From a virus (taxonomy: Duplodnaviria; Heunggongvirae; Uroviricota; Caudoviricetes): a stretch of DNA of 64,000 nucleotides. The notes under the pieces were generated by a model that worked only from the letters and a program-made list of their open reading frames with translations, was not told the origin of the DNA and did not search any database. The stretch lies in the IMG/VR virus record IMGVR_UViG_2609459792_000007; one strand, given 5' to 3'. Both the position numbers and the translations under genes were made by a program. Position 1 is the stretch's first letter. Every line of letters begins with the position of its first letter. Positions 1 to 64,000 of this stretch are shown here, piece after piece.

Positions 1-1
1 T

Positions 2-133
2 GGAATGATTCTTCATCACCAGATCGACCGCCTTAGTTGTCGTGCTTATTACGGCGGGATGTATCAGAAACATACGACGCATCACTTGCGTCACAGAGAC
101 TTGCTCAAGGGAGATGAGACGTGTCTGAGTTAG
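2..133 (+). CDS. C-terminal fragment of upstream gene, possibly tail assembly protein K-like
   Basis: Frame 2 is open from the window edge to TAG at 131-133; position immediately upstream of gpI-like and gpJ-like genes matches lambda K-I-J synteny. No motif recognised in the 44-aa fragment. Confidence 0.3.
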   Translation, partial: GMILHHQIDRLSCRAYYGGMYQKHTTHHLRHRDLLKGDETCLS

Positions 134-711
134 TTCATGTGCAGCTTGGCGGCCCTATGGCCAAACATTTTGGCCGCCACTGGCATCTAAAGGTGCGCAA
201 TACAAAACAGGCTCTGGATTTAATTGAGGCCAACAAGCCAGGGTTTAAAGCATGGATGAAGCGCAACATCAAAACCTATGACAGATACCACATCCAGATC
301 ACCAATAAACAGGGCCACAAGTGGTCTGTGGACGAGAGTGAATATCAGATGATGGGGCAGTCTGACAATATTGCAAAAATCCGCATTACCCCTGTTCCGC
401 GAGGAAGTGGTGGATCTGCTTTTGGATGGTTTCAGACGGTTGTTGGAGCAGTATTAATGGTTGCCTCGATATGGGTGCCCGCTCTTGCGCCTCTCGGTTT
501 GTCACTGATGATGGGCGGTATAGCGCAAATCATATCTCCGCAAGCCACTAACGAAAGTGTGAGGCAGGCGGATAACTCGAACTCTTATTACTTTGATGGA
601 CCTCAAAACACAACAAACCAGGGGAACCCTGTACAGCTTATCTATGGCGAGGAAATTTTAGTTGGCTCACAGGTCGTGAGTTCTTCTATCACCATCGACC
701 AGCTTATGTAA
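121..711 (+). CDS. tail assembly protein I-like
   Basis: 196 aa; C-terminal segment NSYYFDGPQNTTNQGNPVQLIYGEEILVGSQVVSS parallels lambda gpI (..NTYFSSLDNMVAQGNVLPVLYGEMRVGSRVVSQ..) as recalled; hydrophobic Gly/Ala-rich middle; directly upstream of J-like gene. Confidence 0.75.
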   Translation: MSELVHVQLGGPMAKHFGRHWHLKVRNTKQALDLIEANKPGFKAWMKRNIKTYDRYHIQITNKQGHKWSVDESEYQMMGQSDNIAKIRITPVPRGSGGSAFGWFQTVVGAVLMVASIWVPALAPLGLSLMMGGIAQIISPQATNESVRQADNSNSYYFDGPQNTTNQGNPVQLIYGEEILVGSQVVSSSITIDQLM

Positions 712-722
712 TCAAGGATTTT

Positions 723-3700
723 TTGGACATGGAACAGTTCAAGAAGAAAAAATTACCGCTTCTTATTGCCGGTGCTGGTGGCAAGAAAAGTAAAAGCTCC
801 AGCCGTACCCCGGTTGAAGCTGATGATACTGTCAATTCTCGTGCTATGGCAGCCATCCTCGACCTTCTTGGCGAGGGGGTTATCGGTGGCCTGGTAAATG
901 GCGCAAAGTCGATCTTCATCGACGATTTACCGATCTTGAATGAAGATGGCTCTTCCAACTTCAGCGGTATTACATGGGATTTTCGTGACGGCTCACAAGA
1001 CCAGACGCCAATGGCTGGTTTTGATTTTGTTGAAACGCCTAAGTCCGTAAATATTCAGCTTAAAAAAACACACGACGTTACGGTTTCAATCGATAACGAT
1101 GAAGCTGATCGCGTTCGTGTCATCATGAAATTCCCCTCTTTACGTAGCGTTGATAAAAGCTCTGGCGATACAAATGGCACTACGGTGAAGTACAAATTCC
1201 AGATCGCCAACGGAGACGCAACATTTTCTGATGTAGTGGCAGAAGGTGAGAAAAGCGTTGATATCACGCTAACGGCAAAGAAAACAGGCGTGTATTACCG
1301 TAGCTATGAGCTGAAACTACCTAAGCCTGGTCGTGCATACAAGGTTAGGGTGATTCGTCTTACAGATGATAACAGTAGCCAGTACCTCTACAACGACACA
1401 TGGGTTGATTCCATAGGTGAGATTGTCGACACGCCAATGAACTACCCTAACTCTGCTCTTGTTGGCTTGAAGGTCAATTCAGAGCAGTTTGGTAGCACAA
1501 TGCCTTCCCGTTCGTATTTGGTGCGCGGTATCAAAATCCGAGTACCGTCAAACTACAACGAATACACCAATACTTATGTCGGCGTATGGGACGGTACTTT
1601 TAAGCTGTTGTCTTCTTCAAACCCTGCGTGGATTCTCTACGATTTGCTTACCAATACTCGGTATGGTCTTGGGCAATTTGTGTCGGAATCCATGATTGAC
1701 CTCGGCCAGCTCTACCAGATTGGTCGATATTGTGACGAAGAGGTCGATGATGGCTTTGGGGGTAAAGAGAAACGCTTTGCAATCAATACGCAGATCACCA
1801 GTCGACAAGACGCATACCGATTAATTCAGGATATTGCCGGTGCATTCCGCGGCATGGTGTTTTGGGCTGGTGGCATGGTTAACATCATGCAGGATAGCCC
1901 ATCAGATCCGGTAATGATGTTTACCAACTCCAACGTCAAAGATGGACTGTTTACCTATAAAGGTTCTGCGCGTAAAGATCGCCCATCCGTTGCGCTCGTA
2001 ACCTACAACAACAAGGAGGACGGTTATAAGCAAAATATCGAGTACGTTGAAGATCAGGACGCAATGCGCCGTTATGGTGAGCGTAAAACAGAAGTCGTAG
2101 CATTTGGATGTACAAGCCGAGGCCAGGCTCACCGAGTTGGTTTGTGGCTTTTGTATACCGCCAGAATGGAGTCGGATGTAATTACATTTACTGCCGGCTT
2201 AGACGCCTCATTTCTGATGCCCGGTGAAACCGTTCTGATTCAGAACAAATATCGTGCAGGTAAACGTAACTCCGGTCGAATTGTGGAGTTTACCAAAAAC
2301 AGCATCACTCTCGATGCGCCTGTGTCGTTAGCTAAAAGCGGCAGCTTTATTCGGATATTGAATCAGGAAGGCAAAATCGTTGAACGTGATGTTCTTGAAA
2401 CTGGCGAAAACATAACAAAGGTTACGTTTTCAAAAGCTCTGTCGTCAGCGGAAACGCCTGTTTTGAACGGTGTCTGGACAATTACAGAACCAGATCTCGA
2501 ACCTATGCGCGTTCGCATCGTTAACATCGCGCAGGGGGAAACGCCGGGTAGCTTTGACATCACCGCTGTTGAGAACAATCCGTCTAAATATGAGGCAATC
2601 GACAATGGTGCAACGCTTATCCCGCAGAATACGACGGTATTGGACCCGACTTACTCTAAGCCATCTAATTTGCAAATCACTGAAGGGACTTATCTCTCAA
2701 GCCCGGGCAACCTGTCAGTAAAACTGACTGCAACATGGGAAGGAAAATCTCCAGAGTATTGGATCAGTTGGCGACGTTCTGATGAAAACAATGTATCGAA
2801 CTGGCAATCGGCGCGTGTAACCGAAGAGCAATACGAAATCGTTAATGTCGCGGAGAATGGACGCTACGACTTCCAACTGTATGCGGTTTCATTCAACGGT
2901 AAAAAAACAGAGATTATCAGTACCGTTTATCAGGTGTTGGGCACAATGACACCGCCGGATGCCCCAACGTCATTAACGGCCGTTGGAGACTATCGTAATG
3001 TGATACTGAATTGGGTTAATCCAGATTCGGTAGACCTTGATCACATTAATGTTTACGCATCCCAGACCAACAATCTGGATACGGCGAAACTGATCGCAGA
3101 GTCTGCAAGCACCACCTTTACACATGCTGGTCTTGGGGATAGCGAAACGTGGTATTACTGGGTTCGAGCATCGAACAAGCGAGGTATGTTAAGCCCTCCG
3201 AACTCAAACTTGGGTACAGAGGCGACAACTCGCGATGTACTGTCGTTCCTGGCTGGCAAAATTACATCTTCCGAGCTTGGTCAGGCTCTGCTTGAGGACA
3301 TCAACAGTAAAGCCTCTCAAGAAGCAGTTGACGAGTTAAATGAGCATATCAACCAGAGCGTCGAATCTTTGGAGGGGTCGGTAAACGACGTTAAGGAAGA
3401 TATAGCTGAATTAGATAAGCAGTTCAGCGATAACCTCGCGGGTTTTGAAATAAAATTCAACGAGCGTAGCGATGCTTTGGAGAACGCACAAACCGAGCTT
3501 AAAGGTGAGGTTTCGGCAACGATCGACAAGGTCAATGAAGCGTTTGAAAAAATTGATGCTACTGATGCTGCAATTGTTGAAATCGAAAACACCGTATCTG
3601 AACACGATAAAGCTCTCGCTAATACAGTCGAGGCAATAAAGGCTGCAAGAGACGAAGCGGCGGCTCTTATTGCTAAGGAAAGCGAGGCTCGTGTAGAAGG

Positions 3701-5453
3701 TGATGCCGCAAACGCTAAACAACTGGAAGTGTTGCAGTCGACGGTAGAGGAAAGTTCCGCAGCTGTTGAAGAAATGAAAAAGACGGTTGCAGAGGTCGAT
3801 CGTGCCAGTGCAGAACTGACTACGAACATTGAGGCGTTAGCCAAAACAAATATTGACCTGGCTCTTCGTCAAGATGAAGACCAGCACAAGCAGATGGTCA
3901 ATAACGCGAAGATCGCAACAACACAGAAAACCTTTGCTGATGATATGTCTGCAATGGCCACGAAGGTTGAGGAAATTCGCGTAGAAATTGGCGAAGACAT
4001 TAAGGCCAGTATTCTGGAAGAGTCCACCGCTCGTGCCGATGGCGATGAAGCGTTGGCAAAGCGTGTCACTCAGCTGCAATCTAAGTTTGAAGGAGATATC
4101 AGCGCGGCGATTAGTACAGAACAGGAGGCTCGTACATCTGCCGATGAAGCTTTGACGAAACAAATAACTCAGCTTGAGTCGAAAGTAAGCAACGATATTG
4201 TCGCAGCCATTAAGGAAGAGCAAGAAGCCCGAGCAACGGAAGATTCGGCTCTGGCAAGCCAGATCACCCAACTTCAGGCAAAAGTTGATGATGATATTTC
4301 TGCTGCAATACGCAGTGAGCAGGAGGCGCGTGCGAGCGGAGACTCTGCGTTAGCTAAACAAATAAACCAGCTTCAAGCAAAGGTTGACGGTGATATATCC
4401 GCCGCCATCACTCAGGAGCAGGAGGCCAGAGCAAGTGCTGACGAGGCGCTCTCACGAGAAATTAACAGCCTGCGGGCGCAGACCGGAACTGACATTGCCG
4501 CAGCCGTTGCTGTAGAGACAAAGGCAAGGACTGACGCCGATAGTGCATTGTCCAGCCAGATTACATCTCTTACAGCAAAAGCTAATGATCTCGAGGCGTC
4601 TCTTGCCAAAGAAACAACGGCTCGTGCAGATGGCGATACCGCTTTAACAAAAGAGGTTTCAAGTTTAAAAGCACAGACTGCGAAAGATATTAGTGCGGCC
4701 GTTGCAGTGGAAACGCAGGCTCGAACTGATGCTGACTCGGCGCTATCGTCTCAGATCACCAAGCTGACCTCTCAATACAAAGAGGATATTAAAGCGGCTG
4801 TAGCAACCGAAACGAAAACGCGTACAGAGCAAGATGCGGCACTGGCGACTCAAATCACAAACTTAGAGTCTCAAACAGCAGCCAACATTTCTGCGGCGGT
4901 CACAACTGAAACGACAGCGAGAACGCAGGCAGATAATGCACTAAGTGGGCGAATCGATACTCTGAAAGCAGAGGTGGATGGAAATACCGCGACAATTCAA
5001 CAGCAGGCAACAGCCATTGCTGATACCAACAAAAAAGTCTCAACCGCGTGGACGTTGAAAATGGAGACTTCAACGAGCGGAGGGCAGAAGTATGTTGCCG
5101 GTATTGCGCTTGGTATCGACACCACCGGTCTTTCTCAGTTTTTGGTGCAGGCGGACAGATTTGGTTTGGTCAACTCTGTTAACGGGAAGATCACCACGCC
5201 ATTTGTTATCGAAAACAGTATCGCCTATATGAATGGTGCGTATATCAAGGATGGCACAATCACCAATGCAAAAGTAGGCGATCTGCAATCTACCAATTTT
5301 GTTAGCGGTAGATCTGGATGGCGGTTCGGCAAAAATGGAACGCTTGAGATCAACGGTAATAGCGGCGGCAATGGGCGACTGGTCATAAATGGTCAGCGGA
5401 TTGACGTTTATGACGATAACAACGTCCTACGAGTAAGAATTGGCCTTCTGTGA
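723..5453 (+). CDS. host specificity protein J-like central tail fibre
   Basis: 1576 aa; N-terminal third carries lambda gpJ-like motifs (NPAWILYDLLTNTRYGLG, FRGMVFWAGGMV); central Ala/Glu-rich tandem repeat stalk; follows I-like gene. Confidence 0.85.
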   Translation: MDMEQFKKKKLPLLIAGAGGKKSKSSSRTPVEADDTVNSRAMAAILDLLGEGVIGGLVNGAKSIFIDDLPILNEDGSSNFSGITWDFRDGSQDQTPMAGFDFVETPKSVNIQLKKTHDVTVSIDNDEADRVRVIMKFPSLRSVDKSSGDTNGTTVKYKFQIANGDATFSDVVAEGEKSVDITLTAKKTGVYYRSYELKLPKPGRAYKVRVIRLTDDNSSQYLYNDTWVDSIGEIVDTPMNYPNSALVGLKVNSEQFGSTMPSRSYLVRGIKIRVPSNYNEYTNTYVGVWDGTFKLLSSSNPAWILYDLLTNTRYGLGQFVSESMIDLGQLYQIGRYCDEEVDDGFGGKEKRFAINTQITSRQDAYRLIQDIAGAFRGMVFWAGGMVNIMQDSPSDPVMMFTNSNVKDGLFTYKGSARKDRPSVALVTYNNKEDGYKQNIEYVEDQDAMRRYGERKTEVVAFGCTSRGQAHRVGLWLLYTARMESDVITFTAGLDASFLMPGETVLIQNKYRAGKRNSGRIVEFTKNSITLDAPVSLAKSGSFIRILNQEGKIVERDVLETGENITKVTFSKALSSAETPVLNGVWTITEPDLEPMRVRIVNIAQGETPGSFDITAVENNPSKYEAIDNGATLIPQNTTVLDPTYSKPSNLQITEGTYLSSPGNLSVKLTATWEGKSPEYWISWRRSDENNVSNWQSARVTEEQYEIVNVAENGRYDFQLYAVSFNGKKTEIISTVYQVLGTMTPPDAPTSLTAVGDYRNVILNWVNPDSVDLDHINVYASQTNNLDTAKLIAESASTTFTHAGLGDSETWYYWVRASNKRGMLSPPNSNLGTEATTRDVLSFLAGKITSSELGQALLEDINSKASQEAVDELNEHINQSVESLEGSVNDVKEDIAELDKQFSDNLAGFEIKFNERSDALENAQTELKGEVSATIDKVNEAFEKIDATDAAIVEIENTVSEHDKALANTVEAIKAARDEAAALIAKESEARVEGDAANAKQLEVLQSTVEESSAAVEEMKKTVAEVDRASAELTTNIEALAKTNIDLALRQDEDQHKQMVNNAKIATTQKTFADDMSAMATKVEEIRVEIGEDIKASILEESTARADGDEALAKRVTQLQSKFEGDISAAISTEQEARTSADEALTKQITQLESKVSNDIVAAIKEEQEARATEDSALASQITQLQAKVDDDISAAIRSEQEARASGDSALAKQINQLQAKVDGDISAAITQEQEARASADEALSREINSLRAQTGTDIAAAVAVETKARTDADSALSSQITSLTAKANDLEASLAKETTARADGDTALTKEVSSLKAQTAKDISAAVAVETQARTDADSALSSQITKLTSQYKEDIKAAVATETKTRTEQDAALATQITNLESQTAANISAAVTTETTARTQADNALSGRIDTLKAEVDGNTATIQQQATAIADTNKKVSTAWTLKMETSTSGGQKYVAGIALGIDTTGLSQFLVQADRFGLVNSVNGKITTPFVIENSIAYMNGAYIKDGTITNAKVGDLQSTNFVSGRSGWRFGKNGTLEINGNSGGNGRLVINGQRIDVYDDNNVLRVRIGLL
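4000..4990 (+). repeat. tandem coding repeats of about 93 bp (about 31 aa) inside the J-like gene
   Basis: About 12-14 consecutive units of the form DISAAI..EQEAR..AD.AL..QIT.L.AKV in the translation; predicted coiled coil. Boundaries approximate. Confidence 0.7.
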
Positions 5454-5546
5454 TGGTAGAAAAAAATATTTATATCGGTAAAAATAAGTAGGTACTTACT
5501 TAATGGTGGGCAAGGATAGCCCACCAAATCAAGGAGCATATTCAAC

Positions 5547-8500
5547 ATGTGGTACAGGGAAGGTACTATCACATTTACACAGGGTAGTAATACTCTGGTT
5601 GGGGTTGGGACAGCCTGGAACGTAACAGCTAATGGTGTGTTGCCGGGGATGATCGTCATTGGCCCCGACAATAAGCTGTATGAGATCAAGCGCGTAACAA
5701 GCGATACGAACATTGTTCTCTCAGAACCTTATACCGGTGAAACTCAGTCTGAAGTTCCGTGCCGAATCATTACTACCTATGAAGGCGACTTAACACAGTT
5801 TAGCGCGCGCTTTACCGCGCTAATGTCGCGTATGTCGGCTGATTCCAAGTCCATGCGTAGTTGGTTGACTGCTCTGGATGAGGTGACAATCGAGCGTGAA
5901 GACGGTACAGAAGTGACCGTTAAGCCGCTGATGCAGATCGTCAACGAGCACAACGAAAACGTTGAGTGGTATAAAAATAACACTGACGCGATTGATGCCG
6001 CTGGTGACAAAGCTCGTGAGGCGGCGGCCAGTGCTGCCGCAGCAGCAGAAAGCGCCAATACCGCTGGAGAAAAAGCATCTCAAGCGTCTCAAAGTGCATC
6101 CGCTGCGGCATCCTCACAAAGTGCCGCAAGTGCGAGTGCAACTGCTGCGAAAAAATCTGAAACGAACGCAGAATCAGCATATCTATCGGCAGCAGAATCA
6201 GCGTCTGTAGCGTCGACCAAAGCATCGGAGGCAGCAACATCTGCGTCCAGTGCCTCTGCATCTAAGGATGCAGCCAAAGCATCAGAGACTAACGCTTCAT
6301 CGAGTGCAAACGCGGCTGCATCATTTGCAACAGAAGCTGAAAATTCGTCTAAGGCAGCAAAAGCGTCAGAGACAAACGCAAAAGCATCTGAAACGGCAGC
6401 CGGGCAGAGTGCATCGTCTGCAAACAGTTCGAAATCTGCGGCAGAAGCGTCAGCAAGCGCAGCCTCAGCAAGTGCGGATAGTGCTTCATCAAGTGCAACT
6501 GCGGCAGGAAAATCTGCGGAAAGCGCGTCGTCATCAGCGACAACAGCTACCGCAAAAGCGACTGAGGCGACGAATCAGGCTACAGCTGCTAAAAATTCAG
6601 CATCGGCAGCAAAATCCTCTGAAACAAATGCAAAGGCTTCTGAAGATAATGCCGCTTCCTCTAAAGAGGCAGCTGCTGAATCTGCAAGTTCTGCGTCTGC
6701 ATCAGCCACCTCGGCATCTGCTTCAAAAGATGAGGCGACCAAGCAGGCATCAGCTGCGAAGGGGAGTGCTTCAACGGCATCCACGAAAGCAACAGAGGCG
6801 GCAGGTAGTGCGACGGCTGCATCTCAGAGCAAAGCTGCTGCTGAATCCGCTGCGACCCGTGCAGAAGCTGCCGCTGATCGTGCTGAAGAGATCGCCGGTG
6901 CAGTTGCGATGGAAGACGCAAGCCTTACCACCAAAGGTGTTGTGAAACTTAGCAGTGCTGTCGATAGCACCAGTGAATCGCTGGCCGCAACGCCAAAGGC
7001 AGTTAAAGCAGTCAATGACAATGCGAACAGCAGGGTGCCATCTAACCGAAAAATTAACGGGAAAGCACTGACTGCGGATATCACATTAACGCCGAAAGAT
7101 ATTGGTACTTTAAATTCAATAACGATGTCTTTCTCTGGCGGGGCCGGGTGGTTCAAACTGGCTACTGTTACAATGCCACAAGCGAGTTCCATCGTTTACA
7201 TCGCATTGATTGGTGGCGCTGGTTACAACGTCGGCTCCCCACATCAGGCAGGCATTTCAGAACTGGTTCTACGAGCAGGCAATGGAAACCCCAAAGGGAT
7301 TACAGGTGCTTTGTGGAAGCGTACAGCTGTCGGATTAACGAATTTCGCCTGGATCAACACATCCGGCGATACATATGATATTTACGTTGAAATTGGCAAT
7401 TATGCGACGAGTGTAAATATCCATTGGGATTGTACTGCAAATGCGTCAGTTTCTATTTATACATCGCCAACATATTCAGCGAGTAAGCCTTCCAGCGTTA
7501 CCGATGGTGTTGTTTATACGTTGTATAGCACACATCAGAAACCGACGCCGTTAGATATTGGAGCACTGCCAACAACCGGAGGAACAGTTTCAGGTCCGTT
7601 GTCTGTTACTGGTGGGATCACCGGAACATTAAATGGTAATGCAAGTACAGCAACGAAATTGCAGACGGCAAGATCTATCGGTGGAGTTGTTTTCGACGGT
7701 TCTGCAAATATTAACCTTCCAGGTGTAAACACTACGGGTAATCAGAACACCACTGGTAATGCTGCAACTGCTACAAAACTTCAGACGGCACGCACAATTG
7801 GCGGGGTAGCATTTGATGGCAGTGTCAATATCGACCTGCCGGGCGTGAATAAAGCAGGCAATCAGAGCACTACCGGCAATGCTGCAACCGCTACAAAACT
7901 ACAGACAGCGCGTACAATCAACGGTGTTAAGTTTGATGGTTCTGCGGACATAACGCTGACTCCTGCGAACCTTGACGTATACAGCAAAAGCGAAATAGAC
8001 AATAAAAAAGGGATGAGAAAATACACTTTTTCAGCGCCTGCAAATGCAGTAAGCGGTAAGTGGTATCCTATAGTCTTTCGCCGATCTGGAGGCAGTACCG
8101 ATGAATTAGCCTCACGAGTTGTGATAACTACTTATTCCTCAGCTGGCGGATACGCCATGAATAATTGTGAATTTAATGGGTTTGTTATGCCTGGCGGTTG
8201 GTCTGATCGCGGTTCATATGCGGCTGGTTTTTTCTCAATATATTCTACTGCTGAGCGAGCTATACACTCGATTATTTCAAGTGTGAAAGATGACGATTTG
8301 TGTAGTGTATTTTACGTTGAAGCCAGAGCATTCCCTATCAAGATATTTGCTGAGGAGGGCTTGAACGTAATTGTTCCAACGGCTGATTATGCAGTTGGTC
8401 AAACCACTTATAAGTGGGGGGCAACTGATCCTTTATCAGAAAGTACGAATGCACAGATAATTTTGGACTTTAAAAATGGACGAGGTTATTACTGTTCACA

Positions 8501-9704
8501 TCCATTTATTTCAAGTCTTTCAGGAAATGCTGCTACAGCAACGAAATTGCAGACTGCAAGAACTATCGGCGGCGTGGCCTTCGATGGATCTGCGAACATA
8601 AATTTGCCTGGTGTAAACACGGCAGGTAATCAGAATACAACGGGCAACGCGGCTACTGCTACGAAGTTGCAAACAGCGAGAAACATCAATGGTGTTAAGT
8701 TTGATGGCTCAGGCGATATCAACATTAATACATTGGTATCTCGTGGCCGAGTTACGGCGTTAAGCGGCTCTACTCAAGGCACTGCTGGCATTCAAATGTA
8801 CGAGGCGTACAACAATAGTTATCCGACCACGTATGGCAACGTATTGCACATGAAAGGTGCGAGTGCTGCTGGTGAGGGCGAGTTGCTTATTGGCTGGAGT
8901 GGTACGAGCGGTGCACATGCGCCGGTTTTCATTCGCTCCCGAAGAGATACCACTGATGCGGCATGGTCAGCGTGGGCGCAGGTATATACCGCTAAGGATT
9001 CAATCCCTGGTGTGAATACAACCGGTAATCAGAACACTACTGGTAATGCCGCAACCGCCACAAAATTGCAGACAGCAAGGAAAATTGCTGGTGTGGCGTT
9101 TGATGGCTCTGCCGATATTACTTTGACTGCGGCTAACCTTAATGCTTACACGAAAACAGAGGTAACAAACCTTCTAAGTTCCTATGCAAGCAGATCATCA
9201 CTGACAGGCTATAGTGGCAACCTGGATATTATTGCTGAAACACTGGTTGTCAAATCAGGCGGTAGTGGAGGGTTTGCTATATGGGATATTGGCACAACTA
9301 CTAGCGGTGCCAATATGTACATTGATCCAAACCCAGGTATCAATACAGTTTGGCGTTCAACATCTTCAAGGCGCTATAAAAAGGATATTGAAACATTACA
9401 AGATCGATATGCTGATGAACTTTTGTCATTAAGACCTGTTTGGTATCGTTCAATTTGTCGAGGTGACCGAAAGGATTGGGGGTATTACGGCCTTATTGCT
9501 GAAGAGGTTGGTGAGATTGCCCCGCAATATGTCCATTGGCGTGAACCAACAAATAATGATTCTCCAGAAGATATTTCCTCCAATGGTATGGTCGCTGAAG
9601 GAGTGATGTATGAACGTTTGGTTGTACCACTCATTCATCATATTCAGCAATTGACCAAAAGGGTTGAGGAGCTTGAAAAGAAGTTAAATTCACCTAAAGA
9701 ATAA
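5547..9704 (+). CDS. side tail fibre protein (Stf-like N-terminus, repeat shaft, C-terminal intramolecular chaperone-like domain)
   Basis: 1385 aa; Ala/Ser-rich region ending ..GSASTASTKATEAAGSA..SQSKAAAESAA..KGVVKLSSAVDSTSESLAATPKAVKAV resembles lambda Stf N-terminus as recalled; five or more copies of NAATATKLQTAR..GV.FDGS..I.LPGVNT.GNQNTTG; C-terminal about 130 aa resemble the self-cleaving chaperone domains of tailspikes and L-shaped fibres. Confidence 0.8.
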   Translation: MWYREGTITFTQGSNTLVGVGTAWNVTANGVLPGMIVIGPDNKLYEIKRVTSDTNIVLSEPYTGETQSEVPCRIITTYEGDLTQFSARFTALMSRMSADSKSMRSWLTALDEVTIEREDGTEVTVKPLMQIVNEHNENVEWYKNNTDAIDAAGDKAREAAASAAAAAESANTAGEKASQASQSASAAASSQSAASASATAAKKSETNAESAYLSAAESASVASTKASEAATSASSASASKDAAKASETNASSSANAAASFATEAENSSKAAKASETNAKASETAAGQSASSANSSKSAAEASASAASASADSASSSATAAGKSAESASSSATTATAKATEATNQATAAKNSASAAKSSETNAKASEDNAASSKEAAAESASSASASATSASASKDEATKQASAAKGSASTASTKATEAAGSATAASQSKAAAESAATRAEAAADRAEEIAGAVAMEDASLTTKGVVKLSSAVDSTSESLAATPKAVKAVNDNANSRVPSNRKINGKALTADITLTPKDIGTLNSITMSFSGGAGWFKLATVTMPQASSIVYIALIGGAGYNVGSPHQAGISELVLRAGNGNPKGITGALWKRTAVGLTNFAWINTSGDTYDIYVEIGNYATSVNIHWDCTANASVSIYTSPTYSASKPSSVTDGVVYTLYSTHQKPTPLDIGALPTTGGTVSGPLSVTGGITGTLNGNASTATKLQTARSIGGVVFDGSANINLPGVNTTGNQNTTGNAATATKLQTARTIGGVAFDGSVNIDLPGVNKAGNQSTTGNAATATKLQTARTINGVKFDGSADITLTPANLDVYSKSEIDNKKGMRKYTFSAPANAVSGKWYPIVFRRSGGSTDELASRVVITTYSSAGGYAMNNCEFNGFVMPGGWSDRGSYAAGFFSIYSTAERAIHSIISSVKDDDLCSVFYVEARAFPIKIFAEEGLNVIVPTADYAVGQTTYKWGATDPLSESTNAQIILDFKNGRGYYCSHPFISSLSGNAATATKLQTARTIGGVAFDGSANINLPGVNTAGNQNTTGNAATATKLQTARNINGVKFDGSGDININTLVSRGRVTALSGSTQGTAGIQMYEAYNNSYPTTYGNVLHMKGASAAGEGELLIGWSGTSGAHAPVFIRSRRDTTDAAWSAWAQVYTAKDSIPGVNTTGNQNTTGNAATATKLQTARKIAGVAFDGSADITLTAANLNAYTKTEVTNLLSSYASRSSLTGYSGNLDIIAETLVVKSGGSGGFAIWDIGTTTSGANMYIDPNPGINTVWRSTSSRRYKKDIETLQDRYADELLSLRPVWYRSICRGDRKDWGYYGLIAEEVGEIAPQYVHWREPTNNDSPEDISSNGMVAEGVMYERLVVPLIHHIQQLTKRVEELEKKLNSPKE

Positions 9705-9716
9705 ACAACTTCAATC

Positions 9717-9739
9717 GGGGCTGGAACTAAACCAGCCCC
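9717..9739 (+). terminator. hairpin downstream of tail fibre gene
   Basis: GGGGCTGG-AACTAAA-CCAGCCCC; weak U-tract follows. Confidence 0.4.
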
Positions 9740-9764
9740 TGCTTAAAAGTATAAGGATATATTT

Positions 9765-10019
9765 ATGAGCTATGGTGCACAGGTTTGGTCGCCATCAAGA
9801 CAGGAGATGGTCGATGCGTTGGCCCCTGTTTATTACCTCGATTATTTTACTCCCTCTGGTTCTGGAAGTAGAACATATGAGGTTGAGGCGGGATTGGGAA
9901 TCGACTATTACATAATGGACGTAACCAATGGGAAATACACAAGTCTTACGGTTTCTGGAAATACCATTTCATGGTCTGGAGCTAGTGGCAATTTAAACAT
10001 ATTGGTTTTTCAAAAATAA
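9765..10019 (+). CDS. hypothetical protein
   Basis: 84-aa ORF after the tail fibre gene; AT-rich; no motif recognised. Confidence 0.45.
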   Translation: MSYGAQVWSPSRQEMVDALAPVYYLDYFTPSGSGSRTYEVEAGLGIDYYIMDVTNGKYTSLTVSGNTISWSGASGNLNILVFQK

Positions 10020-10627
10020 TGTACGGAAGCAAGATATATCGATCTGACGGGAAGGTCTGGATGTCTCCTTCTTTGTCTCCTATCGTTTTTCAGAGAAAGC
10101 AGGTTGTTTCTTTGTCTGGCGGGACAGAGTTTAACACCCAAATATCTCCAGATCGTTCACCGATGATTTTTGTTGCCTATTCGAAAGCTGTTTCATTAAT
10201 AGCCAACAGAATAGTGCGTAACAACCAGGTGATTTACAGTTTCGGAGGTCAGGGTAGCGACTCTAGTGCCACGATATACGTATTTTCGAAAGGTATAGCC
10301 AAAAAAGAAACTTGGGGCATGAGTTTTTTCAATGCGCGAGGAGAGGAGATCTATAATACGGCAAATATCCCACTTTCATTTACCTTTCTTAATAATACGG
10401 AGTGGAACAGTTCTGGAGGGCATGTTTTTGATTACCCGCCAGCGATAATCCCAACATATGCAAATGTGTTCGCGGTTCCAGTACCGGGCGGGGCCATGAC
10501 AATGGTTTATGGATATGCGGCATATGGAAATACTGTTAGTTCCATATTCGTAAACCAACTTAATGGCGGCCATAGTTTTAGCGTAAATGGCAGAGTACCG
10601 GTAATAAATAGAAATCTGTATAACTGA
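10019..10627 (+). CDS. hypothetical protein
   Basis: 202-aa ORF, start overlaps previous stop; no motif recognised. Confidence 0.5.
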   Translation: MYGSKIYRSDGKVWMSPSLSPIVFQRKQVVSLSGGTEFNTQISPDRSPMIFVAYSKAVSLIANRIVRNNQVIYSFGGQGSDSSATIYVFSKGIAKKETWGMSFFNARGEEIYNTANIPLSFTFLNNTEWNSSGGHVFDYPPAIIPTYANVFAVPVPGGAMTMVYGYAAYGNTVSSIFVNQLNGGHSFSVNGRVPVINRNLYN

Positions 10628-10637
10628 TGAGTAAACG

Positions 10638-10868
10638 ATGAAAAGATTATTTCTAACAATAGCTGTTGTTCTCTCTCTTACTGGCTGTCAGAAATTGCCG
10701 ACACCCATATGTTATGGTGAGGCTATCATTGGTGGACAGGAGACAGTCATACCTATATATGCTGTTAAAAAGGTTAACGGCTATACCTTATACAAAGCGG
10801 GTAGCATCTATAACTGGCGATGGGTTGGAGTAGGTGCTTTCTCATCAGTGCGTTGCAATGCTGAATGA
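10638..10868 (+). CDS. small lipoprotein
   Basis: 76 aa; N-terminus MKRLFLTIAVVLSLTGCQ is a signal peptide with lipobox L-T-G-C. Confidence 0.55.
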   Translation: MKRLFLTIAVVLSLTGCQKLPTPICYGEAIIGGQETVIPIYAVKKVNGYTLYKAGSIYNWRWVGVGAFSSVRCNAE

Positions 10869-10937
10869 TAAGTAAGTACACACCTACAACAAAAGGGTGA
10901 AATGTGATATAAATCCGCCATCCCGATTTGACTTTTC

Positions 10938-11273
10938 ATGGAGGAAAACATGTCGAACGAGATGGCGGGCGTTACAACAGAGCAAGTTGAGCGTATTGCC
11001 GCGATCGTTGCTCGGGAGGTTGTTGGCAAATTAGGTAAAGAGCTACGTGAAGAAATTGGCCAGGAGGTCAATGATCAGCTGAAAACCTACTTTGGTGATA
11101 TGACCCCGGCGCAACATAGTATTCAACACTCCAATCTGGACAAACTCCTTAACCGGTTAGATTCCATCTCCAGTGGGTTCTTTGGCGGCATTGTTTCTAA
11201 AATAACGTCGTTCATTATTACCGCACTGCTTTTGGGGTTAGCCGCGTATGGCGTAAAAAATGGACTGCAATAA
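10938..11273 (+). CDS. hypothetical membrane protein (holin candidate by position)
   Basis: 111 aa with one C-terminal hydrophobic helix (ITSFIITALLLGLAAYGV); sits at the head of the putative lysis cassette. Confidence 0.4.
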   Translation: MEENMSNEMAGVTTEQVERIAAIVAREVVGKLGKELREEIGQEVNDQLKTYFGDMTPAQHSIQHSNLDKLLNRLDSISSGFFGGIVSKITSFIITALLLGLAAYGVKNGLQ

Positions 11274-11286
11274 CAGGAGATCAAGG

Positions 11287-11979
11287 ATGAAGACTCCGAG
11301 AGGCATTCGTAATAATAACCCCGGTAATCTTGATAAAGGATCACCGTGGCAAGGTCTGGTTGCGAATCCAGACGAACCGCGTTTTTGCACGTTTAAAGAC
11401 CCTGTTTGGGGGATTCGTGCGCTGGCGGTGACTCTAATTACCTACCACGACAAACGTCGCGCAAAAGACGGCTCAAGTATCGATACCATTCGTGAAGTTA
11501 TTGAACGTTGGGCACCGCCGAATGAAAACAACACTGACGCCTACATTAATGAGGTGTCTAAAGCCGTTGGTGTAACCGCAGACATGATCATCGATCTGCA
11601 TGATTACGACATCCTTCGACCTTTGGTTGAGGCAATCATTCGCCACGAGAATGGCCGGGGTCCGCTAAAAACGCTGAACACCTGGTATGCGGCAGAAGTT
11701 ATTGAGGAAGGTCTGCGTCGAGCTGGCGTTGTTAAGCCGGTGAAAACCGTGAAGGCTGTTCCTGTAACTAAAGAAACAGCAGGCGCAACTGTTACAGCAG
11801 GTATTGGTCTGGCGCAACTGGCCGATGTTATGCCGCAGGTTTCCGCTGCTATGGATAAGGCACAAGGCCATATCTCTAGCGGGGATACAGTACGCATCAT
11901 CTTCGGTATTGCCACTATTGTTGTGGCCGGATTCATTGCCTGGTCGCAGGTAAGAAAACACCAGAAAGGGATGGTCTAA
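11287..11979 (+). CDS. hypothetical protein, endolysin candidate by position only
   Basis: ORF-track start is 11260; ATG at 11287 (MKTPRGIRNNNPGN..) has an AGGAG RBS and avoids overlap. C-terminal hydrophobic helix. Lies between holin-like gene and Rz/Rz1-like pair; catalytic family not recognised. Confidence 0.4.
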   Translation: MKTPRGIRNNNPGNLDKGSPWQGLVANPDEPRFCTFKDPVWGIRALAVTLITYHDKRRAKDGSSIDTIREVIERWAPPNENNTDAYINEVSKAVGVTADMIIDLHDYDILRPLVEAIIRHENGRGPLKTLNTWYAAEVIEEGLRRAGVVKPVKTVKAVPVTKETAGATVTAGIGLAQLADVMPQVSAAMDKAQGHISSGDTVRIIFGIATIVVAGFIAWSQVRKHQKGMV

Positions 11980-11980
11980 T

Positions 11981-12232
11981 ATGCTAGGCAGCCTGATGAC
12001 AAAGCTAAAAGTTGCTTTGATTACGCTGGCTGCCGTTCTTTTCGTTCTGGTCGGCGCTTACACGATGGGCGGGAATGCAGCACGACGAGCAATGGAAGAG
12101 AAGGCAAAACAGGAAGACAGAAAACGACTTCAAAGCACAGTGGACGTCAAAAATGAAACACTTGATGAGTTACGGCGCAAGGATGCTTCTTCTGTTCATC
12201 ATGAGTTGCACAATAAGTGGTTGCGTGATTAA
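11981..12232 (+). CDS. Rz-like i-spanin (short)
   Basis: 83 aa; N-terminal TM helix (LKVALITLAAVLFVLVGAY) then charged helical region; overlaps an out-of-frame lipoprotein ORF. Confidence 0.45.
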   Translation: MLGSLMTKLKVALITLAAVLFVLVGAYTMGGNAARRAMEEKAKQEDRKRLQSTVDVKNETLDELRRKDASSVHHELHNKWLRD

Positions 12233-12383
12233 GCCTCAACCCGCTGGTGTGCTTTTCTGCGATGCGGCTACACCGCTATACATCAGCCGTGATGATCTCA
12301 TGACCGAAGAGACTGAAAGAGAGGTGCTTTTTCACAATATGATAGGGGAGCGATTGTGTGGATGGGGCAGAAAAGTACCATAA
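12153..12383 (+). CDS. Rz1-like o-spanin lipoprotein
   Basis: Internal Met of the 12075..12383 ORF gives MKHLMSYGARMLLLFIMSCTISGC (signal peptide plus lipobox I-S-G-C); starts inside and extends beyond the Rz-like gene in another frame. Confidence 0.5.
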   Translation: MKHLMSYGARMLLLFIMSCTISGCVIKPQPAGVLFCDAATPLYISRDDLMTEETEREVLFHNMIGERLCGWGRKVP

Positions 12384-12560
12384 CAGAAGAGGAGTTTTCT
12401 AACATAAAATTTGCATATTATTAGAGCACAAGGTAGATTTGGCACATGGATGTCAAGTAAATCATCCCTTGCATTAATGCTGCGACGCATACTCGTAGCC
12501 TCTAAACCCTGACAAGGGTCGCCGCTATGACATTAAGTTAATACCGGCTAAGGTGGACAC

Positions 12561-12944
12561 ATGCTGAACGAAAAACGTTCTATACAAACAATTCGCGATT
12601 GCACGAGTGTTATCGCAACTCATGTGCTGAATAAGCGCAAACTTGAGGTGCGTAAACTTAACAACGATGCGACTGCGCCAAAAGACACTCGCTTCATCGT
12701 AACTTTCAAAGACGATGTTGAGAATGCTGGTGCCAGTGTAAAACCGTTGGCTGAAGCGATTTTCCTGAACGATCGTGTTCGTTTCATTGTGAAGCCAGCA
12801 AAACAATACCCTGAATTAGCACGGTTTAGTGACCAATTCTCTGAAATTATTGAGAGTGCAATTCGCCGCTTTCTTAATACTCATGGTAGCATTGTCAGCA
12901 ATACAACTGCTGATGGTACTGCTCTAAGATGGCACCTACACTAG
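12561..12944 (+). CDS. hypothetical protein
   Basis: 127-aa ORF; no motif recognised. Confidence 0.45.
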   Translation: MLNEKRSIQTIRDCTSVIATHVLNKRKLEVRKLNNDATAPKDTRFIVTFKDDVENAGASVKPLAEAIFLNDRVRFIVKPAKQYPELARFSDQFSEIIESAIRRFLNTHGSIVSNTTADGTALRWHLH

Positions 12945-13681
12945 AACGCACATACTCTAAAAATCTTTATGAGTTTCCTCACCGTGGGGAAACTCGCGTT
13001 TCACGTTTTGGCTACCTCATCAACGAAGCATCGCTTTTCAAAATATCTGAAATAACCATTATCGAGCCTGATGATGATATCTGTCTGTATATCCTGATGG
13101 AGAAAGTTGGAGCACGAGATCAGGGTGAACTGATGGACTTCATTCTGGACAGAGGCGAAGATGGAATGTCTGATTCGGACATTATTCAAGCAATTCTGCG
13201 TTCCGACATGCTCGATCAGAGCAGAAACACGATAGCAGGCAGAATTGCATTGCGTGAATACACATTCATCGAGGATGGGGTAGAGATTGACTGCTATCAG
13301 ATTGCAGGTGTTGAAACAGAAAGAGCAATAAGGCAAAGGGGACTGTGCAACCTCACGTATCGCTTCCTCCTTCATTGGTACGAACATCTTGTCTGTGATT
13401 ACAATCAGACCATTCCTGGCGCAAAAATCTGGGCCGGTCCATTAATGCGAACAGGTGATGTAAGAATTTACAACGCAAAAACTGAGACGTTCGAGGATGT
13501 GTTAGGCGAATATGGGATGGGAAAAGAAACCGGCTTTTTGCCGTGGAACAGAGGATTGTTACTTGATCCAGAATTAAGCTCTTGGTTTCCAAATAAGGTG
13601 CAAGTTAACGTTGAGAAATTTATCGTACTTATCATCTCCCGCAAAACAAGAACCCCAGTTGGTTTATATCTAAAAGATTAA
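12929..13681 (+). CDS. hypothetical protein
   Basis: 250-aa ORF; no motif recognised. Confidence 0.5.
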   Translation: MAPTLERTYSKNLYEFPHRGETRVSRFGYLINEASLFKISEITIIEPDDDICLYILMEKVGARDQGELMDFILDRGEDGMSDSDIIQAILRSDMLDQSRNTIAGRIALREYTFIEDGVEIDCYQIAGVETERAIRQRGLCNLTYRFLLHWYEHLVCDYNQTIPGAKIWAGPLMRTGDVRIYNAKTETFEDVLGEYGMGKETGFLPWNRGLLLDPELSSWFPNKVQVNVEKFIVLIISRKTRTPVGLYLKD

Positions 13682-13686
13682 CAATT

Positions 13687-13710
13687 AGGCGACTTCTGTC
13701 GCCTTTTTTG
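13687..13710 (+). terminator. rho-independent terminator
   Basis: AGGCGAC-TTCT-GTCGCCT followed by TTTTTTG. Confidence 0.75.
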
Positions 13711-13857
13711 TTAACAGCCATTGATTCTCGCCTAAAAATTCTAAGGCAGCACCTACCATTTAACCTTTACACAGCAGCCGTAGGCATTTAGGCTATATCA
13801 CATATAAGAAAACAAGTTGTTTCAGACAATAATAATAGACGCAAAGGGAACTCTCCA

Positions 13858-14526
13858 ATGACCAAGATCTTTGTGGTTGGCGGCACAAAGGGCGGGCCTG
13901 GCAAATCCACCGTTGCCCAGCAAATTGCCGTTTGCCTGAAAGTCAAAAAGAAGAAGAAGGTTTATATCACTGATATAGATATTCAGCGCACGACAACAAG
14001 CTGGTGTGAAGACCGTCGACAGAACGAAGACCTTGAGCTGATTCCTTTTGCATACGTTCAGGATGACATCATTAAGCACCTAAAATCGCTTCAGGGTAGA
14101 GCTGAGTTTGTAGTGGTAGATGCTGGTGGCTTTGACTCCGAAATTCAGCGACAAGCGATGCTGATGGCCGACGTTATCATTATCCCGCTTCGTCCTAAGC
14201 GTCGTGATTTGAAATCTCTGCGTGACATCGATCCTATTATCGACAATGTTCGTAATGTAAACGATAAAGTGAAGGTCCGCGCGGTCATGAACCAGTGCCC
14301 GGCTTTGCCATCACAAGTGTCTCGCATTCTGGCGGCTAAAGAGATTGTCGAGACGTTTGGCATCGAGTCTGCGCCAGTCAATCTATATAACCGCAACGTC
14401 TACGATGATGCGGAAGAGTCAGGTCGTTCTATCTTTGAAATGACCGGTAGCGAGCGCGACAAAAAGGCGGAAGCCGAGTTTGAAGAATTTGTAGATTATC
14501 TGTTGAGTCTGGAGGAAGAAGAATAA
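13858..14526 (+). CDS. parA: ParA-family partition ATPase (small, type Ib-like)
   Basis: 222 aa; deviant Walker A VVGGTKGGPGKST at the N-terminus, no N-terminal HTH extension; followed by a small basic protein gene. Confidence 0.8.
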   Translation: MTKIFVVGGTKGGPGKSTVAQQIAVCLKVKKKKKVYITDIDIQRTTTSWCEDRRQNEDLELIPFAYVQDDIIKHLKSLQGRAEFVVVDAGGFDSEIQRQAMLMADVIIIPLRPKRRDLKSLRDIDPIIDNVRNVNDKVKVRAVMNQCPALPSQVSRILAAKEIVETFGIESAPVNLYNRNVYDDAEESGRSIFEMTGSERDKKAEAEFEEFVDYLLSLEEEE

Positions 14527-14885
14527 TGTCCATGAAAATGGGTGACCTAGCAAAGCGCAAAGAGCCTGATGCACCGGCTAAGAACACAACTCCTTTGCGC
14601 CAACCAGTCAGACCACAAGGACGCCCGACTCGTGGCAAAGAGAAAATTAAAAGCCGCACTATGTCACTGGAAGACGAATACTTCGAGCTTCTGGAAATGA
14701 TGAAGTTTATCCCTCGTTTCGAGAAGTTCACCCGCTCTGATGTGATTCGTGCTGCTATTTTCCATCTGGCAGAGAAGTCACCGCAGGAAATCGAGGACAT
14801 CGTGAAACTTAACGAGGCGATCACCGCTGCCGATGTCACGATGCGTACCGATGAAATCAAACGAGAGTTGATGAAGAAAGGTTAA
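14526..14885 (+). CDS. small ParB/ParG-like centromere-binding protein (putative)
   Basis: 119 aa; basic N-terminal tail and a ribbon-helix-helix-like segment; start overlaps parA stop (ATGA-type coupling). Confidence 0.5.
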   Translation: MSMKMGDLAKRKEPDAPAKNTTPLRQPVRPQGRPTRGKEKIKSRTMSLEDEYFELLEMMKFIPRFEKFTRSDVIRAAIFHLAEKSPQEIEDIVKLNEAITAADVTMRTDEIKRELMKKG

Positions 14886-14890
14886 AAATC

Positions 14891-14921
14891 ATGCATTGGC
14901 GCGTACATTGCGCCAATGCAT
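14891..14921 (-). terminator. terminator hairpin for the minus-strand GIY-YIG gene
   Basis: 12-bp stem (ATGCATTGGCGC / GCGCCAATGCAT) with 7-nt loop; the A-run upstream on + gives a U-tract for the minus-strand transcript. Confidence 0.5.
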
Positions 14922-14937
14922 AACTACAGTGTCAGCT

Positions 14938-15705
14938 TTATGCCGCGCTAACACTATGTTCAGTCCTAACCACCCCAACCTTCACAAAAGGGCTACCGTA
15001 GCTTGGTGGCTTCTTGATTAATTTGCCTACATACAGTTTTCTAATATGCTCATCGGCTATTCTGCCAACAAATTCATATCGTTTTGTGTCGGGGCCAAGA
15101 GCTATATCCCTTGTAAAGTACTGCTGAGAACCGGCTTTGACCCAGCATTCAATCTGATAAACTTCCATTATTAGCCCACCATATGTAGCGTAGGCATATT
15201 TGAGATTCTCGTCTCTTGGAACCTTTGCCCATACGCCACGCGTAGCTTCATATAATGCCAGAGCGGACATTCCTGATTTGTAGGTGCTGTTTAGCAGGAA
15301 GGCAAGACCGGCGTGCTCAGGAGCAATTTCAGTTTCCTCTTGCAGCACTAAGTGATGGTAGGCGTCCAGTGATATTCTGCCCATCATGGAACCACTTCCT
15401 CGAACCTTATTCGTAAGCTCTCCGACCCCCATAAGGTCGATGCATGTCGCCTCAACAAGTTTGGCTGTGGTTTCATCCATACCATGACGAAGAATATCTA
15501 TGCCTAATTTTTTATTAGCCAAAAGTTCTTTGATCCGCATGGATTTGGGAGAGTCATCGGGATACTTGATGTGATCGAGACAACGAGTCGATTTGCCTTT
15601 TCCTATGTAAAACGGTCTTTTCATCTTGTCTTCTGTATCATAGAGACAGTAAACATAGTATTTAGCCTTATCCAAGGATCTCGCGTATACCGATAAATCG
15701 TCCAT
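14938..15705 (-). CDS. GIY-YIG domain endonuclease with uncharacterised C-terminal domain
   Basis: 255 aa; N-terminus YYVYCLYD..PFYIGKGKSTRCLDH fits the GIY-YIG motif; one of only three minus-strand genes in the window. Confidence 0.7.
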   Translation of the reverse strand: MDDLSVYARSLDKAKYYVYCLYDTEDKMKRPFYIGKGKSTRCLDHIKYPDDSPKSMRIKELLANKKLGIDILRHGMDETTAKLVEATCIDLMGVGELTNKVRGSGSMMGRISLDAYHHLVLQEETEIAPEHAGLAFLLNSTYKSGMSALALYEATRGVWAKVPRDENLKYAYATYGGLIMEVYQIECWVKAGSQQYFTRDIALGPDTKRYEFVGRIADEHIRKLYVGKLIKKPPSYGSPFVKVGVVRTEHSVSAA

Positions 15706-15816
15706 TATTGCATCTCTTAGCTACTGACTAATGCGTTCTATTTTACACATAAGTTTTTAATCAATTTAACAGGCTCAAAGTGTAGAGCTTCTGGGCGTCT
15801 AAGACGACAAGTTATG

Positions 15817-15871
15817 CCTGCTTCTGTATATATAAATAATAAGTAACTTATTAAATATATACGGAAGCAGG
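15817..15871. repeat. long AT-looped hairpin element, copy A
   Basis: CCTGCTTCTGTATATAT..ATATATACGGAAGCAGG, 17-bp arms with one G-T pair; near-identical copy at 62065-62123; followed by T-rich tract. Confidence 0.7.
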
Positions 15872-15978
15872 TCTTTTAAAAGACACCACCAGAACAACTC
15901 CCTTCCGTTTCCACTTCCAAAAACTGCCACCAGTCGCTATCATCCGCTCATTGTGATAAGTAAGTAACTACCTACCAG

Positions 15979-16728
15979 GTGAGCCACATGAGCCAAATCT
16001 TTTTCGATACCATCGACAACGACCAGTACGACTTCATGACAGAGTGGAATACCGCTGTTATGGACAAGTGGGTCGCTGAAAACATTGGTTTGTCGCGCTG
16101 TAAAGACGAGGCTGAACTCTTCGAGACGAAGTGGTTTGATTACCGCGACATGCATCCTCTCATGGCCACCTGTCTTTTTACGGAGGCATACAAACGTCAG
16201 TACTCAAATATCATGCTGACGCACGGTCGCGAACACTTTGAAACAGCTCCGTTCACCACCGGGTTAAAACGCCTGCCTTATCAGGAGTTGTCGACTGCCA
16301 ATAAAACGTCGCTATGGAAAGCACGCCAGTTTGCGGATCGCTATTGCTGCTCATACGACTATTTTATCTCCACCGTTCTTTCCGCAGCTGCACGACGGCT
16401 GTGGGACAAGCTGCCGCGCCCACAGCATTTATGGCAGCCAGAGCTGGTTGAGATATTCGAAGAGAAATTAGCCAGACGCGCAACAACCCGTCTGGATGAC
16501 TCTCTGGTTAGTTTTAAGCATATGGGAGACATGCAGTTCAACCCGATTCAGGAAAGCTATTTTGAGTGGATTCTGGAGCGTTTACGCGCCATCCCCCGCA
16601 GCAAGCGCATACGCGCAATTTTCTCCGCTATCTGGCTAATGGAAATCGTTCCAGAGCGCCTTATTTCCGCCCACTTTCCAGAAGAACTGGAAGAAGCACG
16701 GCGGTTTATTGATCCCCTATCTAATTAA
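15979..16728 (+). CDS. hypothetical protein (first gene of the replication block)
   Basis: 249-aa ORF; no motif recognised. Confidence 0.5.
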   Translation: MSHMSQIFFDTIDNDQYDFMTEWNTAVMDKWVAENIGLSRCKDEAELFETKWFDYRDMHPLMATCLFTEAYKRQYSNIMLTHGREHFETAPFTTGLKRLPYQELSTANKTSLWKARQFADRYCCSYDYFISTVLSAAARRLWDKLPRPQHLWQPELVEIFEEKLARRATTRLDDSLVSFKHMGDMQFNPIQESYFEWILERLRAIPRSKRIRAIFSAIWLMEIVPERLISAHFPEELEEARRFIDPLSN

Positions 16729-16771
16729 CTAATACTAGAAAACAATTTGTTTAAAAAACAAAGGAAAGCAC

Positions 16772-18112
16772 ATGACCGAACTTTGCCATACAGGACGCGG
16801 GCTGTCCGAAGAGTTTGATGAAGATTTCCAGAACAGACTGACGGCATATTTTTGTCGTGATCACGAGTTTCTTACTCGTGCGGGAGATCTGGTTGTGCCT
16901 AGCCAATTTGCCAATGCGGCCAATGCCATATTGGTTAATATGGTTTCGGGCTATTACCGTATGTACAAGAGCGCGCCCTCTTCATCTGCAATTCTGGATA
17001 TGCTTAAGCGTGCGAAACGCGATAAGACTATCCGTGAGGAACTATTCGCCGATGTTGTTGCTGCGTTTAAGCGCATCCTTGCAGAAAAATTGTCCGATAC
17101 CTCGTACATGGTTGACCAGGTATCAACCTTCGCAAAAAGCGTAGCGTTTGATGATGCTCTGATTAAGGCTGCTGAACTGAAAGAGAAAGGCGACTTTCAG
17201 GGGGCGATGGCAATCATGGCCAAGGTTCAGCAGATTGGATCGAACGAAGCGACCGGAATCTATGACTACTACACCTCCGCAAGTGAGCGATTGAAAGCGC
17301 GTGAATATGAGGCTTCAGAGGAGTATGTGCCAAACAGCATTACAACTGGACTCCCTCTGCTCGATAGGTTGCTGTACCAAAAAGGCTGGGCGAAGCGTGA
17401 AATGGTGCTCTTCATGGGGTTCGCTAAATCCGGTAAATCGACCGCAATGGGTGAGTTTTCCATAAACGCAACGCTTGCTGGCTACAATGTTCTGTATCTC
17501 TCGCTGGAGGTTCACACCAACATTTTGTCCGACCGTTTTGATGCAAGATTGTCGGAGACGGAAATGTCCAAGTTGGTGGAACGGCGCGATGAAGTTCATC
17601 GTAAGTTGGCAGAGTTGGGAGCCTCTAAGGGGATTGGTAGTTTGTGGGTTGTTGAGCGTCCGTCAGGAAGTATGTCACCGGCAGATCTGGACCGTATGCT
17701 TAACAGCATGAAAGCCAACGGCATGGTGCCTGACATGGTTGTTGTCGACTACGCAGATTTGATGCGTGCCAGTTATGACCTTCGTGATGATCGCGCCAAC
17801 ATTCGTAGTATCTACACCGATTTACGTGCTCTTTATGACAAGCATAACGTTGCTGGTATCACGGCGTCGCAAACAAACCGTGAAGGTGGCGCGTCAGAAG
17901 TTGCCACAATGATGCACGCTGCCGACAACATCGAAAAAGTACGTATTGCTGACCTGGTAATAACGATCAACAAAACCGAAGAAGAAGAAGCGAAAGGAGA
18001 GGCTCGTCTCTACTTTGCTGGTTCGCGTAACCAGCAGGGAGGGATCAGCATTCGCGTTAAACAAAACCTCGAACAAATGCGCTTCATTGAGCGGATCTTA
18101 GACGTTACCTAA
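16772..18112 (+). CDS. DnaB-like replicative helicase
   Basis: 446 aa; C-terminal RecA-fold with Walker A GFAKSGKST and Walker B-like VVVDYADLM; conserved start context AAAGGAAAGCACATG. Confidence 0.7.
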   Translation: MTELCHTGRGLSEEFDEDFQNRLTAYFCRDHEFLTRAGDLVVPSQFANAANAILVNMVSGYYRMYKSAPSSSAILDMLKRAKRDKTIREELFADVVAAFKRILAEKLSDTSYMVDQVSTFAKSVAFDDALIKAAELKEKGDFQGAMAIMAKVQQIGSNEATGIYDYYTSASERLKAREYEASEEYVPNSITTGLPLLDRLLYQKGWAKREMVLFMGFAKSGKSTAMGEFSINATLAGYNVLYLSLEVHTNILSDRFDARLSETEMSKLVERRDEVHRKLAELGASKGIGSLWVVERPSGSMSPADLDRMLNSMKANGMVPDMVVVDYADLMRASYDLRDDRANIRSIYTDLRALYDKHNVAGITASQTNREGGASEVATMMHAADNIEKVRIADLVITINKTEEEEAKGEARLYFAGSRNQQGGISIRVKQNLEQMRFIERILDVT

Positions 18113-18193
18113 AAAATAAGCGTGGAGAACACCTCCACGCTTGATTCATTGGTGAAACAACTTTTCTTTTGCCAAACCACAAAAGAAAAACAC

Positions 18194-19375
18194 ATGAGCC
18201 TTTATGTTATATCAACATTTAGGTTGGTCACAATATTGCCTGTTAAAAGTGGAATTATCGTGAGCGAGCTGAAAGAGCTAATTACCGAATTAGATTTTGA
18301 ACAATGGTTGGACACTGAAGGTATCGTTTATCGACGTGGAGGCGTGAGTGCTCGCGGTCGTGAAGTGAATATCAAGGAGTGTCCGGTATGCGGCAGCTCC
18401 AACTGGAAGGTATATTTCAATCTGACCAGTGGCGTCGGCAAATGCTTTGCTGGTGATCATCCCGAAGAGATTCAGTTCAATAAGCTGGTCTTCCTCAAGC
18501 ACTACAGCGGTAAATCACGACGACAGTTCGAGGAATATGTGCAGAACGCTCTTCTTTCCCAGGGGTGGGCACCAAAGAAAGAAGAGCTAGTGCTTGCAAG
18601 CACAGTCGAGTTAGAGGGGCCAGTTGCACTCCCTCGTCATTACGAGCTTCCTATAGATGGCCGTCTTCCAGACTATCTGGTTGAACGAAACATATCACCT
18701 GAAATGGCAAAGTATTTTGACCTACGATACTGCGTCGAAGGCAAGCACGCTTATGTAGATCCGTATACAGATCAGGTAAAAGGGCAGATATTCGATATGC
18801 GAGTACTGATACCGGTTTACGATCTGGATGGGGTAATGAAGACATTTCAGGGACGAGACATTACCGGTACAGCAGAACGCCGCTACCTCTTTCCTATGCA
18901 GCTTCCAGCTTCAGGTAAATTTCTCTACAACGGCCATAATGCAGTCGGCAAACAGACTGTAGTTGTCTGTGAGGGTGCGTTCGATGTTATGGGGGTCAAA
19001 CGAGCTATTTTCGACGAAGAAACATTACGTGATTACGTGGAGCCAATAGGAACGTTCGGGATGCATCTATCTGGTAACACCACTCAGGATGCAGAAGATC
19101 AGTTAGGCGCGTTCCTGACGCTCAAGGCGCGTGGGTTACGTAATGTGATCATGATGTGGGATAGTGAAAAGCAAGCTATACGCAACACTATGGCCGCAGC
19201 CAGGCGACTGACCAGTATCGGTCTTAATGTCAAAGTTGCGTGTTTGGGTGAGGAAGGACTCGACCCGGGCGGTGCAACGCCAGAACAAATTATCAAAGCC
19301 TATTATCGGGCAAAACCGTATACCAAACAGTTGGAGTTGCAAAGCAAGGTTTTGGGCATTAAGGCGCTATCGTAA
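18194..19375 (+). CDS. DNA primase (zinc-binding, TOPRIM)
   Basis: Start moved from ORF-track 18122 to the ATG at 18194 preceded by AAAAGAAAAACACATG; CPVCGSS..C..H zinc-binding segment; TOPRIM-like VVCEGAFDVMG and MMWDSE. Confidence 0.6.
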   Translation: MSLYVISTFRLVTILPVKSGIIVSELKELITELDFEQWLDTEGIVYRRGGVSARGREVNIKECPVCGSSNWKVYFNLTSGVGKCFAGDHPEEIQFNKLVFLKHYSGKSRRQFEEYVQNALLSQGWAPKKEELVLASTVELEGPVALPRHYELPIDGRLPDYLVERNISPEMAKYFDLRYCVEGKHAYVDPYTDQVKGQIFDMRVLIPVYDLDGVMKTFQGRDITGTAERRYLFPMQLPASGKFLYNGHNAVGKQTVVVCEGAFDVMGVKRAIFDEETLRDYVEPIGTFGMHLSGNTTQDAEDQLGAFLTLKARGLRNVIMMWDSEKQAIRNTMAAARRLTSIGLNVKVACLGEEGLDPGGATPEQIIKAYYRAKPYTKQLELQSKVLGIKALS

Positions 19376-19450
19376 CAAGTGCCGCTAAAATAAGTAGATG
19401 ATTACTTATCTTTCTGTAAGAATACTTTCATCTGTTAGCTAGGAGTTGGT

Positions 19451-20233
19451 ATGAAAGACGAAATTCACAAATTAGCCTGCGACATCATTGATAAAACTGG
19501 TTTAGAAATCAGCGAGAGCAATCGACTAGACATCATTGAAAAAGCGGTAAAAACAGCAATGGATCATATCGCCACTCGTTTGGTTGAGATCCCGCTACCA
19601 GGGCTACCTTATCTGAAAGTTGAGTTACACGTATGGGGTGAACCTTCTTGTGCACGGCGTTCTGCATTAGTTGTTTTTATTAGCAAAGAAAACCCGCTCA
19701 GTCTTAAAGTGCAGGTTGGTGCATGGATGGATGGCAAAGTGATCTACACAAATACCGTTTTTTGTGCGCCAAACGACAGTATTATTGAAGAGGCTATTCA
19801 GGAATCACTTCTAACTATGCATAGCTTAGTTTTGCTGGAAGACAAGCAAAACTACGAAGAGTACTTACGGTCGATAAAAGGTGAGAGAACATTGTCACTT
19901 AGAGCCGATTTCGTTACCCCGACAAACCTGTTGGAAGTCTTGCTTAATAAAGGGGCTAATGATGCCGTAAATGTAATCAGAGAGAGTGAGTATGCGTCTC
20001 TTTGCGACATGTGCAAAAGCCAGTTGGATCTGGTGCATATCGTTATTGATGCTGGGAAGGCATGTGATGGCGTAATGGCGGAATTTGCTGGGAAGATGGT
20101 CAGGATTGCTAACGAATTACCGATGATAGAGCAAGAGGCTAAATCATACGCCACCAATCATGTCACAGAGCTTCTTGTCCCCTATCGCTTAGAAAGCAAT
20201 CAGCGCAAGATGATTAGCTGGGGAAGTTGGTAA
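19451..20233 (+). CDS. hypothetical protein
   Basis: 260-aa ORF; no motif recognised. Confidence 0.5.
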   Translation: MKDEIHKLACDIIDKTGLEISESNRLDIIEKAVKTAMDHIATRLVEIPLPGLPYLKVELHVWGEPSCARRSALVVFISKENPLSLKVQVGAWMDGKVIYTNTVFCAPNDSIIEEAIQESLLTMHSLVLLEDKQNYEEYLRSIKGERTLSLRADFVTPTNLLEVLLNKGANDAVNVIRESEYASLCDMCKSQLDLVHIVIDAGKACDGVMAEFAGKMVRIANELPMIEQEAKSYATNHVTELLVPYRLESNQRKMISWGSW

Positions 20234-20289
20234 TCTCTCCGCGCGTCGTTTTTTTACGCAAACAATGATAGGTAAGTACAAGATTATTT

Positions 20290-20772
20290 ATGGCGATAGT
20301 TGTGAAAGCTGATTTGTCAAAAATCCCCTCTATTTCAGGAAATAATGGTTATTCACTTCGTTGTGAGGAAGTAAAGATAAACGGTGAGTCGGCATATTGC
20401 AGTTACTCCGTTTGCCAGCACACCATTCTTGCCTTCAAAGAAAACCGTCTTCCTCGAACTTCTTTCCAGTCGTGCGCAACCGCTATTAAAGCAGGCAAAT
20501 GCAAGGCGTTAAAAATGATGGTTGAAGAGATTCGTAAAGGAGAATCTCTGTATTTCGAAGATATGACCGCACTCATTAAGGAGGTTGAAGAACGGAATAA
20601 ACAAGCCAGAACTATAAAACGAAAACGTGACAGTGTAACGATTAATAGCATGGTTAAGAAGAGCGCCACATCACAAACAGCGATCACTGACGTGTATGCG
20701 GCGTTGCTTGAAGAAACAACAAAAGAAACACATGAGCAAATCGATCAACATATGGAGGCAAAACAACAATGA
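20290..20772 (+). CDS. hypothetical protein
   Basis: 160-aa ORF with several Cys; no motif recognised. Confidence 0.45.
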   Translation: MAIVVKADLSKIPSISGNNGYSLRCEEVKINGESAYCSYSVCQHTILAFKENRLPRTSFQSCATAIKAGKCKALKMMVEEIRKGESLYFEDMTALIKEVEERNKQARTIKRKRDSVTINSMVKKSATSQTAITDVYAALLEETTKETHEQIDQHMEAKQQ

Positions 20773-22091
20773 AAAAGTTGATCGCACTTAAGCATAAGCT
20801 GGACGAAATGAAAGCTATGGGAACCAATGCAAAAAAAGAGGCATTGGCCAACATGGATGACTTTGAACAAAGCATGGTTTCATTGATGCTCAACCCTTTC
20901 ATCCGTTTTGGGGTAAAGAAATACAAAGTGGCAGAGCCGCTTAGTGAGTCCGTCCCAAGTGACGAAAAAGCCATTGATGTACTGAATAAGCTGGCCTCTC
21001 GCGAGCTGACGGGGAACGCAGCAATAGTTGCTGTTGAGTCTATCGTAGCGTCAATGTGCGCCGATGGGCAGGACGTGTTCCGTCGTTTCCTCTTAAAAGA
21101 CCCGAAAGCAGGTGTTGGGATTAGCCTATGCAACAAGGTTTTTGAGAATCCCATTCCGAAATTCGAGGTGCAGCTGGCGTCACCGTATAAAGAAAAAGGC
21201 GACAAATACCCCTTCAAGCCAAATCCTAAAGCAAAATGGCCGATGATTGGCAGTCTTAAGCTCGATGGTTTGCGAGTAATTTGCGAGGTTATTGTTGACG
21301 AGGAAGAGGTTAACTTCCTTTCTCGTACTGGTAATCCAATCACGTCTCTCGATCACCTAAAGCCAGCAATGCTCGAATTAGGCAAACTTTCAGGCCACAA
21401 ACACATCTTCTTCGATGGTGAAGGAACAGCCGGTTCATTTAACCAGTCCGTATCTGCATTGCGCAAAAAGAACGTGCAGGCAATTGGCGCTATTTATCAT
21501 GTTTTCGACTTCTTCCTACCGGAATGGCGGGCACAGGCTAAATCCAAAGAGTATGCAAAGACAGGTATGAAGCTGAAAGAGCGCCTGGCTATGCTGGTGG
21601 CGTTGTTCAAAAACGATCGCAGTGAAGGCTACGGACAAGACATTCACCTGCATCCGTTCTATATCATCCATAGCCACGAAGATTTCATCGAACGCTTTAT
21701 GAAACGCCTGGACGATAACGAAGAAGGGGAGATGGGCAAAGATCCGAACTCTGTTTACGAGTTTAAACGTACCCGCAGCTGGTGGAAGTTAAAAGACGAA
21801 GATTCAGAAGATGGTGAAATTATCGACTTTGAGCCGGGCGACCCGGACTCTGGTTTTGCCAACACACTTGGAAAAATTGTTATTCGTCTTGAAAACGGCG
21901 TCATCGTTCGTGCGAGCGGCATTAAGCATAAATATCTGGACGAGATCTGGAACAACAAAGAGAAGTACCGTGGTCGTATTGTTGAGGTTCATTGTCACGA
22001 GAAAACGCCGGATGGCAGCTTACGCCACCCACGACTGAAATGGCCGCGTTGCTTACGCGATACAGAAGATCGAATCGGAGATAAAGAATGA
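20769..22091 (+). CDS. ATP-dependent DNA ligase
   Basis: 440 aa; adenylation motif SLKLDGLRV (KxDG). Confidence 0.7.
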   Translation: MKKLIALKHKLDEMKAMGTNAKKEALANMDDFEQSMVSLMLNPFIRFGVKKYKVAEPLSESVPSDEKAIDVLNKLASRELTGNAAIVAVESIVASMCADGQDVFRRFLLKDPKAGVGISLCNKVFENPIPKFEVQLASPYKEKGDKYPFKPNPKAKWPMIGSLKLDGLRVICEVIVDEEEVNFLSRTGNPITSLDHLKPAMLELGKLSGHKHIFFDGEGTAGSFNQSVSALRKKNVQAIGAIYHVFDFFLPEWRAQAKSKEYAKTGMKLKERLAMLVALFKNDRSEGYGQDIHLHPFYIIHSHEDFIERFMKRLDDNEEGEMGKDPNSVYEFKRTRSWWKLKDEDSEDGEIIDFEPGDPDSGFANTLGKIVIRLENGVIVRASGIKHKYLDEIWNNKEKYRGRIVEVHCHEKTPDGSLRHPRLKWPRCLRDTEDRIGDKE

Positions 22092-22267
22092 TGCTCGGCT
22101 GGATGATTGCATTTTTAGCGGTTGGTTTTTTAATCGGTATTGTGGTGATGTCCAGTTGCATCAATGACTACATTAAAAGCGGTGTTATAGAACGACGCGG
22201 TCGTATTTATCGCATTGTAGAAATAACCCACACAGTGAAGGAGATTAAGGATGATCGTATTAAGTAA
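22088..22267 (+). CDS. small membrane protein (59 aa, below ORF-track cutoff)
   Basis: Read from sequence: MMLGWMIAFLAVGFLIGIVVMSS..GRIYRIVEITH; one TM helix then a basic tail; paralogous pattern to the two small genes that follow. Confidence 0.4.
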   Translation: MMLGWMIAFLAVGFLIGIVVMSSCINDYIKSGVIERRGRIYRIVEITHTVKEIKDDRIK

Positions 22268-22466
22268 GCGGGAGAAGGAAACGCTTCATGAAATCAGTAA
22301 GTGGCCGGAGTTCCCTGAGTACTGGAAGCCTAAAACGCGGGCTAAGTTAGAGCGGTTAGGGTTGGTTGCAAACGTTTCTGAAACGTGGTGTTCGGCCAAC
22401 TACCAGTTAACTGATAAAGGGAAAGTATTGCTACAGCAATTAGTAGAATCAGGAGCGTTAAAATGA
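22251..22466 (+). CDS. hypothetical protein
   Basis: 71-aa ORF; no motif recognised. Confidence 0.4.
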   Translation: MIVLSKREKETLHEISKWPEFPEYWKPKTRAKLERLGLVANVSETWCSANYQLTDKGKVLLQQLVESGALK

Positions 22467-22615
22467 TTCCATACATCTCATTAGCTTTTATGGGTGGCTT
22501 CCTTATTGGCTTCGGCATCTGTCGTGATTTAATTAAGCAGGAACTTAAAACCAAAACACTGTGCATCGGAAAGCGTGTGTATCGGGTAGTTCATGAAACA
22601 AAGGTTAGAAAATGA
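22463..22615 (+). CDS. small membrane protein (50 aa, below ORF-track cutoff)
   Basis: Read from sequence: MIPYISLAFMGGFLIGFGICRD..GKRVYRVVHETK; TM helix plus basic tail. Confidence 0.4.
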   Translation: MIPYISLAFMGGFLIGFGICRDLIKQELKTKTLCIGKRVYRVVHETKVRK

Positions 22616-22902
22616 GCAATTTAACTTCTTGGGACTGGTGGTTGGTCACCTATTTCTTAGCGGCTGGAGTAGCATTCGCCTTTTACGTAGGTCAGTTAGT
22701 CGTAAAACTGTTGCTGATTAAATTTGCTAGTCATAAACGTATCGATGATGGTCTGTGGCGTCTTGGCACCTTGGTGGAAACTCGCTACGGGCAACTTAAG
22801 GAGAACGAAACCATTACTATCCAAGCGAAACGATTCACTGCCACCATCACAAGAACACCTAGTCGTAGAGTGGCCTTGATCAAAAAAGTCACAACCGAAT
22901 AA
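22612..22902 (+). CDS. small membrane protein
   Basis: 96 aa; N-terminal TM helix (WWLVTYFLAAGVAFAFYVG), then ..LGTLVETRYG.. Confidence 0.45.
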   Translation: MSNLTSWDWWLVTYFLAAGVAFAFYVGQLVVKLLLIKFASHKRIDDGLWRLGTLVETRYGQLKENETITIQAKRFTATITRTPSRRVALIKKVTTE

Positions 22903-23681
22903 AAATACAATGATAAGTATTTACTTACTTATCTTATATGTATAAGATGACTTTGTTTTCGTTGAGACGCGACTGTTTGAACTTAAATACAAGTGCAAAC
23001 GAAGAAGTCTATCTGGCAGTAGCCTAATAAGCCAAACACCAGCGAGGTCAGTTTCCAGCCTCGTTACCGAAATGGGACACACTGAGCGAGTGTGATTGCA
23101 GAACGCAGGAGGGAACATTCATGTTCCCTCCGATGAAGTAACAGAATGGGCGGTTGGTATATTTTCAACTCCATATGACTCCCGGATTCTTAGCCACTGA
23201 CCGCCCATTCTGTTACGTCATTTTGTTCAATTATGTCGTTTATACTGGGTTAAAAAGCGGCGACGTAGCCCGGCTGGTATGGTCAGCCAGCACACAACGT
23301 TGAGGCCATTACATTTTTATCAATTCTAAGGTTCTATTCACAGAGATACCGGCGAGCGTTGATATGTAACATGTTGGGCAAACATTCAATCGGAGTAGTG
23401 GCCTCAACGTTGTGAAAATAGGATAGTTGTGTAGGTTTAACCACTGTTGCCATTGGTACCTGTTTTCACAACAAATGATTCCATACATCACATTGTATAA
23501 ATTACAAAGTAGGTGCTGTCCTCAGAAACATCATCTACTTAAATAATTTGCCTTCTACTATTGAGCGAAGTCGAAAGCGTCTGGCACTAACGAAAAGTGC
23601 AAGTAGCGGTGCGTTTCCTGGCAGAAACTAACACCGCCGCGATTGGCACTGTTGAGTAATAAATACTGGCAGTGCTGAATT

Positions 23682-23756
23682 GATGGTGTAGCTCAGCGGT
23701 AGAGCAGTTGGCTGTTAACCAACTGGTCGGTGGTTCGAATCCACCCACCATCGCCA
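23682..23756 (+). tRNA. tRNA-Asn (GTT)
   Basis: Cloverleaf read by hand: acceptor GATGGTG/CACCATC, D-arm GCTC-AGCGGTA-GAGC, anticodon loop CTGTTAA, T-arm GGTGG-TTCGAAT-CCACC, CCA encoded. Confidence 0.85.
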
Positions 23757-23761
23757 ATTTA

Positions 23762-23848
23762 GGGGAGTTAGTCCGTAGAGGTAGCGGGGTAGACTGTAAA
23801 TCTACTGTCATGGAGACTCGGGTGGTTCGACTCCATCACTCCCCACCA
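23762..23848 (+). tRNA. tRNA-Tyr (GTA), long variable arm
   Basis: Acceptor GGGGAGT/ACTCCCC, anticodon stem-loop GTAGA-CTGTAAA-TCTAC, long variable arm, TTCGA T-loop, CCA encoded; D-arm pairing atypical. Confidence 0.7.
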
Positions 23849-23852
23849 AATT

Positions 23853-23928
23853 GCCGGTTTAGCTCAGTTGGTAGAGCGCCTGCCTTGTAAGCAGGATGTC
23901 AGCGGTTCGAGTCCGTTAACCGGCACCA
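23853..23928 (+). tRNA. tRNA-Thr (TGT)
   Basis: Acceptor GCCGGTT/AACCGGC, D-arm GCTC-AGTTGGTA-GAGC, anticodon loop CTTGTAA, T-loop TTCGAGT, CCA encoded. Confidence 0.85.
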
Positions 23929-24142
23929 ATACAACGATAAGATCATTACGGTTAATCGTCGTTCATGTGCACAATGACTGGTCGAAAGGTAGTGATCTTA
24001 CCGTTGTGGTGGATTCGCAGACTGATGCGATAGCTTTCTTGGATGTTAGGGAAATGCGGCCGCAAATCTTCCCTTTCGCGAGCGGTGATCGTCCGTAGTC
24101 CTAATTGGCTGCACCGTATGCCGGAGATTCAGTACCGGCCAC

Positions 24143-24229
24143 CACAACGGCCGGAGAGTAGGGAGCATGGTGCTCAAGCGGTCTTGAAAACCGTCCCATT
24201 GCGCAAGCGATGATGGTTCGATTCCATTA
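24143..24229 (+). tRNA. tRNA-Ser (TGA), class II
   Basis: Acceptor GGAGAGT/ACTCTCC, anticodon stem-loop GCGGT-CTTGAAA-ACCGT, long variable arm, T-loop TTCGATT, CCA encoded; D-arm atypical. Confidence 0.65.
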
Positions 24230-24396
24230 CTCTCCGCCAGACACAGCGTTGAGCGGTTTGGCCTTTTAATCAACTCGATTAAGACTCCGCTAACATAAAC
24301 CAGACCGCTCAACGCTGTGATAGACAATTACGGCAGACGTTCTTAACCATAGCTTGCTAACATCCTAGCAACACTTTTTTTCAGCGCAAAATTCAA

Positions 24397-24418
24397 AGGG
24401 GCTTCGGCCCCTTTTTTG
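24397..24418 (+). terminator. rho-independent terminator after the tRNA cluster
   Basis: AGGGGC-TTCG-GCCCCT followed by TTTTTT. Confidence 0.8.
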
Positions 24419-24460
24419 CAACTGAAAGAGTCAAGTCTACGAACTTTGTAGGGAGAAATA

Positions 24461-24811
24461 ATGACCAGCAAAGAGAACACACCACTAAAAGTCACCCCTG
24501 AACACATTGAACAACTCATTCAAAGTGAACATTATTTCACTGCATATGATGCCAGCCACGGGGATAACTTCATCTCTGTTTACAATTCAAAAACAGATAT
24601 CGACAAAGGTCATGAGTCGTTAAAACTCTTAACGTTCTGCGTTATGGTTCTCAAAAATGGATATACCGTAACGGGAAAATCTGCGTGCGTAAGACCAGAA
24701 ATCTTCAACTTTGATGTTGGTCGTGAGTACGCTCGAAAAGATGCTATCGATCAAATCTGGCCCCTGGAAGGCTATCTCCTGAAGCAAAAGTGGCATGAGG
24801 CAAAGCAATGA
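24461..24811 (+). CDS. hypothetical protein
   Basis: 116-aa ORF; no motif recognised with confidence. Confidence 0.5.
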   Translation: MTSKENTPLKVTPEHIEQLIQSEHYFTAYDASHGDNFISVYNSKTDIDKGHESLKLLTFCVMVLKNGYTVTGKSACVRPEIFNFDVGREYARKDAIDQIWPLEGYLLKQKWHEAKQ

Positions 24812-25053
24812 CGATCACTATCTACGGACGAGATAACTGCTCATACTGCAAACGTGCGGTCGAGCTGGCGAAGCAACTAAAGGGACATGGCTACGGTGAT
24901 TATGAGTACATAGACATCACCACTGCCGGTATCGACAAGAAAAAACTAAGTGAAATTGTTGGTAAACCGGTAGAGACTATCCCCCAAGTACTGATCGATG
25001 GTCAACCGATTGGCGGATACACAGAACTGGCTGCATACGTCAGCACCCTCTGA
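24808..25053 (+). CDS. glutaredoxin (Grx1/NrdC-like)
   Basis: 81 aa; CSYC active site; GKPVETIPQVLIDGQPIGGYTELAAYV closely parallels E. coli Grx1 (GKPVETVPQIFIDQQHIGGYTDFAAWV) as recalled. Confidence 0.85.
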   Translation: MTITIYGRDNCSYCKRAVELAKQLKGHGYGDYEYIDITTAGIDKKKLSEIVGKPVETIPQVLIDGQPIGGYTELAAYVSTL

Positions 25054-25057
25054 TTTT

Positions 25058-25083
25058 AACGGCTCACAGGAGCCGTTTTTATT
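25058..25083 (+). terminator. rho-independent terminator
   Basis: AACGGCTC-ACAG-GAGCCGTT followed by TTTATT. Confidence 0.7.
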
Positions 25084-25133
25084 ACCACCAAACTCACTCC
25101 CATTTCCCTTAAAATTCAAAAAACAACGTCAAA

Positions 25134-25164
25134 ATGATTCCATACCTACTATGTATGGAATCAT
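25134..25164. promoter_or_regulatory. perfect 12-bp inverted repeat upstream of the recombinase gene
   Basis: ATGATTCCATAC-CTACTAT-GTATGGAATCAT; half-site ATGATTCCATAC also at 22463 and 23478; 17-mer ATGTATGGAATCATTAG recurs at 31181-31197. Confidence 0.5.
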
Positions 25165-25263
25165 TAGTGAAAATGAGTTACTTTTACTCTTGATCCTATA
25201 AGAATCTATGCCTAATATACTGTTTACTTATACAGTGAATCGGCGTAACTCGGTGATTGTCAT

Positions 25264-26367
25264 ATGAAAAATAGCTTTGACAGAGCACGCGCTGCGGAGA
25301 ACACCTCAAAAGAGGCGATTGAGTATCTCGAAAGAGCATCTCAAATGCAGGCCGTTATGATCTCGCAGGTTAGCATTGATATGAGATTCTCGGACGCATT
25401 CATGTTATTCACTCGCTTATCTCTGCTGATAACCAGACGTCGGCCAGAGATCGCTGTTCATTGTATTTTGATACATGTTTTGCCGCACATTGCCGATGTA
25501 AAAGTAAGTGACATTAATAGGTTCATGGTGAACCAGCTGGTCAACCCACTAATACTGGATGGCAAAATTGTTATGGGCCGCCGCGTTTTCTCTCTGATGA
25601 AACAGTTCCTTAGCTGGTGCGCCTTCCAGGGGATGATAGACGTGTCACCGTTAAACGATATGTCACTAAACAAAGTTGCCGGTGGCGCAAAGCCCACACC
25701 TCGCGAGCGGAAGCTGACCGACGCAGAGGTATGGGTGTTCTGGAATATATGGGACTACTTCAATGTGTGCGCTGGTACAAAATGGGCGGCCAGGCTGTGT
25801 CTTGTATCAGCAAGACGACCTGACGAAGTACTGCGGGCTAAAAAAAGTGAGTTCAATCTTAAGCGTGGGGTTTGGAATCAAGGCAAGAGAAACAAGTCAG
25901 CACGTGAGCATTCGCTGCCTTTAAGCACATTAATGCGCACATGCATTGAAGAGTTGTTCGAATACGGTAAAGACAGCCAGTGGCTCGTGCCTTCGAATAA
26001 AAAAATCGGGAAAGACCTTCCTATGTCTAAAGTGGCAATAGCCCAGGCATTACGTCGTATTCTGGAACGACCAGAACTGATGGAGCTTGAGCCATTTACA
26101 CCCCGAGATTTGCGCCGTACTGCGCGTAGTTACTTCCCAGCATTAGGCATAAGCCAGGAGGTATCACGCAAAATCATGAACCACAGTCTTGAGGGGATAG
26201 ATCGGGTCTACGACCGGCACGATTATATGGACGAGATGCGAGACGCCTTAGAAAGTTTCTCGACGTACATCGCATCAATCGTAGAGCAACCGGATTTAGA
26301 CGAAATTGACCACAAATTCAAGGGAGATCGTCTATCAACAGAGCTTATTCGTGTAAATTTTTCATAG
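25264..26367 (+). CDS. tyrosine recombinase / integrase (P4-family catalytic domain, atypical N-terminus)
   Basis: 367 aa; C-terminal catalytic residues in RDLRRTARSYF and NHSLEGIDRVYDRHDY; N-terminal about 60 aa do not resemble the usual arm-binding domain. Confidence 0.75.
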   Translation: MKNSFDRARAAENTSKEAIEYLERASQMQAVMISQVSIDMRFSDAFMLFTRLSLLITRRRPEIAVHCILIHVLPHIADVKVSDINRFMVNQLVNPLILDGKIVMGRRVFSLMKQFLSWCAFQGMIDVSPLNDMSLNKVAGGAKPTPRERKLTDAEVWVFWNIWDYFNVCAGTKWAARLCLVSARRPDEVLRAKKSEFNLKRGVWNQGKRNKSAREHSLPLSTLMRTCIEELFEYGKDSQWLVPSNKKIGKDLPMSKVAIAQALRRILERPELMELEPFTPRDLRRTARSYFPALGISQEVSRKIMNHSLEGIDRVYDRHDYMDEMRDALESFSTYIASIVEQPDLDEIDHKFKGDRLSTELIRVNFS

Positions 26368-26748
26368 AGACTTTATGGCCTCAACAACCTTTTGTGATGC
26401 GCCTTTCTCTTTACCGAATCGCTCGTTATACGCAGCAAGAACCTGTTTTTCGTCCTCGTTAAGAGGAGCGGTGCCTTCTTTGTATAAAAATGCTGCGAGT
26501 TCAGGTTGGCGTTCTTCCAGCACCATCATCATAAGACGACTTGGTTCAATACCCAGCGCCAGCGCCAGCGGACGAACCTTATCGATAGGCAAAGGAATTT
26601 TGCCACTTTTAATTAAAGAAAGGTTGTTGGCATTTTTATAACCAATAAGTCTGGCTATTTGGGCCTGACTCATAGGTGAGGATTCAATCAGCCCTGCGAT
26701 AAAAGCAGCATAGCGACTTTCTATAAATTCAATCTTGTTGTCAGACAT
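26362..26748 (-). CDS. HTH (XRE/CI-like) transcriptional repressor
   Basis: 128 aa; helix-turn-helix QAQIARLIGYKNANNLSLIKSG; no S24 peptidase domain; divergent from the downstream + genes across an AT-rich intergenic region. Confidence 0.65.
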   Translation of the reverse strand: MSDNKIEFIESRYAAFIAGLIESSPMSQAQIARLIGYKNANNLSLIKSGKIPLPIDKVRPLALALGIEPSRLMMMVLEERQPELAAFLYKEGTAPLNEDEKQVLAAYNERFGKEKGASQKVVEAIKSL

Positions 26749-26999
26749 TGTTACAACCTTTGCGCGTTTAATTCTCTCTGGTAAGTGCTTACCGATATTA
26801 CATCAAAGGTTAGGGTTGTAAAGCTATTATCATTTTTTTCGGCAGGCACTTGTAAGACCGAGCAAAGGTCCATGCATGGAGAAAAACTAGCCCAAAATAG
26901 GTAAGAAAATTAACTTGCATCTGATATAGATGTATTCAGTATTGATACAAATTTTAGTAGTATTCCTTACCATAGTATAAGTTAGAATGGATTGATTGA

Positions 27000-27212
27000 A
27001 TGAAAACCACTATTTCCAGCCTAATCGCTCTTGAGATCGGACACGTACAGAAATTAGCTGATGAGTGTGTAGCTGACATCCTCACCGATCTACCGAATGA
27101 GCAGATTCAGGTTGGTGTGAATGACACAACTGGCTTTATATTCGAACTTAACAACAAACGCTTCACGCTTCTCAATACCGGCTCCGGGTCTTTAGCCGTC
27201 AGAATCTGTTAA
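27000..27212 (+). CDS. hypothetical protein
   Basis: 70-aa ORF divergent from the repressor gene; no motif recognised. Confidence 0.4.
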   Translation: MKTTISSLIALEIGHVQKLADECVADILTDLPNEQIQVGVNDTTGFIFELNNKRFTLLNTGSGSLAVRIC

Positions 27213-27310
27213 CCCCTCTTCTCCCTGCGCGAATGGCTTAGTTCCCTGTTCGCGCAGTGCTACATTAAACACACTAGTAAATAATTTGTTTTCATAACAA
27301 AGGATTAGCC

Positions 27311-29419
27311 ATGTCTAAAAAACGTTCCATCAAAGAGGTTCAGGACTTCCGTGACAGTGTAAAACGAGTAGTCGCTCTCCTTTCAGGTAAAAACATCCCT
27401 GTTGCAGAACGAGGGGACGACGCTTATGTACGCTATAACGATGATGGAGAGCCAATTCTCGTAAACATCCCATCAATCCCGGATAACGCAACACCGGCAT
27501 TGATGAATGCTGTGCGCGGATTTCTCGATCATGAGGTTGCTCACATTTTGTTTACCGATATTCGTGTGTCCAACAAAATGAGAGAAAAAGGACGCGTTCC
27601 TTCCTGGTCGCTATGGAATGCCTTAGAAGACGTGTTCATCGAGCGAAAAATGGGTCAGGTCTTTAACGGAACAAGACGTAATCTGATGGCAACTCAGCGC
27701 CTTATAATCGAAAAAGTCTTTAAACCAAAGGCTTCAGAGGCTATTGCTTATTGTGGCAAAGATCAGCGCGCGCTTTTTCTAAACTTCTTTCTCTGTCCGG
27801 TTGTAAGAGCCTGGGATGGCCAAGCACCGTTCGTAGATTTCATGGATGAATATTGGCCTGTCATTGAGAAACCAATTTCATTATTAAAAGAACATGGTAT
27901 CGATGTGGCCGTGCGTAACATGTCTTGCACCGAGGATTGTGTAAAGGTGGCTGCGACCATAGCTAAGATCCTCAAAGACACTGAAAGTGAAAGCAAAGGT
28001 AAGGAGTCAGCTCCGGGAAAAACTTCCGATCCTTCAGACGCTGACCAGACGGATGCCTCTGGAGAAAACAATGAAGACAACGAAGATCATGAGACACCCT
28101 CATCGTTAGATAATCACAAATCTATTAAATCAGAGTCACATAGTAAGCACAAACATGATAATAACGACAGTGATGATTCAGATAATCCTGAATCATCAGA
28201 AACAATATTCGATGATACAGAAAATGATAAAGCGGTATCAGATTCTGATGCTTCTGATAACGCGGCGTCAGAATCATTAACCGCTGACCACGAAAAAAGA
28301 AAAACGACAGAAGACGGCTCTTCAGACATTCCAACTCCGTCAAAAATGAGTCTGGAAGAGGCTTTAGAGGAGTTGGATAGCATGGAAGATGAAGTCGGAG
28401 GCATGACAGAAGATGCGCTATCCGAAACGATTAAAAGCGAGTTAACAGAAAGCTCGAAAAGCGAATACAGGCCATACAATCGCTCATACGACTTCATCGG
28501 CTCGATTGATCAGGCAGAAGCCCATATCAAACGGCTTATTAAAACATTCTCCGATATTGATTTAGGTGGATATCCAATCAGCCGTTATCGCATCGTTCCT
28601 GAAGGCAACCAACTCTTCGACAAATATATTGAAAAGCACCTTTCGTCAGGTGTTTCGTCGACGCTGGCAAAAGACCTGGAACGTGCAATAGCAAGCAGAA
28701 ACAGAGTTCAGTTTATACCTGGCCAGCGTCGGGGGCGCATTCATGGTTCAAGTATCTACAGATTAACAATGAATGATGATCGCGTGTTTCGTAAAAAAGA
28801 AGAATCTAAAGCCGTTAACGCCTGTGTTCAACAAGTGATTGATTTATCGGGTTCAATGAGTGGCGAAACGATAAAACTAGCTCTTGCAAGTGCATATACC
28901 ATCGCCGATGCACTTGATCGAATAAATGTTCCCAACATTATCACCGGCTTCACTACATTTGGCAGTCATATGGCAGCAGGAGAACTTAAGGCTATCAAAT
29001 ATGAGTTCTCTCGCTTTGAATCTTTAATGCTACCTATCATCAAAAATTGGAATGAAAAAGCAAATTCTCGCGAAGTTCGCTCACGTATGGGGTGCGTAGG
29101 CTACACATTCCCACTTCTTAATAACGTGGATGGTGAAAGCATAGCCAGCCTTGCATCGTTATTTTCCGGTCGCTTGGAGGACAGGAAGATCATGCTTGTT
29201 CTGAGCGATGGCGCGCCGTGGGCTGTTGGGAGAGGTTTTGACGCCCATTTGCGTTCGGTTACGAAGCAAATTGAAACGCAGACTGACATTGATTTGATGG
29301 CAATTGGCATCATGACTGATGCACCGGAGAGATTTTACGCAAATCATGCCCTGGTAACTAGTGTTGATAGTCTTGGTTCATCTGTAGTTACTGAACTATC
29401 TCGTATCATTTTGAAGTAA
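27311..29419 (+). CDS. CobT-like protein with C-terminal von Willebrand factor A domain
   Basis: 702 aa; long acidic Asp/Ser/Glu-rich linker; vWA MIDAS-like motif VIDLSGSMSG near the C-terminus. Confidence 0.65.
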   Translation: MSKKRSIKEVQDFRDSVKRVVALLSGKNIPVAERGDDAYVRYNDDGEPILVNIPSIPDNATPALMNAVRGFLDHEVAHILFTDIRVSNKMREKGRVPSWSLWNALEDVFIERKMGQVFNGTRRNLMATQRLIIEKVFKPKASEAIAYCGKDQRALFLNFFLCPVVRAWDGQAPFVDFMDEYWPVIEKPISLLKEHGIDVAVRNMSCTEDCVKVAATIAKILKDTESESKGKESAPGKTSDPSDADQTDASGENNEDNEDHETPSSLDNHKSIKSESHSKHKHDNNDSDDSDNPESSETIFDDTENDKAVSDSDASDNAASESLTADHEKRKTTEDGSSDIPTPSKMSLEEALEELDSMEDEVGGMTEDALSETIKSELTESSKSEYRPYNRSYDFIGSIDQAEAHIKRLIKTFSDIDLGGYPISRYRIVPEGNQLFDKYIEKHLSSGVSSTLAKDLERAIASRNRVQFIPGQRRGRIHGSSIYRLTMNDDRVFRKKEESKAVNACVQQVIDLSGSMSGETIKLALASAYTIADALDRINVPNIITGFTTFGSHMAAGELKAIKYEFSRFESLMLPIIKNWNEKANSREVRSRMGCVGYTFPLLNNVDGESIASLASLFSGRLEDRKIMLVLSDGAPWAVGRGFDAHLRSVTKQIETQTDIDLMAIGIMTDAPERFYANHALVTSVDSLGSSVVTELSRIILK

Positions 29420-29514
29420 TTAAAACAGCCTTAATGATAAGTAACTACTTACCATAGTTAATGGTATATTTATATAAGAACTTGAACGCTCATTAGAGAA
29501 CAAAGGAAAAGCGC

Positions 29515-30750
29515 ATGACTACTACTGCACTGCAAAATGATAAAAATCCTTCTGATTACCTTGTTTGCAAGTGGTGCGGCAAATCATTTCACTATTTTAA
29601 GTCCCATGTAGCCAATGGTAATTGCGAGGGCATTCCTGAGTCAGTAAAAGATGCCGATCCTGACACCGTACTGAAAATGTACACAACGCAGTTTCCAGAT
29701 GAACCAACGCTATCGAAAAAGGCACTTGATGCAATTCAAGCTAAACGTGCCGAGCAAAAAAGCGAAATGGCGAAATCTTCTGGCTTGACCAGTAGCCCAG
29801 GCTACACAGGCACAGTTGAGTACAAGACAGATCTGGTCGCAGCTCACGAACTGCTAAACGTAACGGTGGAAGAACTCGGAACAAAACGTGGGACGCCGCT
29901 CATGGTTAGCGTCAACGTCAATACGCCGTATCCAGAGTTCGTTCCAGAAGTGAAGAAGGGCTACGTATATGGCGACTTCGAACTTATCAAAGATATTTTC
30001 ATGATGCTTGAACTTGGCATACCTGGCTATTTGTGGGGTCATGCAGGAACAGGCAAATCGTCATTGCCTACACAGCTATGTGCTTTGCTCAATCGTCCGT
30101 TGATCCGTGCCCAACATACAGCATCAATGGAAGAGGCACATGTTACGGGGCAAATTCTGGCGCGTGATGGCTCTACGTATTTCGAGCCTGGCTTGCTTGC
30201 GCTCGCAATGAAGCATGGCTGGGTTTACCTCGCGGATGAATACGACTTTGCGTTTCCACAAATTCTTGGCGTGTATCAGCCAGTGCTGGAAGGTGAGGCG
30301 TTGGTCATCAAAGAGGCAACTCCAGAATGGCGTCGCATTACTCCGCATGAACGGTTTGCTTTCATTGGCACTGGCAACACAAACGGTTCTGGTGATGAAA
30401 CCGGCTTGTACCAGGGTACAAACATCCAGAACGCCGCGAACTTTTCACGTTTTGGCATCGTTTCGAATGTGAAATACATGAGCAAAGAGGCAGAGATCAA
30501 CATGTTGATAAATGCCGGTATCGTGGATGAATACGCAGAAAAGATGGTTAAGTTTGCCGGTATCGTTCGCGATGGATACGAAGAACACCTTATCAGTCAG
30601 CCAATTGGCCCTCGTGAACTTTTGTTGTCGGCCAAGATTGGAATGATGCGAGGCGACTTTGTGACAGGTATTGAGCGTTCTTTCATTAACAAACTCCCTT
30701 CAGCTTCTGCACAAGCGGCTCGTGAAGTTGTTCAAAAAATATTTGGTTAA
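29515..30750 (+). CDS. CobS/MoxR-like AAA+ ATPase
   Basis: 411 aa; Walker A GHAGTGKSS, Walker B VYLADEYD; N-terminal Cys/His cluster (CKWCGKSFHYFKSH..C); immediately downstream of the vWA partner. Confidence 0.7.
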   Translation: MTTTALQNDKNPSDYLVCKWCGKSFHYFKSHVANGNCEGIPESVKDADPDTVLKMYTTQFPDEPTLSKKALDAIQAKRAEQKSEMAKSSGLTSSPGYTGTVEYKTDLVAAHELLNVTVEELGTKRGTPLMVSVNVNTPYPEFVPEVKKGYVYGDFELIKDIFMMLELGIPGYLWGHAGTGKSSLPTQLCALLNRPLIRAQHTASMEEAHVTGQILARDGSTYFEPGLLALAMKHGWVYLADEYDFAFPQILGVYQPVLEGEALVIKEATPEWRRITPHERFAFIGTGNTNGSGDETGLYQGTNIQNAANFSRFGIVSNVKYMSKEAEINMLINAGIVDEYAEKMVKFAGIVRDGYEEHLISQPIGPRELLLSAKIGMMRGDFVTGIERSFINKLPSASAQAAREVVQKIFG

Positions 30751-30802
30751 TCGTGCGTAAAGGATGTTTCGGCTCTCTTATCGCTGCTTCTGAAACTGGT
30801 AA

Positions 30803-30829
30803 GGCTTGTCTGGTGTGTCCAGACAAGCC
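30803..30829. promoter_or_regulatory. perfect hairpin in the cobS-dnaE intergenic region
   Basis: GGCTTGTCTGG-TGTGT-CCAGACAAGCC (11-bp stem); no U-tract. Confidence 0.4.
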
Positions 30830-30929
30830 CGATTGTCACCAATCAGCAAAAGAAGTTGCGATTTCGATGCATGGGAAGTTCGTAGGCTTCCCCAATGACA
30901 AAATCAAAAAACCAGAAAGGTAAAAACAC

Positions 30930-33900
30930 ATGAAGGCACTGATGGTTCGAACTGACTTCTCACTTGGGGAGTCGGCTCTAAAAGCAGAAAACGCGGTGAA
31001 GATTGCCAGAGAAGCTGGCTACACCGCTGTAATTTCAGCAGATAGCATGAATATTGCGAGCGTTATTCCACTACAACGTGCCGCTGGTGACGACATGGCG
31101 GTTATTTGTGGTGTGAAACTAAACATTGTTGATGATCCCACATACGAGCACCGGGCTAAACTTGCTAAAGAATCTATGAGATGTATGGAATCATTAGAGC
31201 GGGGACGTAACTACTCGTTTACCGCTCTAATTAAAAATGAGCAAGGATATCGCGACATCTGCGAACTAATGACGGCGGCCAACACACGAGAACAGTTCTA
31301 CTTTGTACCGCGTCTCTCGCTCGAACAGTTGGTTTCTACATATGCCAAAGGCAACATCATCCTGCTTACTTCCGACATCGGTAGCGTGTTCCAACGCAAC
31401 GATTTTGCAAAAATCATAAGCACACTGATTACAGCGGGTGGAAAAGACAACTTCTATAGTGTGGTTTATCCGCACCCTACCCCATTCTACGACCAGATTA
31501 ACGTCCGGGCGATGAAAGTCGCCAGCGCATTGAAAATAGAGCCAGTGGCGTTCTATCCCGCTTATTACGAATCGATCGACGATGCAGACATTAAAGACAT
31601 TGCGCACATGGTTACGAACAACATAAAAATCGACCAGCCGCATCGTCTGCGTATCCCCCACCAGCGAGATAACGCCGTCAATGGTCGCCGCCATCTCCTT
31701 GAGGCGCTTAAAGCCTTCTCCGTTCGCATGGATGTGCCGGTAACAGCTGCAATGGCCTCAACAACGCAGGACTCCATTATCGAAGCCTGTACATGGCGCT
31801 GGCATGAATTGCCACCAGCACTGCCCAAGATGGCAGACGACGAGCCTGCAACGCTGATGAAACTGGCTGTTGCAGGGCTGCGCAAACGTCTTACCACAAA
31901 AGAGTTTGGCTACACACCACCGGCTTCTGAGAACAGGGTTTATGTTGAGCGACTTAAGTACGAAATGGACACGCTTACTCGCCTGGGATTTTGTGGTTAC
32001 TTCCTGATGGTACGCGATCTGATGAATCACAGCCGTGAAACTGGCATTCCTGTCGGGCCTGGTCGTGGTTCCTCTGCCGGTTCTCTGGTGGCGTGGTGCA
32101 TAGGCATAACCAACGTCGACCCAATCCGTCACGGTCTTCTGTTTGAGCGTTTCATCAACCCTGAGCGTCTCGACTTGCCGGATGCGGACTTGGACTTCAG
32201 CCAGGCACGTCGCCATGAGGTGATCGAGTATCTGAATGAACGCTACGGCGAAGATTACGTTGCAGGCATTCCGAACTTCACCTACCTGGGCGCAGCCTCT
32301 GCACTACGTGATACCGCTCGTATTTATGGTGTGGAGTCCGCAGATATGGCGGTATCAAAAGAACTGAAGAACGCTGAGGATGATAGCCTTCCATTGGAAG
32401 AACTGCGCGAACAACTGGCAAGTCTCGACAAATACGCAACAAAATATCCTGATGCATTCAATGCAGCCTGCAAGTTACAAAGCCTTATGCGTGGCTTTGG
32501 TAGACATGCGGCAGGGATGATCGTAGCAGGTGTTCCTCTGACAGAACGTACACCGGTTGAGCGCCGTGGTGACGCGCGTTGTATCGCATTTGACAAGCGT
32601 TACTGCGAGGCTATGGGCCTAATTAAGCTGGACGTGCTTGGCCTGGCAACTCTCGATTTGCTCGATAGTGCAAAACGCTACATAAAAGAGAACACAGGTG
32701 AAGATATCAATCTTGATGCCATTTCTCTTGAAGATCGCAAGGTGCTGGATGGTTTTGCTGCTGGGTACACTCAAGGTGTTTTCCAGCTTGAATCAGGCCC
32801 AATGCGCAAGCTGCTTAAAGATTTAGGTGGTGGAATTGAGCCAATGAGCTTTAAAACGGTCGTCGCTACAACTGCGCTCTTCCGGCCGGGGCCAATTCAA
32901 TCAGGCATGTTGGATGACTATGTTTCTGTCGCCAAAGGCTTTATGACGCCGGAATCATTACACCCCGTTCTTGATGAACTTACCGCGGAAACAAATGGCG
33001 TGATTCTCTATCAGGAACAGACGATGAACGCGACTCGATTGCTTGCCGGCTTCACAATGGCTGAAGCTGACGCTGTGCGTTCCGCAATCGGTAAGAAGAA
33101 CATGGAAAAAATGAAGAGCATGGGCGAGAAGTTCATCGTTCAGGCTCAAGCTGGCTGGATAGACGTTGAGCTGGAAGATGGCACTACACAGCGCATTCAC
33201 CGTGCGGAACATTTTAAATGCGAAGACGGAACTCTGAAAACTGTCGAAGAGGCACTTGAGCACGGCGCAAAACTACCTATAAACGCAGTACGCGTTACAG
33301 CGTCACATCCAGGGCTATCAGAGATGAAAGCGAAGGAGATCTGGACCGCATTCGAAAAGAATGGTGCCTACCAGTTCAACAAATCACACTCTGTTGCTTA
33401 CTCCTTAATCAGCTATCAATCTATGTGGTTGAAAACTCATTATCCCGCAGAGTTTTTCGCTGCTGCTCTCACTATTCTTGGCGAAGATAAACACCAGGGG
33501 CTGGTTAAAGATGCGCTGACCTATGGTATTCGCGTATTGCCACCAGACGTTAACGTGTCATCTAACCGAATTGAGATCCGCACGCTTGAAGATGGCAGCC
33601 AGGTGCTGTATGCGCCCTTCTCTGCTGTGAAGGGGTGTTCTGAGAATGGCTGCCAGGCCATCATGAGAGCGCGAGAAAAGGTTGGTGGCAAATTCGAGTC
33701 ACTTGCGCAATTCGAAGAAGCTGTCGAGAAACGTGCCTGTAATAGTCGAGTGCGCGAATCGCTGCAAAAAGTAGGGGCGTTTGCATCCATCGAGCCAGGT
33801 AGTCTGCCAGCAACTGATCCAGAGCGCCTCCGCGACCAGGCAGAATTGATGGGAAACCTTGTCATAGACGCAGTTAAAGCCTCACGTCCGTTTGAGATGA

Positions 33901-34448
33901 ACCCCAAACGATCGGCTGAAATTAACGCACTCATGACACGGATGGCGGCTGAAATGGGCTTAGGTGATGAACTAATCCGCCCCAGCATTGGTATTAAGCC
34001 GAAAATCATGATCATTCTGGACAATGCAAACGGCAATGATGCTCGAACCGGTTACTTCATGGAGAACGGATACGACGATTTTAAGGCCAAGCTGTTGACG
34101 GCTGGAGATTTGCGCATGGGCGATCTCTATGTCACAGGCGTTTGCAAAAAGGTGAAAGACAAAGAAAAGGACTACACCAAAGACGAGATCGGCCAGTTCA
34201 CCGACTTTATGCGTGAAGAGATCAATCTGGTACGTCCGACCTATGTGCTGACGTGTGGCAGTCGGGCAACGGCATTGTTTAACAACAAAAACAAGCCATC
34301 CGATTTAGTCGGTAGGAAGGAGTATCTTCCAGACCTTGACGTTACAGTCTTTTACGGGTTTAACCCCAACATTCTTTACTTCAGACCTGAAGAGGGAGAA
34401 CGACTAGAAGCGATATTAGCCGACGTAGCAGAAACTATTAAGTCGTGA
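30930..34448 (+). CDS. dnaE: DNA polymerase III alpha-like (DnaE-type, N-terminal PHP domain)
   Basis: 1172 aa; polymerase core segment GFCGYFLMVRDLMNHSRETGIPVGPGRGSSAGSLVAWCIGITNVDPI and downstream DnaE-like blocks. Confidence 0.8.
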   Translation: MKALMVRTDFSLGESALKAENAVKIAREAGYTAVISADSMNIASVIPLQRAAGDDMAVICGVKLNIVDDPTYEHRAKLAKESMRCMESLERGRNYSFTALIKNEQGYRDICELMTAANTREQFYFVPRLSLEQLVSTYAKGNIILLTSDIGSVFQRNDFAKIISTLITAGGKDNFYSVVYPHPTPFYDQINVRAMKVASALKIEPVAFYPAYYESIDDADIKDIAHMVTNNIKIDQPHRLRIPHQRDNAVNGRRHLLEALKAFSVRMDVPVTAAMASTTQDSIIEACTWRWHELPPALPKMADDEPATLMKLAVAGLRKRLTTKEFGYTPPASENRVYVERLKYEMDTLTRLGFCGYFLMVRDLMNHSRETGIPVGPGRGSSAGSLVAWCIGITNVDPIRHGLLFERFINPERLDLPDADLDFSQARRHEVIEYLNERYGEDYVAGIPNFTYLGAASALRDTARIYGVESADMAVSKELKNAEDDSLPLEELREQLASLDKYATKYPDAFNAACKLQSLMRGFGRHAAGMIVAGVPLTERTPVERRGDARCIAFDKRYCEAMGLIKLDVLGLATLDLLDSAKRYIKENTGEDINLDAISLEDRKVLDGFAAGYTQGVFQLESGPMRKLLKDLGGGIEPMSFKTVVATTALFRPGPIQSGMLDDYVSVAKGFMTPESLHPVLDELTAETNGVILYQEQTMNATRLLAGFTMAEADAVRSAIGKKNMEKMKSMGEKFIVQAQAGWIDVELEDGTTQRIHRAEHFKCEDGTLKTVEEALEHGAKLPINAVRVTASHPGLSEMKAKEIWTAFEKNGAYQFNKSHSVAYSLISYQSMWLKTHYPAEFFAAALTILGEDKHQGLVKDALTYGIRVLPPDVNVSSNRIEIRTLEDGSQVLYAPFSAVKGCSENGCQAIMRAREKVGGKFESLAQFEEAVEKRACNSRVRESLQKVGAFASIEPGSLPATDPERLRDQAELMGNLVIDAVKASRPFEMNPKRSAEINALMTRMAAEMGLGDELIRPSIGIKPKIMIILDNANGNDARTGYFMENGYDDFKAKLLTAGDLRMGDLYVTGVCKKVKDKEKDYTKDEIGQFTDFMREEINLVRPTYVLTCGSRATALFNNKNKPSDLVGRKEYLPDLDVTVFYGFNPNILYFRPEEGERLEAILADVAETIKS

Positions 34449-34456
34449 TCCAATAA

Positions 34457-34484
34457 ACATGGCCTCTATGGCCATGTTTTCTCT
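34457..34484 (+). terminator. rho-independent terminator
   Basis: ACATGGCC-TCTAT-GGCCATGT followed by TTTCTCTT. Confidence 0.65.
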
Positions 34485-34573
34485 TATCCCCTCATATCCC
34501 CTATCCTCGAACTCCTTGCCTTATCATCACAATGATATAATCAATATAAGATGATAAGTAAAAAGGAAAGCAC

Positions 34574-35005
34574 ATGATCACCGATATTTACGAGAAAATA
34601 ATGTCTGATCTCGAGTTTGACCGAGACAATCTGGAGGAAGTCTGGCGTAGACAACCCCGCCTTTTAATGGAGTATGGCTCAAAACTCGCTCATGCAGAAA
34701 GAAGTGTCGCAGAGGCAAAACTTAACCTTGAAGCTGTTGAAGCAAAGCTATACGACACAGAGCGTAAGAACTTGAGTATGAACGGCATTAAGTTCAACGA
34801 GTCTGTACTGGACGCTAAGGTTAAAACGAACCCACAGTATCTATCTAAACGGCAGAAGTTGGATGAAGCACGGCACATCGCAGACATATACAAACATGCT
34901 GTCGCCGCCTTCACGCATCGCCGAGACATGATCGTTCAGGCGTCGAAGATGGCCATCGTTGAATTAGAGCGATTAGGCTCTGAACGCTTTATTACTCCCC
35001 GTTGA
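34574..35005 (+). CDS. hypothetical protein, possibly UvsY-like recombination mediator
   Basis: 143 aa, helical; weak resemblance to T4 UvsY as recalled (shared KV.T..QY segment and similar spacing); sits beside gp32-like SSB and RecA-like genes. Confidence 0.35.
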   Translation: MITDIYEKIMSDLEFDRDNLEEVWRRQPRLLMEYGSKLAHAERSVAEAKLNLEAVEAKLYDTERKNLSMNGIKFNESVLDAKVKTNPQYLSKRQKLDEARHIADIYKHAVAAFTHRRDMIVQASKMAIVELERLGSERFITPR

Positions 35006-35122
35006 TTTTTGATAGATAATAAGTAAGTACTGATCTATCATTTAACAGCTCGAAAGAGCCACGAATGAACGAAAGCCCAACGCGCATAGCGCCATCGGCC
35101 AAATCACAACAAGGAGAAACAC

Positions 35123-36151
35123 ATGTCTAAGACATTACTTGATTTGCTTAACAAAACTCGTGAAGACATTGCTGCCAAACGTGGTAACAACGTTGATCTG
35201 ACTCGCTTAAAAGACGGCGTCAACTATATCCGCATCTTCCCGAATAAAGACGACCCAAACGGTAAGTTCTTCCAGACTTTCGGTATGCACTACGTTAAGT
35301 ATCAGAACGAGGAAGGTAAAGAAGCAACCAACGCTTATATTTGTGAGCAACATACTCACGGTCGCGCTTGTCAGCTATGCGAAATGGTTATGGAAGGTCG
35401 CGCTCGTCACAAGGGTAACAAAGCAATGGAAGAACGCATCGGTCAAATGCGTGCCACTCCTCGCTACCTGGTCAACGGCATTCTTTCTGCTCGTGAGGAT
35501 TTCGCAGATGCTGAGAAATGCCAGTTAATCGAGCTACCGTCTACTGTATTCGATGATATCTGCAAAGCAATCACCGAAGACATCGCTGATGATATCGGTA
35601 ATCCACTGAGCAAAGAGGAAGGCTACGCATTCCTGATTAAACGTACTGGCTCTGGTCGCGATACCAAATATGACGTCTCGCCTAAGCGTAAAGTCTACAA
35701 AGGCGATATCGAAGATAAATTCTGGAACACCCAGCATGATCTGATCGCATACGCAAATCAGGCTGATGAAACTCGTCTTCTGTCGACAGTTCGCACTATG
35801 GGTCGTCTGATTGGCATCGCTGCACCAACTGCCGCAGCATCTGCACCAGCAATTTCCTCAACCGCGAAAACATCGGCTGCGGCACTACCTGGATTTGGCT
35901 CTGTCACTGGTCATACGGAGGGTGCGACTGCTGTAGCAACCGCTCACACCCCAGCTTCTGAACCAACCAGTCTGGTTGATGAAGAAATCCTCCGTGCCGT
36001 TGAAACTGAATTTAAACCAGAAGCAAGTTCCGCTGCCGTTGCCGTATCAGTCAAAGAGTCTGAAGCAGTCGCAGCGACATCTGTAGCAACCGCATCTGCG
36101 ACGGAAGATGAAGGTCTGGATGACCTACTGAGAGAGCTGGACTCTCTGTAA
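35123..36151 (+). CDS. single-stranded DNA-binding protein, T4 gp32-like
   Basis: 342 aa; Cys-X3-His-X5-Cys-X2-Cys zinc motif (CEQHTHGRACQLC); IRIFPNKDDPNGKFF parallels gp32 IRFLPSKNDEQAPFA as recalled; acidic C-terminal tail. Confidence 0.7.
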   Translation: MSKTLLDLLNKTREDIAAKRGNNVDLTRLKDGVNYIRIFPNKDDPNGKFFQTFGMHYVKYQNEEGKEATNAYICEQHTHGRACQLCEMVMEGRARHKGNKAMEERIGQMRATPRYLVNGILSAREDFADAEKCQLIELPSTVFDDICKAITEDIADDIGNPLSKEEGYAFLIKRTGSGRDTKYDVSPKRKVYKGDIEDKFWNTQHDLIAYANQADETRLLSTVRTMGRLIGIAAPTAAASAPAISSTAKTSAAALPGFGSVTGHTEGATAVATAHTPASEPTSLVDEEILRAVETEFKPEASSAAVAVSVKESEAVAATSVATASATEDEGLDDLLRELDSL

Positions 36152-36211
36152 TCCCATTACGTGACCAGTAAGGCGTCTACGGACGCCTTACTTTTTGGAA
36201 GGAATGTACCG

Positions 36212-37156
36212 GTGATTTATCTCTTCGTAGATGGCAATAGCCTGGGTTATTACCACCAACAATCTGACAAATTGCACAACGGCGAAATGGAAGTACAGGC
36301 TGCTTTCGGCTTTGTTAAGAACGTCCGTCGTTATGCCTCCATCCTCCATGCCCGACCTATGATTCTTTGGGATGGATTTAGTGACAAGCGTCGCGACTTT
36401 TACCCGGACTACAAAGCAAATCGCGACGACGATCCTGATATGAAAAAGATGAAGGAAGGCTTTGCTGTCCAGAAGCCATACATCCTCAAAATGATGACCG
36501 CGCTTGGTGTTAACCAAATCATTGCAAAAGATGCAGAAGCGGATGATCTGGCCGGGCTGCTGGTATCCCGCATGGCACCGCAGCCAACCGTTGAACACAT
36601 CTATCTGTTAACAGGCGATAGCGACTGGCTTCAGTTAGTTCGTGAAAACGTAAGCTGGGTAAGCCTGCGTGAAGACGCCAAAAACAAGCAGGTTAATTTT
36701 GAGCAATTTGCGGAGCTGACAGGATTCGCCACGCCTCGCGCATTTTTGGAAGCAAAAGCATTACAAGGCGATAACTCGGACAACATTAGCGGTGTTGGAG
36801 GCATTGGTGCTGGCGGTGCGAAAGAGCTGCTGCATGAATGGGGAAGTGTCGCAACGATGGTACGCGGCATCAACGACGGCTCAATCGTGGTTAATAAAGG
36901 GCGTCATAAGACCGCCTTCAACAAACTAGCGAAGAATGCCTTCAACGAGAAAACAGGCTGTCGAATGCTCGAAGCGTTCAAGAGAAACATCACGCTAATG
37001 AACCTGATTGAGACGAAGTTTCCGCCTACCGAAATCGAAACAATCAAAGGCAATCGTGACGTGAAAGCATTCGAGCAACTGTGCTACGAGCTGAATTTCC
37101 GTTCGTTCCTTGAAGACCTTGAAGTGTTTGTTCTTCCATTCGAAAGGTATTGCTAA
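36212..37156 (+). CDS. 5'-3' exonuclease / flap endonuclease
   Basis: PIN-like N-terminus VIYLFVDGNSLG and H3TH motif LQGDNSDNISGVGGIG. Start placed at GTG 36212 (RBS GGAAGGA) because the ORF-track start 36161 overlaps the upstream terminator hairpin. Confidence 0.75.
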   Translation: MIYLFVDGNSLGYYHQQSDKLHNGEMEVQAAFGFVKNVRRYASILHARPMILWDGFSDKRRDFYPDYKANRDDDPDMKKMKEGFAVQKPYILKMMTALGVNQIIAKDAEADDLAGLLVSRMAPQPTVEHIYLLTGDSDWLQLVRENVSWVSLREDAKNKQVNFEQFAELTGFATPRAFLEAKALQGDNSDNISGVGGIGAGGAKELLHEWGSVATMVRGINDGSIVVNKGRHKTAFNKLAKNAFNEKTGCRMLEAFKRNITLMNLIETKFPPTEIETIKGNRDVKAFEQLCYELNFRSFLEDLEVFVLPFERYC

Positions 37157-37422
37157 TGCTTAAATCGATTATTAATGGCGCTACAACCACCCCTACCCAA
37201 CTGGCAAAAGAGATTGTCTTTTATCACGGTGAGTACGCTGTCATCGCACTGCCGTCAATTCTAGGCGCTGCCGGAATGAAAGCGACAGATCGCGAGTTTG
37301 GATTAGTCAGCGAGCAGGTCGTAAAAATCCTCGCTCGTGTATCCAGACTCCTTAACCACGATGCGATTGTATTCGACGAATCCGCCGCTTTAAAACGAAT
37401 CAACGAAACAAAAGGAGCCTGA
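37150..37422 (+). CDS. hypothetical protein
   Basis: 90-aa ORF; no motif recognised. Confidence 0.4.
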   Translation: MLMLKSIINGATTTPTQLAKEIVFYHGEYAVIALPSILGAAGMKATDREFGLVSEQVVKILARVSRLLNHDAIVFDESAALKRINETKGA

Positions 37423-37424
37423 TC

Positions 37425-38498
37425 ATGGCAAAAGGAAAATCCGCACTGGCACTTGCTCTGAAAAAGAAAATCGGTAGCAACGACGAAATTCAGAAAGTAA
37501 CTCATTGGATTGACACAGGCTTTCCTCCGTTAAACAAAGCTATTTCCGGTCGTTACGATGGCGGTTTCCCATGTGGTCGTATCGTAGAAGTATTCGGGCC
37601 GCCAAGCGCGGGGAAAACCTTTTTGGCAACAGCAGCAATGATCTCCGCTCAGAAACAAGATGGTCTGGCGGTATTCCTCGATCATGAGAACAGTTTTGAC
37701 GTTGGCCTGGCGGTAGCCAATGGCTTGAATGCAGATGAGGATGACGGTCAGTGGGTATACAAGCAGCCAGATACCTTCGAAGACTCTGTAGAGTTGATCG
37801 GCACAATACTTAAATTGGTACGTGATGAAGAGCTTATCCCTGAATCAGCACCTATCTGTATCGTGGCTGACTCACTTGCGTCTATGGTTCCGAACTCCAA
37901 AGCCGAGAAGTTCGAAAAGATGGCTGAAGGCACTGCTAAAGACAAAGATCAGCTAAACATGAACGACAATACGGCGCTTGCTCGTGCGACGAGCGCAAAC
38001 TTCCCCACTCTGGCTTTGTGGGCACGCAAATATAACGCCTGCATTATTTTCTTGAATCAGGTTCGCACAAAAATCGGTGTAATGTTTGGCGACCCTACGA
38101 CGTCGCCAGGCGGCGATTCACCGAAGTTTTACGCTTCTGTGCGCATCCGTCTCGGTGCATCGGTGATGAAGGATGGTAAAGAGAAGATCGGTCAGGACGT
38201 AGGCGCAGAGTGCATCAAAAACAAAGTTGCACCACCGTATGGCAAGTGCACCTGGAAATTCTACTTCGATCCTACTCGTGGCCTCGACGTTATCGAATCG
38301 CTCGTCGAGTACATGCTGGAAGAAGGATACCTGCCAAAGAACGCCAGCGGTCGAGTAGAAATTGGTGACAAGAAATACACCAAATCACAGATCGTCGAGA
38401 TGTATCGGGAGAAGCCACTAGCTGAAATCATTGCGGCTTTACAGGCAATCGACGACCGGAGATCAAAAGACAATCCCACCGAGTCAGTAGAAGAGTAA
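37425..38498 (+). CDS. RecA-like recombinase
   Basis: 357 aa; Walker A GPPSAGKTF; IVADSLASMVP and FLNQVRTKIGVMFGDPTTSPGG..KFYASVRIRL parallel bacterial RecA blocks as recalled. Confidence 0.8.
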   Translation: MAKGKSALALALKKKIGSNDEIQKVTHWIDTGFPPLNKAISGRYDGGFPCGRIVEVFGPPSAGKTFLATAAMISAQKQDGLAVFLDHENSFDVGLAVANGLNADEDDGQWVYKQPDTFEDSVELIGTILKLVRDEELIPESAPICIVADSLASMVPNSKAEKFEKMAEGTAKDKDQLNMNDNTALARATSANFPTLALWARKYNACIIFLNQVRTKIGVMFGDPTTSPGGDSPKFYASVRIRLGASVMKDGKEKIGQDVGAECIKNKVAPPYGKCTWKFYFDPTRGLDVIESLVEYMLEEGYLPKNASGRVEIGDKKYTKSQIVEMYREKPLAEIIAALQAIDDRRSKDNPTESVEE

Positions 38499-38513
38499 AC
38501 ACAAGGCGTCCAC

Positions 38514-38539
38514 AGGACGCCTTTTTTATCTCTTGAAAA
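38514..38539 (+). terminator. rho-independent terminator
   Basis: AGGCGTCC-ACAG-GGACGCCT followed by TTTTTT. Confidence 0.8.
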
Positions 38540-38590
38540 TATATAAGTACTTACTTATCATTTTCACATAACAACCACATAGGAAAACAC

Positions 38591-38791
38591 ATGATCAAAA
38601 TCTATCTATTGGCAGTAGCCACAGGCCTTTCAGTGGCTCTCATCTACGGATTACTGGTTCCGTCGCTGATTTCTGCAAAGAGTGATTTGGCCGTCATGCT
38701 TGGAGTTATTGTTGGTTTTGGCGCTCCAGTAATCGGTCTTATTGGTGGTCGTAAGTTTATTAACTCATTAATCAAAGCAAAGGGGAAATAA
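38591..38791 (+). CDS. small integral membrane protein
   Basis: 66 aa with two hydrophobic helices; immediately upstream of the SPFH lipoprotein gene. Confidence 0.5.
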   Translation: MIKIYLLAVATGLSVALIYGLLVPSLISAKSDLAVMLGVIVGFGAPVIGLIGGRKFINSLIKAKGK

Positions 38792-38794
38792 GTA

Positions 38795-39625
38795 ATGAAG
38801 AAAGGTTTACTTGCAGTTGCTCTGGCGGCTATTTGCACAATGGGTCTTACTGGCTGTGATCGCGTAGAGCCTGGATACGTTGGCATCAAAGTAAACAAAT
38901 TAGGTGAAGACAAAGGGATTGGTGAAGTGGTTGGCGTTGGTCGCCAATGGACAGGTCTTAACACCGAACTTTACGTATTCCCGACCTTCAAACAAATGAA
39001 GACCTACGACGAGCCGTTCACATTCCAGATGAGTGACGGTACTGCTATTGGTCACAAAATTGGCGTTGCGTATCTGGTTAATCGTGACAAGGTAACGACG
39101 GTGTTCCAGACCTATCGCAAAGGCGTAGACGATATCACCGAATCAGATCTGCGTCAGAAAATTGCCGACTCTCTAAACCGTTTGGCCAGCCGTATGACCA
39201 CTGACTCATTTATCGACGGTGGTAAGGCACAATTGTTGGACAACGCACTGAAAGATATTCAGAAAGAGATGTCTCCGGTTGGTATTGAGGTACTGAGCCT
39301 GTCATGGGTTGGAAAGCCTGATTACCCAAAAACCGTCATTGAATCTATCAACGCCAAAGTAACGGCTAACCAGCGTACTCTGCAACGTCAGCAGGAAGTC
39401 GAACAGCGTAAAGCTGAGGCGAATATGCTGCGTGAACAGGCTAATGGTGAAGCTGATGCTATCCGTGCTCGTGCGCAAGCAGAAGCAGACGCCATTCGTC
39501 TGCGCGGTGAAGCTCTGCGTCAAAACCCGAACGTTATGGAACTGGAAGCCATCAATAAATGGAATGGCCAGTTACCGCAGTACATGACTCAAGGGGCTAA
39601 CACTCCTTTCATTACAGTGAAATAA
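38795..39625 (+). CDS. SPFH/band-7 domain lipoprotein
   Basis: 276 aa; signal peptide with lipobox L-T-G-C; central band-7-like region and C-terminal Ala/Glu/Arg-rich coiled coil. Confidence 0.6.
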   Translation: MKKGLLAVALAAICTMGLTGCDRVEPGYVGIKVNKLGEDKGIGEVVGVGRQWTGLNTELYVFPTFKQMKTYDEPFTFQMSDGTAIGHKIGVAYLVNRDKVTTVFQTYRKGVDDITESDLRQKIADSLNRLASRMTTDSFIDGGKAQLLDNALKDIQKEMSPVGIEVLSLSWVGKPDYPKTVIESINAKVTANQRTLQRQQEVEQRKAEANMLREQANGEADAIRARAQAEADAIRLRGEALRQNPNVMELEAINKWNGQLPQYMTQGANTPFITVK

Positions 39626-39643
39626 CTCTCTTTAAGAAGATCA

Positions 39644-39669
39644 GGCGTCCAGTTGGACGCCGTTTTATT
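39644..39669 (+). terminator. rho-independent terminator
   Basis: GGCGTCC-AGTT-GGACGCC followed by GTTTTATT. Confidence 0.8.
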
Positions 39670-39720
39670 CTCGTTATTATCACATACAAGAAAACAATTT
39701 GTTAAAAGGTAAAGTTAATT

Positions 39721-40545
39721 ATGCCCAACCACATTACAAACGAAATCCGAGTCATAGGTGGTACAAATAAACAACGCTTAGATTTCATACGTGCCATAAC
39801 TAACAAAAAAGGTCTAATTGACTTTAATACCATTTGCAGACGTCCGAAAAGTATAGAAATGGAAGAAAACAATCATATCAGGCGCATGGCCTCTGCAATG
39901 GCGGGCGAAACAGTTTACGACTACATGTTCGGTGAATTAAAGACTCCAGAACAGGTCGAATTAGCTATGCGTGAATCTGGAATGACACGCAAGGAAATTC
40001 GCAAAATCAAAGAGCAGGCTCTTATGCGGCTTGAGAATTATCGTCGCTATGGCTATTACTCATGGTTTGACTGGTCGCGAGCTAATTGGGGAACAAAATG
40101 GAATGCCTACAACATCGAAATGCCCGTAAAACGTATCCCTACACGTATTAAGTACGGCCATAATTTCCGCCATACACACATTCGAGCATATGCAAAACGA
40201 ATCTATAAAAAACGTCTTGCAAGACATGCCGCAACTGGTGGTGAGTTGGTGATTCGCTTTGAAACAGCCTGGTCTATGCCAAAACCAATTTATCAAGCGA
40301 TGGCTAGAAAGTTCCCGCACCTTGAGTTTGTAATACGTTATGCAGACGAAGACTTCGGCAATAACTGCGGATTCATTTTACTTCGCAACGGCAAATGGGA
40401 ATATGACTACATTGCACCGGCGAATAACGAACAATCGTCAGAAGAAAAAATCAAATGGCGCAAGTTCGCCTTTGAGTTATGTTGTCCTGGTATCACTCCA
40501 CAAGAATACGGTCTAAATGAAGAATACGAATACGCCGGATATTAA
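39721..40545 (+). CDS. hypothetical protein, possibly DUF1281/Api92-like
   Basis: 274 aa; N-terminal HITNEIRV and SRANWGTKWNAY resemble a motif pair I associate with DUF1281-type plasmid/phage proteins; recollection only. Confidence 0.4.
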   Translation: MPNHITNEIRVIGGTNKQRLDFIRAITNKKGLIDFNTICRRPKSIEMEENNHIRRMASAMAGETVYDYMFGELKTPEQVELAMRESGMTRKEIRKIKEQALMRLENYRRYGYYSWFDWSRANWGTKWNAYNIEMPVKRIPTRIKYGHNFRHTHIRAYAKRIYKKRLARHAATGGELVIRFETAWSMPKPIYQAMARKFPHLEFVIRYADEDFGNNCGFILLRNGKWEYDYIAPANNEQSSEEKIKWRKFAFELCCPGITPQEYGLNEEYEYAGY

Positions 40546-40578
40546 AGAATTGTCATTTGGCTTTACGCTCGAAGCATA

Positions 40579-41331
40579 GTGGTTAAGAAGATGAAAAGAA
40601 AAATTGAAGAACCAAAAACGACACTTAATAAACATGGGGAAAAAATTCAAACACACCCAGCGTTCGGTCTTGTGAAAACAAGCCGTGTTAGCACGACTGG
40701 CATTCGTCTATTTGATTCAGAACTGGAACATAGAGACTATATTGAAATAGGCGTTTACGAGGCTGAACTGTCCTTAGACAATGAACGAACCCGGCCACAA
40801 AGGAGTAGCAATAGACGGCCTTTAGTTGAAATTAGACTTAGCCAGGCACAATGGGCTGCTATGGTTAGCAGTTTTGGTGTGGGCGAAGGTGTGCCATGCA
40901 CTATTTCATATAAAACCATTGGCGACTCAATTAGAGTTCATGATATTGCCGAGCAAAAAAGTATTCGGCAAAAATTCAACGATCAAATAAAGGCAGCTAC
41001 GAATAGTGAGATTGATCGACTTAATCAGCAAGTTTCAGAGCTAGGTGAGCTTGTGAAAAAAGGAAGAGCTGGAAAACGTGACCTTGAAGAACTATATAGA
41101 AAACTTGCATCTGCTGTAGCTAACCTTCCTGAAAATCTGTGCTTTGCTACCGAATTAATGCAGGAGCAAATGGATGAAATTGTCTCATCTGGAAAGGCGG
41201 AGATTGAGGCGTATGTTGCAGGCACTGTTATGCGTAAAGGGTTAGCAGCATTAGGCACAGAATCATGCATTAACGATGATCCTACTGTCTCTATCACCAA
41301 AATGGAAAGCGGTAAAGAATTACTGCCATAA
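40579..41331 (+). CDS. hypothetical protein
   Basis: 250-aa ORF; no motif recognised. Confidence 0.5.
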   Translation: MVKKMKRKIEEPKTTLNKHGEKIQTHPAFGLVKTSRVSTTGIRLFDSELEHRDYIEIGVYEAELSLDNERTRPQRSSNRRPLVEIRLSQAQWAAMVSSFGVGEGVPCTISYKTIGDSIRVHDIAEQKSIRQKFNDQIKAATNSEIDRLNQQVSELGELVKKGRAGKRDLEELYRKLASAVANLPENLCFATELMQEQMDEIVSSGKAEIEAYVAGTVMRKGLAALGTESCINDDPTVSITKMESGKELLP

Positions 41332-41351
41332 ATGCATCTGAGGTACTGACA

Positions 41352-41741
41352 ATGCTTTTAATTCAACCTGGTTTCGGTTTAAAGATAAAAAAAGGGCATA
41401 TGTTTGGTGAGCGAGATTCCAAACGAAAAATTCTGTCTATTCGATTACCATTTATCACCATTCATTGGTTAAACAGAGAGTCAACCGATTATTGGTATAA
41501 ATGCGCAAGAGCAGCATTTAACGACCCTGACTGGTTTGTAGAAAATCACCACGCGGTTCGTCAGGCAAAAAGAAAGGCTAATACGACATATATGAAGGCA
41601 TATCAGGATGCCTGGGAAGAACATCGTGGCCGATACCAAAAAAACATTGAAAAACTTGAATCAGAAAATATGGACCTAAGAAGAAAACTCGGTGAAGCAC
41701 GTCGAGACATCGAAGCATATAAACGTCTTGTATCGGAGTGA
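41352..41741 (+). CDS. hypothetical protein
   Basis: 129-aa ORF; basic, C-terminal coiled coil. Confidence 0.45.
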   Translation: MLLIQPGFGLKIKKGHMFGERDSKRKILSIRLPFITIHWLNRESTDYWYKCARAAFNDPDWFVENHHAVRQAKRKANTTYMKAYQDAWEEHRGRYQKNIEKLESENMDLRRKLGEARRDIEAYKRLVSE

Positions 41742-41904
41742 ATATGACTTTACGTTGTTTTTTCAAAGGGCATAGTTTTTCACTATACAGAAACAGAAAT
41801 AATAATGGGGCATTCTACATATGTAGTAAATGTGGGAGGACAAAATATCTTCCAGATGTCAAATTTGAAGGTCCTTAAATGTTTGCATTAAATGGGCAAT
41901 ACAG

Positions 41905-42321
41905 ATGATCACAACAGACTTTTCTAAATTAAGTGATTTTGAAATTAACAGACGAGTATGTGAGGCTTTAGATATGGAGGAGTATTTCTTCATACCTGAT
42001 GACGAAGCAAATTTCGATTCGGAGATCCCCACTGACGAAAGAGGTCCTGTTTGGCAGACGTCAAAAAGGGATATTAATGGCTTCCGTGCTTCAAACGGAA
42101 ATTGCTTCAATCCTTGCAACAACCCGGCGGACGCAAAGCCTATTATCGTAGAGAACAGAATTGGCATTATTCCTGCGCCAGAAAATGGATTATGGAAGGC
42201 TGCGCATAGAAAGATTGGTAACGATAATACTCCATACCATATGACTCAAAATGTAAATCCACTCCGCGCCGCCATGATTGTCTTTCTGATGATGAAAGAA
42301 AGTGAGAGTTGTACCGATTAA
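41905..42321 (+). CDS. hypothetical protein
   Basis: 138-aa ORF; no motif recognised. Confidence 0.45.
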   Translation: MITTDFSKLSDFEINRRVCEALDMEEYFFIPDDEANFDSEIPTDERGPVWQTSKRDINGFRASNGNCFNPCNNPADAKPIIVENRIGIIPAPENGLWKAAHRKIGNDNTPYHMTQNVNPLRAAMIVFLMMKESESCTD

Positions 42322-42620
42322 TGAATATATACGATTTTTTTAAAAAACCTAACACATGTGTCAGAAAAGGGTATAGACCGTCAGTCATCGATTGCTGGTC
42401 GCTATCAGCAAATAATCTCAACAATGTATTCAAAATGCATTGGGAGTTTCTTTGTGAAGCGCGCGGCGTTCTCGACATGACAGTCAGAGAAGCAATTATC
42501 TGGATTCTTTGGTTTCCGGTAAGAACATTTATGACTCTGACGTACCCATTTATCTTCTGGATTTGGGGAACCGTCCTTTATTTCATATTAAAAGGAGAAG
42601 TAAAACATGGCAGCAATTAA
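42309..42620 (+). CDS. hypothetical membrane protein
   Basis: 103-aa ORF with Trp/Phe-rich hydrophobic segments. Confidence 0.4.
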   Translation: MYRLMNIYDFFKKPNTCVRKGYRPSVIDCWSLSANNLNNVFKMHWEFLCEARGVLDMTVREAIIWILWFPVRTFMTLTYPFIFWIWGTVLYFILKGEVKHGSN

Positions 42621-43032
42621 GAAACTCTACGATGCCGCAAACGCGGCTCTGGATGTTATTGATGATGAAGTATCAAAAGGCTTTCCTGAACCTGATTGGG
42701 CGCATCAACTACGAAATGCTATCGCCGAAATGAATCCACCAGATCCGACCACCGACGAGACAGACTGGCAGCGATTTATCCGTATGTACGCTCAGGAAAT
42801 AGGTCCAACGCCAACGGCAGAGCAAGCAATGCTGCTGAAATACTTCAAAGAGGCGGGAGAGGATTTACCAATTGATGACTCAGCATATTGGTTCCACTGC
42901 GCATGGCGTAAGTATGACGTGATATTCACACAAGGCATGGGGAGCAAAGATATGGTTGTGTGGCATCTACTCCATATAGACACAGCCGTTGACAGAGTCA
43001 TTGAACAGTTTTTCCCTAAACAAGAAGATTGA
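42607..43032 (+). CDS. hypothetical protein
   Basis: 141-aa ORF; no motif recognised. Confidence 0.45.
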   Translation: MAAIKKLYDAANAALDVIDDEVSKGFPEPDWAHQLRNAIAEMNPPDPTTDETDWQRFIRMYAQEIGPTPTAEQAMLLKYFKEAGEDLPIDDSAYWFHCAWRKYDVIFTQGMGSKDMVVWHLLHIDTAVDRVIEQFFPKQED

Positions 43033-43087
43033 TCGCCTATTCATAACTAACAAAATAAGTAAACACTAACCACAAAAGGAAAAACAC

Positions 43088-43363
43088 ATGAGAGTTTTAG
43101 TTCGAATCGTTACCAGCACTGTCTATGACGTGTTTCCGCTTTTTATGGTCAAAGCCGATGGTCTTAACGACGAAGAAACTGACGCGCTGATCCAGCGTAT
43201 TCTCGTTGAATATACAGGTCATGACGCTGATTCAGTGATGGTTGATGATGATGGTGTTTGTTGGCATAACGGCAACTGTTGGTACGTAGAAGAGACTCAA
43301 CAAATCAGTGATGAAGATGCCGCACATCTTGAGCGTATTTTAAGCATCAGCACTTTTGAGTGA
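43088..43363 (+). CDS. hypothetical protein
   Basis: 91-aa ORF; conserved start context AAAAGGAAAAACACATG. Confidence 0.5.
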   Translation: MRVLVRIVTSTVYDVFPLFMVKADGLNDEETDALIQRILVEYTGHDADSVMVDDDGVCWHNGNCWYVEETQQISDEDAAHLERILSISTFE

Positions 43364-43402
43364 GTTTACAGTAAAATTTATATAAGTTAGTATCTACCTA
43401 TC

Positions 43403-43582
43403 ATGAAGATTTTTATTGAATACTTGTTACTCATCGTGTCAATAGCTTTTGTCATCGACTGCATTTTCACTGGTGTCATTCGTAAAGTCTTTTCCCCGGT
43501 GAACGACGTAGTCATAAACGCTTTGGCTATCGTGCTCGTATTTAATTCAGCATTTGATGTAATCAAAGAGGTGGCAGCATGA
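43403..43582 (+). CDS. small membrane protein (59 aa, below ORF-track cutoff)
   Basis: Read from sequence: MKIFIEYLLLIVSIAFVIDCIFTGV..; two hydrophobic helices; stop overlaps the next start (ATGA). Confidence 0.35.
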   Translation: MKIFIEYLLLIVSIAFVIDCIFTGVIRKVFSPVNDVVINALAIVLVFNSAFDVIKEVAA

Positions 43583-43914
43583 AGGCCATCCCATTTGCGC
43601 TGTTGTTCCTTTCTTCGATCGTTGTGGCCGACACCACTGTTTATCAGTGTGAAATGTCTGTAGCCGACGTTAAGAATGGCGCTCTTACCGACGTCATAAA
43701 AGCACCATATGGAGCGATGGTCGTAGACAGCGGCGACCAGTTCTATGTTGTGCGTGACGATCGAGTGTTGTCATCCCCATATCTCACAAATCGTAATGGC
43801 AAATTAACCGGCGTCGGAGAAGACCACTTCGTATACAACAAATACAAGGGCTTCTATGGCGTTCACGCTTCTCAGCAAAGCTACCTTTTCGATGACTGCA
43901 AGGAGGTTGGATAA
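43579..43914 (+). CDS. hypothetical secreted protein
   Basis: 111 aa; N-terminal signal-peptide-like MKAIPFALLFLSSIVVA. Confidence 0.45.
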   Translation: MKAIPFALLFLSSIVVADTTVYQCEMSVADVKNGALTDVIKAPYGAMVVDSGDQFYVVRDDRVLSSPYLTNRNGKLTGVGEDHFVYNKYKGFYGVHASQQSYLFDDCKEVG

Positions 43915-44126
43915 TGGCATTAACACTGGCAGGTCTGGAAATCGAGAAAACAAGCGGCTACTGGCGTGCTAAGGGTTTCAAGCAGCCTGGCATTCTTGAG
44001 CGTCTGGAACGTGAAGATGGGTATATCGTCCACCAGCGGCGTGAATGGCGTATGTACGATCCAGAAACAGGAAAACTGACTACAAAAGCCGGAACACTTT
44101 GGGGTCTGTTGAAGAAAATACACTAA
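43914..44126 (+). CDS. hypothetical protein
   Basis: 70-aa ORF; no motif recognised. Confidence 0.4.
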   Translation: MALTLAGLEIEKTSGYWRAKGFKQPGILERLEREDGYIVHQRREWRMYDPETGKLTTKAGTLWGLLKKIH

Positions 44127-44133
44127 TAGCACC

Positions 44134-44616
44134 AACCACTGCGGTGAGTAGTCTACTCACCGCATTCGTATCCAGCTCATTATCCACTGTAGTCAGTAAC
44201 AAAACCTTCCTACATATCTGCTAACCACTGTAGCGAGTAGACAGCCTTTCATTCGCATCAAACAACCACTATGGTGAGTATTGGAGTGAGATGTCCAGCG
44301 GGTATCCACTATGGTGAGTAAGCCTTTGCTGTTTTCAGTGGATATCCACTCGCCACAGTGGATACGCTCAAAGATGAGGGCGACAACAACCACTATAGAC
44401 AGTAAATTTTCCAAGATACCCAGTGACCACTAACCTCGCAGCCCTTGTTTCATCAGTGTTAGTGATCACTAACATTTAATTCAGTATTTGCATTCTACTG
44501 CCTACAGTGGTTATCAACAGATAACGATACTCACTATAGTGGATAGCGAATTACAGATATAAGTAAGGCTCACTACAGTGGATAGTGAGTCTTACTACTA
44601 ACTACAGTGGTTGGGC
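44134..44616. repeat. iteron array downstream of repA (incA-like)
   Basis: About 10 copies of a 9-bp core CCACTRTAG in both orientations, e.g. AACCACTGCGGTGAGTA, ATCCACTGTAGTCAGTA, CACTATAGTGGATAG, AACTACAGTGGTTGG. Confidence 0.8.
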
Positions 44617-45671
44617 TATTTGCGAGTCTTTGCCTTGCGCAACTCTTCGAGAAGCGCCAGTTCTTCTTTACTCAACATGACCATTTTGCCTTCTTTTTCG
44701 TCAGGCACAACGTCGATAATGTCATCTTGATTCTCATCTGGGAGGCTATATTCCGTCTCATCATTATCGATTTTTGTTGATATTTGTGCCTGGCGTAACT
44801 TTGGCCGCCTATAGTGGATGACGAAGTAGACCGAGTTTCCGCGCTTAACTTCCGTGTAATCGAGATATCCTATCTCTCGCAGCTGTTCCATAGCCTTTCT
44901 TACCGTCGCATTCTGAGTAATAGTGCGACTTGTCAGATTAAGTCTGGCGCGTAAACGGGCTAGTGATATTGGTGCCGGATCAGGCGGCAAACTTTCAATA
45001 AAAGTATAAAGCGCCTGAGCGGATTCTTTTCTTGAGAGTTCGTTTATAGCCCGGAGTTGCAGAAGAACCTTTTTGTCGAACTGGTAGAGTTCGAAAATCT
45101 TGGGATCTGCTTTCAGTTCGACCGTATCGTGCTTGACACTATATTTTGCCGTTTGCACAAGATGCGTTACGTAAAACTCATCAGAGCCTTTGCTACGGAA
45201 CGAGATGGTATTTGTGGCAATACGGCTTAGCGAACTGTCCAGGCGTTTGCGTAACTTCGCTGATGACCTGGCGGTCGGAATGCCACACAGCCTTACAAAC
45301 TCAACGAACGGCAACGTGACAGTATCGCCAACGACCTTGTGTTTGGCAAACGCGTGGATTATTCCCACCCACGTTTTAAAGTCGTTATCCATATCAAGCC
45401 GAAGGCCAGAGATCCTTATGTCTTCGTACCCTTCGGCTTTTGCCAGAGACAGCTGTTTGAGTTCAGCAGAGGCATCCATAGAGACCATTTGCCCCTTTCT
45501 TCCTCTGGATGTCGATTTCAGCGTCGGAACGAAGAGGCCCAGACGCATCAAAGCAACAGGCTGAACAGTGTTATTAGTGTTAGGAACCAACGTAACAACT
45601 TCGCCTGTCTTTTTATCTGTTTCTGAAAATGCTTCAACGATCGCTATGTTTTTATTGCCGTTTTCGCTCAT
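44616..45671 (-). CDS. repA: plasmid replication initiator RepA (P1 RepA-like)
   Basis: 351 aa; [49 protein letters not shown] and [12 protein letters not shown] parallel P1 RepA as recalled; flanked on both sides by iterons. Confidence 0.85.
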
Positions 45672-45715
45672 TCCAAATGTCTCTTGTTATTCGACGGCTT
45701 TGGTGGCCTTTGCTG

Positions 45716-46330
45716 ATTACAGTGGATAGTAGCACTCATCACAGCGGTTATCCTACCGTCTATAGTGGTTTTTCTCCTCTCTATAGTGGTTGCTTTGCTC
45801 CCTATAGTGGATTGTTCGCTCTCTATAGTGGATATCGATCATGTCTGAAGGCAGATGGCACAACGGTTTGAGGTGGGCGGGGATCTTATTGGGTCTTTAT
45901 GGGTCTCTTTGGTTCTCTTTGTGATCTGAATTACTGGATCGGGCCTGTGGATAAAAATCAGAGAATTTCAAGAACAGGTAACTCTACTCTTCTGTGGATA
46001 TTTAAGGACATAAGAATCATGACTAAGAGTAGAGTTTAAAATATATCTATGTATATCAGTATGTTAATGAAGAATTAAGTCATTAAGTTATCCATAAAAG
46101 ACAATGTGCTCTACTCTCTACAGTGGATATATACAGCTCTCCAGAGTGGTTGTTTTACTCTTCATAGCGGTTATTCAGCTCTCTACAGAGGTTTCTTTGC
46201 TCTCCATAGTGGATGGCAACACCCTTTCAGACCAGTAACCGCAACGGCTAGAGGCGATCGGGGATCTCTTTGGATCTTCTATTTGATCTTACTTGGGATC
46301 TCTTATTTGGATCTATCCAGTGGATAACTG
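45716..46330. other. iteron-type replication origin upstream of repA (iterons, DnaA boxes, GATC cluster, AT-rich tract)
   Basis: About 11 iterons (CTCTATAGTGGTT-type) at roughly 20-bp spacing in two groups (45716-45836, 46119-46215); DnaA box TGTGGATAA at 45946-45954 and near-consensus at 45994-46002 and 46319-46327; six GATC within 46257-46313; AT-rich 46020-46100. Confidence 0.8.
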
Positions 46331-46414
46331 GGATAAGTAAAACAGGCAAATGCAGATTAAGGTATGCCTAATGAGTTATCGTAGCATCGGCCAATAACTA
46401 CTGAAAAAACGATT

Positions 46415-47059
46415 ATGGATCTAAAACGCACGCGCTGGGTTCGTCGTCTTGAGGACGGCTCCTACACTATCGAATCAAATTCCAACCTGAATAAGCAGAA
46501 GTTACTTTGTGATATCTGCGGTATAGCGGCGAAGTGCCCGATCTACGAAACCAGAATTAAACTTGATAAGGCTGGTGTGAACTTTCATTTGAATAGTTGT
46601 ATCAGGTACGTTCCATTGCTCGCATTTCGTAAACCGATCATCGGATTGGATGCGCCCTACTTCAACACACTCCGTTCAGGGGTAACGTGGCGAGATCGTT
46701 TATCACCAGACAAGCTGATTTGCCTCGTATCCGCAGACACAGGGAAAATCATCCGTTTTGGGAAAGTAGACAAGGTTTACTCAGGCCCAGTTGACGAGAT
46801 GTTGCGGAAACACAGCCGGTTTAATCACCTCTGCATGGGTGGTGAGAAAATCGAGAAGGTTGAAGAAGTGATCCGCAAATCCTACGGACACTTCCTGACC
46901 AAAGATAGCCTGCTCACTGCAATCTACATCAGACATGTAAAACGTGAGTTCGACCTTGAATACCATAGCGAAGAAGAACTGAACCTTGTCGATCCACGTC
47001 CTAAAGCTGGCGTCATAAGCATAAATGCAGCGCGTAAAAAGCCCACTGACGCGCTGTAA
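46415..47059 (+). CDS. hypothetical protein
   Basis: 214-aa ORF; no motif recognised. Confidence 0.5.
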   Translation: MDLKRTRWVRRLEDGSYTIESNSNLNKQKLLCDICGIAAKCPIYETRIKLDKAGVNFHLNSCIRYVPLLAFRKPIIGLDAPYFNTLRSGVTWRDRLSPDKLICLVSADTGKIIRFGKVDKVYSGPVDEMLRKHSRFNHLCMGGEKIEKVEEVIRKSYGHFLTKDSLLTAIYIRHVKREFDLEYHSEEELNLVDPRPKAGVISINAARKKPTDAL

Positions 47060-47313
47060 CCCTCCAGATCGTATATTGGCGTAGATAGAATCTACGCCCC
47101 CTCAAAATAGCTCTCATAGCGTTCTACAGTGATCCTGTCTTATTTTTAGTCATACAGACAAGCAAAGTTGCGCCACGATAAATAGGTATATACTTACTTA
47201 TAAATTTTGTATATTAAGGCGCTCGTTTCATTCCTAACATACCGTTATGCATAGTTGTTTACCTCCTCATTGCTCTTAGAATTTGTATCAAAATAACCAC
47301 AAAGGAAAAACAC

Positions 47314-48399
47314 ATGACTTTGCCATACGGCGTCATTTCTGACTGCCACTACCACAAATGGGATGCGTTCTCCACGACGAACGCTGAGGGGCTTAACTCC
47401 AGACTTGAAATACAGTTGGAAGCAACGAAAGAAGCAGCCATCGCCATGAAGAAGGCCGGTTGTAAGTACATGTTGGTTGCCGGTGATACATTTCACGTCC
47501 GAGGAACTGTGTCCCCTTCTGTTTTGCATTACGTAACTGAAACGTACAAGTGGATTATCAACGAGCTTGATCTGACAGTAGTAATGCTGGCCGGTAATCA
47601 CGATCTTGAAACCAACGATTCAGTATATAGCGCCAACGCAGCAGCATCGCTGAGTTCTATCGGCGTGGTAATCGTATGTGGCAAGCGCCCACACTCAATA
47701 AAAATTGGTGATGTGACTGTCCACCTGATTAGCTGGCGTAACAATCATGCGGAGCTTATCAGCGATCTGAAAGCATTACGTAAGAGCGTAGAAGGTGATA
47801 ATCATGACGTTGTTATCCATACATCCATTAACAAAGCCATTCCAACAATGCCTGACGTCGGTATCGATGCGCAGGAGTTAAAGGATATCGGCTTTCGTCT
47901 CGTGCTTAGTGGGCATTACCACAACCACAAAGAGGTCATTCCTGGAGTTATCAGTGTCGGTGCACTGACTCATCAAAATTGGGGAGATGTTGGATCTCTG
48001 GCTGGCTACATGATCGTAAACCCGGACGGCAGTTTCAGTCACTACGAAACCAGTGCGCCTAAATTCATTAACCTGGAAGATGATGTTGCTGATGACCAAA
48101 TTCGCGGCAACTACGTGCGTTTCCGCGCCTTAATTGAGAACGATGAAGAAGGCATTAAGTACCAGAACATCCTCAAAACAATGGGTGCAAAAGGTGTCGT
48201 GTGCAACTTCATCCGTAAGTCATCAATGATGGAAGGTACAGCCAGCACAACTGAAACCAGCAAAATCGATAGCCTTGGAGAGTCGGTATCTGCTTATTGC
48301 AAGATTGTCCACGATACTGACGGCGGATTTGATCTGAGCAAATTGGATATTTTGTGTCAGGAAATCCTCACCGAAGCGGAGAGTTCGGAGGCTGTGTGA
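47314..48399 (+). CDS. SbcD/Mre11-like nuclease (T4 gp47-like)
   Basis: 361 aa; metallophosphoesterase motifs VAGDTFH and LAGNHD; followed by SbcC-like ATPase gene. Confidence 0.75.
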   Translation: MTLPYGVISDCHYHKWDAFSTTNAEGLNSRLEIQLEATKEAAIAMKKAGCKYMLVAGDTFHVRGTVSPSVLHYVTETYKWIINELDLTVVMLAGNHDLETNDSVYSANAAASLSSIGVVIVCGKRPHSIKIGDVTVHLISWRNNHAELISDLKALRKSVEGDNHDVVIHTSINKAIPTMPDVGIDAQELKDIGFRLVLSGHYHNHKEVIPGVISVGALTHQNWGDVGSLAGYMIVNPDGSFSHYETSAPKFINLEDDVADDQIRGNYVRFRALIENDEEGIKYQNILKTMGAKGVVCNFIRKSSMMEGTASTTETSKIDSLGESVSAYCKIVHDTDGGFDLSKLDILCQEILTEAESSEAV

Positions 48400-48628
48400 A
48401 GCAAAGTCGTTATGGGAGCTTTCGAGACTTTGCCATCACGATGAAAAGACTTGAACGAGGCCAGACGGTGATTTTTCACAAGCCCTCCCCGCCACAAGGA
48501 AATCCCGTAGCGTTTTATCTTGGAAGGTTAACAAGAAAAGGCGTATTGAGGCGCAGATCCTTCCCGGCGCATACGGAGTTCAGATTGAAAGAAGGCCAAA
48601 AGCTAACACACGGTATCAGAGGTGTTAT

Positions 48629-50545
48629 ATGAAGTTTTTAAAGCTCCAGGTTGAGAATTTTATGGCTATCGCCAGCGCGGAGGTCGAGTTAGATCAGCGT
48701 GGTTTAGTGCTTATTCAGGGTGTTAATAGTGATGATAGTTCCGCATCAAGTAATGGCTCTGGAAAGTCAACTCTAATGAATAGCCTGATGTGGTGTCTTT
48801 ATGGCGAAACAGCTCATGGTGTGAAGGGTGACGATGTGTTGTCTACCGACCATGAAAAGAACTGTCGTGTTGCAGTAACCATCGAGGATGAAGGCAAGAG
48901 ATACGCAATCATTCGTCACCGTAAACACAAAGAGTTCAAAAATCGTCTTATCGTTCGTGGTGAAGATGGCGATATGACGAAAGGCAAAGATGCGCTGACG
49001 CAGGAGTTCGTCGAGCGTCTGATCGGTGCATCTAAAGAGGTTTTCATGGCTTCCATCTATGCGAGCCAAGAAGCTATGCCAGATTTACCTGGAATGTCCG
49101 ACAAAAACCTCAAAACCATCGTAGAAGAAGCCGCTGGCGTTGACAGACTGACACGCGCCTACGCTATTGCTCGTGAGCGAGCTAATGCAGCTGCCGCACG
49201 TATGGATGTGGTTAAAACCAAATTGGAGTCGACAATCTCGACCATTGAGGCAACACAGTCAGAAATTGAGTCAGCGAAAGCCTCCTCTGAATCATGGGAG
49301 CAAGAGCGTTCTAAACGTTATGACGATGCCCTGGCTGGGCTGGCCAGTGCCGAAGTTGAGTTAACGGAAGTTGAACTTGAGATCCGCACTCTTCCCGAAC
49401 AGATACGTGATACCGAGAAGGCAATCGAAAGTGAGCGCAAAAAGTTAGCCTCAAAAGAAGAACATGACGCCAAGTTGCTCAAAGTTCGTGGTGCGATAAC
49501 TGATATTCGGGCAAGCATCAAAGCTACAGAAAATAGTCAGGCTGATGCAATGAACCGCGCGCGTAATTTTAAGACCAAAGCAGAAGAGGTTGGTACTAAA
49601 GTGGGATCACCATGCCCTACTTGTGGCAAAGCCTACTGCGAAGAAGATCTATCAACGGTGAAGGAGAGTTTCATTGAACAAGCACGTCAGGAAATTGGTC
49701 AGGCGAAGACACTTGCAGAGGCAATGGCTAAACACAAAACGAATCTTGAGAAAGCGTTAAGCATTGAGTCTGCCCTTGTTAAAACGACACCTGATGTAAC
49801 GGCTATCATTGCCCGGATTGAAGAGCTTACGAAACAACTCTCATCTTTGCGTCATCGTGAGAAGGAGGTTGTTGCTATTGAGTCTCTTGTGACTCGTGCT
49901 CGTACTGAGGTCGATCGTATATCAAAAGAGATTAATCCGTTTATTGCTCTTATCGCCAGACACGAAGATAACTTGGTATCCAGTAAGTCTACCTTCAAGT
50001 CCTTAAAAGATGAGTTGAAGGCTATTCAGGAACAAACGTTGCTATTGGAAAAAGCTCGTCAGGTCTACTCTCCTGCCGGGGTGCGTTCTCATATTTTGAC
50101 GTCTGTTACGCCTTTCCTGAATACACGCACTGCCGAGTATCTCAATACGTTGTCTGACGGGAATATTACTGCTGAGTGGTCGACGATGGATGTCACTAAA
50201 AAAGGTGAGTATCGCGACAAATTCAACATTAGTGTGCAGAAGAAAGGTTCAAGTAAGTCGTTCCAGACCCTCTCTGGTGGTGAGAAGCGGAAGGTTCGCA
50301 TTGCGTGTTCTTTGGCATTGCAGGATCTGGTTAGTAACCGGGCGAGTAAAAACATCGATTTGTTTATCGGCGACGAAATTGACGATGCACTCGATACAGC
50401 CGGTCTTGAACGCCTCATGGGTATTCTGGAGTCCAAAGCTCGCGAGCGAGGTACTGTGCTGATTATCTCCCATAAAGAGATGAAGTCATGGTTCCGGGAA
50501 ACTATTACGCTGGAAGTTAAAGAGGGGCGCAGCTATGTCGTTTAA
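48629..50545 (+). CDS. SbcC/Rad50-like ATPase (T4 gp46-like)
   Basis: 638 aa; Walker A NGSGKST, long coiled coil with CPTCGKAYC zinc-hook-like motif, ABC signature LSGGEKRKV and Walker B LFIGDEID. Confidence 0.8.
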   Translation: MKFLKLQVENFMAIASAEVELDQRGLVLIQGVNSDDSSASSNGSGKSTLMNSLMWCLYGETAHGVKGDDVLSTDHEKNCRVAVTIEDEGKRYAIIRHRKHKEFKNRLIVRGEDGDMTKGKDALTQEFVERLIGASKEVFMASIYASQEAMPDLPGMSDKNLKTIVEEAAGVDRLTRAYAIARERANAAAARMDVVKTKLESTISTIEATQSEIESAKASSESWEQERSKRYDDALAGLASAEVELTEVELEIRTLPEQIRDTEKAIESERKKLASKEEHDAKLLKVRGAITDIRASIKATENSQADAMNRARNFKTKAEEVGTKVGSPCPTCGKAYCEEDLSTVKESFIEQARQEIGQAKTLAEAMAKHKTNLEKALSIESALVKTTPDVTAIIARIEELTKQLSSLRHREKEVVAIESLVTRARTEVDRISKEINPFIALIARHEDNLVSSKSTFKSLKDELKAIQEQTLLLEKARQVYSPAGVRSHILTSVTPFLNTRTAEYLNTLSDGNITAEWSTMDVTKKGEYRDKFNISVQKKGSSKSFQTLSGGEKRKVRIACSLALQDLVSNRASKNIDLFIGDEIDDALDTAGLERLMGILESKARERGTVLIISHKEMKSWFRETITLEVKEGRSYVV

Positions 50546-51278
50546 ATTAAGCCGCTCGCAGTTTTTGCAGGTATTTGCAGTGATGCAGTCGATAAAACTG
50601 ATCAATGGGCATACTTCCAATGGTGCGGCTCCACGTATTCTGTGGGGCAGCAACAATATTGACGGAGTACAATTCGCCGCGTTGCTTGGTCTAATATCCG
50701 AGACGCCATTGATGCAAAGTTTGAAATCACTACCACCTGGATGTATTGCGCCGATCCTGATTAATCCTTTTGTTGAGGGGGGATATCTTCCCAACGTCGG
50801 GCCTGGGTTTATTGCATCCCATGAAACTGAAGATCTTAACATTAATAGCGAAGGGTTCTTTGGGGGAATGGGTGCGCATCACTGTATGGCTTTCACGAAC
50901 CTTATTCGACTTGCCAATAAGCGGGTGGATAGTTTGGCATCGCCAGGTGATGCTTTTACTGGTTTCCTTATCCAAAGGAGGGATAAAAAGTACAGTGCGG
51001 ACAAACTACAGTTTGTTGGTAAGTATGGAGAAATGGTAGAAATCGAACTTCAGCTCCCTCATGTTTTAGCAAACGATAGTGCAGACAGTCGGAGGCTATT
51101 GGGCATCATGCGTCATTTCATAGCAAGTGGTGTTAAACATGCCGCAGATAAACGTGTCACGCAGGAAAATGAGTATTCAGACTTTGCAAACTATCCCCAA
51201 CCAACGTTGCAAACGGCAATAGTAGCCAATTCGTTGGAGGCGAGATTATTGGAAAACCCTATATGGGGAACATGGTAA
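50535..51278 (+). CDS. hypothetical protein
   Basis: 247-aa ORF; no motif recognised. Confidence 0.5.
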   Translation: MSFKLSRSQFLQVFAVMQSIKLINGHTSNGAAPRILWGSNNIDGVQFAALLGLISETPLMQSLKSLPPGCIAPILINPFVEGGYLPNVGPGFIASHETEDLNINSEGFFGGMGAHHCMAFTNLIRLANKRVDSLASPGDAFTGFLIQRRDKKYSADKLQFVGKYGEMVEIELQLPHVLANDSADSRRLLGIMRHFIASGVKHAADKRVTQENEYSDFANYPQPTLQTAIVANSLEARLLENPIWGTW

Positions 51279-51287
51279 GGAGACTAT

Positions 51288-51857
51288 ATGAGTAAAAAAA
51301 TCAGCGTAGTTGGTGTTGATCCCTCAATGAGCAACTTTGGGCTTGCTGTGGGCACTTTAGACCTTGAGACGGACGAACTTGAGATTCACGGCCTTACTCT
51401 TGTTGAGACTAAAGCGGGGAGTAACAAAAAGACCGTTCGTGTGAACAGTGACGATCTGCGCCGCGCCAGTGAAATATGGCGTGTTGCGAAGCCAATCATT
51501 GATAAGGCAAATATGGTTTTTTGTGAGCTACCGGTTGGGAGCCAAAACTCTCGTTCGCAGACGTCTTACGGTATTTGTATCGGTGTACTTGCGTGTGTGG
51601 ATAAGCCATTGATCCAGGTTACTCCAAACGAAATCAAGCATTTTGTCGGCAATAAACTTACTACATCGAAAGAAGAGATTATCCAGTGGGCTACGAAAAA
51701 ACACCCTAAAGCACCGTGGCTGCGTCGTAAGCAATCTGGACAGGATGTTCTCGTGAACAAAAACGAACATTTGGCTGATGCGGTGGCTGCCATCCATACC
51801 GGTATGCAAACAGATCAGTTCCGCCAGGTGCGCGATGTTCTTAAGTCTCTCATTTGA
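51288..51857 (+). CDS. RuvC-like Holliday junction resolvase (putative)
   Basis: 189 aa; VVGVDPSMSNFGLAV parallels RuvC ILGIDPG..TGYGV; acidic FCELP; C-terminal EHLADAVAAIHTG parallels RuvC DAADALAIAITH. Confidence 0.55.
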   Translation: MSKKISVVGVDPSMSNFGLAVGTLDLETDELEIHGLTLVETKAGSNKKTVRVNSDDLRRASEIWRVAKPIIDKANMVFCELPVGSQNSRSQTSYGICIGVLACVDKPLIQVTPNEIKHFVGNKLTTSKEEIIQWATKKHPKAPWLRRKQSGQDVLVNKNEHLADAVAAIHTGMQTDQFRQVRDVLKSLI

Positions 51858-51891
51858 TTTCATTGATAGGTAAGTGCTTATCTATTAACAT

Positions 51892-51922
51892 GGGCCACTA
51901 TATTTAGTGGCCCTCTTTATTT
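51892..51922 (+). terminator. terminator-like hairpin upstream of nrdA
   Basis: GGGCCACT-ATATTT-AGTGGCCC followed by TCTTTATTT. Confidence 0.55.
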
Positions 51923-51930
51923 GGTGATAC

Positions 51931-54246
51931 ATGATAAGCATCGTAAAACGTAACGGCCAAACAGAGCCGTTATCCGAAGAAAAATACAACCGCGTCGTAA
52001 TGTATGGCGTAGAAGGCATTCGTGGTGTAAGCGCATCCGCTGTAGCAATGGGAGCTGCGGCCAGCATTTTTGATGGGATTACCACCAGCCAGTTGCATGA
52101 GGCTTTGGTTAAATCTGCCGCTGATTTGATCTCACCAGAAGCACCAAATTACTCACAGGTGGCTGCCCGCCTGAACATTTTTAAAATCCGCAAAGATGCC
52201 TTCGGTCGTTACGACTATCCGAACTTCTACCAACACATTGTCAAGAACGTTAACAAGGGCGTTTATGACAAGGATTTGCTGACACATTATTCGTTTGAAG
52301 AGATCGAAGAACTCGGCAATTACATTAAGCCGAAACGTGACGATCTTTTTGGCTATGCAGCTACGGTGCAGTTGCAAAGCAAATACCTCGTTCAAAACCG
52401 TGTTACTGGTGAGATTCATGAGGGGCCGCAACATATCTATATGCTGGTAGGCATGTGTCTGTTCCAGAATTGGGAAGACGACTGCGCTGGCAAAACACGT
52501 ATGGAGATGGTCAAAGGTTTCTATGACGTTACAAGTACGTTCAAACTGTCTCTGCCCACACCAATCATGGCCGGCGTCCGTACTCCAACCCGTCAGTTCT
52601 CCAGTTGTGTGCTGATTGAGTCTGGCGATAGTCTGAAAGGGATTAGTGCAGCTTCAGCCGCAATTATCGACTACGTTTCACGTCGTGCTGGAATTGGTAT
52701 TGGTTTTGGCCGTATCCGTGCGCTGGGCAGCGAGATCCGCAATGGTGAAGCCACCCATACTGGAGTTATTCCATTCCTGAAGCATTTCCAGACGGCTGTT
52801 AAATCTTGTTCGCAAGGTGGTGTTCGTGGTGGCGCAGCAACAGCGTTTTACCCGATCTGGCATCTTGAAGTTGAAAGTCTGCTGGTGGTGAAAAATAACC
52901 GTGGTATTGATGAAAACCGCGTTCGCCATCTTGATTACGGCGTCATGAGTAACCGTCTAATGTACCGTCGACTCGTCAGAAGCGAGAACATCACTCTGTT
53001 CAGCCCGCATGATGTGCCTGATATGTACGAAGCCTTCTTCACAGACCAGGAGCTGTTTGAAAAGCTGTACCATAAATACGAAGCCGATGATTCAATTCGC
53101 AAGAAGTCAGTACCTGCCATTGAGCTGTTCTCATCTCTGATGCAGGAACGAGCGTCCACGGGCCGAATTTATATTGCGAACGTCGATCATATTAACGAGC
53201 ATGGCGCTTTCATTCCTGCTCTTGCACCTGTTCGCCAGTCAAACCTGTGCATGGAGATCACTCTACCCACTCGTCCACTGGCATTTACCGACGACCCGAA
53301 CGGTGAGATCGCGCTATGCACTTTATCCGCTTTTAACCTCGGAGCCATCCGTTCACTGGAGTCTCTTAAAGAGGTGGCGTTCTATGCCGTTGCTGCACTG
53401 GATTCGTTACTGGATTATCAAGACTATCCGATGGAGGCAGCCGAAGTGCCTGCCAAAGCTCGTCGTAGCTTGGGAATTGGTGTAACCAACTTTGCTTATT
53501 ACCTGGCAAAGAATGGCGTTCGTTATTCTGATACCGCTGGCAATAAACTGGTGCATGAAACGTTCGAAGCTATCCAGTATTACCTTCTTGATGCCAGCTG
53601 CCGACTTGCTGAAGCAAAAGGTGAGTGTGACTGGTTTGAGCAGACCAAGTACGCAATTGGTCAGTTGCCGATCGACCATTACCGTTCTTCATTAGACGAA
53701 AGTGGCGAAACCAACTTTGAGTTAAAGATGCCGTGGGAAGAACTGCGTGAACGTATTGCAAAATACGGCCTTCGCAACTCCACACTGACGGCACAAATGC
53801 CATGCGAGACTTCCAGCCAGATCACTAATTCCACCAACGGCATCGAACCGCCTCGTGGACCGGTGTCGGTGAAATCTTCTAAGGACGGCATCGTTAAGAT
53901 GGTCGTGCCTGAGTTTGAAAAACTGAAGGAACAGTATGAATACCTGTGGGATATGCCGGACAACCGCGGCTATCTGACAAAGGTGGCGATCATCCAGAAG
54001 TTCTTTGACCAGGCTATTTCAGCCAATACCAACTATGACCCTTCTCGCTTTGAAGGCGATAAAGTCCCAATGATGACGCTACTGTCAGATTTGCTTCTCG
54101 CCTACAAGATGGGAGTTAAAACGCTTTACTACCACAACACCAGAGATGGGGCAGGAAAGCGTGATGACGACGAACCGCAGAATCCACTGACGCAAGCTGT
54201 AGCCGTCGAGCCAGAAGATGAGTGCGACGGAGCCTGCAAAATCTGA
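51931..54246 (+). CDS. nrdA: ribonucleoside-diphosphate reductase large subunit (class Ia)
   Basis: 771 aa; near-colinear with E. coli NrdA as recalled (KYLVQNRVTGEI, SCSQGGVRGGAAT, NLC.EI, C-terminal ..CDGACKI). Confidence 0.95.
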   Translation: MISIVKRNGQTEPLSEEKYNRVVMYGVEGIRGVSASAVAMGAAASIFDGITTSQLHEALVKSAADLISPEAPNYSQVAARLNIFKIRKDAFGRYDYPNFYQHIVKNVNKGVYDKDLLTHYSFEEIEELGNYIKPKRDDLFGYAATVQLQSKYLVQNRVTGEIHEGPQHIYMLVGMCLFQNWEDDCAGKTRMEMVKGFYDVTSTFKLSLPTPIMAGVRTPTRQFSSCVLIESGDSLKGISAASAAIIDYVSRRAGIGIGFGRIRALGSEIRNGEATHTGVIPFLKHFQTAVKSCSQGGVRGGAATAFYPIWHLEVESLLVVKNNRGIDENRVRHLDYGVMSNRLMYRRLVRSENITLFSPHDVPDMYEAFFTDQELFEKLYHKYEADDSIRKKSVPAIELFSSLMQERASTGRIYIANVDHINEHGAFIPALAPVRQSNLCMEITLPTRPLAFTDDPNGEIALCTLSAFNLGAIRSLESLKEVAFYAVAALDSLLDYQDYPMEAAEVPAKARRSLGIGVTNFAYYLAKNGVRYSDTAGNKLVHETFEAIQYYLLDASCRLAEAKGECDWFEQTKYAIGQLPIDHYRSSLDESGETNFELKMPWEELRERIAKYGLRNSTLTAQMPCETSSQITNSTNGIEPPRGPVSVKSSKDGIVKMVVPEFEKLKEQYEYLWDMPDNRGYLTKVAIIQKFFDQAISANTNYDPSRFEGDKVPMMTLLSDLLLAYKMGVKTLYYHNTRDGAGKRDDDEPQNPLTQAVAVEPEDECDGACKI

Positions 54247-54352
54247 CATATGGTGGGGGATATCCCCACCTTCTCTTTGATTTGTAAGCCTTGTTTAAAC
54301 ATATAAGATAACAACTTGTTTAAACGCACCAAAAAAGAAAAAGGAAAAACAC

Positions 54353-55495
54353 ATGTCATATTCAACGTTCCGTTTGGGTGCTAATGATGCAACCAAAGAG
54401 CCTATGTTCCTCGGACAATCTGTCAACGTGGCACGTTACGATCAGCAAAAATACCGTGATTTTGAAAAGTTGATTGAACGTCAATTGTCTTTCTTCTGGC
54501 GGCCGGAAGAAGTTGATATTTCGAGCGATCGTATCGACTTCAACACGAAGCTGCGGGACCACGAACGTCACATTTTTCTGAGCAATCTCCGTTATCAAAC
54601 GTTACTCGATTCAGTTCAGGGACGTAGCCCAAATGCAACGCTGCTGCCGCTTATCTCTATTCCTGAACTGGAAACGTGGGTTGAAACATGGTCTTTCTCT
54701 GAGACTATCCATAGCCGCAGCTACACCCACATTATTCGTGGCATGGTGGACGATCCGAGCATTGTTTTTGACGGTATTGTTACGGATGAAGAAATCATCA
54801 ACCGAGCGATCAGTATCTCTGCTGAATATGACAGGCTTTATGGGATGACCTGCGAGCGCCAGTCGTTAGGTGAGAAGGAGTTTGAACGTCTGTACGTAAA
54901 TGAATATGGCTGGGAGCCATACCCTTTGCACCGTCAGCTTTTCCGCACGTTGGTGTCCATTAATGCGCTTGAGGCGATCCGTTTCTATGTAAGTTTTGCA
55001 TGTACGTTTGCCTTTGGCGAACGGAAGTTGCTTGAGGGTAACACCAAAATTATGCGCTTTATTGCCCGTGATGAAGCTCTGCATTGCGAAGGAACTGAAC
55101 GCATGATCCGCTTCATGCGTACCGGTCGCGAAGGTTTATTGTGGAAAGAGATTGCTGCTGATGAAGAAAACGTCATTTACGACACCATGAAATCAGTCGC
55201 CGAACAAGAAATGAACTGGGCAGACTATCTCTTCAAAGACGGTTCGATGATTGGTTTAAACGCGGATATTCTCAAAACCTATGTAAAATACCGCACCAAT
55301 CTGGCTATGAATCGTCTTGGCCTGAAGGCTTTATTTCCAGAGGTTACCACCGATCCGCTGGTCTGGATGAACAAGTGGTTGTTAACCGACACACTGCAAA
55401 TTGCACCACAAGAGGCAGAGCAAAGCACATATCTGGTAGGTCAGATCGATTCTACCGTGGATAAGGCTTCTCTAAGCCAGTTTGCTGACCTGTAA
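54353..55495 (+). CDS. nrdB: ribonucleoside-diphosphate reductase small subunit (class Ia)
   Basis: 380 aa; near-colinear with E. coli NrdB as recalled ([59 protein letters not shown]). Confidence 0.95.
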
Positions 55496-55572
55496 ACCGA
55501 TACAAAGCATTATGTGGCCTGGCAACGCTGGGCCACAATGGATCACAAGAATTAAGAAGGAACAAAACTAGC

Positions 55573-56442
55573 ATGAACTTTACCAAACTGACTGACCACC
55601 TGAAACTTGCCACCGATCGACTCATTGGATTTAAGCCAGAACCATATGAGTTGCATGAAGGTCATGGTGTAGCTACTGAAAGTATTTACAAGATGGTCGA
55701 TCAGTTTCATGAACTCTTCCAGCATCCGAGACGCGTTATGCCGACACCAGAGCTGCTTCGTCTCCGTGCAAGCCTGATTCATGAAGAAGCTGTAGTGGAA
55801 GGTATTCCAGCCGCAATGAATGGGGATATTGAGCAACTGCTGGATGCAATGGCCGACTTTTTATACGTTGGTGTTGGTACGATGGTCGCCATCAAAGGTG
55901 GTATTTCTACCGGCATGACCTATTACACGCAGGAACAGAGCATTGATCGCTTTATGCAGACAATTTTTGTGCCTGGTAACACTGTTTTCGATGATATGGC
56001 AATGCCATTTCAGGAAGCTCGTGAGGCGTCATGTATGCTCGAAGAGCTGGCAGATAAACTTGAGAACAAGACTGTTAAGGATTCTGAGCTGATTCAGGAA
56101 CTGCGCCGTGTCATGAACAAAATCTATGTGGCGTGCATGATGACCTATCGACTGGCTGATTTCCTCGGTATCAATGTAGTCGAGCTGGTTGGCGAAATTC
56201 ATCGGTCTAACATGACAAAATTATGGCCTGCTGATGTTGAGGAACGTCGCCAGGCTGTGGCCAACTGCAAATACGACTCTTCAGATCTGGGATTCCGCCA
56301 TGCTGATGGCACCGATAAGATGATCGGTTTTCGAATTTCCGATGGAAAGATTCTGAAGTCTCCAACCTATAGTGATGTCGATTTATCCTCCTTTGTTGAG
56401 CAAGCTAAAGCCTCGGCAATGTACGGAATGATCAAAAAATAA
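55573..56442 (+). CDS. hypothetical protein, possibly all-alpha NTP pyrophosphohydrolase (MazG-like)
   Basis: 289 aa; acidic pattern LIHEEAVVEG..DIEQLLDAMADFLYV resembles MazG-type EExxE..ExxD spacing; weak. Confidence 0.3.
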   Translation: MNFTKLTDHLKLATDRLIGFKPEPYELHEGHGVATESIYKMVDQFHELFQHPRRVMPTPELLRLRASLIHEEAVVEGIPAAMNGDIEQLLDAMADFLYVGVGTMVAIKGGISTGMTYYTQEQSIDRFMQTIFVPGNTVFDDMAMPFQEAREASCMLEELADKLENKTVKDSELIQELRRVMNKIYVACMMTYRLADFLGINVVELVGEIHRSNMTKLWPADVEERRQAVANCKYDSSDLGFRHADGTDKMIGFRISDGKILKSPTYSDVDLSSFVEQAKASAMYGMIKK

Positions 56443-56510
56443 TTGTAGGTAGTTATCTATCTGTGTATATTGCGTTGGCGCGTTAAATTTCTGAAACAAC
56501 TATTCGTTTT

Positions 56511-56537
56511 TGGTGGCCTATGGCCACCATTTTTTTA
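56511..56537 (+). terminator. rho-independent terminator
   Basis: TGGTGGCC-TAT-GGCCACCA followed by TTTTTTTA. Confidence 0.75.
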
Positions 56538-56613
56538 TCTGTCTGGTCTTGTTCTCTCAATAAATGTAAACTCACGCAATGAATAAGTGGTTACTTATCT
56601 TTGTGAGGTTTTT

Positions 56614-57717
56614 GTGTCACTCCTTTTGAATCGTGAGCATACGAACGGTCAGGTAACAAACGCATCGTATGCAAAAGTTATTGAGACGGTGCTTAAAAGC
56701 GGCGTGCAGGCTGATGATCGCACAGGCACTGGTACTTTAAGCACCTGCTACGTTCCCTCTTACTACATGCTTACTGGTGGGACTGTGCCGCTTATTTCTG
56801 GAAAGGCGGTAAATCTTAAGCCACTGCTTGTCGAACTTGAGTGGTATCTGAAAGGCACGGGCAACATCCAATTTCTCAAGGATAACGGCGTTAAGATTTG
56901 GGATGCATGGGCCGATGAGAATGGCGATTTGGGGCCGGTTTACGGTAAGCAGTGGCGTCGATGGGAAGATACCCGCATCGTGAGCCATAGTGAATATCTG
57001 AGCAAGATCGATACTTTCCGTGAACGCGGGTACAAAGTCGAGGGATACCTGGGTATCAGTGAAGATCGCGTAGTGCTGTCCCGTGAAATCGATCAGCTAC
57101 AGCGTATTGTCGATACACTGCGCACGAACCCTACCGATCGTCGCATCATGCTTAACGCATGGAACGTAGGCGAGCTTGAGGATATGAAACTGCCACCTTG
57201 CCACTTTGTCTTCTCTTTGTGGAGTCGTGAGCTTGATTTTGAAACCCGTTTAACGATGGCAACTGACATTGGTCTTCAACACAGTCGCCTCGGTTATGAG
57301 TCTATCTACACCAAGATGCTATACGATCTGGAGATGGACGGCAGTGTTACTGAAACTGAACTGGATGAACTTGGAATCCCCAAACGCATCCTCAACTCCT
57401 GCCTCGTACAGCGTAGCGTAGACACTTTTGTTGGTATGCCATTCAATATTGCTGGCTATGGCATTCTCACTCATTTTCTCGCGAAGATTACGGGTCACAT
57501 GGCCGGTGCATTTGTGCATTTTGGCTTTGACGTGCATTTATACAATAACCACATGGAAAGTGTGTGTGAGCTAATGAAACGACAGGCTCCAGAGCATTCA
57601 GATCCGGTCGTTATTTTCCCTCATGAATGGTCTGAGCTGGATGATTTCAAATGGGACGATATTCTGATTCTTGGCTATGACCCTCTACCGTGGATCAAGG
57701 TTCCAGTGGCGGTGTGA
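56614..57717 (+). CDS. thyA: thymidylate synthase (ThyA family, with insertions)
   Basis: DRTGTGT, GDLGPVYGKQWRRW, catalytic LPPCH, RSVDTFVGMPFNIAGY. Start moved to GTG 56614 (RBS GAGG) because the ORF-track start 56587 lies inside the intergenic motif. Pyrimidine hydroxymethylase not excluded. Confidence 0.8.
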   Translation: MSLLLNREHTNGQVTNASYAKVIETVLKSGVQADDRTGTGTLSTCYVPSYYMLTGGTVPLISGKAVNLKPLLVELEWYLKGTGNIQFLKDNGVKIWDAWADENGDLGPVYGKQWRRWEDTRIVSHSEYLSKIDTFRERGYKVEGYLGISEDRVVLSREIDQLQRIVDTLRTNPTDRRIMLNAWNVGELEDMKLPPCHFVFSLWSRELDFETRLTMATDIGLQHSRLGYESIYTKMLYDLEMDGSVTETELDELGIPKRILNSCLVQRSVDTFVGMPFNIAGYGILTHFLAKITGHMAGAFVHFGFDVHLYNNHMESVCELMKRQAPEHSDPVVIFPHEWSELDDFKWDDILILGYDPLPWIKVPVAV

Positions 57718-57730
57718 TATGGCAAGAGGT

Positions 57731-58132
57731 ATGTATGTCTTATGCGAAATTGAAGGTGTGCTGGCAAATACAAGCCATCGTAAATCTGTATCTGACGCGG
57801 ATGCAGGCCAGCTCATTGCCGGTGATGAACTCATTTTCCCCACCAGCCGTATGTTGCGTGGTTTTGCTCGCTCAGGGGCTGAAGTGGTGCTTATCAGTAG
57901 CCGCTCTGAAACTCTTGAAGCGCCAACTAAACGATGGCTGAAAGATTTTGGCGTTGATTATGACTGGCTTCATCTCGTACCGAATGGCACCAGTTATGAG
58001 AAGCATATTAAGCGCACATTAGCGGAGCATAAAGGCGATCTGCTTATCGCTGCGCTGGTGCACGATCCTCGACTCCGTGCCGCTTTAGCCGACTCTCACC
58101 ATCGACCGGTCATCTATGAGGTGAGCAAATGA
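57731..58132 (+). CDS. hypothetical protein
   Basis: Start chosen at ATG 57731 (RBS AAGAGG) within the 57671..58132 ORF; no confident motif. Confidence 0.4.
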   Translation: MYVLCEIEGVLANTSHRKSVSDADAGQLIAGDELIFPTSRMLRGFARSGAEVVLISSRSETLEAPTKRWLKDFGVDYDWLHLVPNGTSYEKHIKRTLAEHKGDLLIAALVHDPRLRAALADSHHRPVIYEVSK

Positions 58133-58605
58133 AGATGATCGCTGCTGTTGGCCGTAACTATGAGATCGGCATAGCGAATGAACTCCCCTGGCGTTGTTCT
58201 ACCGATCTGAAGCTATTTAAGAGACTCACCAAAAACGCCACTGTCGTTATGGGGCGTAAAACGATGGAAAGTCTCAAACGCCCTCTTCCAGAGCGTCATA
58301 ACCTCGTTTTGACGCGCTCTCATGGCTTTGTACCAAATGGATTCTACCCTGCTGGTGTGGATGATGTGTTGCGATTACCAGAGCCTGTGTGGGTGATTGG
58401 CGGGGAACAAATTTACTCGCTATTCATGCCGCATGTTGAAGAGATTTGGCTCTCCCACATCGGCGTTGATGTGCCAAACGCTGATGCATTCTTCCCGGCA
58501 AGCATGATGCGTAACTTAGGCTTTGTGCCTGTTGAAACAGCTTATACCCAACGAGCCAGCGAGGAAGAGCCTGGCTTTTCGCAGATCGTATACAGAAGGT
58601 CGTAA
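58129..58605 (+). CDS. folA: dihydrofolate reductase
   Basis: 158 aa; MIAAVGRNYEIG..LPW..DLKLFKRLT..VVMGRKT..SL.RPLPERHN and VIGGEQIY parallel E. coli FolA as recalled. Confidence 0.85.
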   Translation: MKMIAAVGRNYEIGIANELPWRCSTDLKLFKRLTKNATVVMGRKTMESLKRPLPERHNLVLTRSHGFVPNGFYPAGVDDVLRLPEPVWVIGGEQIYSLFMPHVEEIWLSHIGVDVPNADAFFPASMMRNLGFVPVETAYTQRASEEEPGFSQIVYRRS

Positions 58606-59249
58606 TGGATTACCGGATTGGGATCACTGGTGCTCAGGGCAGTGGGAAAACAACCCTGGCTAAATATATCGACAAACATTACGGAATCCCTTACGTGGAT
58701 GCTGGTGTCGGAAGTTTGATGAGCCGCCTCGGTGTTCGAGTAGGTGAGTCTATGACTCTATATGAGCGGCTTCAGATTCAAATGGAAATAGCAAAGCATA
58801 TAGAGCTACTTACGCGTGGTGTTGAAGGCTTTGTTATCGATCGCACACCTGCTGATGTTATGGCCTACACGTTGGATTTGGTCGGCCATACCAATGAAGA
58901 TCGGTGTATTGAGTTAGCCCTCGATATCGAAAAGTTTTGCCACAAAACTGCTATTTCAAACTTTAACGCCATTGCTGGCTTACGCCCGGGAGTCGCTCTC
59001 TCCGAGCGAGATTACTTGCGTTCACAACGAGCATCATTAGACCGTCTGTATGTCGCTCGTATTGATGCGTTGATGTGCGGGGAACTGACAAAAATTCACC
59101 TACATCCGCAAAGGGGAGATCTGCAAACCTTCGTCGTTTCCAACCGATATCGCACAGTTGAAGCAAGAGCCAGATCAGTAATGAGAATGCTAGATAACGC
59201 AGTAGAAAAGATAGAAAACCGCTTCTGTGGCCGAGTGACCGTTCATTAG
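58605..59249 (+). CDS. P-loop NTPase, putative (deoxy)nucleotide kinase
   Basis: 214 aa; Walker A GITGAQGSGKTT at the N-terminus; located in the nucleotide-metabolism cluster. Confidence 0.5.
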   Translation: MDYRIGITGAQGSGKTTLAKYIDKHYGIPYVDAGVGSLMSRLGVRVGESMTLYERLQIQMEIAKHIELLTRGVEGFVIDRTPADVMAYTLDLVGHTNEDRCIELALDIEKFCHKTAISNFNAIAGLRPGVALSERDYLRSQRASLDRLYVARIDALMCGELTKIHLHPQRGDLQTFVVSNRYRTVEARARSVMRMLDNAVEKIENRFCGRVTVH

Positions 59250-59310
59250 AAATTGTTCGCCTCTTCGACATTGCAACAATAAAACTCTCAAAATGGGTTA
59301 AGGATAAAAA

Positions 59311-59730
59311 ATGTTTAGTGAAATGTTGCTTGAAGATGAACTGGATCGGAAAACAACAGAGGCTTTGATTCGTGTAGCGGACGAACATTCCCGGTCGCTT
59401 ATGACCGATCGAGAGGCTCGTCTGGCTATTCGTGCCATATTCGAAACTGCGCAGGGGCTTGTTGGCGCACAAGTAGGTGAAGCCATTAACATCGCCATGT
59501 CTCAGTTCAGTGAAGACAGTAAAAAGCCTCTGTTTCCTATGCATTTGATGCTGGCTGGTGGCACGGTGCTTTATATCTCTGTTTGTCTGGATAGCAACCA
59601 AATCAATATTCTCAACACTGCGTCAGGTAAGTGGAAAGATCCGATTGTCTGTGAAACCAGTGAAGAAACTTTGAAAAAAGCGGCTCAATTTGTACGTAGC
59701 GCACTACTTAAGGGCGCTAAGAAGTTGTAA
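59311..59730 (+). CDS. hypothetical protein
   Basis: 139-aa ORF; no motif recognised. Confidence 0.45.
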   Translation: MFSEMLLEDELDRKTTEALIRVADEHSRSLMTDREARLAIRAIFETAQGLVGAQVGEAINIAMSQFSEDSKKPLFPMHLMLAGGTVLYISVCLDSNQINILNTASGKWKDPIVCETSEETLKKAAQFVRSALLKGAKKL

Positions 59731-59739
59731 GGAGTTCTG

Positions 59740-60297
59740 ATGACAACGATTGTTGCAGGCATCGATATCGAGTCTACGGGACTGGATTTCCTTGCTGGTC
59801 ATAAAATTATTGAAATCGCAATTACCCGCTATGAACTGGAGACACAGAGACATATTGATAGTCTGGAGATGCGTTTTAACCCTCGCAGAAACATAGATCC
59901 GAAAGCTCAAGCCGTTCATGGCATTTCATTGGAACAGCTCGCAGCTGAACCTTTGTTGTCAAATCATGCCAGCGAAATTGGCGCTTATATGGGGGCATGT
60001 AGTGCGTGGATTGCTCATAACGGTGAAGCGTTTGATATACCATTTATTCGACACGAGTTTTCAGGGTATGGAGTAAGACTGCCAGATGTTCCTGTTATAG
60101 ATACTATGTTATCGGGATTGTGGGCCACAGAAGACGGTAAACGTCCCCGCCTTGAAGAGTTGGCCTTCTCTCTTGGCTTTATATACGATCATGCCAAAGC
60201 ACATAGCGCCTTATATGACACAAACTTAATGATGCAATGCTTCTTTAAGGCACGTAATAAGTACGGATTTTTTAAATTACCCTCTGAAATTGTGTAA
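59740..60297 (+). CDS. DnaQ-like 3'-5' exonuclease (DEDDh)
   Basis: 185 aa; Exo I GIDIESTGL, Exo II AHNGEAFDIPFI, C-terminal H..YD. Confidence 0.7.
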   Translation: MTTIVAGIDIESTGLDFLAGHKIIEIAITRYELETQRHIDSLEMRFNPRRNIDPKAQAVHGISLEQLAAEPLLSNHASEIGAYMGACSAWIAHNGEAFDIPFIRHEFSGYGVRLPDVPVIDTMLSGLWATEDGKRPRLEELAFSLGFIYDHAKAHSALYDTNLMMQCFFKARNKYGFFKLPSEIV

Positions 60298-60303
60298 AGC
60301 AAA

Positions 60304-60341
60304 AGCCTACTTTAAAGAGAGTTTAAAGTAGGCTTTCTTTT
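60304..60341 (+). terminator. rho-independent terminator
   Basis: AGCCTACTTTAAA-loop-TTTAAAGTAGGCT followed by TTCTTTT. Confidence 0.7.
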
Positions 60342-60457
60342 AAAGAACAGTCGCCTTTCAATCATTTCCTGCCTGTATTTAATACTTTTCCGCCTGATAG
60401 GTTTAGTCAAAATGTAGCCATCGAAACGCAAATGTAACCAAACAGAAGGAGACTTAC

Positions 60458-61267
60458 ATGAGTTCGGTTGAAAATGTAATGACAAATGATGATCTGGACG
60501 AACTGACAGCTATGTTGCAATCACTTGATGAACCGGTAAAAAAAGCTGCACAGGTTGAGAATACTGATGATATTGACGATCTGCTTCTAGGCCTCGATGC
60601 TGGCGTAGCCATGAGTTCTGATGATGTTGCCGAAGAACTGTTCAATGAAGAAAAAGCAGGTGATTTCAGCTCCGCTTTAAATGAGTTGGAGTTAGCGCAT
60701 GAGCCTATAAACGTAATTAACACTGAAAGTGGTGAAGCTGCCGAAAACGAGCCAGAACAATTGGGATTTATTGAGGTTGAAGATTGTGTTGAGGTTAATG
60801 ATGAATTAAAAGTTCAACAGTCAAATGATAGCAATACAAATAAAAAAGCTCGTACTGCAAGAGGTCCTCGTTTTACTTTAAGTGATAAAGATGATTCGTT
60901 TTTCAATAAAGCAGGCTTAGAAAAAGATATTTTCTTAGACGCTTACGAAAACGCGCCTGTCAAAGCAAAGGATAAGATATTAAACCTTCTTAATTGGTTT
61001 AGCGGAGGTCCAGATATTAGTGTTTACACGGTAATTTCCATGAGACACCTTCTCACAGAAAAGAAGGCTACAAGTAATAGTATTAAGATTGCTTTAATGA
61101 GCAATCCAGAAAAACCGTATCCGCTTAACACTGCGTCAACTCAGGCTGGGCAAATGATGGCTGTATTTCCAGCTACAGGAATTGCTGTTAGAGACGGTGG
61201 AAATCTAACATTGAACGAAGAATCACCGATCGTTAAGAAGTTTGTCGCGGAGTACACTATTGGATGA
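60458..61267 (+). CDS. hypothetical acidic protein
   Basis: 269 aa; highly acidic N-terminal half. Confidence 0.5.
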   Translation: MSSVENVMTNDDLDELTAMLQSLDEPVKKAAQVENTDDIDDLLLGLDAGVAMSSDDVAEELFNEEKAGDFSSALNELELAHEPINVINTESGEAAENEPEQLGFIEVEDCVEVNDELKVQQSNDSNTNKKARTARGPRFTLSDKDDSFFNKAGLEKDIFLDAYENAPVKAKDKILNLLNWFSGGPDISVYTVISMRHLLTEKKATSNSIKIALMSNPEKPYPLNTASTQAGQMMAVFPATGIAVRDGGNLTLNEESPIVKKFVAEYTIG

Positions 61268-61343
61268 CGTTCCCCTACTGAAAATAAAGCCCATAGAGAG
61301 CTTTATAGTGCTGGGTAAGCTAACCCATACCCAGCACCACAAA

Positions 61344-61389
61344 AACGCGTCAGAGAGCTTCTCGTTTGCATTTCTGGCGCGTTTTATTT
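61344..61389 (+). terminator. terminator-like hairpin
   Basis: AACGCGTCAGA..TCTGGCGCGTT (one mismatch) followed by TTATTTG. Confidence 0.5.
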
Positions 61390-61449
61390 GATTGCCAGAC
61401 ATAAAATCAAATGCAAAAATAGGTATTTACTTACCTATCGAGAAAGAAG

Positions 61450-62043
61450 ATGATTGCAGCCGAAAAAATCAAACAGCGAAAGCGCGACAACTCTCTTCGT
61501 GACCTCTGGAGAACACCTGATTGGCTGTTTTCTGCCATTCAACGTTATCTTGGAGTGACATTTGATGTTGACGTTGCCTGCAACAAGGACAATGCAAAGC
61601 TGCCTAATTTCATAGGCGTTGAGCGTGATGCTTTGAAATCTGAATGGGGACAGCCAGGTACAATTGCCTTCCTCAATCCACCCTACTCCAAAATCTCCCC
61701 CTGGATTGATGCGGCTATACGTGAGCAGGCTCGCGGAGTTACAACAGTGATGCTAATTCCTCAATCCCTAGATACAAAGTGGTATGAGCGTGCAACAGAG
61801 TGTGCGAATGAGACGATTATTCTGTCTGGTGGCCGCGTAGCGTTTGTCGAGCCTGACGTCAATCTGGGTCAGGTAGAAGTAAACATCAACCCAGGTGGCA
61901 GTATGCTCGTTGTTTTTCGAGGATTCTGTCAGGACGCTGGGCACTCTATAAGCAAGATCCCTTTGGACGTCATGAAAAGTCTGGGAGGGTATGATCCTGC
62001 GAATGTGATCAGGAAAAAAAGACCATCAAAGAAGGCTGCTTAG
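61450..62043 (+). CDS. dam: DNA N6-adenine methyltransferase (phage Dam-type)
   Basis: 197 aa; catalytic motif FLNPPYS; size and motif fit the small phage N6-adenine methyltransferase family; target specificity not determinable. Confidence 0.7.
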   Translation: MIAAEKIKQRKRDNSLRDLWRTPDWLFSAIQRYLGVTFDVDVACNKDNAKLPNFIGVERDALKSEWGQPGTIAFLNPPYSKISPWIDAAIREQARGVTTVMLIPQSLDTKWYERATECANETIILSGGRVAFVEPDVNLGQVEVNINPGGSMLVVFRGFCQDAGHSISKIPLDVMKSLGGYDPANVIRKKRPSKKAA

Positions 62044-62064
62044 TTTGTTCTGGCGTCTGTAATT

Positions 62065-62123
62065 AGCCTGCTTCTGTATATATAAATAACTACATATTAA
62101 TTATTAATATACGGAAGCAGGCT
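62065..62123. repeat. long AT-looped hairpin element, copy B
   Basis: AGCCTGCTTCTGTATATAT..ATATACGGAAGCAGGCT; shares flanking TTCTGGCGTCT with copy A at 15817-15871; followed by GTTTTGT. Confidence 0.7.
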
Positions 62124-62204
62124 GTTTTGTATCAGAGACTCCAGACCTGAACATCACTACAGAATCCACTAGAACCCCTTCCCAGACGCTTTAAAATCGA
62201 TTTT

Positions 62205-62459
62205 ATGAATCACTTTAAGGAAACTAACATGTCATACCCGACTAATGTCGTTGCGCTCGTAGAGAGCGATTTTCTGGCCCAGGCCCGTGAAATGATGAAA
62301 GATCGCGAGCAGGCTTTCAACTTGTACGAATGGGCAATTAAGTGCTTGCATCTTGGGGAGCATCGCGAACTTGTTGAACAGCTTTTAGGTGAGTTGATCA
62401 ACGAGGTGTTTGCCTTGAATGTTCAACTACATGGTCGAGAAAATAATCAATCGAAATGA
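62205..62459 (+). CDS. hypothetical protein
   Basis: 84-aa ORF; no motif recognised. Confidence 0.45.
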   Translation: MNHFKETNMSYPTNVVALVESDFLAQAREMMKDREQAFNLYEWAIKCLHLGEHRELVEQLLGELINEVFALNVQLHGRENNQSK

Positions 62460-63043
62460 TAGATAAGTACAAACTATTCATAAAGTGAATTGTAAGTGCT
62501 AAGATCTGATAGTTTCCAGTCGTAGACTGGAGACTCGACCTGATGGGTGGGGGTAAGCGTCACTGGCGTCAGGTTTAAAAAAGCTCACTACCAGCGTAGA
62601 ACCGGTGCCGTTTAGGTGTCGGGGAAGGGGGAACCAAAGTGAGCGGAGACAAGGGTCACTTTATGATTGTCGAGTCTGGGGTGTTTCGAGAGGTTGAATC
62701 CAGTACTCCCCTTCATAAAGTGTGGGAAGATCTCGGTTCTGGGGTGCTGTCATCCATAACTTCCCAAGTCTAAGCTGGCAGTAGACTTAGGCCATAACTT
62801 TTCAGGTTATGAAACGACCAGGTTGGTGAGGGATTTTTATACTCACCTCCCTGGGAGAGTATTACCTGAAAAGACAACCTCTCACTTCGTTCGAGGTGAA
62901 CTTCACTCACTTCGTTCGTTCAGTTCAGGTTTATAAAAACCTGTTCTGGGAAGTAATTTGTTTATTTTAATAATTATTAACACGCACGCGTGTGCGCACG
63001 CGCGAGGAAAAAAATCGGCGCGGCGCTTGATTCAGGAGTTTAT

Positions 63044-63634
63044 ATGACGACGAAGACACCAGCCCGATCGCAAGAAAAAACTCGCAAAAAAGCCAAAAAC
63101 AAAACTTCTCCCCGCACCAATTCCACAACGCCTGTCGTAGAGTTCAATCCCCAGCTTAAAACCGTGAAAATCTTCAGTGATGGCTCTTGCCTTAAAAATC
63201 CGGGTGGCCCGGGCGGTTACGGTATAGTTCTCCAGTATCGTGGTGAGGAACGCGAGTTCTCAGATGGTTTTCATAGCACCACCAATAACCGCATGGAGAT
63301 GATGGGGGCACTTATCGGGCTGGAGCGTTTGAAATATCCATGCAACGTTATTTTGCACTCTGATAGCCAGTATCTGAAAAACGGCATGACACTGTGGATG
63401 AAATGGTGGAAACGCAATGGATGGATGACTTCTGACAAAAAACCGGTAAAGAATGTTGATCTGTGGAAGCGTCTGGATGAGGCCGCAAGTCGACATAATG
63501 TTCGCTGGAAGTGGGTTAAAGGCCACGCCGGGCATCGTGAAAATGAAATATGTGATCGACTCGCGAAGATCGCAGCTTTTTCCGCAGCAGATATGCCTCA
63601 CAAGAAAGATATTGGTTTTGTTTATAACAAATAG
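63044..63634 (+). CDS. rnhA: ribonuclease HI
   Basis: [69 protein letters not shown] parallels E. coli RnhA as recalled; start placed at ATG 63044 (RBS CAGGAG) rather than ORF-track 62990, which lies in a GC palindrome. Confidence 0.85.
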
Positions 63635-63782
63635 TAAGTAAGTCTTTACCTATCATTTTAAATCATGTATCTTATCGGCGTCAGGATGACAATGTGTCGG
63701 TAAGACACAGTTCCAGGATGGAACGAGAAAGGCGGCTGGCAATCGCCAGCCGCAACTCTTTCTGACACTGGATGGAGTCCAC

Positions 63783-64000
63783 ATGGCACGTCAAACCTAT
63801 TTCACTTCTGCAACTAAACGTCCTCGTTCACTACGTCAAATTTTGGCCGAATTATTTAGCGGTCGTGTTCTGTCACGTCTTGATGAACTAGAGACTGCCG
63901 TTCGGTTGCTGAATGAACGTTTAGATAAGCAAGCGTCAGTTGTTGCGAACGTGGGGGCGATTGTTACCTCTGGTTCTTCACGCGAAGCGAAAAGTACACG
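63783..64000 (+). CDS. hypothetical protein, N-terminal fragment running off the window
   Basis: ATG at 63783 (MARQTYFTSATKRP..) open to the window edge; no motif recognised. Confidence 0.35.
   Translation, partial: MARQTYFTSATKRPRSLRQILAELFSGRVLSRLDELETAVRLLNERLDKQASVVANVGAIVTSGSSREAKST

What the first reader, a model, noticed from the sequence alone, without database searches (positions are those of the whole stretch)
27311..30750. CobT-like vWA protein and CobS-like AAA+ ATPase pair
A 702-aa protein with an acidic linker and C-terminal vWA domain is followed by an AAA+ ATPase with an N-terminal Cys/His cluster. The pair resembles cobaltochelatase CobS/CobT subunits, but no cobalamin pathway is present, so its role in a phage-plasmid is unexplained; a chaperone-like or nucleoprotein remodelling function in replication or virion assembly is possible.
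Basis: partly seen in the sequence, partly recalled or inferred. Interest (0 to 1): 0.5.

Follow-up and report, generated by a model that had tools for sequence, protein, structure and literature searches.

The report
Phage CobT/CobS-like ATPase–vWA gene pair
Two adjacent genes of an E. coli phage-plasmid encode relatives of the cobalt-chelatase helper proteins CobT and CobS; they sit among the DNA-replication genes and almost certainly do not make vitamin B12, and this pair is already annotated and discussed in the literature, with its real job still unknown.

Summary
Both ORFs are real: 27311-29419 (702 aa) and 29515-30750 (411 aa). The first protein has the CobT N-domain, an acidic linker and a CobT_C/vWA domain with an intact MIDAS motif. 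The second is a MoxR-class AAA_5 ATPase with intact Walker motifs.

The window is an SSU5-type phage-plasmid, up to 99.8% identical to E. coli plasmids that already carry these annotations. Viral cobST clusters and MoxR–(metallopeptidase-vWA) pairs are published, so the object is already known.

Three details were added here:
- The Cys/His cluster is a Ros/MucR-type zinc finger.
- The CobT-like N-domain is zincin-like and keeps HExxH (142 of 146 homologs). Bacterial CobT has lost it (1 of 74).
- The pair lies beside replication genes in phage lineages that use three different polymerases.

Neither protein reaches the CobS/CobT equivalog cut-offs. The element carries no cob genes, and E. coli has no de novo B12 pathway.

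Most likely this is an ATP-driven remodelling, possibly proteolytic, complex of the early/replication programme. That function is inferred, not shown. Interest is modest.

The parts
26362..26748 (-). Context: 128-aa regulator gene, transcribed divergently from the operon that holds the pair. It is the putative lysogeny repressor.
   Evidence: ORF. PGAP names it 'transcriptional regulator'. Phage Cyrano CYRAN_45 is annotated 'putative repressor, HTH' and is listed at 10x local background in the LF82 lysogen (PMC9928086). There is no Pfam hit at E<=0.001.
27000..27212 (+). Conserved 70-aa ORF, the first gene of the rightward operon. Function unknown.
   Evidence: phrog_2627 E 5.8e-41. It is annotated as a hypothetical protein in relatives.
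27311..29419 (+). CobT-like protein, 702 aa: zincin-like N-domain, acidic linker, vWA/MIDAS C-domain.
   Evidence: PF06213 3e-27 and PF11775 5.7e-83. phrog_1576 6e-301. TIGR01651 scores 69 bits against a cut-off of 759. Solved CobT 9uka E 2.4e-13, C-terminal half only.
27311..27994 (+). N-terminal zincin-like domain (residues 1-228). It holds HEVAH (residues 74-78, nt 27530-27544) and the invariant residues N103, E106, D107 and E111.
27986..28660 (+). Acidic, Ser/Asp/Glu-rich, poorly conserved linker (about residues 226-450).
   Evidence: Composition. Mean column conservation 0.04-0.37 with many gaps.
28784..29413 (+). vWA domain (residues 492-701). The MIDAS motif D511-x-S513-x-S515 lies at nt 28841-28855, with T548/T549 and D633.
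   Evidence: PF11775. D511, S513, S515 and D633 are 100% conserved and T549 is 97% conserved. It aligns to solved CobT vWA structures 21vt and 9uka.
29515..30750 (+). CobS-like MoxR-class AAA+ ATPase, 411 aa, with an N-terminal zinc finger.
   Evidence: AAA_5 2e-15. phrog_249 2e-106. TIGR01650 scores 85 bits against a cut-off of 558.55. Solved CobS 9ujv E 1.8e-25 over residues 142-411. AF2 pLDDT 87.5. Foldseek top hits are NorQ and CbbQ at E about 1e-16.
29548..29760 (+). Ros/MucR-type zinc-finger domain (residues 12-82). Proposed ligands are C18, C21, H31 and C37, with H26 also conserved.
   Evidence: C18, C21, H26 and H31 are 92-98% conserved in 112 homologs. Profile A1 has Ros (PDB 2jsp) as its best hit, E 6e-4. 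17 of 23 family members hit PF05443, best E 1.5e-7. All 112 sequences have either H36 or C37. The AF2 model is confident over residues 12-80.
29938..30750 (+). AAA+ module (residues 142-411). Walker A lies at nt 30037-30060 and Walker B at nt 30223-30240.
   Evidence: Motifs. K181, D241, E242, N288, N290, R312, R352 and R367 are invariant in 28 sequences of 44-81% identity to the window protein.
30753..30923 (+). Conserved 56-aa Cys-rich ORF between the CobS-like gene and dnaE. Function unknown.
   Evidence: phrog_6337 E 1.7e-35. It is annotated as a hypothetical protein in relatives.
30930..34448 (+). Context: DNA polymerase III alpha (DnaE), the next gene downstream on the same strand.
   Evidence: PHP, DNA_pol3_alpha, finger and HHH_6 domains. 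No + strand terminator-like site lies between 27000 and 31000.

Best explanation
The two genes encode a viral 'CobST-like' two-component machine.

- The CobS-like protein is a MoxR-class AAA+ ATPase. By analogy with CobS, NorQ and CbbQ it probably forms a hexameric ring.
- Its partner uses a MIDAS-containing vWA domain to dock on the ATPase and/or hold a client protein.
- They are homologs, not functional equivalents, of cobaltochelatase CobS/CobT. In E. coli there is no CobN and no corrin substrate, so they do not make B12.
- They are transcribed rightward from the region next to the repressor-like gene, on the same strand as dnaE.
- The partner's N-domain is zincin-like and keeps the HExxH...E signature that bacterial CobT has lost.
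- The ATPase carries a Ros/MucR-type zinc finger that canonical CobS lacks.

Most likely the complex uses ATP to remodel, and probably cleave, a protein client at the onset of lytic or plasmid DNA replication. The client could be a phage replisome component or a host nucleoid or replication protein. The zinc finger would serve as a targeting module for DNA or for a protein.

Shown: domain identities, motif conservation, gene order, absence of cob genes. Inferred: complex formation, timing of expression, protease activity, identity of the client.
For: Domains and motifs:
- Domain assignments.
- Catalytic ATPase and MIDAS residues are invariant across homologs (ATPase set 44-81% identical to the window protein, CobT-like set 30-59%).
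- HExxH is kept in 142 of 146 phage-type homologs. Only 1 of 74 canonical CobT genes next to canonical cobS has any HExxH. The aligned canonical motif is D-S-M-A-L-R.
- Zinc finger: profile hit to Ros 2jsp, 17 of 23 members hit PF05443, and the fourth ligand is H36 or C37 in all 112 sequences.

Not an equivalog of the chelatase subunits:
- 85 bits against a cut-off of 558.55, and 69 bits against a cut-off of 759.
- No cob genes in the whole element, and the RNR is class Ia.
- E. coli needed heterologous cobN, cobS and cobT plus about 30 other genes to make B12 (PMC6249242).

Replication context in lineages with three different polymerases:
- DnaE-type siphoviruses and phage-plasmids, down to 35-45% identity.
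- T4-like cyanophage S-PM2: gp47-gp46-'peptidase' (a CobT-like protein)-CobS-gp45-gp44.
- ICP2-like vibriophage, upstream of the helicase and PolA genes.

Other:
- No + strand terminator-like site between the pair and dnaE.
- In the LF82 lysogen the adjacent repressor-like gene is listed among genes expressed above background, and CYRAN_47/48 are not.
Against: - No experiment addresses function.
- Conserved gene order within the DnaE-phage group may reflect common descent rather than functional linkage.
- The zinc-finger domain is not basic (mean net charge -0.2, median pI 6.8). It is absent from the cyanophage and vibriophage CobS-like proteins and degenerate in a Rhizobium phage. DNA tethering therefore cannot be a general requirement.
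- HExxH could bind a metal without catalysing proteolysis.
- The promoter scan found no site above chance, so the operon structure is inferred from spacing only.
Confidence: 0.5

Rival explanations
1. Virion-assembly chaperone and protease. The MoxR-vWA pair would assist head or tail assembly, and the metallopeptidase domain would process structural proteins. Iyer et al. proposed this for T4-like jumbo phages, by analogy with the ATV MoxR-vWA system.
For: - Published proposal for the same architecture (PMC7824862).
- HExxH is conserved.
- The head module of this element has portal, scaffold and major capsid genes but no dedicated prohead protease.
Against: - In this element and all its relatives examined, the pair lies in the replication/early block, far from the structural genes and next to the repressor-like gene.
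- Scaffold-type capsids often need no protease (general knowledge).
- The Y. pestis pMT1-type plasmids keep an intact copy. As far as I know pMT1 is not known to produce phage particles; that rests on my own knowledge and was not checked here.
Confidence: 0.18
2. Metal-cofactor insertion or activation chaperone for a phage enzyme. Candidates are NrdAB, the PHP domain of DnaE, or thymidylate synthase. This would parallel NorQ/NorD (iron into NO reductase) or CbbQ/CbbO (Rubisco activase).
For: - The closest solved folds are NorQ and CbbQ, and the closest solved sequences are CobS itself. All are MoxR-vWA systems that mature or reactivate metalloenzymes.
- The element encodes nrdAB, dnaE and a glutaredoxin.
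Against: - This does not explain the strictly conserved HExxH or the zinc finger.
- The polymerase type differs between lineages that carry the pair, so DnaE cannot be the universal client.
Confidence: 0.15
3. Genuine cobaltochelatase subunits, an auxiliary metabolic gene pair. They would hijack a host CobN to boost cobalamin synthesis (Liu et al. 2021).
For: - Homology to CobS/CobT.
- Published hypothesis for viral cobST (PMC8651126).
Against: - Scores lie far below the equivalog cut-offs.
- The element has no cob genes and no B12-dependent RNR.
- E. coli lacks the de novo pathway and needed heterologous cobN/S/T (PMC6249242).
- The pair has an intact HExxH and an extra zinc finger that canonical proteins lack.
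- The pair is a core gene set across Escherichia, Klebsiella, Yersinia and Acinetobacter phage-plasmids.
Confidence: 0.05
4. Counter-defence or host-takeover factor. The complex would degrade or disable a host protein, such as a nucleoid silencer or a defence protein, early in infection.
For: - Early-region position.
- Protease-like motif.
- The zinc-finger type is that of MucR xenogeneic silencers.
Against: - No similarity to known defence or anti-defence families (PADLOC).
- The weak AcrIIA26 hit covers only 47 residues.
- Being a strictly conserved core gene across very different hosts is unusual for counter-defence genes.
Confidence: 0.1

Closest known systems
Aerobic cobaltochelatase subunits CobS/CobT (Alphaproteobacteria; PDB 9ujv, 9uka, 21vt)
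   Same: - Same AAA_5 ATPase core (E 2e-25).
- Same CobT_C vWA domain with MIDAS.
- Homologous CobT N-domain.
- Acidic linker and adjacent genes.
   Different: - Far below the equivalog cut-offs.
- Gene order is T then S, rather than S then T.
- The phage CobT-like protein keeps HExxH where the canonical protein has D-S-M-A-L-R.
- The phage ATPase has a roughly 100-residue zinc-finger extension that canonical CobS lacks.
- There is no CobN and no pathway.
Viral cobST clusters (Liu et al. 2021, PMC8651126), including cyanophage cobS plus 'peptidase'
   Same: - Same two-gene cluster in tailed viruses.
- The S-PM2 'peptidase' has the same HExxH / ED..IE / acidic linker / DxSGS layout.
- Core-gene status in its phage group.
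   Different: - The cyanophage and ICP2-like CobS proteins lack the Ros/MucR zinc finger.
- The host here has no CobN to hijack.
MoxR AAA+ / (metallopeptidase-vWA) pair of T4-like jumbo phages (Iyer et al. 2021, PMC7824862), and the ATV MoxR-vWA tail-development system cited there
   Same: Same architecture: a MoxR ATPase plus a vWA protein with an N-terminal metallopeptidase domain.
   Different: That paper proposes a role in virion assembly. Here the context is the replication/early block. ATV lacks the peptidase domain, as stated in that paper.
NorQ/NorD and CbbQ/CbbO MoxR-vWA remodellers
   Same: Best structural matches for the ATPase (Foldseek E about 1e-16, TM about 0.85 on the target). 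The partner likewise has a vWA/MIDAS domain.
   Different: Those partners are not known to me to carry a zincin-like domain or a zinc finger, which is my own knowledge and was not checked here. Their clients are respiratory or carbon-fixation enzymes that are absent from this element.
Ros/MucR prokaryotic C2H2 zinc finger (PF05443; PDB 2jsp)
   Same: Same C-x2-C-x9-H-x4-H spacing in the family consensus, followed by the T-x-E-x-Y motif.
   Different: - Here the finger is N-terminal to an ATPase rather than C-terminal in a small DNA-binding regulator.
- The domain is not basic.
- The window copy has a 12-residue insert and Cys37 as its fourth ligand, and does not hit PF05443 on its own.

Membership tests
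Cobaltochelatase CobS (TIGR01650 equivalog) | MoxR-class AAA_5 ATPase core with Walker A and B motifs | tested here: met
   AAA_5 2e-15; motifs; solved CobS E 2e-25.
Cobaltochelatase CobS (TIGR01650 equivalog) | Score at or above the curated equivalog cut-off | tested here: not met
   84.9 bits against a cut-off of 558.55.
Cobaltochelatase CobS (TIGR01650 equivalog) | Works with CobN on hydrogenobyrinic acid a,c-diamide, so CobN and the pathway must be present | tested here: not met
   No cob genes are annotated in the element. E. coli needs heterologous cobN/S/T and the rest of the pathway (PMC6249242). The host chromosome itself was not searched.
Cobaltochelatase CobT (TIGR01651 equivalog) | CobT N-domain plus CobT_C vWA domain with MIDAS | tested here: met
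   PF06213 scores 96 bits (cut-off 26.1) and PF11775 scores 278 bits (cut-off 21). MIDAS residues are conserved.
Cobaltochelatase CobT (TIGR01651 equivalog) | Score at or above the curated equivalog cut-off | tested here: not met
   69.1 bits against a cut-off of 759.05.
MoxR-vWA remodelling pairs | MoxR-class AAA+ fold encoded next to a vWA/MIDAS protein | tested here: met
   Foldseek NorQ/CbbQ E about 1e-16. The genes are adjacent, 95 nt apart.
MoxR-vWA remodelling pairs | Physical ATPase-vWA complex and ATP-dependent action on a client | not testable with these tools
   No multimer prediction or biochemistry was available.
Viral cobST / MoxR-(metallopeptidase-vWA) pair | Adjacent T then S genes in a tailed-virus genome, with HExxH N-terminal to the vWA domain | tested here: met
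   Same layout in S-PM2, JSF27, Nican01 and RHph_N2_6.
Zincin metallopeptidases | HExxH on a helix plus a downstream acidic third ligand | tested here: met
   H74, E75 and H78 lie on helix 62-81. E106, D107 and E111 lie on helix 98-117. All are invariant.
Zincin metallopeptidases | Zincin fold | tested here: inconclusive
Zincin metallopeptidases | Zinc binding and peptidase activity | not testable with these tools
   Needs biochemistry.
Ros/MucR zinc finger (PF05443) | C-x2-C-x9-H-x4-H ligand spacing and profile similarity | tested here: met
   At family level, 17 of 23 members hit PF05443 (best E 1.5e-7) and the profile has Ros 2jsp as best hit at E 6e-4. The window copy is a variant with Cys37 as fourth ligand and has no PF05443 hit of its own.
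Ros/MucR zinc finger (PF05443) | DNA binding through a basic surface | tested here: not met
   The domain is near neutral: mean net charge -0.2, median pI 6.8. DNA binding itself was not testable.

The most novel reading that the evidence does not exclude
The phage pair may be the ancestral, catalytically intact form of this machine: a zinc-finger-targeted, ATP-driven protease/remodeller of the replication programme. On this reading, alphaproteobacterial cobaltochelatase CobS/CobT is a protease-dead derivative exapted from a phage, not the source of a phage 'auxiliary metabolic gene'.

Supporting observations:
- HExxH is intact in 142 of 146 phage-type proteins, but present in only 1 of 74 canonical CobT proteins.
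- The pair occurs across phages that use three different polymerases.

No rooted phylogeny was made.
Probability: 0.2. Interest if true: 0.7.

Novelty: already known. Interest (0 to 1): 0.35.

Why it matters
CobS-like genes are core genes of marine cyanomyoviruses and of the SSU5, pHCM2 and pMT1 phage-plasmids of enteric pathogens. They are routinely counted as vitamin-B12 'auxiliary metabolic genes'.

If the pair is instead a replication-phase remodeller or protease, many virome annotations are wrong. That includes the outright name confusion seen in phage Cyrano. A conserved and possibly essential phage function would also remain to be discovered.

The HExxH contrast with bacterial CobT gives a simple, testable handle: point mutants and complementation.

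Tried and rejected
- **Viral contig scan.** A scan with the CobS-like alignment returned only SSU5-type loci of 77-100% identity, so it gave no independent context. I used exact-protein look-ups of distant homologs and the phage collection instead.
- **Promoter/terminator scan, 26300-31000.** Counts were at or below chance. No promoter could be assigned.
- **Rfam.** No family matched.
- **PADLOC.** Only a negligible DrmE hit (E 7e-4, no stretch passing on its own).
- **N-domain profile against PDB.** It did not reach canonical CobT. The correspondence had to be shown by hhalign against a genomic CobT (E 0.002, probability only 14%) and by Pfam PF06213.
- **AcrIIA26 hit (E 0.0057, 47 residues).** Set aside as too short to interpret.
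- **First count of canonical CobT motifs.** The selecting regular expression required the canonical motif, so the count was circular. I repeated it without that condition.
- **DNA tethering by the zinc finger.** I had considered this the main mechanism and downgraded it after the charge analysis and after finding the finger absent from cyanophage and vibriophage homologs.
Full report
**What is there**

The window holds two + strand ORFs exactly as described: 27311-29419 (702 aa) and 29515-30750 (411 aa). Each has an AAGGA ribosome-binding site 6-10 nt upstream of its ATG.

The surrounding gene order is:
- a tyrosine integrase (25264-26367);
- a leftward 128-aa regulator gene (26362-26748);
- then, rightward: a 70-aa ORF, the two genes in question, a 56-aa Cys-rich ORF, and a 1172-aa DnaE polymerase.

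No + strand terminator-like site lies between 27000 and 31000. The simple promoter scan found nothing above chance.

**Identity of the element**

The 4.1-kb region is 99.8% identical to E. coli and Shigella plasmids of about 110 kb. It is 96-98% identical to Escherichia phages Cyrano, CMS-2020a and PhiR41_1, and 75% identical to Salmonella phage SSU5. So the window is an SSU5-type phage-plasmid.

The CobT-like protein is found in about 1020 plasmid records, nearly all 100-115 kb. They come from Klebsiella, Escherichia, Acinetobacter, Enterobacter, Yersinia pestis (pMT1 type), Salmonella and others. These records already call the genes 'cobalamin biosynthesis protein CobT' or 'porphyrin biosynthesis protein', and 'AAA family ATPase'.

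**Checking the domain claims**

The 702-aa protein:
- It matches Pfam CobT (PF06213, E 3e-27, residues 9-292) and CobT_C, the CobT vWA domain (PF11775, E 5.7e-83, residues 492-701).
- It matches solved CobT structures over the C-terminal half.
- MIDAS residues D511, S513, S515 and D633 are 100% conserved, and T549 is 97% conserved, among 146 homologs of 30-59% identity.
- The linker is Ser/Asp/Glu-rich and poorly conserved.

The 411-aa protein:
- It matches AAA_5 and solved CobS (E 2e-25, residues 142-411).
- Walker A, Walker B and several Asn and Arg residues are invariant.
- Its AlphaFold model (pLDDT 87.5) is closest to the MoxR-class ATPases NorQ and CbbQ.

**Is it CobS/CobT?**

It is homologous but not equivalent.
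- NCBIfam equivalog models score 85 bits (cut-off 558.55) for CobS and 69 bits (cut-off 759.05) for CobT.
- No cobalamin gene is annotated anywhere in a near-identical 111-kb element. Its ribonucleotide reductase is the B12-independent class Ia.
- E. coli needed heterologous cobN, cobS and cobT plus the rest of a roughly 30-gene pathway to make B12 (PMC6249242).

**The Cys/His cluster is a Ros/MucR-type zinc finger**

- C18, C21, H26 and H31 are 92-98% conserved in 112 homologs down to 43% identity.
- The family consensus has the Ros spacing C-x2-C-x9-H-x4-H.
- A profile of the segment has Ros (PDB 2jsp) as its best PDB hit, at E 6e-4.
- 17 of 23 members match PF05443 individually, best E 1.5e-7. 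Precomputed Pfam hits list PF05443 for two homologs.
- The fourth ligand is His36 in 80 sequences and Cys37 in the 34 that carry a 12-residue insert, the window copy among them. All 112 sequences have one or the other.
- The domain is modelled confidently and is followed by a disordered linker.
- Canonical CobS has no such extension.

Caveats:
- The domain is not basic (mean net charge -0.2), so DNA binding is not assured.
- It is degenerate in a Rhizobium phage.
- It is absent from the cyanophage and vibriophage homologs.

**The CobT-like N-domain is zincin-like with an intact HExxH**

- H74, E75, H78, N103, E106, D107 and E111 are invariant in a diverse alignment.
- HExxH is present in 142 of 146 homologs.
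- The domain model (pLDDT 91) shows a three-stranded sheet, then the HExxH helix, then a helix carrying E106 and E111.
- I recovered canonical cobS-cobT loci from alphaproteobacterial genomes. The Sinorhizobium CobT aligns D-S-M-A-L-R against D-H-E-V-A-H.
- Only 1 of 74 canonical CobT ORFs has any HExxH upstream of the MIDAS motif.

So bacterial CobT carries a motif-dead version of a domain that stays intact in the viral proteins.

**Genomic context elsewhere**

- Homologs of 45% identity from environmental contigs of about 100 kb keep this order: CobT-like, CobS-like, (sigma70_r2-like gene), DnaE, gp32, 5'-3' exonuclease, RecA. Pseudomonas phage Nican01 and Rhizobium phage RHph_N2_6 do the same.
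- In the T4-like cyanophage S-PM2, cobS is preceded by a 740-aa 'peptidase'. That protein has HEVGH, NVIEDARIE, an acidic linker and DWSGSM, so it is CobT-like. The pair lies between gp46/gp47 and gp45/gp44.
- In the ICP2-like vibriophage JSF27, the pair lies upstream of the helicase and PolA genes.

The pair therefore accompanies replication genes in lineages with three different polymerases.

In the E. coli LF82 lysogen, the adjacent repressor-like gene (CYRAN_45) is listed as expressed above background. CYRAN_47 and CYRAN_48 are not listed (PMC9928086).

**What is already published**

- Liu et al. 2021 reported that cobST clusters are widespread in tailed viruses. They noted that the cyanophage 'peptidase' is cobT, and proposed that the viral proteins hijack host CobN (PMC8651126).
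- Iyer et al. 2021 described a MoxR ATPase plus metallopeptidase-vWA pair in T4-like jumbo phages. They proposed a role in virion assembly and processing, citing the ATV precedent (PMC7824862).
- cobS is a core gene of cyanomyoviruses, and its function there is stated to be unknown (PMC3037559, PMC9983427).

I found no paper that links phage CobS to a Ros/MucR finger.

**Interpretation**

The best-supported reading is a MoxR-class ATPase with a vWA/MIDAS-zincin partner. Together they would remodel, and perhaps cleave, a client protein during the early/replication programme. This is not a cobaltochelatase.

The virion-assembly reading cannot be excluded, because the head module has a scaffold but no dedicated protease. 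The gene position argues against it. The CobN-hijack reading is very unlikely in this host. A metal-insertion chaperone role fits the family theme but leaves HExxH and the zinc finger unexplained.

**Verdict**

This is a real and correctly recognised gene pair, but one that is already known and annotated. The open question is its function. The HExxH contrast and the zinc-finger assignment sharpen that question without answering it.

Noticed in passing
window 26966-26976 and 29448-29458 (+); 44268-44278 and 44308-44318 (-): The 11-mer CTTACCATAGT occurs exactly twice on the + strand. One copy lies 24 nt upstream of the 70-aa ORF and the other 57 nt upstream of the CobS-like ATG. Two one-mismatch copies lie on the - strand, in the region that maps by coordinate offset to the repA gene of NZ_CP020118. 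That is 4 matches against 0.56 expected. It may be a phage-specific promoter or operator element.
   Followed up: partly
window 27225-27257 (+): A GC-rich 12-bp hairpin without a T-tract lies between the 70-aa ORF and the CobT-like gene. The 103-nt intergenic RNA folds at -22.8 kcal/mol, z -2.97. No Rfam family matches. A second small hairpin overlaps the CobT-like Shine-Dalgarno sequence.
   Followed up: partly
window 30753-30923 (+): A conserved 56-aa Cys-rich ORF (contains CLVCPDKPDCH; phrog_6337, E 1.7e-35) fills the gap between the CobS-like gene and dnaE. In marine relatives and in Rhizobium phage RHph_N2_6, this position instead holds a sigma70_r2-like gene of about 215-224 aa plus further small ORFs (a 167-181 aa ORF alone in L087 and Nican01).
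   Followed up: no
L002 (phage Cyrano OV696614) 12412-15851: Cyrano annotates the pair as 'dimethylbenzimidazole phosphoribosyltransferase' and 'cobalamin synthetase'. As I recall, those are the functions of the unrelated Salmonella CobT and CobS, so this looks like a gene-name collision and not a homology-based call. PMC9983427 likewise tabulates cyanophage cobS as 'cobalamin synthetase'.
   Followed up: partly
CobT-like residues 96-142 (window about 27596-27736): The N-domain profile gives a weak hit (E 0.0057, 47 residues) to the anti-CRISPR AcrIIA26 (PDB 9zq6_B), across the N-x-x-E-D-x-F-I-E motif. It is too short to interpret.
   Followed up: no
CobS-like homologs, residues 21 and 31 of the window protein (for example L090 6998-7450): Eight of the 112 aligned sequences have Asp at position 21 and eight have Tyr at position 31. 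At least one listed homolog and the Rhizobium phage RHph_N2_6 protein show both changes together. This recalls zinc-independent Ros homologs of Mesorhizobium; that comparison rests on my own knowledge and was not checked here.
   Followed up: no
L173 (NZ_CP020118) 21855-27516: The head module of the element has terminase, portal, a scaffold protein (DUF6651, phrog_206) and major capsid genes, but no recognisable prohead protease.
   Followed up: partly
L083-L088 DnaE genes versus window 30930-34448: The DnaE proteins of the environmental relatives carry a C-terminal UDG domain (PF03167). Pfam does not detect it in the window's DnaE at E<=0.001.
   Followed up: partly
CobT-like residues 386-394 (window about 28466-28492): Inside the otherwise unconserved linker, Y386 (97%) and D394 (99%) are conserved. 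By eye, the segment (YRPYNRSYDF) resembles one in the canonical Sinorhizobium CobT (YAVYTREFDE). It may be a docking motif.
   Followed up: no

What the first reader, a model, noticed from the sequence alone, without database searches (positions are those of the whole stretch)
34574..38498. T4-style recombination set inside a lambda-tailed, P1-replicon element
A possible UvsY-like mediator, a gp32-like SSB with the Cys-X3-His-X5-Cys-X2-Cys zinc motif, a flap endonuclease and a RecA-like recombinase are adjacent, with SbcCD-like and RuvC-like genes further on. The RecA-like protein looks closer to bacterial RecA than to T4 UvsX, so the module is mosaic; this mix of lambda-like, T4-like and P1-like modules in one window is itself notable.
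Basis: partly seen in the sequence, partly recalled or inferred. Interest (0 to 1): 0.4.

Follow-up and report, generated by a model that had tools for sequence, protein, structure and literature searches.

The report
Phage-plasmid UvsY–gp32–RecA recombination cassette
They are an old block inherited together with a RecA-type recombinase, not an unusual recent patchwork.

Summary
Window 34574-38498 encodes, in order, a UvsY-fold protein (143 aa), a gp32-family SSB, a T5/Pol I-type flap endonuclease, an 88-aa orphan and a RecA-family recombinase. SbcD, SbcC and a RuvC-like resolvase lie 9-13 kb downstream. A lambda J-type tail tip and a P1-type RepA are also in the window.

One detail is wrong. 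The zinc motif is C-X2-H-X-H-X3-C-X2-C, not C-X3-H-X5-C-X2-C, although the three cysteines are invariant from this protein to T4 gp32.

The UvsY call has no Pfam support. It rests on four results:
- The top 19 PDB fold matches are all T4 UvsY.
- A profile-profile comparison with the true UvsY family gives E = 1.8e-5.
- A weak PHROG match names a UvsY-like mediator.
- The gene order is conserved in distant relatives.

The "notable mosaic" reading is not supported. The window is 98% identical to known SSU5-like phage-plasmids, and one of them (Cyrano/pLF82) already carries UvsY / gp32-like / RecA labels. The same order, DnaE - UvsY-like - gp32 - FEN - RecA - SbcCD, recurs in distant phages such as Pseudomonas phage hairong, with all genes diverging in parallel.

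Likely function (inferred, not shown): a T4-style presynaptic loading system that drives recombination-dependent replication and repair. Interest is low to moderate.

The parts
30930..34448 (+). DNA polymerase III alpha (DnaE) gene immediately upstream. It is the conserved left neighbour of the cassette.
   Evidence: Pfam PHP, DNA_pol3_alpha, finger and HHH_6 domains. DnaE directly precedes the UvsY-like gene in distant relatives.
34455..34479 (+). Terminator-like hairpin after dnaE (10-bp stem followed by a U-rich tail).
   Evidence: Consensus scan. RNA fold -15.7 kcal/mol, z = -5.95.
34533..34541 (+). Candidate extended -10 promoter TGATATAAT, 33 nt upstream of the UvsY-like start codon.
   Evidence: Read from the sequence. 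TGATA[TA]AAT is conserved at the same place in Cyrano and SSU5 although the flanks differ. Function is inferred.
34574..35005 (+). UvsY-like recombination mediator, 143 aa, four helices.
   Evidence: No Pfam hit. PHROG 231 at E = 1.8e-4. AF2 pLDDT 91.3. Foldseek PDB top 19 hits are all T4 UvsY. hhalign of the family against the UvsY family gives E = 1.8e-5, probability 78%. 9 of 51 family members weakly hit PF11056. Synteny with gp32 and RecA.
35123..36151 (+). gp32-family single-stranded DNA-binding protein, 342 aa. It has a Zn-ligand cluster (H56?, C74, C83, C86), an Ala/Ser/Thr-rich linker and an acidic C-terminal tail ending DEGLDDLLRELDSL.
   Evidence: PF08804 at E = 1.7e-66, profile positions 1-208 of 208. 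Cys/His positions. C74, T78, G80, C83, C86 and the LDDLL tail align with T4 gp32.
36167..36192 (+). Strong hairpin (11-bp stem) followed by UUUUU, directly after the gp32-like stop codon. Possible attenuator between gp32 and the FEN gene.
   Evidence: Sequence. RNA fold centroid -19.6 kcal/mol, z = -4.3. Function is inferred.
36212..37156 (+). 5'-3' exonuclease / flap endonuclease. The ORF is open from GTG 36161. The probable start is GTG 36212, behind the RBS GGAAGGAA, as annotated in SSU5 and Cyrano (314 aa).
   Evidence: PF02739 at 1.2e-24 and PF01367 at 6.8e-12. The nearest solved relatives are T5 D15 FEN and Pol I 5' nuclease domains, E about 3e-14. The PHROG match begins at residue 18.
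37156..37422 (+). 88-aa protein of unknown function (phrog_2207). Its start overlaps the FEN stop codon. It is confined to the SSU5 clade.
   Evidence: Homologues only in SSU5-like elements. Absent between FEN and RecA in distant syntenic loci. AF2 three-helix model with no PDB fold match.
37425..38498 (+). RecA-family recombinase, 357 aa, intein-free allele. Walker A is GPPSAGKT (residues 58-65). The L2 region NQVRTKIGVMFGDPTTSPGG is conserved.
   Evidence: PF00154 at 2.3e-42. PDB bacterial RecA at E = 1e-31 to 1e-35, against T4 UvsX at 1e-5. 32% identity to E. coli RecA.
38503..38523 (+). Intrinsic-terminator-like hairpin (9-bp stem plus U6) that closes the unit after RecA.
   Evidence: Consensus scan. 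RNA fold -14.7 kcal/mol, z = -5.55.
47314..48399 (+). SbcD/Mre11-like nuclease subunit (counterpart of T4 gp47).
   Evidence: Pfam Metallophos. PHROG 100 'SbcD-like' at 1.7e-92.
48629..50545 (+). SbcC/Rad50-like ATPase subunit (counterpart of T4 gp46).
   Evidence: Pfam AAA_23, SMC_N and SbcC_Walker_B. PHROG 77 at 4.5e-165.
51288..51857 (+). RuvC-like Holliday-junction resolvase candidate.
   Evidence: PHROG 159 at 3e-57. No Pfam hit and no PDB sequence hit.

Best explanation
The region is the homologous-recombination cassette of an SSU5-like siphoviral phage-plasmid of E. coli. It appears to be one transcription unit. A conserved extended -10 promoter sits at about 34.53 kb. A hairpin follows gp32, and a terminator sits at 38.5 kb.

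Proposed mechanism, by analogy with T4:
1. The SbcCD-like nuclease, encoded 9 kb downstream, resects DNA ends to single strands.
2. The gp32-type SSB coats the single-stranded DNA.
3. The UvsY-type mediator binds gp32-covered ssDNA and helps the element's own RecA-type recombinase displace gp32 and form the presynaptic filament.
4. Strand invasion then primes recombination-dependent replication and break repair by the element's own replisome (DnaE, DnaB-like helicase, primase, ligase).
5. The flap endonuclease removes primers and 5' flaps.
6. The RuvC-like enzyme resolves junctions before packaging.

Shown here: the family or fold identity of each protein, the gene order, and its conservation in distant phages. 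Inferred: the physical interactions, the mediator activity, the operon structure, and the use of the system in lytic replication.
For: -
- UvsY fold: the AF2 model has pLDDT 91.3 and a helix pattern of 2-13, 20-69, 76-84 and 87-139. The 19 best PDB matches are all T4 UvsY, with rmsd 1.3-3.3 A for most of them over 130-141 columns. The best non-UvsY match reaches only TM 0.52.
- BFVD matches include named UvsY or repair proteins of T4-like phages: S-CAM3, Aeromonas 65.2 and Campylobacter NCTC12673.
- The profile-profile match to the genuine UvsY family has E = 1.8e-5. It aligns conserved positions of both families with each other: D12/D13, L20/L21, Q27-P28/N28-P29 and Y34/W35.
- The gp32-like protein keeps the three Zn cysteines and the acidic LDDLL tail of T4 gp32. 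In T4 that tail is the protein-interaction domain (own knowledge; review PMC3016280, listed).
- In four of six distant UvsY-like representatives examined, the gene lies between dnaE and gp32 - FEN - RecA. A fifth lies near RecA and FEN. The sixth had too little context.
- All cassette genes diverge in parallel.
- The T4 precedent for recombination-dependent replication that produces concatemers is PMC6337909 (abstract seen).
- Hairpins and the promoter.
Against: - Pfam's UvsY model does not match the 143-aa protein.
- HMM searches of PDB sequences do not reach UvsY.
- hhalign against the single T4 sequence is not significant.
- Identity to T4 UvsY is only 13-17%, and the hhalign probability is 78%, not above 95%.
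- All-helical folds are prone to spurious structural matches.
- The T4 ssDNA-binding residues K58 and R60 do not align with conserved basic residues in the hhalign alignment.
- Nothing here shows expression, oligomeric state, or any interaction with the RecA-like protein.
- A RecA-type recombinase has not been shown to work with a UvsY-type mediator.
Confidence: 0.75

Rival explanations
1. Recent mosaic. A bacterial RecA gene was captured from a host and placed next to T4-derived UvsY and gp32 genes, so the partners are not co-adapted.
For: The recombinase scores far better against bacterial RecA (112-124 bits) than against T4 UvsX (27.8 bits). Phage-plasmids of this family exchange other modules: RepA differs (49% identity) between elements that are 98% identical in this cassette.
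Against: RecA is only 32% identical to E. coli RecA but 43-54% identical to the RecAs of distant phages that carry the same gene order. The UvsY-like, gp32, FEN, RecA, DnaE and SbcCD genes all diverge in parallel across those loci.
Confidence: 0.07
2. The 143-aa protein is not a recombination mediator. It is a generic helical or coiled-coil protein whose resemblance to UvsY is coincidental, with some other role such as a replisome accessory factor or a regulator.
For: No Pfam hit. Foldseek E-values are only about 1e-3. Sequence identity to T4 UvsY is low. Its own PHROG family (2058) has no assigned function.
Against: The fold match is full-length and specific. UvsY chains fill ranks 1-19, and the next hit has TM 0.52. 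Independent sequence evidence comes from PHROG 231, hhalign at E = 1.8e-5, and PF11056 being the only Pfam family hit by more than one member, 9 of 51. The position next to gp32 and RecA is conserved at 32-36% identity.
Confidence: 0.1
3. The cassette acts mainly in the plasmid (lysogenic) state. It would repair or restart replication of the low-copy plasmid prophage, or modulate the host SOS response and defences, rather than drive lytic recombination-dependent replication.
For: The element replicates as a plasmid with a P1-type RepA. Cyrano is kept at about 5.5 copies per cell (PMC9928086). RecA-like genes are persistent across SSU5-type phage-plasmids (PMC7969092).
Against: The same cassette occurs in Pseudomonas phage hairong and in metagenomic phage contigs. 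In all of them it sits inside a replication and nucleotide-metabolism block (DnaE, helicase, primase, ligase, NrdAB, ThyA) typical of lytic DNA synthesis. Whether those phages have a plasmid state was not examined. No timing or expression data were available.
Confidence: 0.2

Closest known systems
Bacteriophage T4 presynaptic system: UvsX recombinase, UvsY mediator, gp32 SSB (with gp46/47 nuclease)
   Same: The mediator has the UvsY fold. The SSB is a full-length PF08804 member with the same Zn cysteines and the same acidic LDDLL C-terminal tail. An SbcCD-type nuclease pair is present.
   Different: The recombinase is RecA-type, not UvsX-type. The mediator falls below Pfam's UvsY threshold. 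The nuclease for flaps is T5/Pol I-type FEN; T4 RNase H was not among the solved-structure sequence matches. The resolvase is RuvC-like; T4 uses endonuclease VII (own knowledge). In this cassette the genes are adjacent; in T4 they are dispersed (own knowledge). The virion is a lambda-tailed siphovirus and the element replicates as a plasmid.
SSU5-like phage-plasmids (Salmonella phage SSU5, pHCM2, E. coli pLF82 = phage Cyrano, CMS-2020a, PhiR41_1)
   Same: The cassette is 96.9-98% identical in nucleotides to Cyrano, CMS-2020a and PhiR41_1, and 81% to SSU5, with the same gene order. 793 PLSDB plasmids match. Cyrano's record already names UvsY, gp32-like SSB, exonuclease and RecA.
   Different: This window lacks the hicAB pair that Cyrano and SSU5 carry between dnaE and the UvsY-like gene. 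It also lacks the 422-aa intein that interrupts RecA in Cyrano and many plasmids. Its RepA is of the Cyrano/SSU5 type, not the CMS-2020a type.
Pseudomonas phage hairong (Nickievirus) and related metagenomic siphovirus contigs
   Same: Same order: ligase - CobT - CobS-like - DnaE - UvsY-like - gp32 - FEN - RecA - SbcD - SbcC.
   Different: Proteins are only 25-54% identical. The UvsY-like domain is often the C-terminus of a 290-420 aa protein with a long acidic N-terminal extension. The genes for the UvsY-like and gp32 proteins are annotated as hypothetical there.
Bacterial RecFOR / RecO - SSB - RecA loading pathway
   Same: Functionally analogous: a mediator loads a RecA-type recombinase onto SSB-coated ssDNA and uses the SSB's acidic C-terminal tail as a hub (own knowledge; PMC7913777, listed).
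   Different: No RecO, RecR or RecF homologue and no OB-fold bacterial-type SSB was identified in the cassette. The mediator and the SSB belong to the phage UvsY and gp32 lineages.

Membership tests
UvsY recombination mediator (Pfam PF11056; T4 UvsY, PDB 4ZWQ-4ZWT) | Sequence match to the curated family model above threshold | tested here: not met
   No PF11056 hit for the window protein even at E <= 1. T4 UvsY scores 4.6e-53. 9 of 51 members of the window protein's wider family give weak hits, best 7e-5.
UvsY recombination mediator (Pfam PF11056; T4 UvsY, PDB 4ZWQ-4ZWT) | Remote homology by profile methods, colinear over the whole protein | tested here: met
   hhalign of 51 sequences against 24 true UvsY sequences: E = 1.8e-5, probability 78%, 114 columns, residues 1-117 against T4 1-121. 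PHROG 231 at E = 1.8e-4, residues 3-120 against profile 5-129 of 142. The narrow 16-sequence profile gives only E = 0.009.
UvsY recombination mediator (Pfam PF11056; T4 UvsY, PDB 4ZWQ-4ZWT) | Four-helix UvsY protomer fold | tested here: met
   AF2 pLDDT 91.3. Foldseek PDB ranks 1-19 are all T4 UvsY chains, with query-normalised TM 0.65-0.80, target-normalised TM 0.73-0.93 and rmsd down to 1.3 A.
UvsY recombination mediator (Pfam PF11056; T4 UvsY, PDB 4ZWQ-4ZWT) | Basic ssDNA-binding residues of the LKARLDY motif (T4 K58, R60; own knowledge) | tested here: inconclusive
   The hhalign alignment has a gap here and pairs K58 and R60 with D61 and E63. The window family has its own nearly invariant K49, R64 and K73 nearby. 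A structure-based alignment was not available.
UvsY recombination mediator (Pfam PF11056; T4 UvsY, PDB 4ZWQ-4ZWT) | Heptameric ring; binding to gp32 and recombinase; mediator activity | not testable with these tools
   No multimer prediction or biochemistry was available.
UvsY recombination mediator (Pfam PF11056; T4 UvsY, PDB 4ZWQ-4ZWT) | Encoded together with a gp32-type SSB and a RecA/UvsX-type recombinase | tested here: met
   Adjacent to gp32 and two to three genes from RecA, both here and in distant relatives.
gp32 SSB family (Pfam PF08804) | Full-length match to the family model above the gathering score | tested here: met
   224.7 bits against a cut-off of 26.8, profile positions 1-208 of 208. 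This equals T4 gp32's own score of 226.4 bits. Direct BLASTP to T4 gp32 is weak, E = 0.064.
gp32 SSB family (Pfam PF08804) | Zinc ligands (T4 H64, C77, C87, C90; own knowledge of the crystal structure) | tested here: met
   C74, C83 and C86 are invariant with T4 C77, C87 and C90. H56 is conserved in the SSU5 and Nickievirus-type proteins and is the likely H64 equivalent, but MAFFT does not align the two, so the His ligand is unconfirmed. The literal C-X3-H-X5-C-X2-C spacing is absent.
gp32 SSB family (Pfam PF08804) | Acidic C-terminal protein-interaction tail | tested here: met
   The tail ends ...EDEGLDDLLRELDSL against T4 ...DDTDLDDLLNDL. The LDDLL motif is conserved in all seven aligned proteins.
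gp32 SSB family (Pfam PF08804) | Basic N-terminal cooperativity motif (T4 K3-R-K-S-T7; own knowledge) | tested here: not met
   The N-terminus is MSKTLLDLLNKTREDIAAKRG, with no KRKST-like run. Cooperativity may be achieved otherwise.
RecA (Pfam PF00154) | Family model match, Walker A/B and L2 DNA-binding loop | tested here: met
   PF00154 at 2.3e-42. GPPSAGKT, the hydrophobic strand ending in D149, and NQVRTKIGVMFGDPTTSPGG align with E. coli RecA.
T4 UvsX-type recombinase | Closer to UvsX than to bacterial RecA | tested here: not met
   T4 UvsX 3io5 scores 27.8 bits and other phage UvsX structures 40-44 bits, against 112-124 bits for bacterial RecA. PHROG 97 'UvsX-like recombinase' matches (1.2e-91). 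This is not evidence for UvsX membership, because RecA scores far higher against solved structures.
5'-3' exonuclease / flap endonuclease (FEN) family | N-terminal resolvase-like nuclease domain plus H3TH/SAM-fold domain | tested here: met
   PF02739 at 1.2e-24 and PF01367 at 6.8e-12. T5 FEN 1exn at E = 3.3e-14. Catalytic carboxylates were not checked individually.
SSU5-like phage-plasmids | Nucleotide similarity and shared gene order with SSU5, pHCM2 and pLF82; lambdoid-type tail genes; IncFIB/P1-type RepA | tested here: met
   98% identity to CMS-2020a and PhiR41_1, 96.9% to Cyrano, 81% to SSU5. 793 plasmid matches. J-type tail fibre. RepA is 100% identical to Cyrano's, 91% to SSU5's and 47.5% to P1's. 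Family description in PMC7969092.

The most novel reading that the evidence does not exclude
UvsY-type mediators may not be a speciality of T4-like myoviruses paired with UvsX. They may form a very large, mostly unannotated family. The exhaustive search found 3,479 clusters at 50% identity with E <= 1e-3, and 553 with E <= 1e-10. In DnaE-encoding siphoviruses and phage-plasmids this family appears to have co-evolved with a gp32-type SSB and a bona fide RecA-type recombinase. If so, a UvsY-like ring loads a RecA-type protein onto gp32-coated ssDNA, a mediator-recombinase pairing not studied biochemically as far as my searches show. The long forms would use acidic N-terminal 'DDLEALLxxLED' repeats that mimic the gp32 tail to compete for the same partner.
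Probability: 0.45. Interest if true: 0.45.

Novelty: already known. Interest (0 to 1): 0.25.

Why it matters
For this window the result is mainly a clean annotation. The cassette is a standard, conserved part of SSU5-like phage-plasmids, which are common in clinical Escherichia, Klebsiella, Salmonella, Enterobacter and Yersinia. It is not a new chimera.

The wider value is modest but real. Most public records examined label the UvsY-like and gp32-like genes of this family 'hypothetical'. PHROG lists the UvsY-like family as function unknown, and Pfam's UvsY model misses it. Recognising a large UvsY-like family linked to RecA-type recombinases would improve phage annotation. It would also give a natural system for asking how a mediator discriminates between recombinases. 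It could supply alternative enzyme sets for recombinase-based isothermal amplification, which currently relies on T4-type UvsX/UvsY/gp32 (PMC12357552, listed).

Tried and rejected
- Pfam scan of the 143-aa protein: no hit.
- phmmer of the protein, and hmmsearch of a 16-sequence profile, against PDB sequences: only chance-level hits and no UvsY.
- hhalign of the narrow profile against the single T4 UvsY sequence: E = 0.31, not significant. Against the UvsY family it gave E = 0.009. Only the broad 51-sequence profile gave a usable signal.
- phmmer of the gp32-like protein against PDB sequences: nothing. Pairwise BLASTP to T4 gp32 gave E = 0.064. Membership therefore rests on the Pfam profile and the multiple alignment.
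- The search for related loci with the broad alignment failed because no stretch was conserved enough. Synteny was obtained with the look-up of encoding contigs instead.
- The 88-aa ORF between FEN and RecA has homologues only within the SSU5 clade. Its AF2 model is usable only for the top model (pLDDT 83; the others 55-70). Foldseek against PDB gave nothing below E = 2.9. Its function stays unknown.
- The Rfam scan of 34300-38900 found no RNA family, so no known gene-32-type leader element is present.
- The 9-bp inverted repeat around the promoter (34520-34558) was considered as an operator. Its half-site is not enriched in the window and the arms are not conserved in Cyrano or SSU5. It is left as an observation only.
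- The RuvC-like protein has no PDB sequence hit and no Pfam hit. Its assignment rests on PHROG 159 alone.
- Literature: no paper in the library holds both SSU5 and UvsY, or both pHCM2 and gp32.

Full report
**What the window is.** The 4.2 kb around the finding is 97.8-98.0% identical over its full length to Escherichia phage CMS-2020a and PhiR41_1. It is 96.9% identical to Escherichia phage Cyrano, 81% to Salmonella phage SSU5 and about 79% to several Klebsiella phage-plasmids. It also matches 793 PLSDB plasmids: Klebsiella 313, Escherichia 231, Enterobacter 91, Yersinia 63 and Salmonella 49. Of these, 758 are non-mobilizable. The window is therefore a piece of an SSU5-like phage-plasmid.

The rest of the window fits that identification:
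- lambda-type tail assembly protein and central tail fibre J (121-711, 723-5453), plus a long tail fibre
- DnaB-like helicase, primase, ATP-dependent ligase, a tyrosine recombinase and a CobT-like protein
- a ParA-like ATPase
- an AAA_5 (CobS-like) ATPase and DnaE
- RepA (44616-45671, minus strand), 100% identical to Cyrano's, 91% to SSU5's and 47.5% to P1 RepA
- SbcD, SbcC, NrdA and NrdB
- a RuvC-like protein, thymidylate synthase and DHFR

**Checking the observation, gene by gene.**

(i) The 143-aa protein (34574-35005) has no Pfam match. Its own PHROG family (2058) has no function, but it gives a weak full-length match to PHROG 231, 'UvsY-like recombination mediator' (E = 1.8e-4). Close homologues are confined to SSU5-like elements.

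An AlphaFold2 model from a 16-sequence alignment is confident: mean pLDDT 91.3, with helices at 2-13, 20-69, 76-84 and 87-139. Against the PDB, Foldseek ranks 1-19 are all chains of the T4 UvsY crystal structures 4ZWQ/R/S/T. Query-normalised TM is 0.65-0.80, target-normalised TM is 0.73-0.93, and rmsd goes down to 1.3 A over 130-141 columns. The first non-UvsY hit has TM 0.52. In the viral structure library the same fold appears in many phage proteins. These include named UvsY or repair proteins of Synechococcus phage S-CAM3, Aeromonas phage 65.2 and Campylobacter phage NCTC12673.

Sequence-only tests were weaker. phmmer and hmmsearch against PDB sequences missed UvsY. hhalign against the single T4 sequence was not significant; I verified that sequence as identical to 4zws_A.

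An exhaustive profile search showed that the protein belongs to a large family: 3,479 representatives at E <= 1e-3 and 553 at E <= 1e-10. A 51-sequence alignment of that family was compared with a 24-sequence alignment of genuine PF11056 UvsY proteins. The result was E = 1.8e-5, probability 78%, 114 colinear columns. It pairs conserved positions of the two families: D12/D13, L20/L21, Q27-P28/N28-P29 and Y34/W35. PF11056 is also the only Pfam family weakly hit by more than one member, 9 of 51. I conclude that the protein is a remote UvsY homologue.

(ii) The 342-aa protein (35123-36151) matches Pfam gp32 (PF08804) over the whole profile at 1.7e-66. That is the same strength as T4 gp32 itself, 4.9e-67. 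The sequence is C74-E-Q-H77-T-H79-G-R-A-C83-Q-L-C86. In a multiple alignment with SSU5, three distant syntenic homologues, the homologue from Pseudomonas phage hairong and T4 gp32, residues C74, T78, G80, C83 and C86 are invariant. The C-terminal 'LDDLLxxLDxL' tail is shared with T4's '...DLDDLLNDL'. The T4 N-terminal KRKST motif is absent.

(iii) The next ORF carries both FEN domains. It is closest to T5 D15 flap endonuclease and Pol I 5' nuclease domains. Its likely start is GTG 36212, not 36161.

(iv) An 88-aa ORF (37156-37422) follows. It is restricted to the SSU5 clade and has no recognisable fold.

(v) The 357-aa protein (37425-38498) is a RecA-family recombinase: PF00154 at 2.3e-42. It scores 112-124 bits against solved bacterial RecA proteins, 27.8 bits against T4 UvsX and 40-44 bits against other phage UvsX structures. 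It is 32% identical to E. coli RecA, with a conserved P-loop and L2 region.

**Is it a mosaic?** I looked up the genomic context of six distant UvsY-like representatives, which are 32-36% identical to the window protein where measured.
- Four lie in the order (CobT) - AAA_5/CobS-like - DnaE - UvsY-like - gp32 - FEN - RecA - ... - SbcD - SbcC, as far as the contigs reach.
- One of these four is Pseudomonas phage hairong, genus Nickievirus. There the UvsY-like and gp32 genes are annotated as hypothetical.
- A fifth lies in a Pol A-type phage with RecA and FEN within 4 kb.
- The sixth had too little flanking sequence.

Pairwise identities between the window and the three syntenic loci L003, L005 and L010 (hairong) fall in the same range for every gene. 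UvsY-like is 32-36%, gp32 25-31%, FEN 35-42%, RecA 43-54%, DnaE 36-41%, the CobS-like protein 36-45% and SbcCD 33-43%. The recombinase is thus nearer to these phage RecAs than to the host's RecA. The block behaves as one co-inherited unit. The 'mosaic' reading is not supported for the recombination set.

At the scale of the whole element, the mixture of lambdoid-like tail genes, IncFIB/P1-type replicon and persistent RecA-like genes has already been described for the SSU5 supercommunity (PMC7969092). Cyrano is plasmid pLF82 of E. coli LF82, re-annotated by the authors of PMC9928086. Its record already names the four genes UvsY recombination mediator, SSB T4 gp32-like, Exonuclease and RecA. I found no paper in the library that discusses this: searches for SSU5 with UvsY and for pHCM2 with gp32 returned nothing.

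**Anatomy of the unit.**
- A hairpin follows dnaE at 34455-34479.
- A TGATATAAT extended -10 element at 34533-34541 is conserved in Cyrano and SSU5, although the surrounding sequence differs.
- A very stable hairpin with a U5 tail follows the gp32 stop codon (36167-36192; z = -4.3).
- A terminator-like hairpin with a U6 tail follows RecA (38503-38523; z = -5.6).

This suggests one transcription unit, with possible attenuation after the SSB gene. That would give more mediator and SSB than nuclease and recombinase. This is inference only.

**Mechanism proposed.** By analogy with T4 (reviews PMC3016280 and PMC6337909, seen, plus own knowledge), the steps would be as follows. SbcCD-type resection produces ssDNA. 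The gp32-type SSB coats it. The UvsY-type mediator remodels the gp32-ssDNA complex and loads the RecA-type recombinase. Strand invasion primes recombination-dependent replication by the element's own DnaE replisome. FEN trims flaps and primers, and the RuvC-like enzyme resolves junctions before packaging.

Shown here are the protein identities, the synteny and the co-divergence. Everything about interactions, activity and timing is inferred. Three alternatives are scored in the rivals section: a maintenance or repair role in the plasmid state, a non-mediator role for the 143-aa protein, and recent capture of recA.

**Verdict.** The locus is a near-identical copy of sequences already deposited and, in one record, already annotated this way. 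I therefore rate novelty as 'already known' and interest as low to moderate (0.25).

The residual interest is the size of the UvsY-like family and how poorly it is annotated, together with its consistent pairing with RecA-type recombinases in the loci examined.

Noticed in passing
window 37425-38498 (RecA), site between codons K64 and T65; L001 8831-11170: In Cyrano the RecA gene is 779 aa. A 422-aa insert starting with Cys sits exactly inside the P-loop, GPPSAGK|T. Many plasmid relatives show a 'LAGLIDADG family homing endonuclease' at this place, and their match to the window splits into two pieces. This looks like an intein with a homing endonuclease. The window carries the empty, intein-free allele, a potential homing target.
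   Followed up: partly
window 34448-34574; L001 4030-6006; L002 4410-6000: Cyrano and SSU5 carry extra genes between dnaE and the UvsY-like gene. In Cyrano these are annotated as a hicA/hicB toxin-antitoxin pair on the opposite strand. This window, like CMS-2020a, has only 125 bp there. The dnaE-uvsY junction is a variable insertion spot.
   Followed up: partly
window 44616-45671 (-): Replicon swap among close relatives. The window's RepA is 100% identical to Cyrano's. It is only 48.8% identical to the RepA of CMS-2020a and PhiR41_1, which are the closest matches (98%) in the recombination cassette.
   Followed up: partly
P0088, P0112, P0084 (L005 8001-9080; L010 8001-9266): Many UvsY-like proteins are 290-420 aa long, with the UvsY-like domain at the C-terminus. 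They have a long acidic, low-complexity N-terminal extension with repeated motifs such as DDLEALLAGLED and DDLDALLGDLDD. These resemble the LDDLLxxLDxL tail of the gp32-family SSBs. They may compete for the same binding partner.
   Followed up: no
window 34520-34558: A perfect 9-bp inverted repeat, CTTATCATC-N21-GATGATAAG, brackets the putative TGATATAAT promoter of the cassette. It is unique in the window. The half-site is not enriched and the arms are not conserved in Cyrano or SSU5.
   Followed up: yes
window 36167-36192, 38503-38523, 39644-39661: Three terminator-like hairpins share nearly the same stem sequence, (AA)GGCGTC(C)...(G)GACGCC(TT). They follow gp32, RecA and the SPFH/stomatin-like gene. 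This may be a recurrent terminator type of the element.
   Followed up: no
window 27311-30750 and L003, L005, L008, L010: A CobT-like protein and an AAA_5 (CobS/MoxR-like) ATPase are conserved immediately upstream of dnaE, in this element and in the distant phages that share the cassette. Their role next to the replisome genes is unexplained.
   Followed up: no
window 30930-34448 versus L003 4087-7431, L005 4549-7914, L010 4552-7935: The DnaE proteins of the distant relatives carry a precomputed UDG-family (PF03167) hit after the HHH_6 domain. The scan of the window's 1172-aa DnaE did not report it at E <= 0.01. Its C-terminal ~200 residues remain unassigned.
   Followed up: no
window 37156-37422: An 88-aa ORF is wedged between FEN and RecA, with its start overlapping the FEN stop codon. 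It is conserved (67-98% identity) only in SSU5-clade elements and is absent from the distant syntenic cassettes. It has no Pfam or PDB fold match. It may be a clade-specific accessory of the recombinase.
   Followed up: yes
window 14938-15705 (-): A 255-aa ORF on the opposite strand, among plus-strand genes, has a LEM-3-like GIY-YIG nuclease domain (PF22945, 5.5e-7). It may be a homing endonuclease or a stand-alone nuclease.
   Followed up: no

Follow-up and report, generated by a model that had tools for sequence, protein, structure and literature searches.

What do two adjoining phage genes, one for a lipoprotein with an SPFH (band-7) domain and one for a 66-residue membrane protein, do for the element that carries them? 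The window, that is, the whole 64,000-nucleotide stretch of DNA that was analysed, is an SSU5-family E. coli phage-plasmid, which bears out the phage-plasmid reading of an earlier note made from the sequence alone. Both open reading frames lie where that note had placed them (see the table), and their neighbours are a RecA-like recombinase gene (37425-38498) and the gene of a DUF1281_C protein. The pair already has a RefSeq annotation, as 'SPFH domain-containing protein' and 'membrane protein'. An antisense ORF of 106 amino acids at 38644-38964 was treated as spurious.

The two genes are closely joined. The small gene ends with TAA at 38789-38791 and the SPFH gene begins with ATG at 38795, leaving a gap of 3 nt, and the putative Shine-Dalgarno sequence of the SPFH gene lies inside the small gene. 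The earlier note had stated translational coupling as a fact; the gap and the internal Shine-Dalgarno sequence are compatible with coupling, and we keep the claim at that strength. In the homologues of P88, phiP27 and KpCHEMY26 the two genes overlap by ATGA, and in related loci generally they are overlapping or almost contiguous.

Features of the SPFH-hairpin cassette in the window (positions count from the first letter of the window; aa, residues of the encoded protein)
Feature	Position	Strand	Basis or detail
Upstream hairpin	38503..38523	+	AAGGCGTCC-ACA-GGACGCCTT, then TTTTTAT; 9-bp stem, 6 GC pairs
Promoter-like site, sigma-70-type	38533..38561	+	TTGAAA-17 nt-TATCAT; 10/12 consensus matches
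66-aa inner-membrane hairpin protein gene	38591..38791	+	ORF; phrog_1130, E 3.5e-25
Most conserved core of the 66-aa protein, aa 18-34	38642..38692	+	IYGLLVPSLISAKSDLA; TM1 end, loop, TM2 start
Shine-Dalgarno sequence of the SPFH gene	38780..38785	+	AAGGGG; within 3' end of small gene, 9 nt before ATG
276-aa SPFH/band-7 lipoprotein gene	38795..39625	+	ORF; Pfam Band_7; phrog_200, E 3e-108
Signal peptide aa 1-20, lipobox LTGC, Cys21	38855-38857	+	fits lipobox pattern [LVI][ASTVI][GAS]C
SPFH domain, aa 23-209	38861-39421	+	Pfam Band_7
Long helix, aa 179-243	39329-39523	+	AlphaFold2 model
Downstream hairpin	39644..39661	+	GGCGTCC-AGTT-GGACGCC, then GTTTTATT; terminator-like; right boundary of cassette

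The band-7 assignment of the larger protein held up on profile search. Pfam PF01145 scored 106.2 bits over a cut-off of 23.6 (E 2.6e-30), and the match takes in residues 23-209 and profile positions 2-176 of 176. The N-terminus reads MKKGLLAVALAAICTMGLTG|C21 (MKK...GLTG-C21); its cysteine, which is invariant in an alignment of 12 phages and reaches at least 90% conservation across 86 sequences, supports the predicted lipoprotein. Some SPFH homologues have no lipobox cysteine and carry an N-terminal hydrophobic segment in its place. The residue at +2 is Asp22. Each of the five enterobacterial-phage homologues that exceed 68% identity also has Asp there, and it is conserved in the SSU5, P88, phiP27, KpCHEMY26, Burkholderia and phiM6 homologues. 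In E. coli, Asp at +2 after the lipidated Cys makes a lipoprotein avoid the Lol pathway and stay in the inner membrane. The window lipoprotein conforms to this rule and is predicted to be retained there. Outside the enterics, SPFH homologues show Ser, Asn, Glu or Gly at +2, so the E. coli rule cannot give inner-membrane retention in those cases.

Structure prediction placed the protein among the SPFH scaffolds. The long C-terminal coiled coil that had been proposed appears in the AlphaFold2 model (pLDDT 83.7) as one helix of 65 residues; an SPFH domain with a helix of about this length behind it is the layout of the cage formers HflK/C, prohibitin, stomatin and QmcA. The best fold matches of the model are to HflK/C, prohibitin, erlin, stomatin and flotillin (E 1e-14 to 1e-8), with QmcA also among them. 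The top matches among solved structures are all cage-forming SPFH assemblies, with about 260-300 columns aligned. Confidence is low for the last 25 residues of the model, a region that in known cages closes the cap; towards the C-terminus the motif W256-x-G258-x-x-P261 ... PF is conserved. By sequence, HflK and HflC come first both among solved structures and among curated models. The equivalog cut-offs are missed for both HflC (TIGR01932, 30.2 vs 134.4 bits) and HflK (TIGR01933, 18.7 vs 159.4), and the flotillin thresholds are missed as well (Flot, PF15975, 19.9 vs 27 bits; FloT, NF058507, 16 vs 700).

The 66-residue protein has two hydrophobic segments, as expected of the small two-helix membrane protein described earlier, and the two transmembrane helices occupy most of its length. 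It runs from TM1 through the loop P24-S-L-I-S28-A-K-S-D to TM2 and a Lys/Arg-rich tail, and its topology is predicted to be N-in/C-in, with the loop periplasmic and the tail cytoplasmic. In an alignment of 11 phages P24 is invariant, and S28 and G38 are nearly so. The core at residues 18-34 is invariant in all SSU5-type variants except for S28T in some close ones, and identity outside it falls to 58% among these variants; the loop motif, as P-x-[LM]-[LIV]-S, is also present in distant phages. An NfeD-like partner, which the earlier note had raised, did not survive: searches of Pfam (E <= 0.1) and of NCBIfam returned nothing for the protein, and it is too short for an OB-fold domain, so this identity is rejected.

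The extent of the pairing was followed with a local HMM of the small protein, run on 218 related phage SPFH loci. Its seeds, among them gp10 of Pseudomonas phage TL and a Burkholderia ORF, were picked by eye, and the seed loci do not count as independent; 80 IMG/VR loci and most of the other loci are independent of them. The HMM picks one ORF per locus and matched at 157 of the 218 loci. The partner lies directly upstream on the same strand at 148 of these, at most 1 kb upstream at another 8 and downstream at one, which puts it upstream of the SPFH gene in 156/218 loci. It was found in 19 of the 21 SPFH clusters that are at least 35% identical to the window protein, and went undetected by the local HMM at the Ea21-4-like Erwinia phage loci and in the L108 cluster. 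The TM1-P-x-L-I-S-TM2 loop recurs in enterobacterial, Vibrio, Pseudomonas, Burkholderia, Sinorhizobium and Desulfovibrio phages, and the window pair fits the module so defined by its P24...S28 motif, its 3-nt gap and the common orientation of its genes. Direct searches reached less far: tblastn of the 66-residue protein against phages returned six SSU5-type records only, a word-indexed protein search returned close relatives only, and distant partners were reached only by reading the upstream ORFs together with the local HMM. The conserved pairing appears to be undescribed in the open-access papers searched, which on phage SPFH genes offer speculative remarks only and no functional study.

The SPFH family itself is large, with 413 INPHARED records and, for one query, over 3000 clusters of proteins at 90% identity. 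The pair is carried by temperate phages and by apparently virulent ones. Among its carriers are N4-like, rV5-like, FelixO1-like and phiCbK-like phages, which belong to groups known to be lytic. Where the phage is of a lytic group the pair adjoins replication genes, and in lambdoid prophages it is located in a pL-like operon. SPFH proteins with a hydrophobic N-terminal segment and no lipobox also keep the partner, indicating that it is not simply a substitute membrane anchor. On two independent contigs the two proteins are joined in a natural in-frame fusion, P0021, in which the signal peptide turns into a third transmembrane segment. It follows that the hairpin C-terminus must be cytoplasmic and the SPFH domain periplasmic, and the fusion thereby fixes the topology of the hairpin.

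Purifying selection acts on both genes (dN/dS 0.18 in the small one, 0.03-0.09 in the SPFH gene), which marks them as real genes rather than chance ORFs. The SPFH proteins of E. coli and Vibrio phages share 44% identity, and an alignment of 86 SPFH sequences has 33 invariant columns; the low SPFH dN/dS and these columns would fit a conserved host target or a constraint from self-assembly. Between the window and the near-identical phage-plasmid Cyrano the SPFH protein is 100% identical, with dS of 0.80 in the small gene and 0.04 in the SPFH gene, a pattern that reads as allelic replacement of the small gene beside an unchanged SPFH gene.

Hairpins bound the pair on both sides. Judged by its sequence, the upstream hairpin terminates the RecA-like recombinase gene and closes off the cassette on its left side. 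The two hairpins have the stem GGCGTCC..GGACGCC in common, which occurs nowhere else in the 64-kb window. Between the upstream hairpin and the small gene lies the promoter-like site, whose spacer contains the perfect palindrome TAAGTACTTA (38544-38553) and which is part of a ~22-bp motif that recurs in the window ahead of many + strand genes. Its core is identical in SSU5; Cyrano has two differences in the spacer and both hexamers intact. The promoter-like site and both hairpins are kept in Cyrano and SSU5, in agreement with the claim that the pair forms its own unit between terminators.

Published RNA-seq of Cyrano (PMC9928086, S1 table; log2(fpkm+5)) agrees with this claim as well. The pair, CYRAN_56/57, stands at 2.32/2.32 and 4.3/3.02 in LB and at 7.61/7.70 and 7.25/7.42 in THP-1 macrophages 6 h post infection, and its neighbours remain at background in the macrophage samples (4.06/4.05 and 4.2/3.94) (PMC9928086). 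From that table, the pair is silent in LB, rises about 10-40-fold in macrophages and is transcribed independently of both neighbours. The induction at 6 h occurs without virion production; several other Cyrano genes, capsid and tail genes included, are also up (PMC9928086), so that partial derepression may account for the rise of the pair. Cyrano has its lysis genes (holin, endolysin, Rz and Rz1) ~30 kb from the pair (PMC9928086).

The reading we favour, which we put at about an even chance, is that the pair forms a two-subunit scaffold of the inner membrane: an SPFH cage like that of HflK/C, facing the periplasm, and a hairpin protein as its dedicated subunit. The large protein would be exported, lipidated at Cys21 and kept in the inner membrane by the +2 Asp, which would set its SPFH domain on the periplasmic face of the membrane, the side on which the small protein would expose its conserved loop. 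The lipoprotein would then oligomerise on this face into a ring or cage, which we infer solely from the likeness of the monomer to cage formers. The hairpin protein would act as a dedicated integral-membrane subunit, in the role that NfeD/YbbJ has in the QmcA system, and cage and hairpin together would fence off a patch of membrane. The short gap and the internal Shine-Dalgarno sequence would permit roughly equimolar synthesis. The target of the module may be some conserved component or property of the host inner membrane. Foremost among the candidates are the FtsH protease, to which the link is one of family resemblance only, and the integrity or energisation of the membrane when the envelope is under stress. 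In the window phage-plasmid the pair would have a promoter to itself, of the type common in the element, and would be off in LB and on in macrophages if it behaves as in Cyrano. In phages of lytic groups the neighbourhood suggests co-expression with replication genes. The 'early/middle' timing there is read from gene neighbourhood only, because the temporal transcriptome of PaP3 (PMC4707531) was dropped as a guide to module timing: PaP3, like LUZ24, has no SPFH gene (PMC8540360).

Among known systems, the closest in build is HflK/HflC of E. coli (PDB 7vhq, 7wi3, 9cz2), which likewise has an SPFH domain followed by a long helix. The SPFH domain of the window protein is predicted to be on the periplasmic face of the inner membrane, as in HflK/HflC, and there is a link to phage biology in that the hfl locus controls lambda lysogeny. 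The window protein differs in having a lipid anchor where HflK/HflC have an N-terminal transmembrane helix, and the locus differs in having one SPFH gene, a 66-residue hairpin partner and a phage carrier. SPFH-NfeD operons (QmcA-YbbJ, PDB 8z5g; YqiK-YqiJ; archaeal stomatin-STOPP) also combine an SPFH scaffold with a small membrane partner, and QmcA is among the fold matches at rank 36. By this analogy the window pair probably works in the same way, with the partner helices in or under the ring. Unlike in these operons, the window partner has no NfeD/OB-fold domain and its gene is upstream; QmcA faces the cytoplasm, whereas the window complex is predicted to face the periplasm. T4 Imm and Sp, T5 Llp and P1 Sim are made early by phages. 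They resemble the pair in composition only, as small inner-membrane or lipid-anchored periplasmic proteins, and they have no SPFH domain and no sequence relationship to it. In PHROGs the two proteins are clear members of phrog_200 ('lipoprotein') and phrog_1130 ('membrane protein'), families that carry no functional assignment there. PM0222 of P. multocida C48-1 is possibly related; by description it is prophage-encoded, HflK/C-like, 25-35 kDa and expressed by the lysogen, and it was found in outer-membrane vesicles, a location unlike the predicted inner-membrane one of the window protein (PMC9872710).

A wider claim, which we advance tentatively and regard as less probable than the scaffold itself, is that the SPFH-hairpin pair is an ancient and widespread viral membrane-cage module, previously unrecognised, with which many unrelated phages set up an HflK/C-like compartment on the periplasmic face of the inner membrane so as to capture a conserved host membrane machine (e.g. 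FtsH) or keep the membrane energised during infection. If true, the cage module would be a general mechanism of host takeover in lytic and temperate phages rather than a lineage-specific moron.

One sub-case of the favoured scaffold would make it a mimic of HflK/C aimed at FtsH, the cage capturing or shielding FtsH from the periplasmic side and so stabilising phage proteins or host regulators, of the CII type in temperate phages and membrane proteins in lytic ones. In lambda the FtsH inhibitor cIII is encoded in the pL operon, and it is a pL-like operon that holds the pair in lambdoid prophages. HflK and HflC are the best sequence matches, the top folds include the FtsH-HflKC complex 7wi3, and the predicted orientation is the periplasmic one that Chiba et al. 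are said to have described for HflK/C in 2006. A target as universally conserved as FtsH would also suit the strong conservation of the SPFH sequence, and the idea is routinely raised for phage SPFH genes in genome papers (PMC8540360, PMC10269572, PMC4936722). However, the equivalog scores fall far below their cut-offs (30 vs 134 bits for HflC, 19 vs 159 for HflK), there is a single SPFH gene and no K/C pair, and the module is common in lytic phage groups, which have no lysogeny decision to make. We consider this sub-case unlikely, though it is the strongest of the specific alternatives.

Superinfection exclusion or anti-phage defence, in which the entry of incoming DNA would be blocked at the inner membrane, as with T4 Imm/Sp, HK97 gp15 and P1 Sim, is less probable again. 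Known exclusion factors include small inner-membrane proteins and periplasmic membrane-anchored proteins, and a two-helix protein beside a periplasmic lipoprotein resembles them. PHROGs places the small protein in the class 'moron, auxiliary metabolic gene and host takeover', the cassette is self-contained, and the replacement of the small gene beside an unchanged SPFH gene in Cyrano is in line with this role. Exclusion proteins, however, track fast-evolving phage targets, whereas the SPFH protein is strongly conserved among phages whose virions and hosts are unrelated, and the small protein varies in its helices and tail and not in its exposed loop. Moreover, the pair is off in LB-grown Cyrano lysogens, and neither protein has a match at E <= 0.1 among the defence models of PADLOC-DB v2.

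A role in lysogenic conversion or virulence, through tolerance of envelope stress in macrophages or through TLR2 immune signalling as reported for PM0222, we judge improbable to a slightly greater degree. The rise of the Cyrano pair in macrophages without virion production favours it, as does the report that deletion of prophage gene PM0222 attenuates virulence of P. multocida and slows growth (PMC9872710); E. coli HflKC is also reported to help cells tolerate aminoglycosides and oxidative stress (PMC10434171). PM0222 is likened to the window family by description only, however, the induction may be the partial derepression considered above, and the module is also found in N4-, rV5-, FelixO1- and phiCbK-like phages, which never form lysogens. 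Its occurrence near replication genes in lytic groups, together with the conservation of the SPFH protein, argues against both a lineage-specific exclusion function and a purely lysogenic-conversion role.

A lysis-timing device, with the small protein as class II holin or antiholin and the lipoprotein as a periplasmic regulator or spanin-like partner, is very improbable: class II holins are small N-in/C-in proteins of two helices, which the 66-residue size, the topology and the charged tail fit, and a lipoprotein paired with an inner-membrane protein recalls spanins, but the pair lies outside the lysis cassette in Cyrano and among replication genes in other phages, neither protein matches a holin or spanin family in Pfam or PHROGs, the hairpin has no periplasmic domain, and the +2 Asp speaks against an outer-membrane o-spanin.

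SPFH cages such as those of HflK/C, prohibitin, stomatin and flotillin have only recently been resolved, and their bacterial roles are still debated. Purifying selection and the recurrent tiny partner suggest that phages use this membrane-organising principle for something important in infection. Two genes of about 1 kb in all, for which a naturally occurring fusion exists and growth in macrophages is known to be inducing, would make a tractable system for the function of SPFH cages and for the manipulation of the inner membrane by phages. The assignment also corrects the 'serine protease' and 'transposase' labels that recur in annotations of the SPFH family.

The large protein of the pair (276 aa) had been called a band-7 lipoprotein in an earlier note made from the sequence alone, and both parts of this assignment stand. 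The match to Pfam Band_7 (PF01145) spans the full profile at 106 bits (cut-off 23.6), and in PHROGs the protein falls into phrog_200, 'lipoprotein' (E 3e-108). At the N-terminus, MKKGLLAVALAAICTMGLTG-C21-D22 reads as a classical lipoprotein signal, the lipobox Cys being invariant in an alignment of 12 diverse phage homologues. An AlphaFold2 model from an alignment of 86 sequences (pLDDT 83.7) showed an SPFH alpha/beta domain, a short helix, a low-confidence tail and, where a long C-terminal coiled coil had been proposed, one unbroken helix (residues 179-243). The nearest solved structures are HflK and HflC, then prohibitin, erlin, stomatin, flotillin, QmcA and major vault protein, each of which forms cages. 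The large protein is thus a predicted exported, lipobox-bearing SPFH protein of cage-type architecture. Orthology to HflK or HflC was rejected, with scores of 19 and 30 bits where the cut-offs are 159 and 134, and so was flotillin identity. RefSeq labels the protein 'SPFH domain-containing protein'. Family members in public records are labelled 'serine protease', 'SPFH serine protease', 'transposase' and 'transposase fusion protein'; such mislabels, frequent among homologues and with no support in the sequence, probably go back to annotation transfer and to the COG name 'membrane protease subunit'.

What chiefly goes beyond the first reading is the conserved partnership of the small protein (66 aa), which has a short N-terminus, two hydrophobic segments and a Lys/Arg-rich C-tail. 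It belongs to phrog_1130 and has no match in Pfam, NCBIfam or PADLOC, and BLAST-type searches gave matches confined to SSU5-type elements. Distant partners came to light when the DNA 5' of SPFH homologues was inspected in other phages. The upstream proteins share a loop motif, TM1-[VL]P-x-[LM]-[LIV]-S-x-x-[DS]-TM2, found in P2-like P88, lambdoid phiP27, N4-like KpCHEMY26, Vibrio CKB-S1, the T7-like Desulfovibrio phage ProddE, a Burkholderia phage, Sinorhizobium phiM6, Pseudomonas TL and, one gene away from the SPFH gene, rV5-like 4MG. In the partner alignment P24 is invariant and S28 and G38 almost so. We ran an HMM from the aligned partners on every ORF in 246 loci that surround SPFH homologues, and counted the 218 with a full-length SPFH gene and upstream DNA. 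It matched 157 of them (148 adjacent upstream on the same strand, 8 upstream within 1 kb, 1 downstream), the matches in the loci of the few seeds, chosen by eye, not being independent. After clustering, the partner was present in 19 of the 21 SPFH clusters at least 35% identical to the window protein, and SPFH lipoproteins below 30% identity had no HMM-matched partner. Several of the latter follow a different two-helix protein of 55-64 aa at a gap of 1-12 nt, so hairpin partners may be common to phage SPFH lipoproteins in general. At four such IMG/VR loci (L214, L212, L245, L208) the protein, ~63 aa and without the P-x-L-I-S motif, lies 1-12 nt 5' of an SPFH gene whose product has the N-terminal sequence ...C-[ST]-Q-IDTGNVGVES...

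A natural fusion supports a functional link between the two proteins. P0021 (347 aa), whose gene occurs on two independent contigs, joins a hairpin protein with an LLPNMISSDS motif in frame to a signal peptide, lipobox and SPFH domain. This fixes the topology: the hairpin is N-in/C-in, and the loop and SPFH domain are periplasmic. In SSU5-type variants IYGLLVPSLISAKSDLA is invariant, except for S28T in some close variants, whereas the remainder of both helices and the tail vary, and therefore the constrained surface is the periplasmic loop, in the compartment of the SPFH domain. The dedicated partner thus has its conserved part on the predicted periplasmic side. Both genes are under purifying selection, with dN/dS of 0.03-0.09 for the SPFH gene (against SSU5, P88 and phiP27) and 0.18 for the small gene (against the phage-plasmid Cyrano). 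Between the window and Cyrano the SPFH proteins are 100% identical (dS 0.04) and the small proteins 74% (dS 0.80), indicating that recombination has replaced the small gene and left the neighbouring SPFH gene unchanged. The mosaic boundary falls between the two genes (small gene at 6193-6393 of the Cyrano locus), the small gene being exchanged between lineages.

Both ORFs, in one orientation, lie exactly where the earlier note had placed them. The upstream stop codon (38789-38791) is 3 nt from the downstream ATG, and the ribosome-binding site AAGGGG sits within the 3' end of the small-protein gene; genetic coupling is tight, with fusion at the extreme. The flanking terminators described before were recovered as terminator-like hairpins. 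At 38505-38521 and 39644-39661 they have in common the stem GGCGTCC..GGACGCC, with no further copy in 64 kb and none expected by chance; their T-rich tails are also alike. The hairpins look like two copies of one terminator, which may be a relic of cassette insertion. SSU5 and Cyrano have another gene at the downstream position, and the right flank is therefore variable.

Features of the cassette and its surroundings
Feature	Position	Strand	Remarks
RecA/UvsX-like recombinase gene	37425-38498		1074 nt
Terminator-like hairpin and T-run	38503-38523		upstream of pair
Promoter-like site	38533-38561		TTGAAA-17-TATCAT, just after upstream hairpin
GATAAGTAAGTACTTACTTATC copy	38538-38559		within promoter-like site
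Small-protein gene	38591-38791	+	66 aa
SPFH-protein gene	38795-39625	+	276 aa
Second hairpin	39644-39661		3' of pair
Next gene downstream	39721-40545		274 aa, DUF1281_C / Api92-like ferredoxin-like domain (E 6.5e-16), phrog_12644
Other GATAAGTAAGTACTTACTTATC sites	e.g. 5483, 10867, 15955, 19389, 20267, 22912		about 20, intergenic
Further GATAAGTAAGTACTTACTTATC sites	e.g. 29436, 35018, 51865, 56578, 61418, 63633

Transcription of the pair is autonomous and conditional, as published Cyrano data (PMC9928086, S1 table; log2(fpkm+5)) demonstrate. CYRAN_56 and CYRAN_57, which are the pair, gave 2.32/2.32 and 4.3/3.02 in LB stationary phase and 7.61/7.70 and 7.25/7.42 in THP-1 macrophages 6 h post infection; in the macrophage samples the flanking recA-like gene and CYRAN_58 gave 4.06/4.05 and 4.2/3.94 (PMC9928086). 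The pair therefore forms a unit transcribed apart from both flanking genes, as the earlier note had proposed, off in ordinary culture and inducible. It is absent from the authors' list of Cyrano morons, and they report no virion production in macrophages (PMC9928086). Also induced there was a scattered subset (CYRAN_60-62, CYRAN_46, CYRAN_5, CYRAN_12 and CYRAN_13) including the major capsid, a tail gene and a Cra-like operon just 3' of the cassette region (PMC9928086, S1 table); such induction without virions suggests partial, promoter-specific derepression.

The promoter-like site is kept in Cyrano and SSU5 better than flanking DNA and belongs to a palindromic motif of ~22 bp, GATAAGTAAGTACTTACTTATC. 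The window holds 24 copies when up to 7 mismatches are allowed; shuffled sequences averaged 2.8 (maximum 8). Most copies lie 30-70 nt 5' of + strand gene starts, and their two ends carry hexamers of -35-like and -10-like type. The promoter or operator class used by the cassette is therefore probably the element's own, of early/middle type.

SPFH homologues were found in 413 phage records (tblastn), and one protein search gave 3026 clusters at E <= 1e-10. Carriers include the lytic Schitoviridae, Vequintavirinae, Ounavirinae, Bruynoghevirus, Autographiviridae and phiCbK-like phages, Lak and crAss-like phages, and temperate Stx-converting, P2-like and SSU5-like phages; the distribution across phages is broad. 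Its annotated neighbours are replication and recombination genes (DNA polymerase, exonuclease, dUTPase, ligase, RecA-like recombinase, P2 gene A), and in lambdoid prophages it lies inside the operon that leaves the repressor region in the direction of xis and int.

We give roughly an even chance to a scaffold mechanism. The large protein would be retained in the inner membrane, as Asp at +2 and the fusion suggest, and could assemble into an HflK/C-like ring in which the hairpin would be the membrane subunit, the module acting on a conserved host membrane component. The most concrete sub-case, an FtsH-directed mimic, is possible but unlikely. Superinfection exclusion, suggested earlier alongside protease modulation, is improbable: PADLOC gave no defence-model matches, the pair is silent in LB lysogens of Cyrano, and conservation is higher than usual for exclusion proteins. 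A stress or virulence benefit to the lysogen, beside which stands the macrophage induction, has a slimmer chance still, and the module's presence in non-lysogenising phage groups argues against a purely lysogenic role. Control of lysis timing is very doubtful; among annotated examples the pair never lies in a lysis cassette.

Annotations already exist for both genes and for their PHROG families, and an SPFH protein with a small membrane partner (NfeD) is a known kind, although the partner here is non-NfeD. What appears new is the combination of an SPFH protein, predicted to be lipid-anchored and to face the periplasm, with a hairpin partner other than NfeD, conserved as one module across many phage families. 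This module is neither described nor tested in the searchable open-access literature, where the role of phage SPFH proteins is only called unclear.

Over the cassette stretch the window is 97.9-99.7% identical to ~110-kb non-mobilizable plasmids of E. coli, E. albertii and Shigella and to 'Escherichia phage CMS-2020a', 92% to Cyrano and 78% to Salmonella phage SSU5, and is therefore an SSU5-family phage-plasmid. The recombinase gene upstream of the pair measures 2340 nt in Cyrano (L247, 3760-6099), its product in the window matches phrog_9666 (779 positions) via the C-terminal part only, and in one related plasmid the annotation under the matched stretch is a LAGLIDADG homing endonuclease. An intein or homing-endonuclease insertion thus seems to be present in some relatives and absent from the window.
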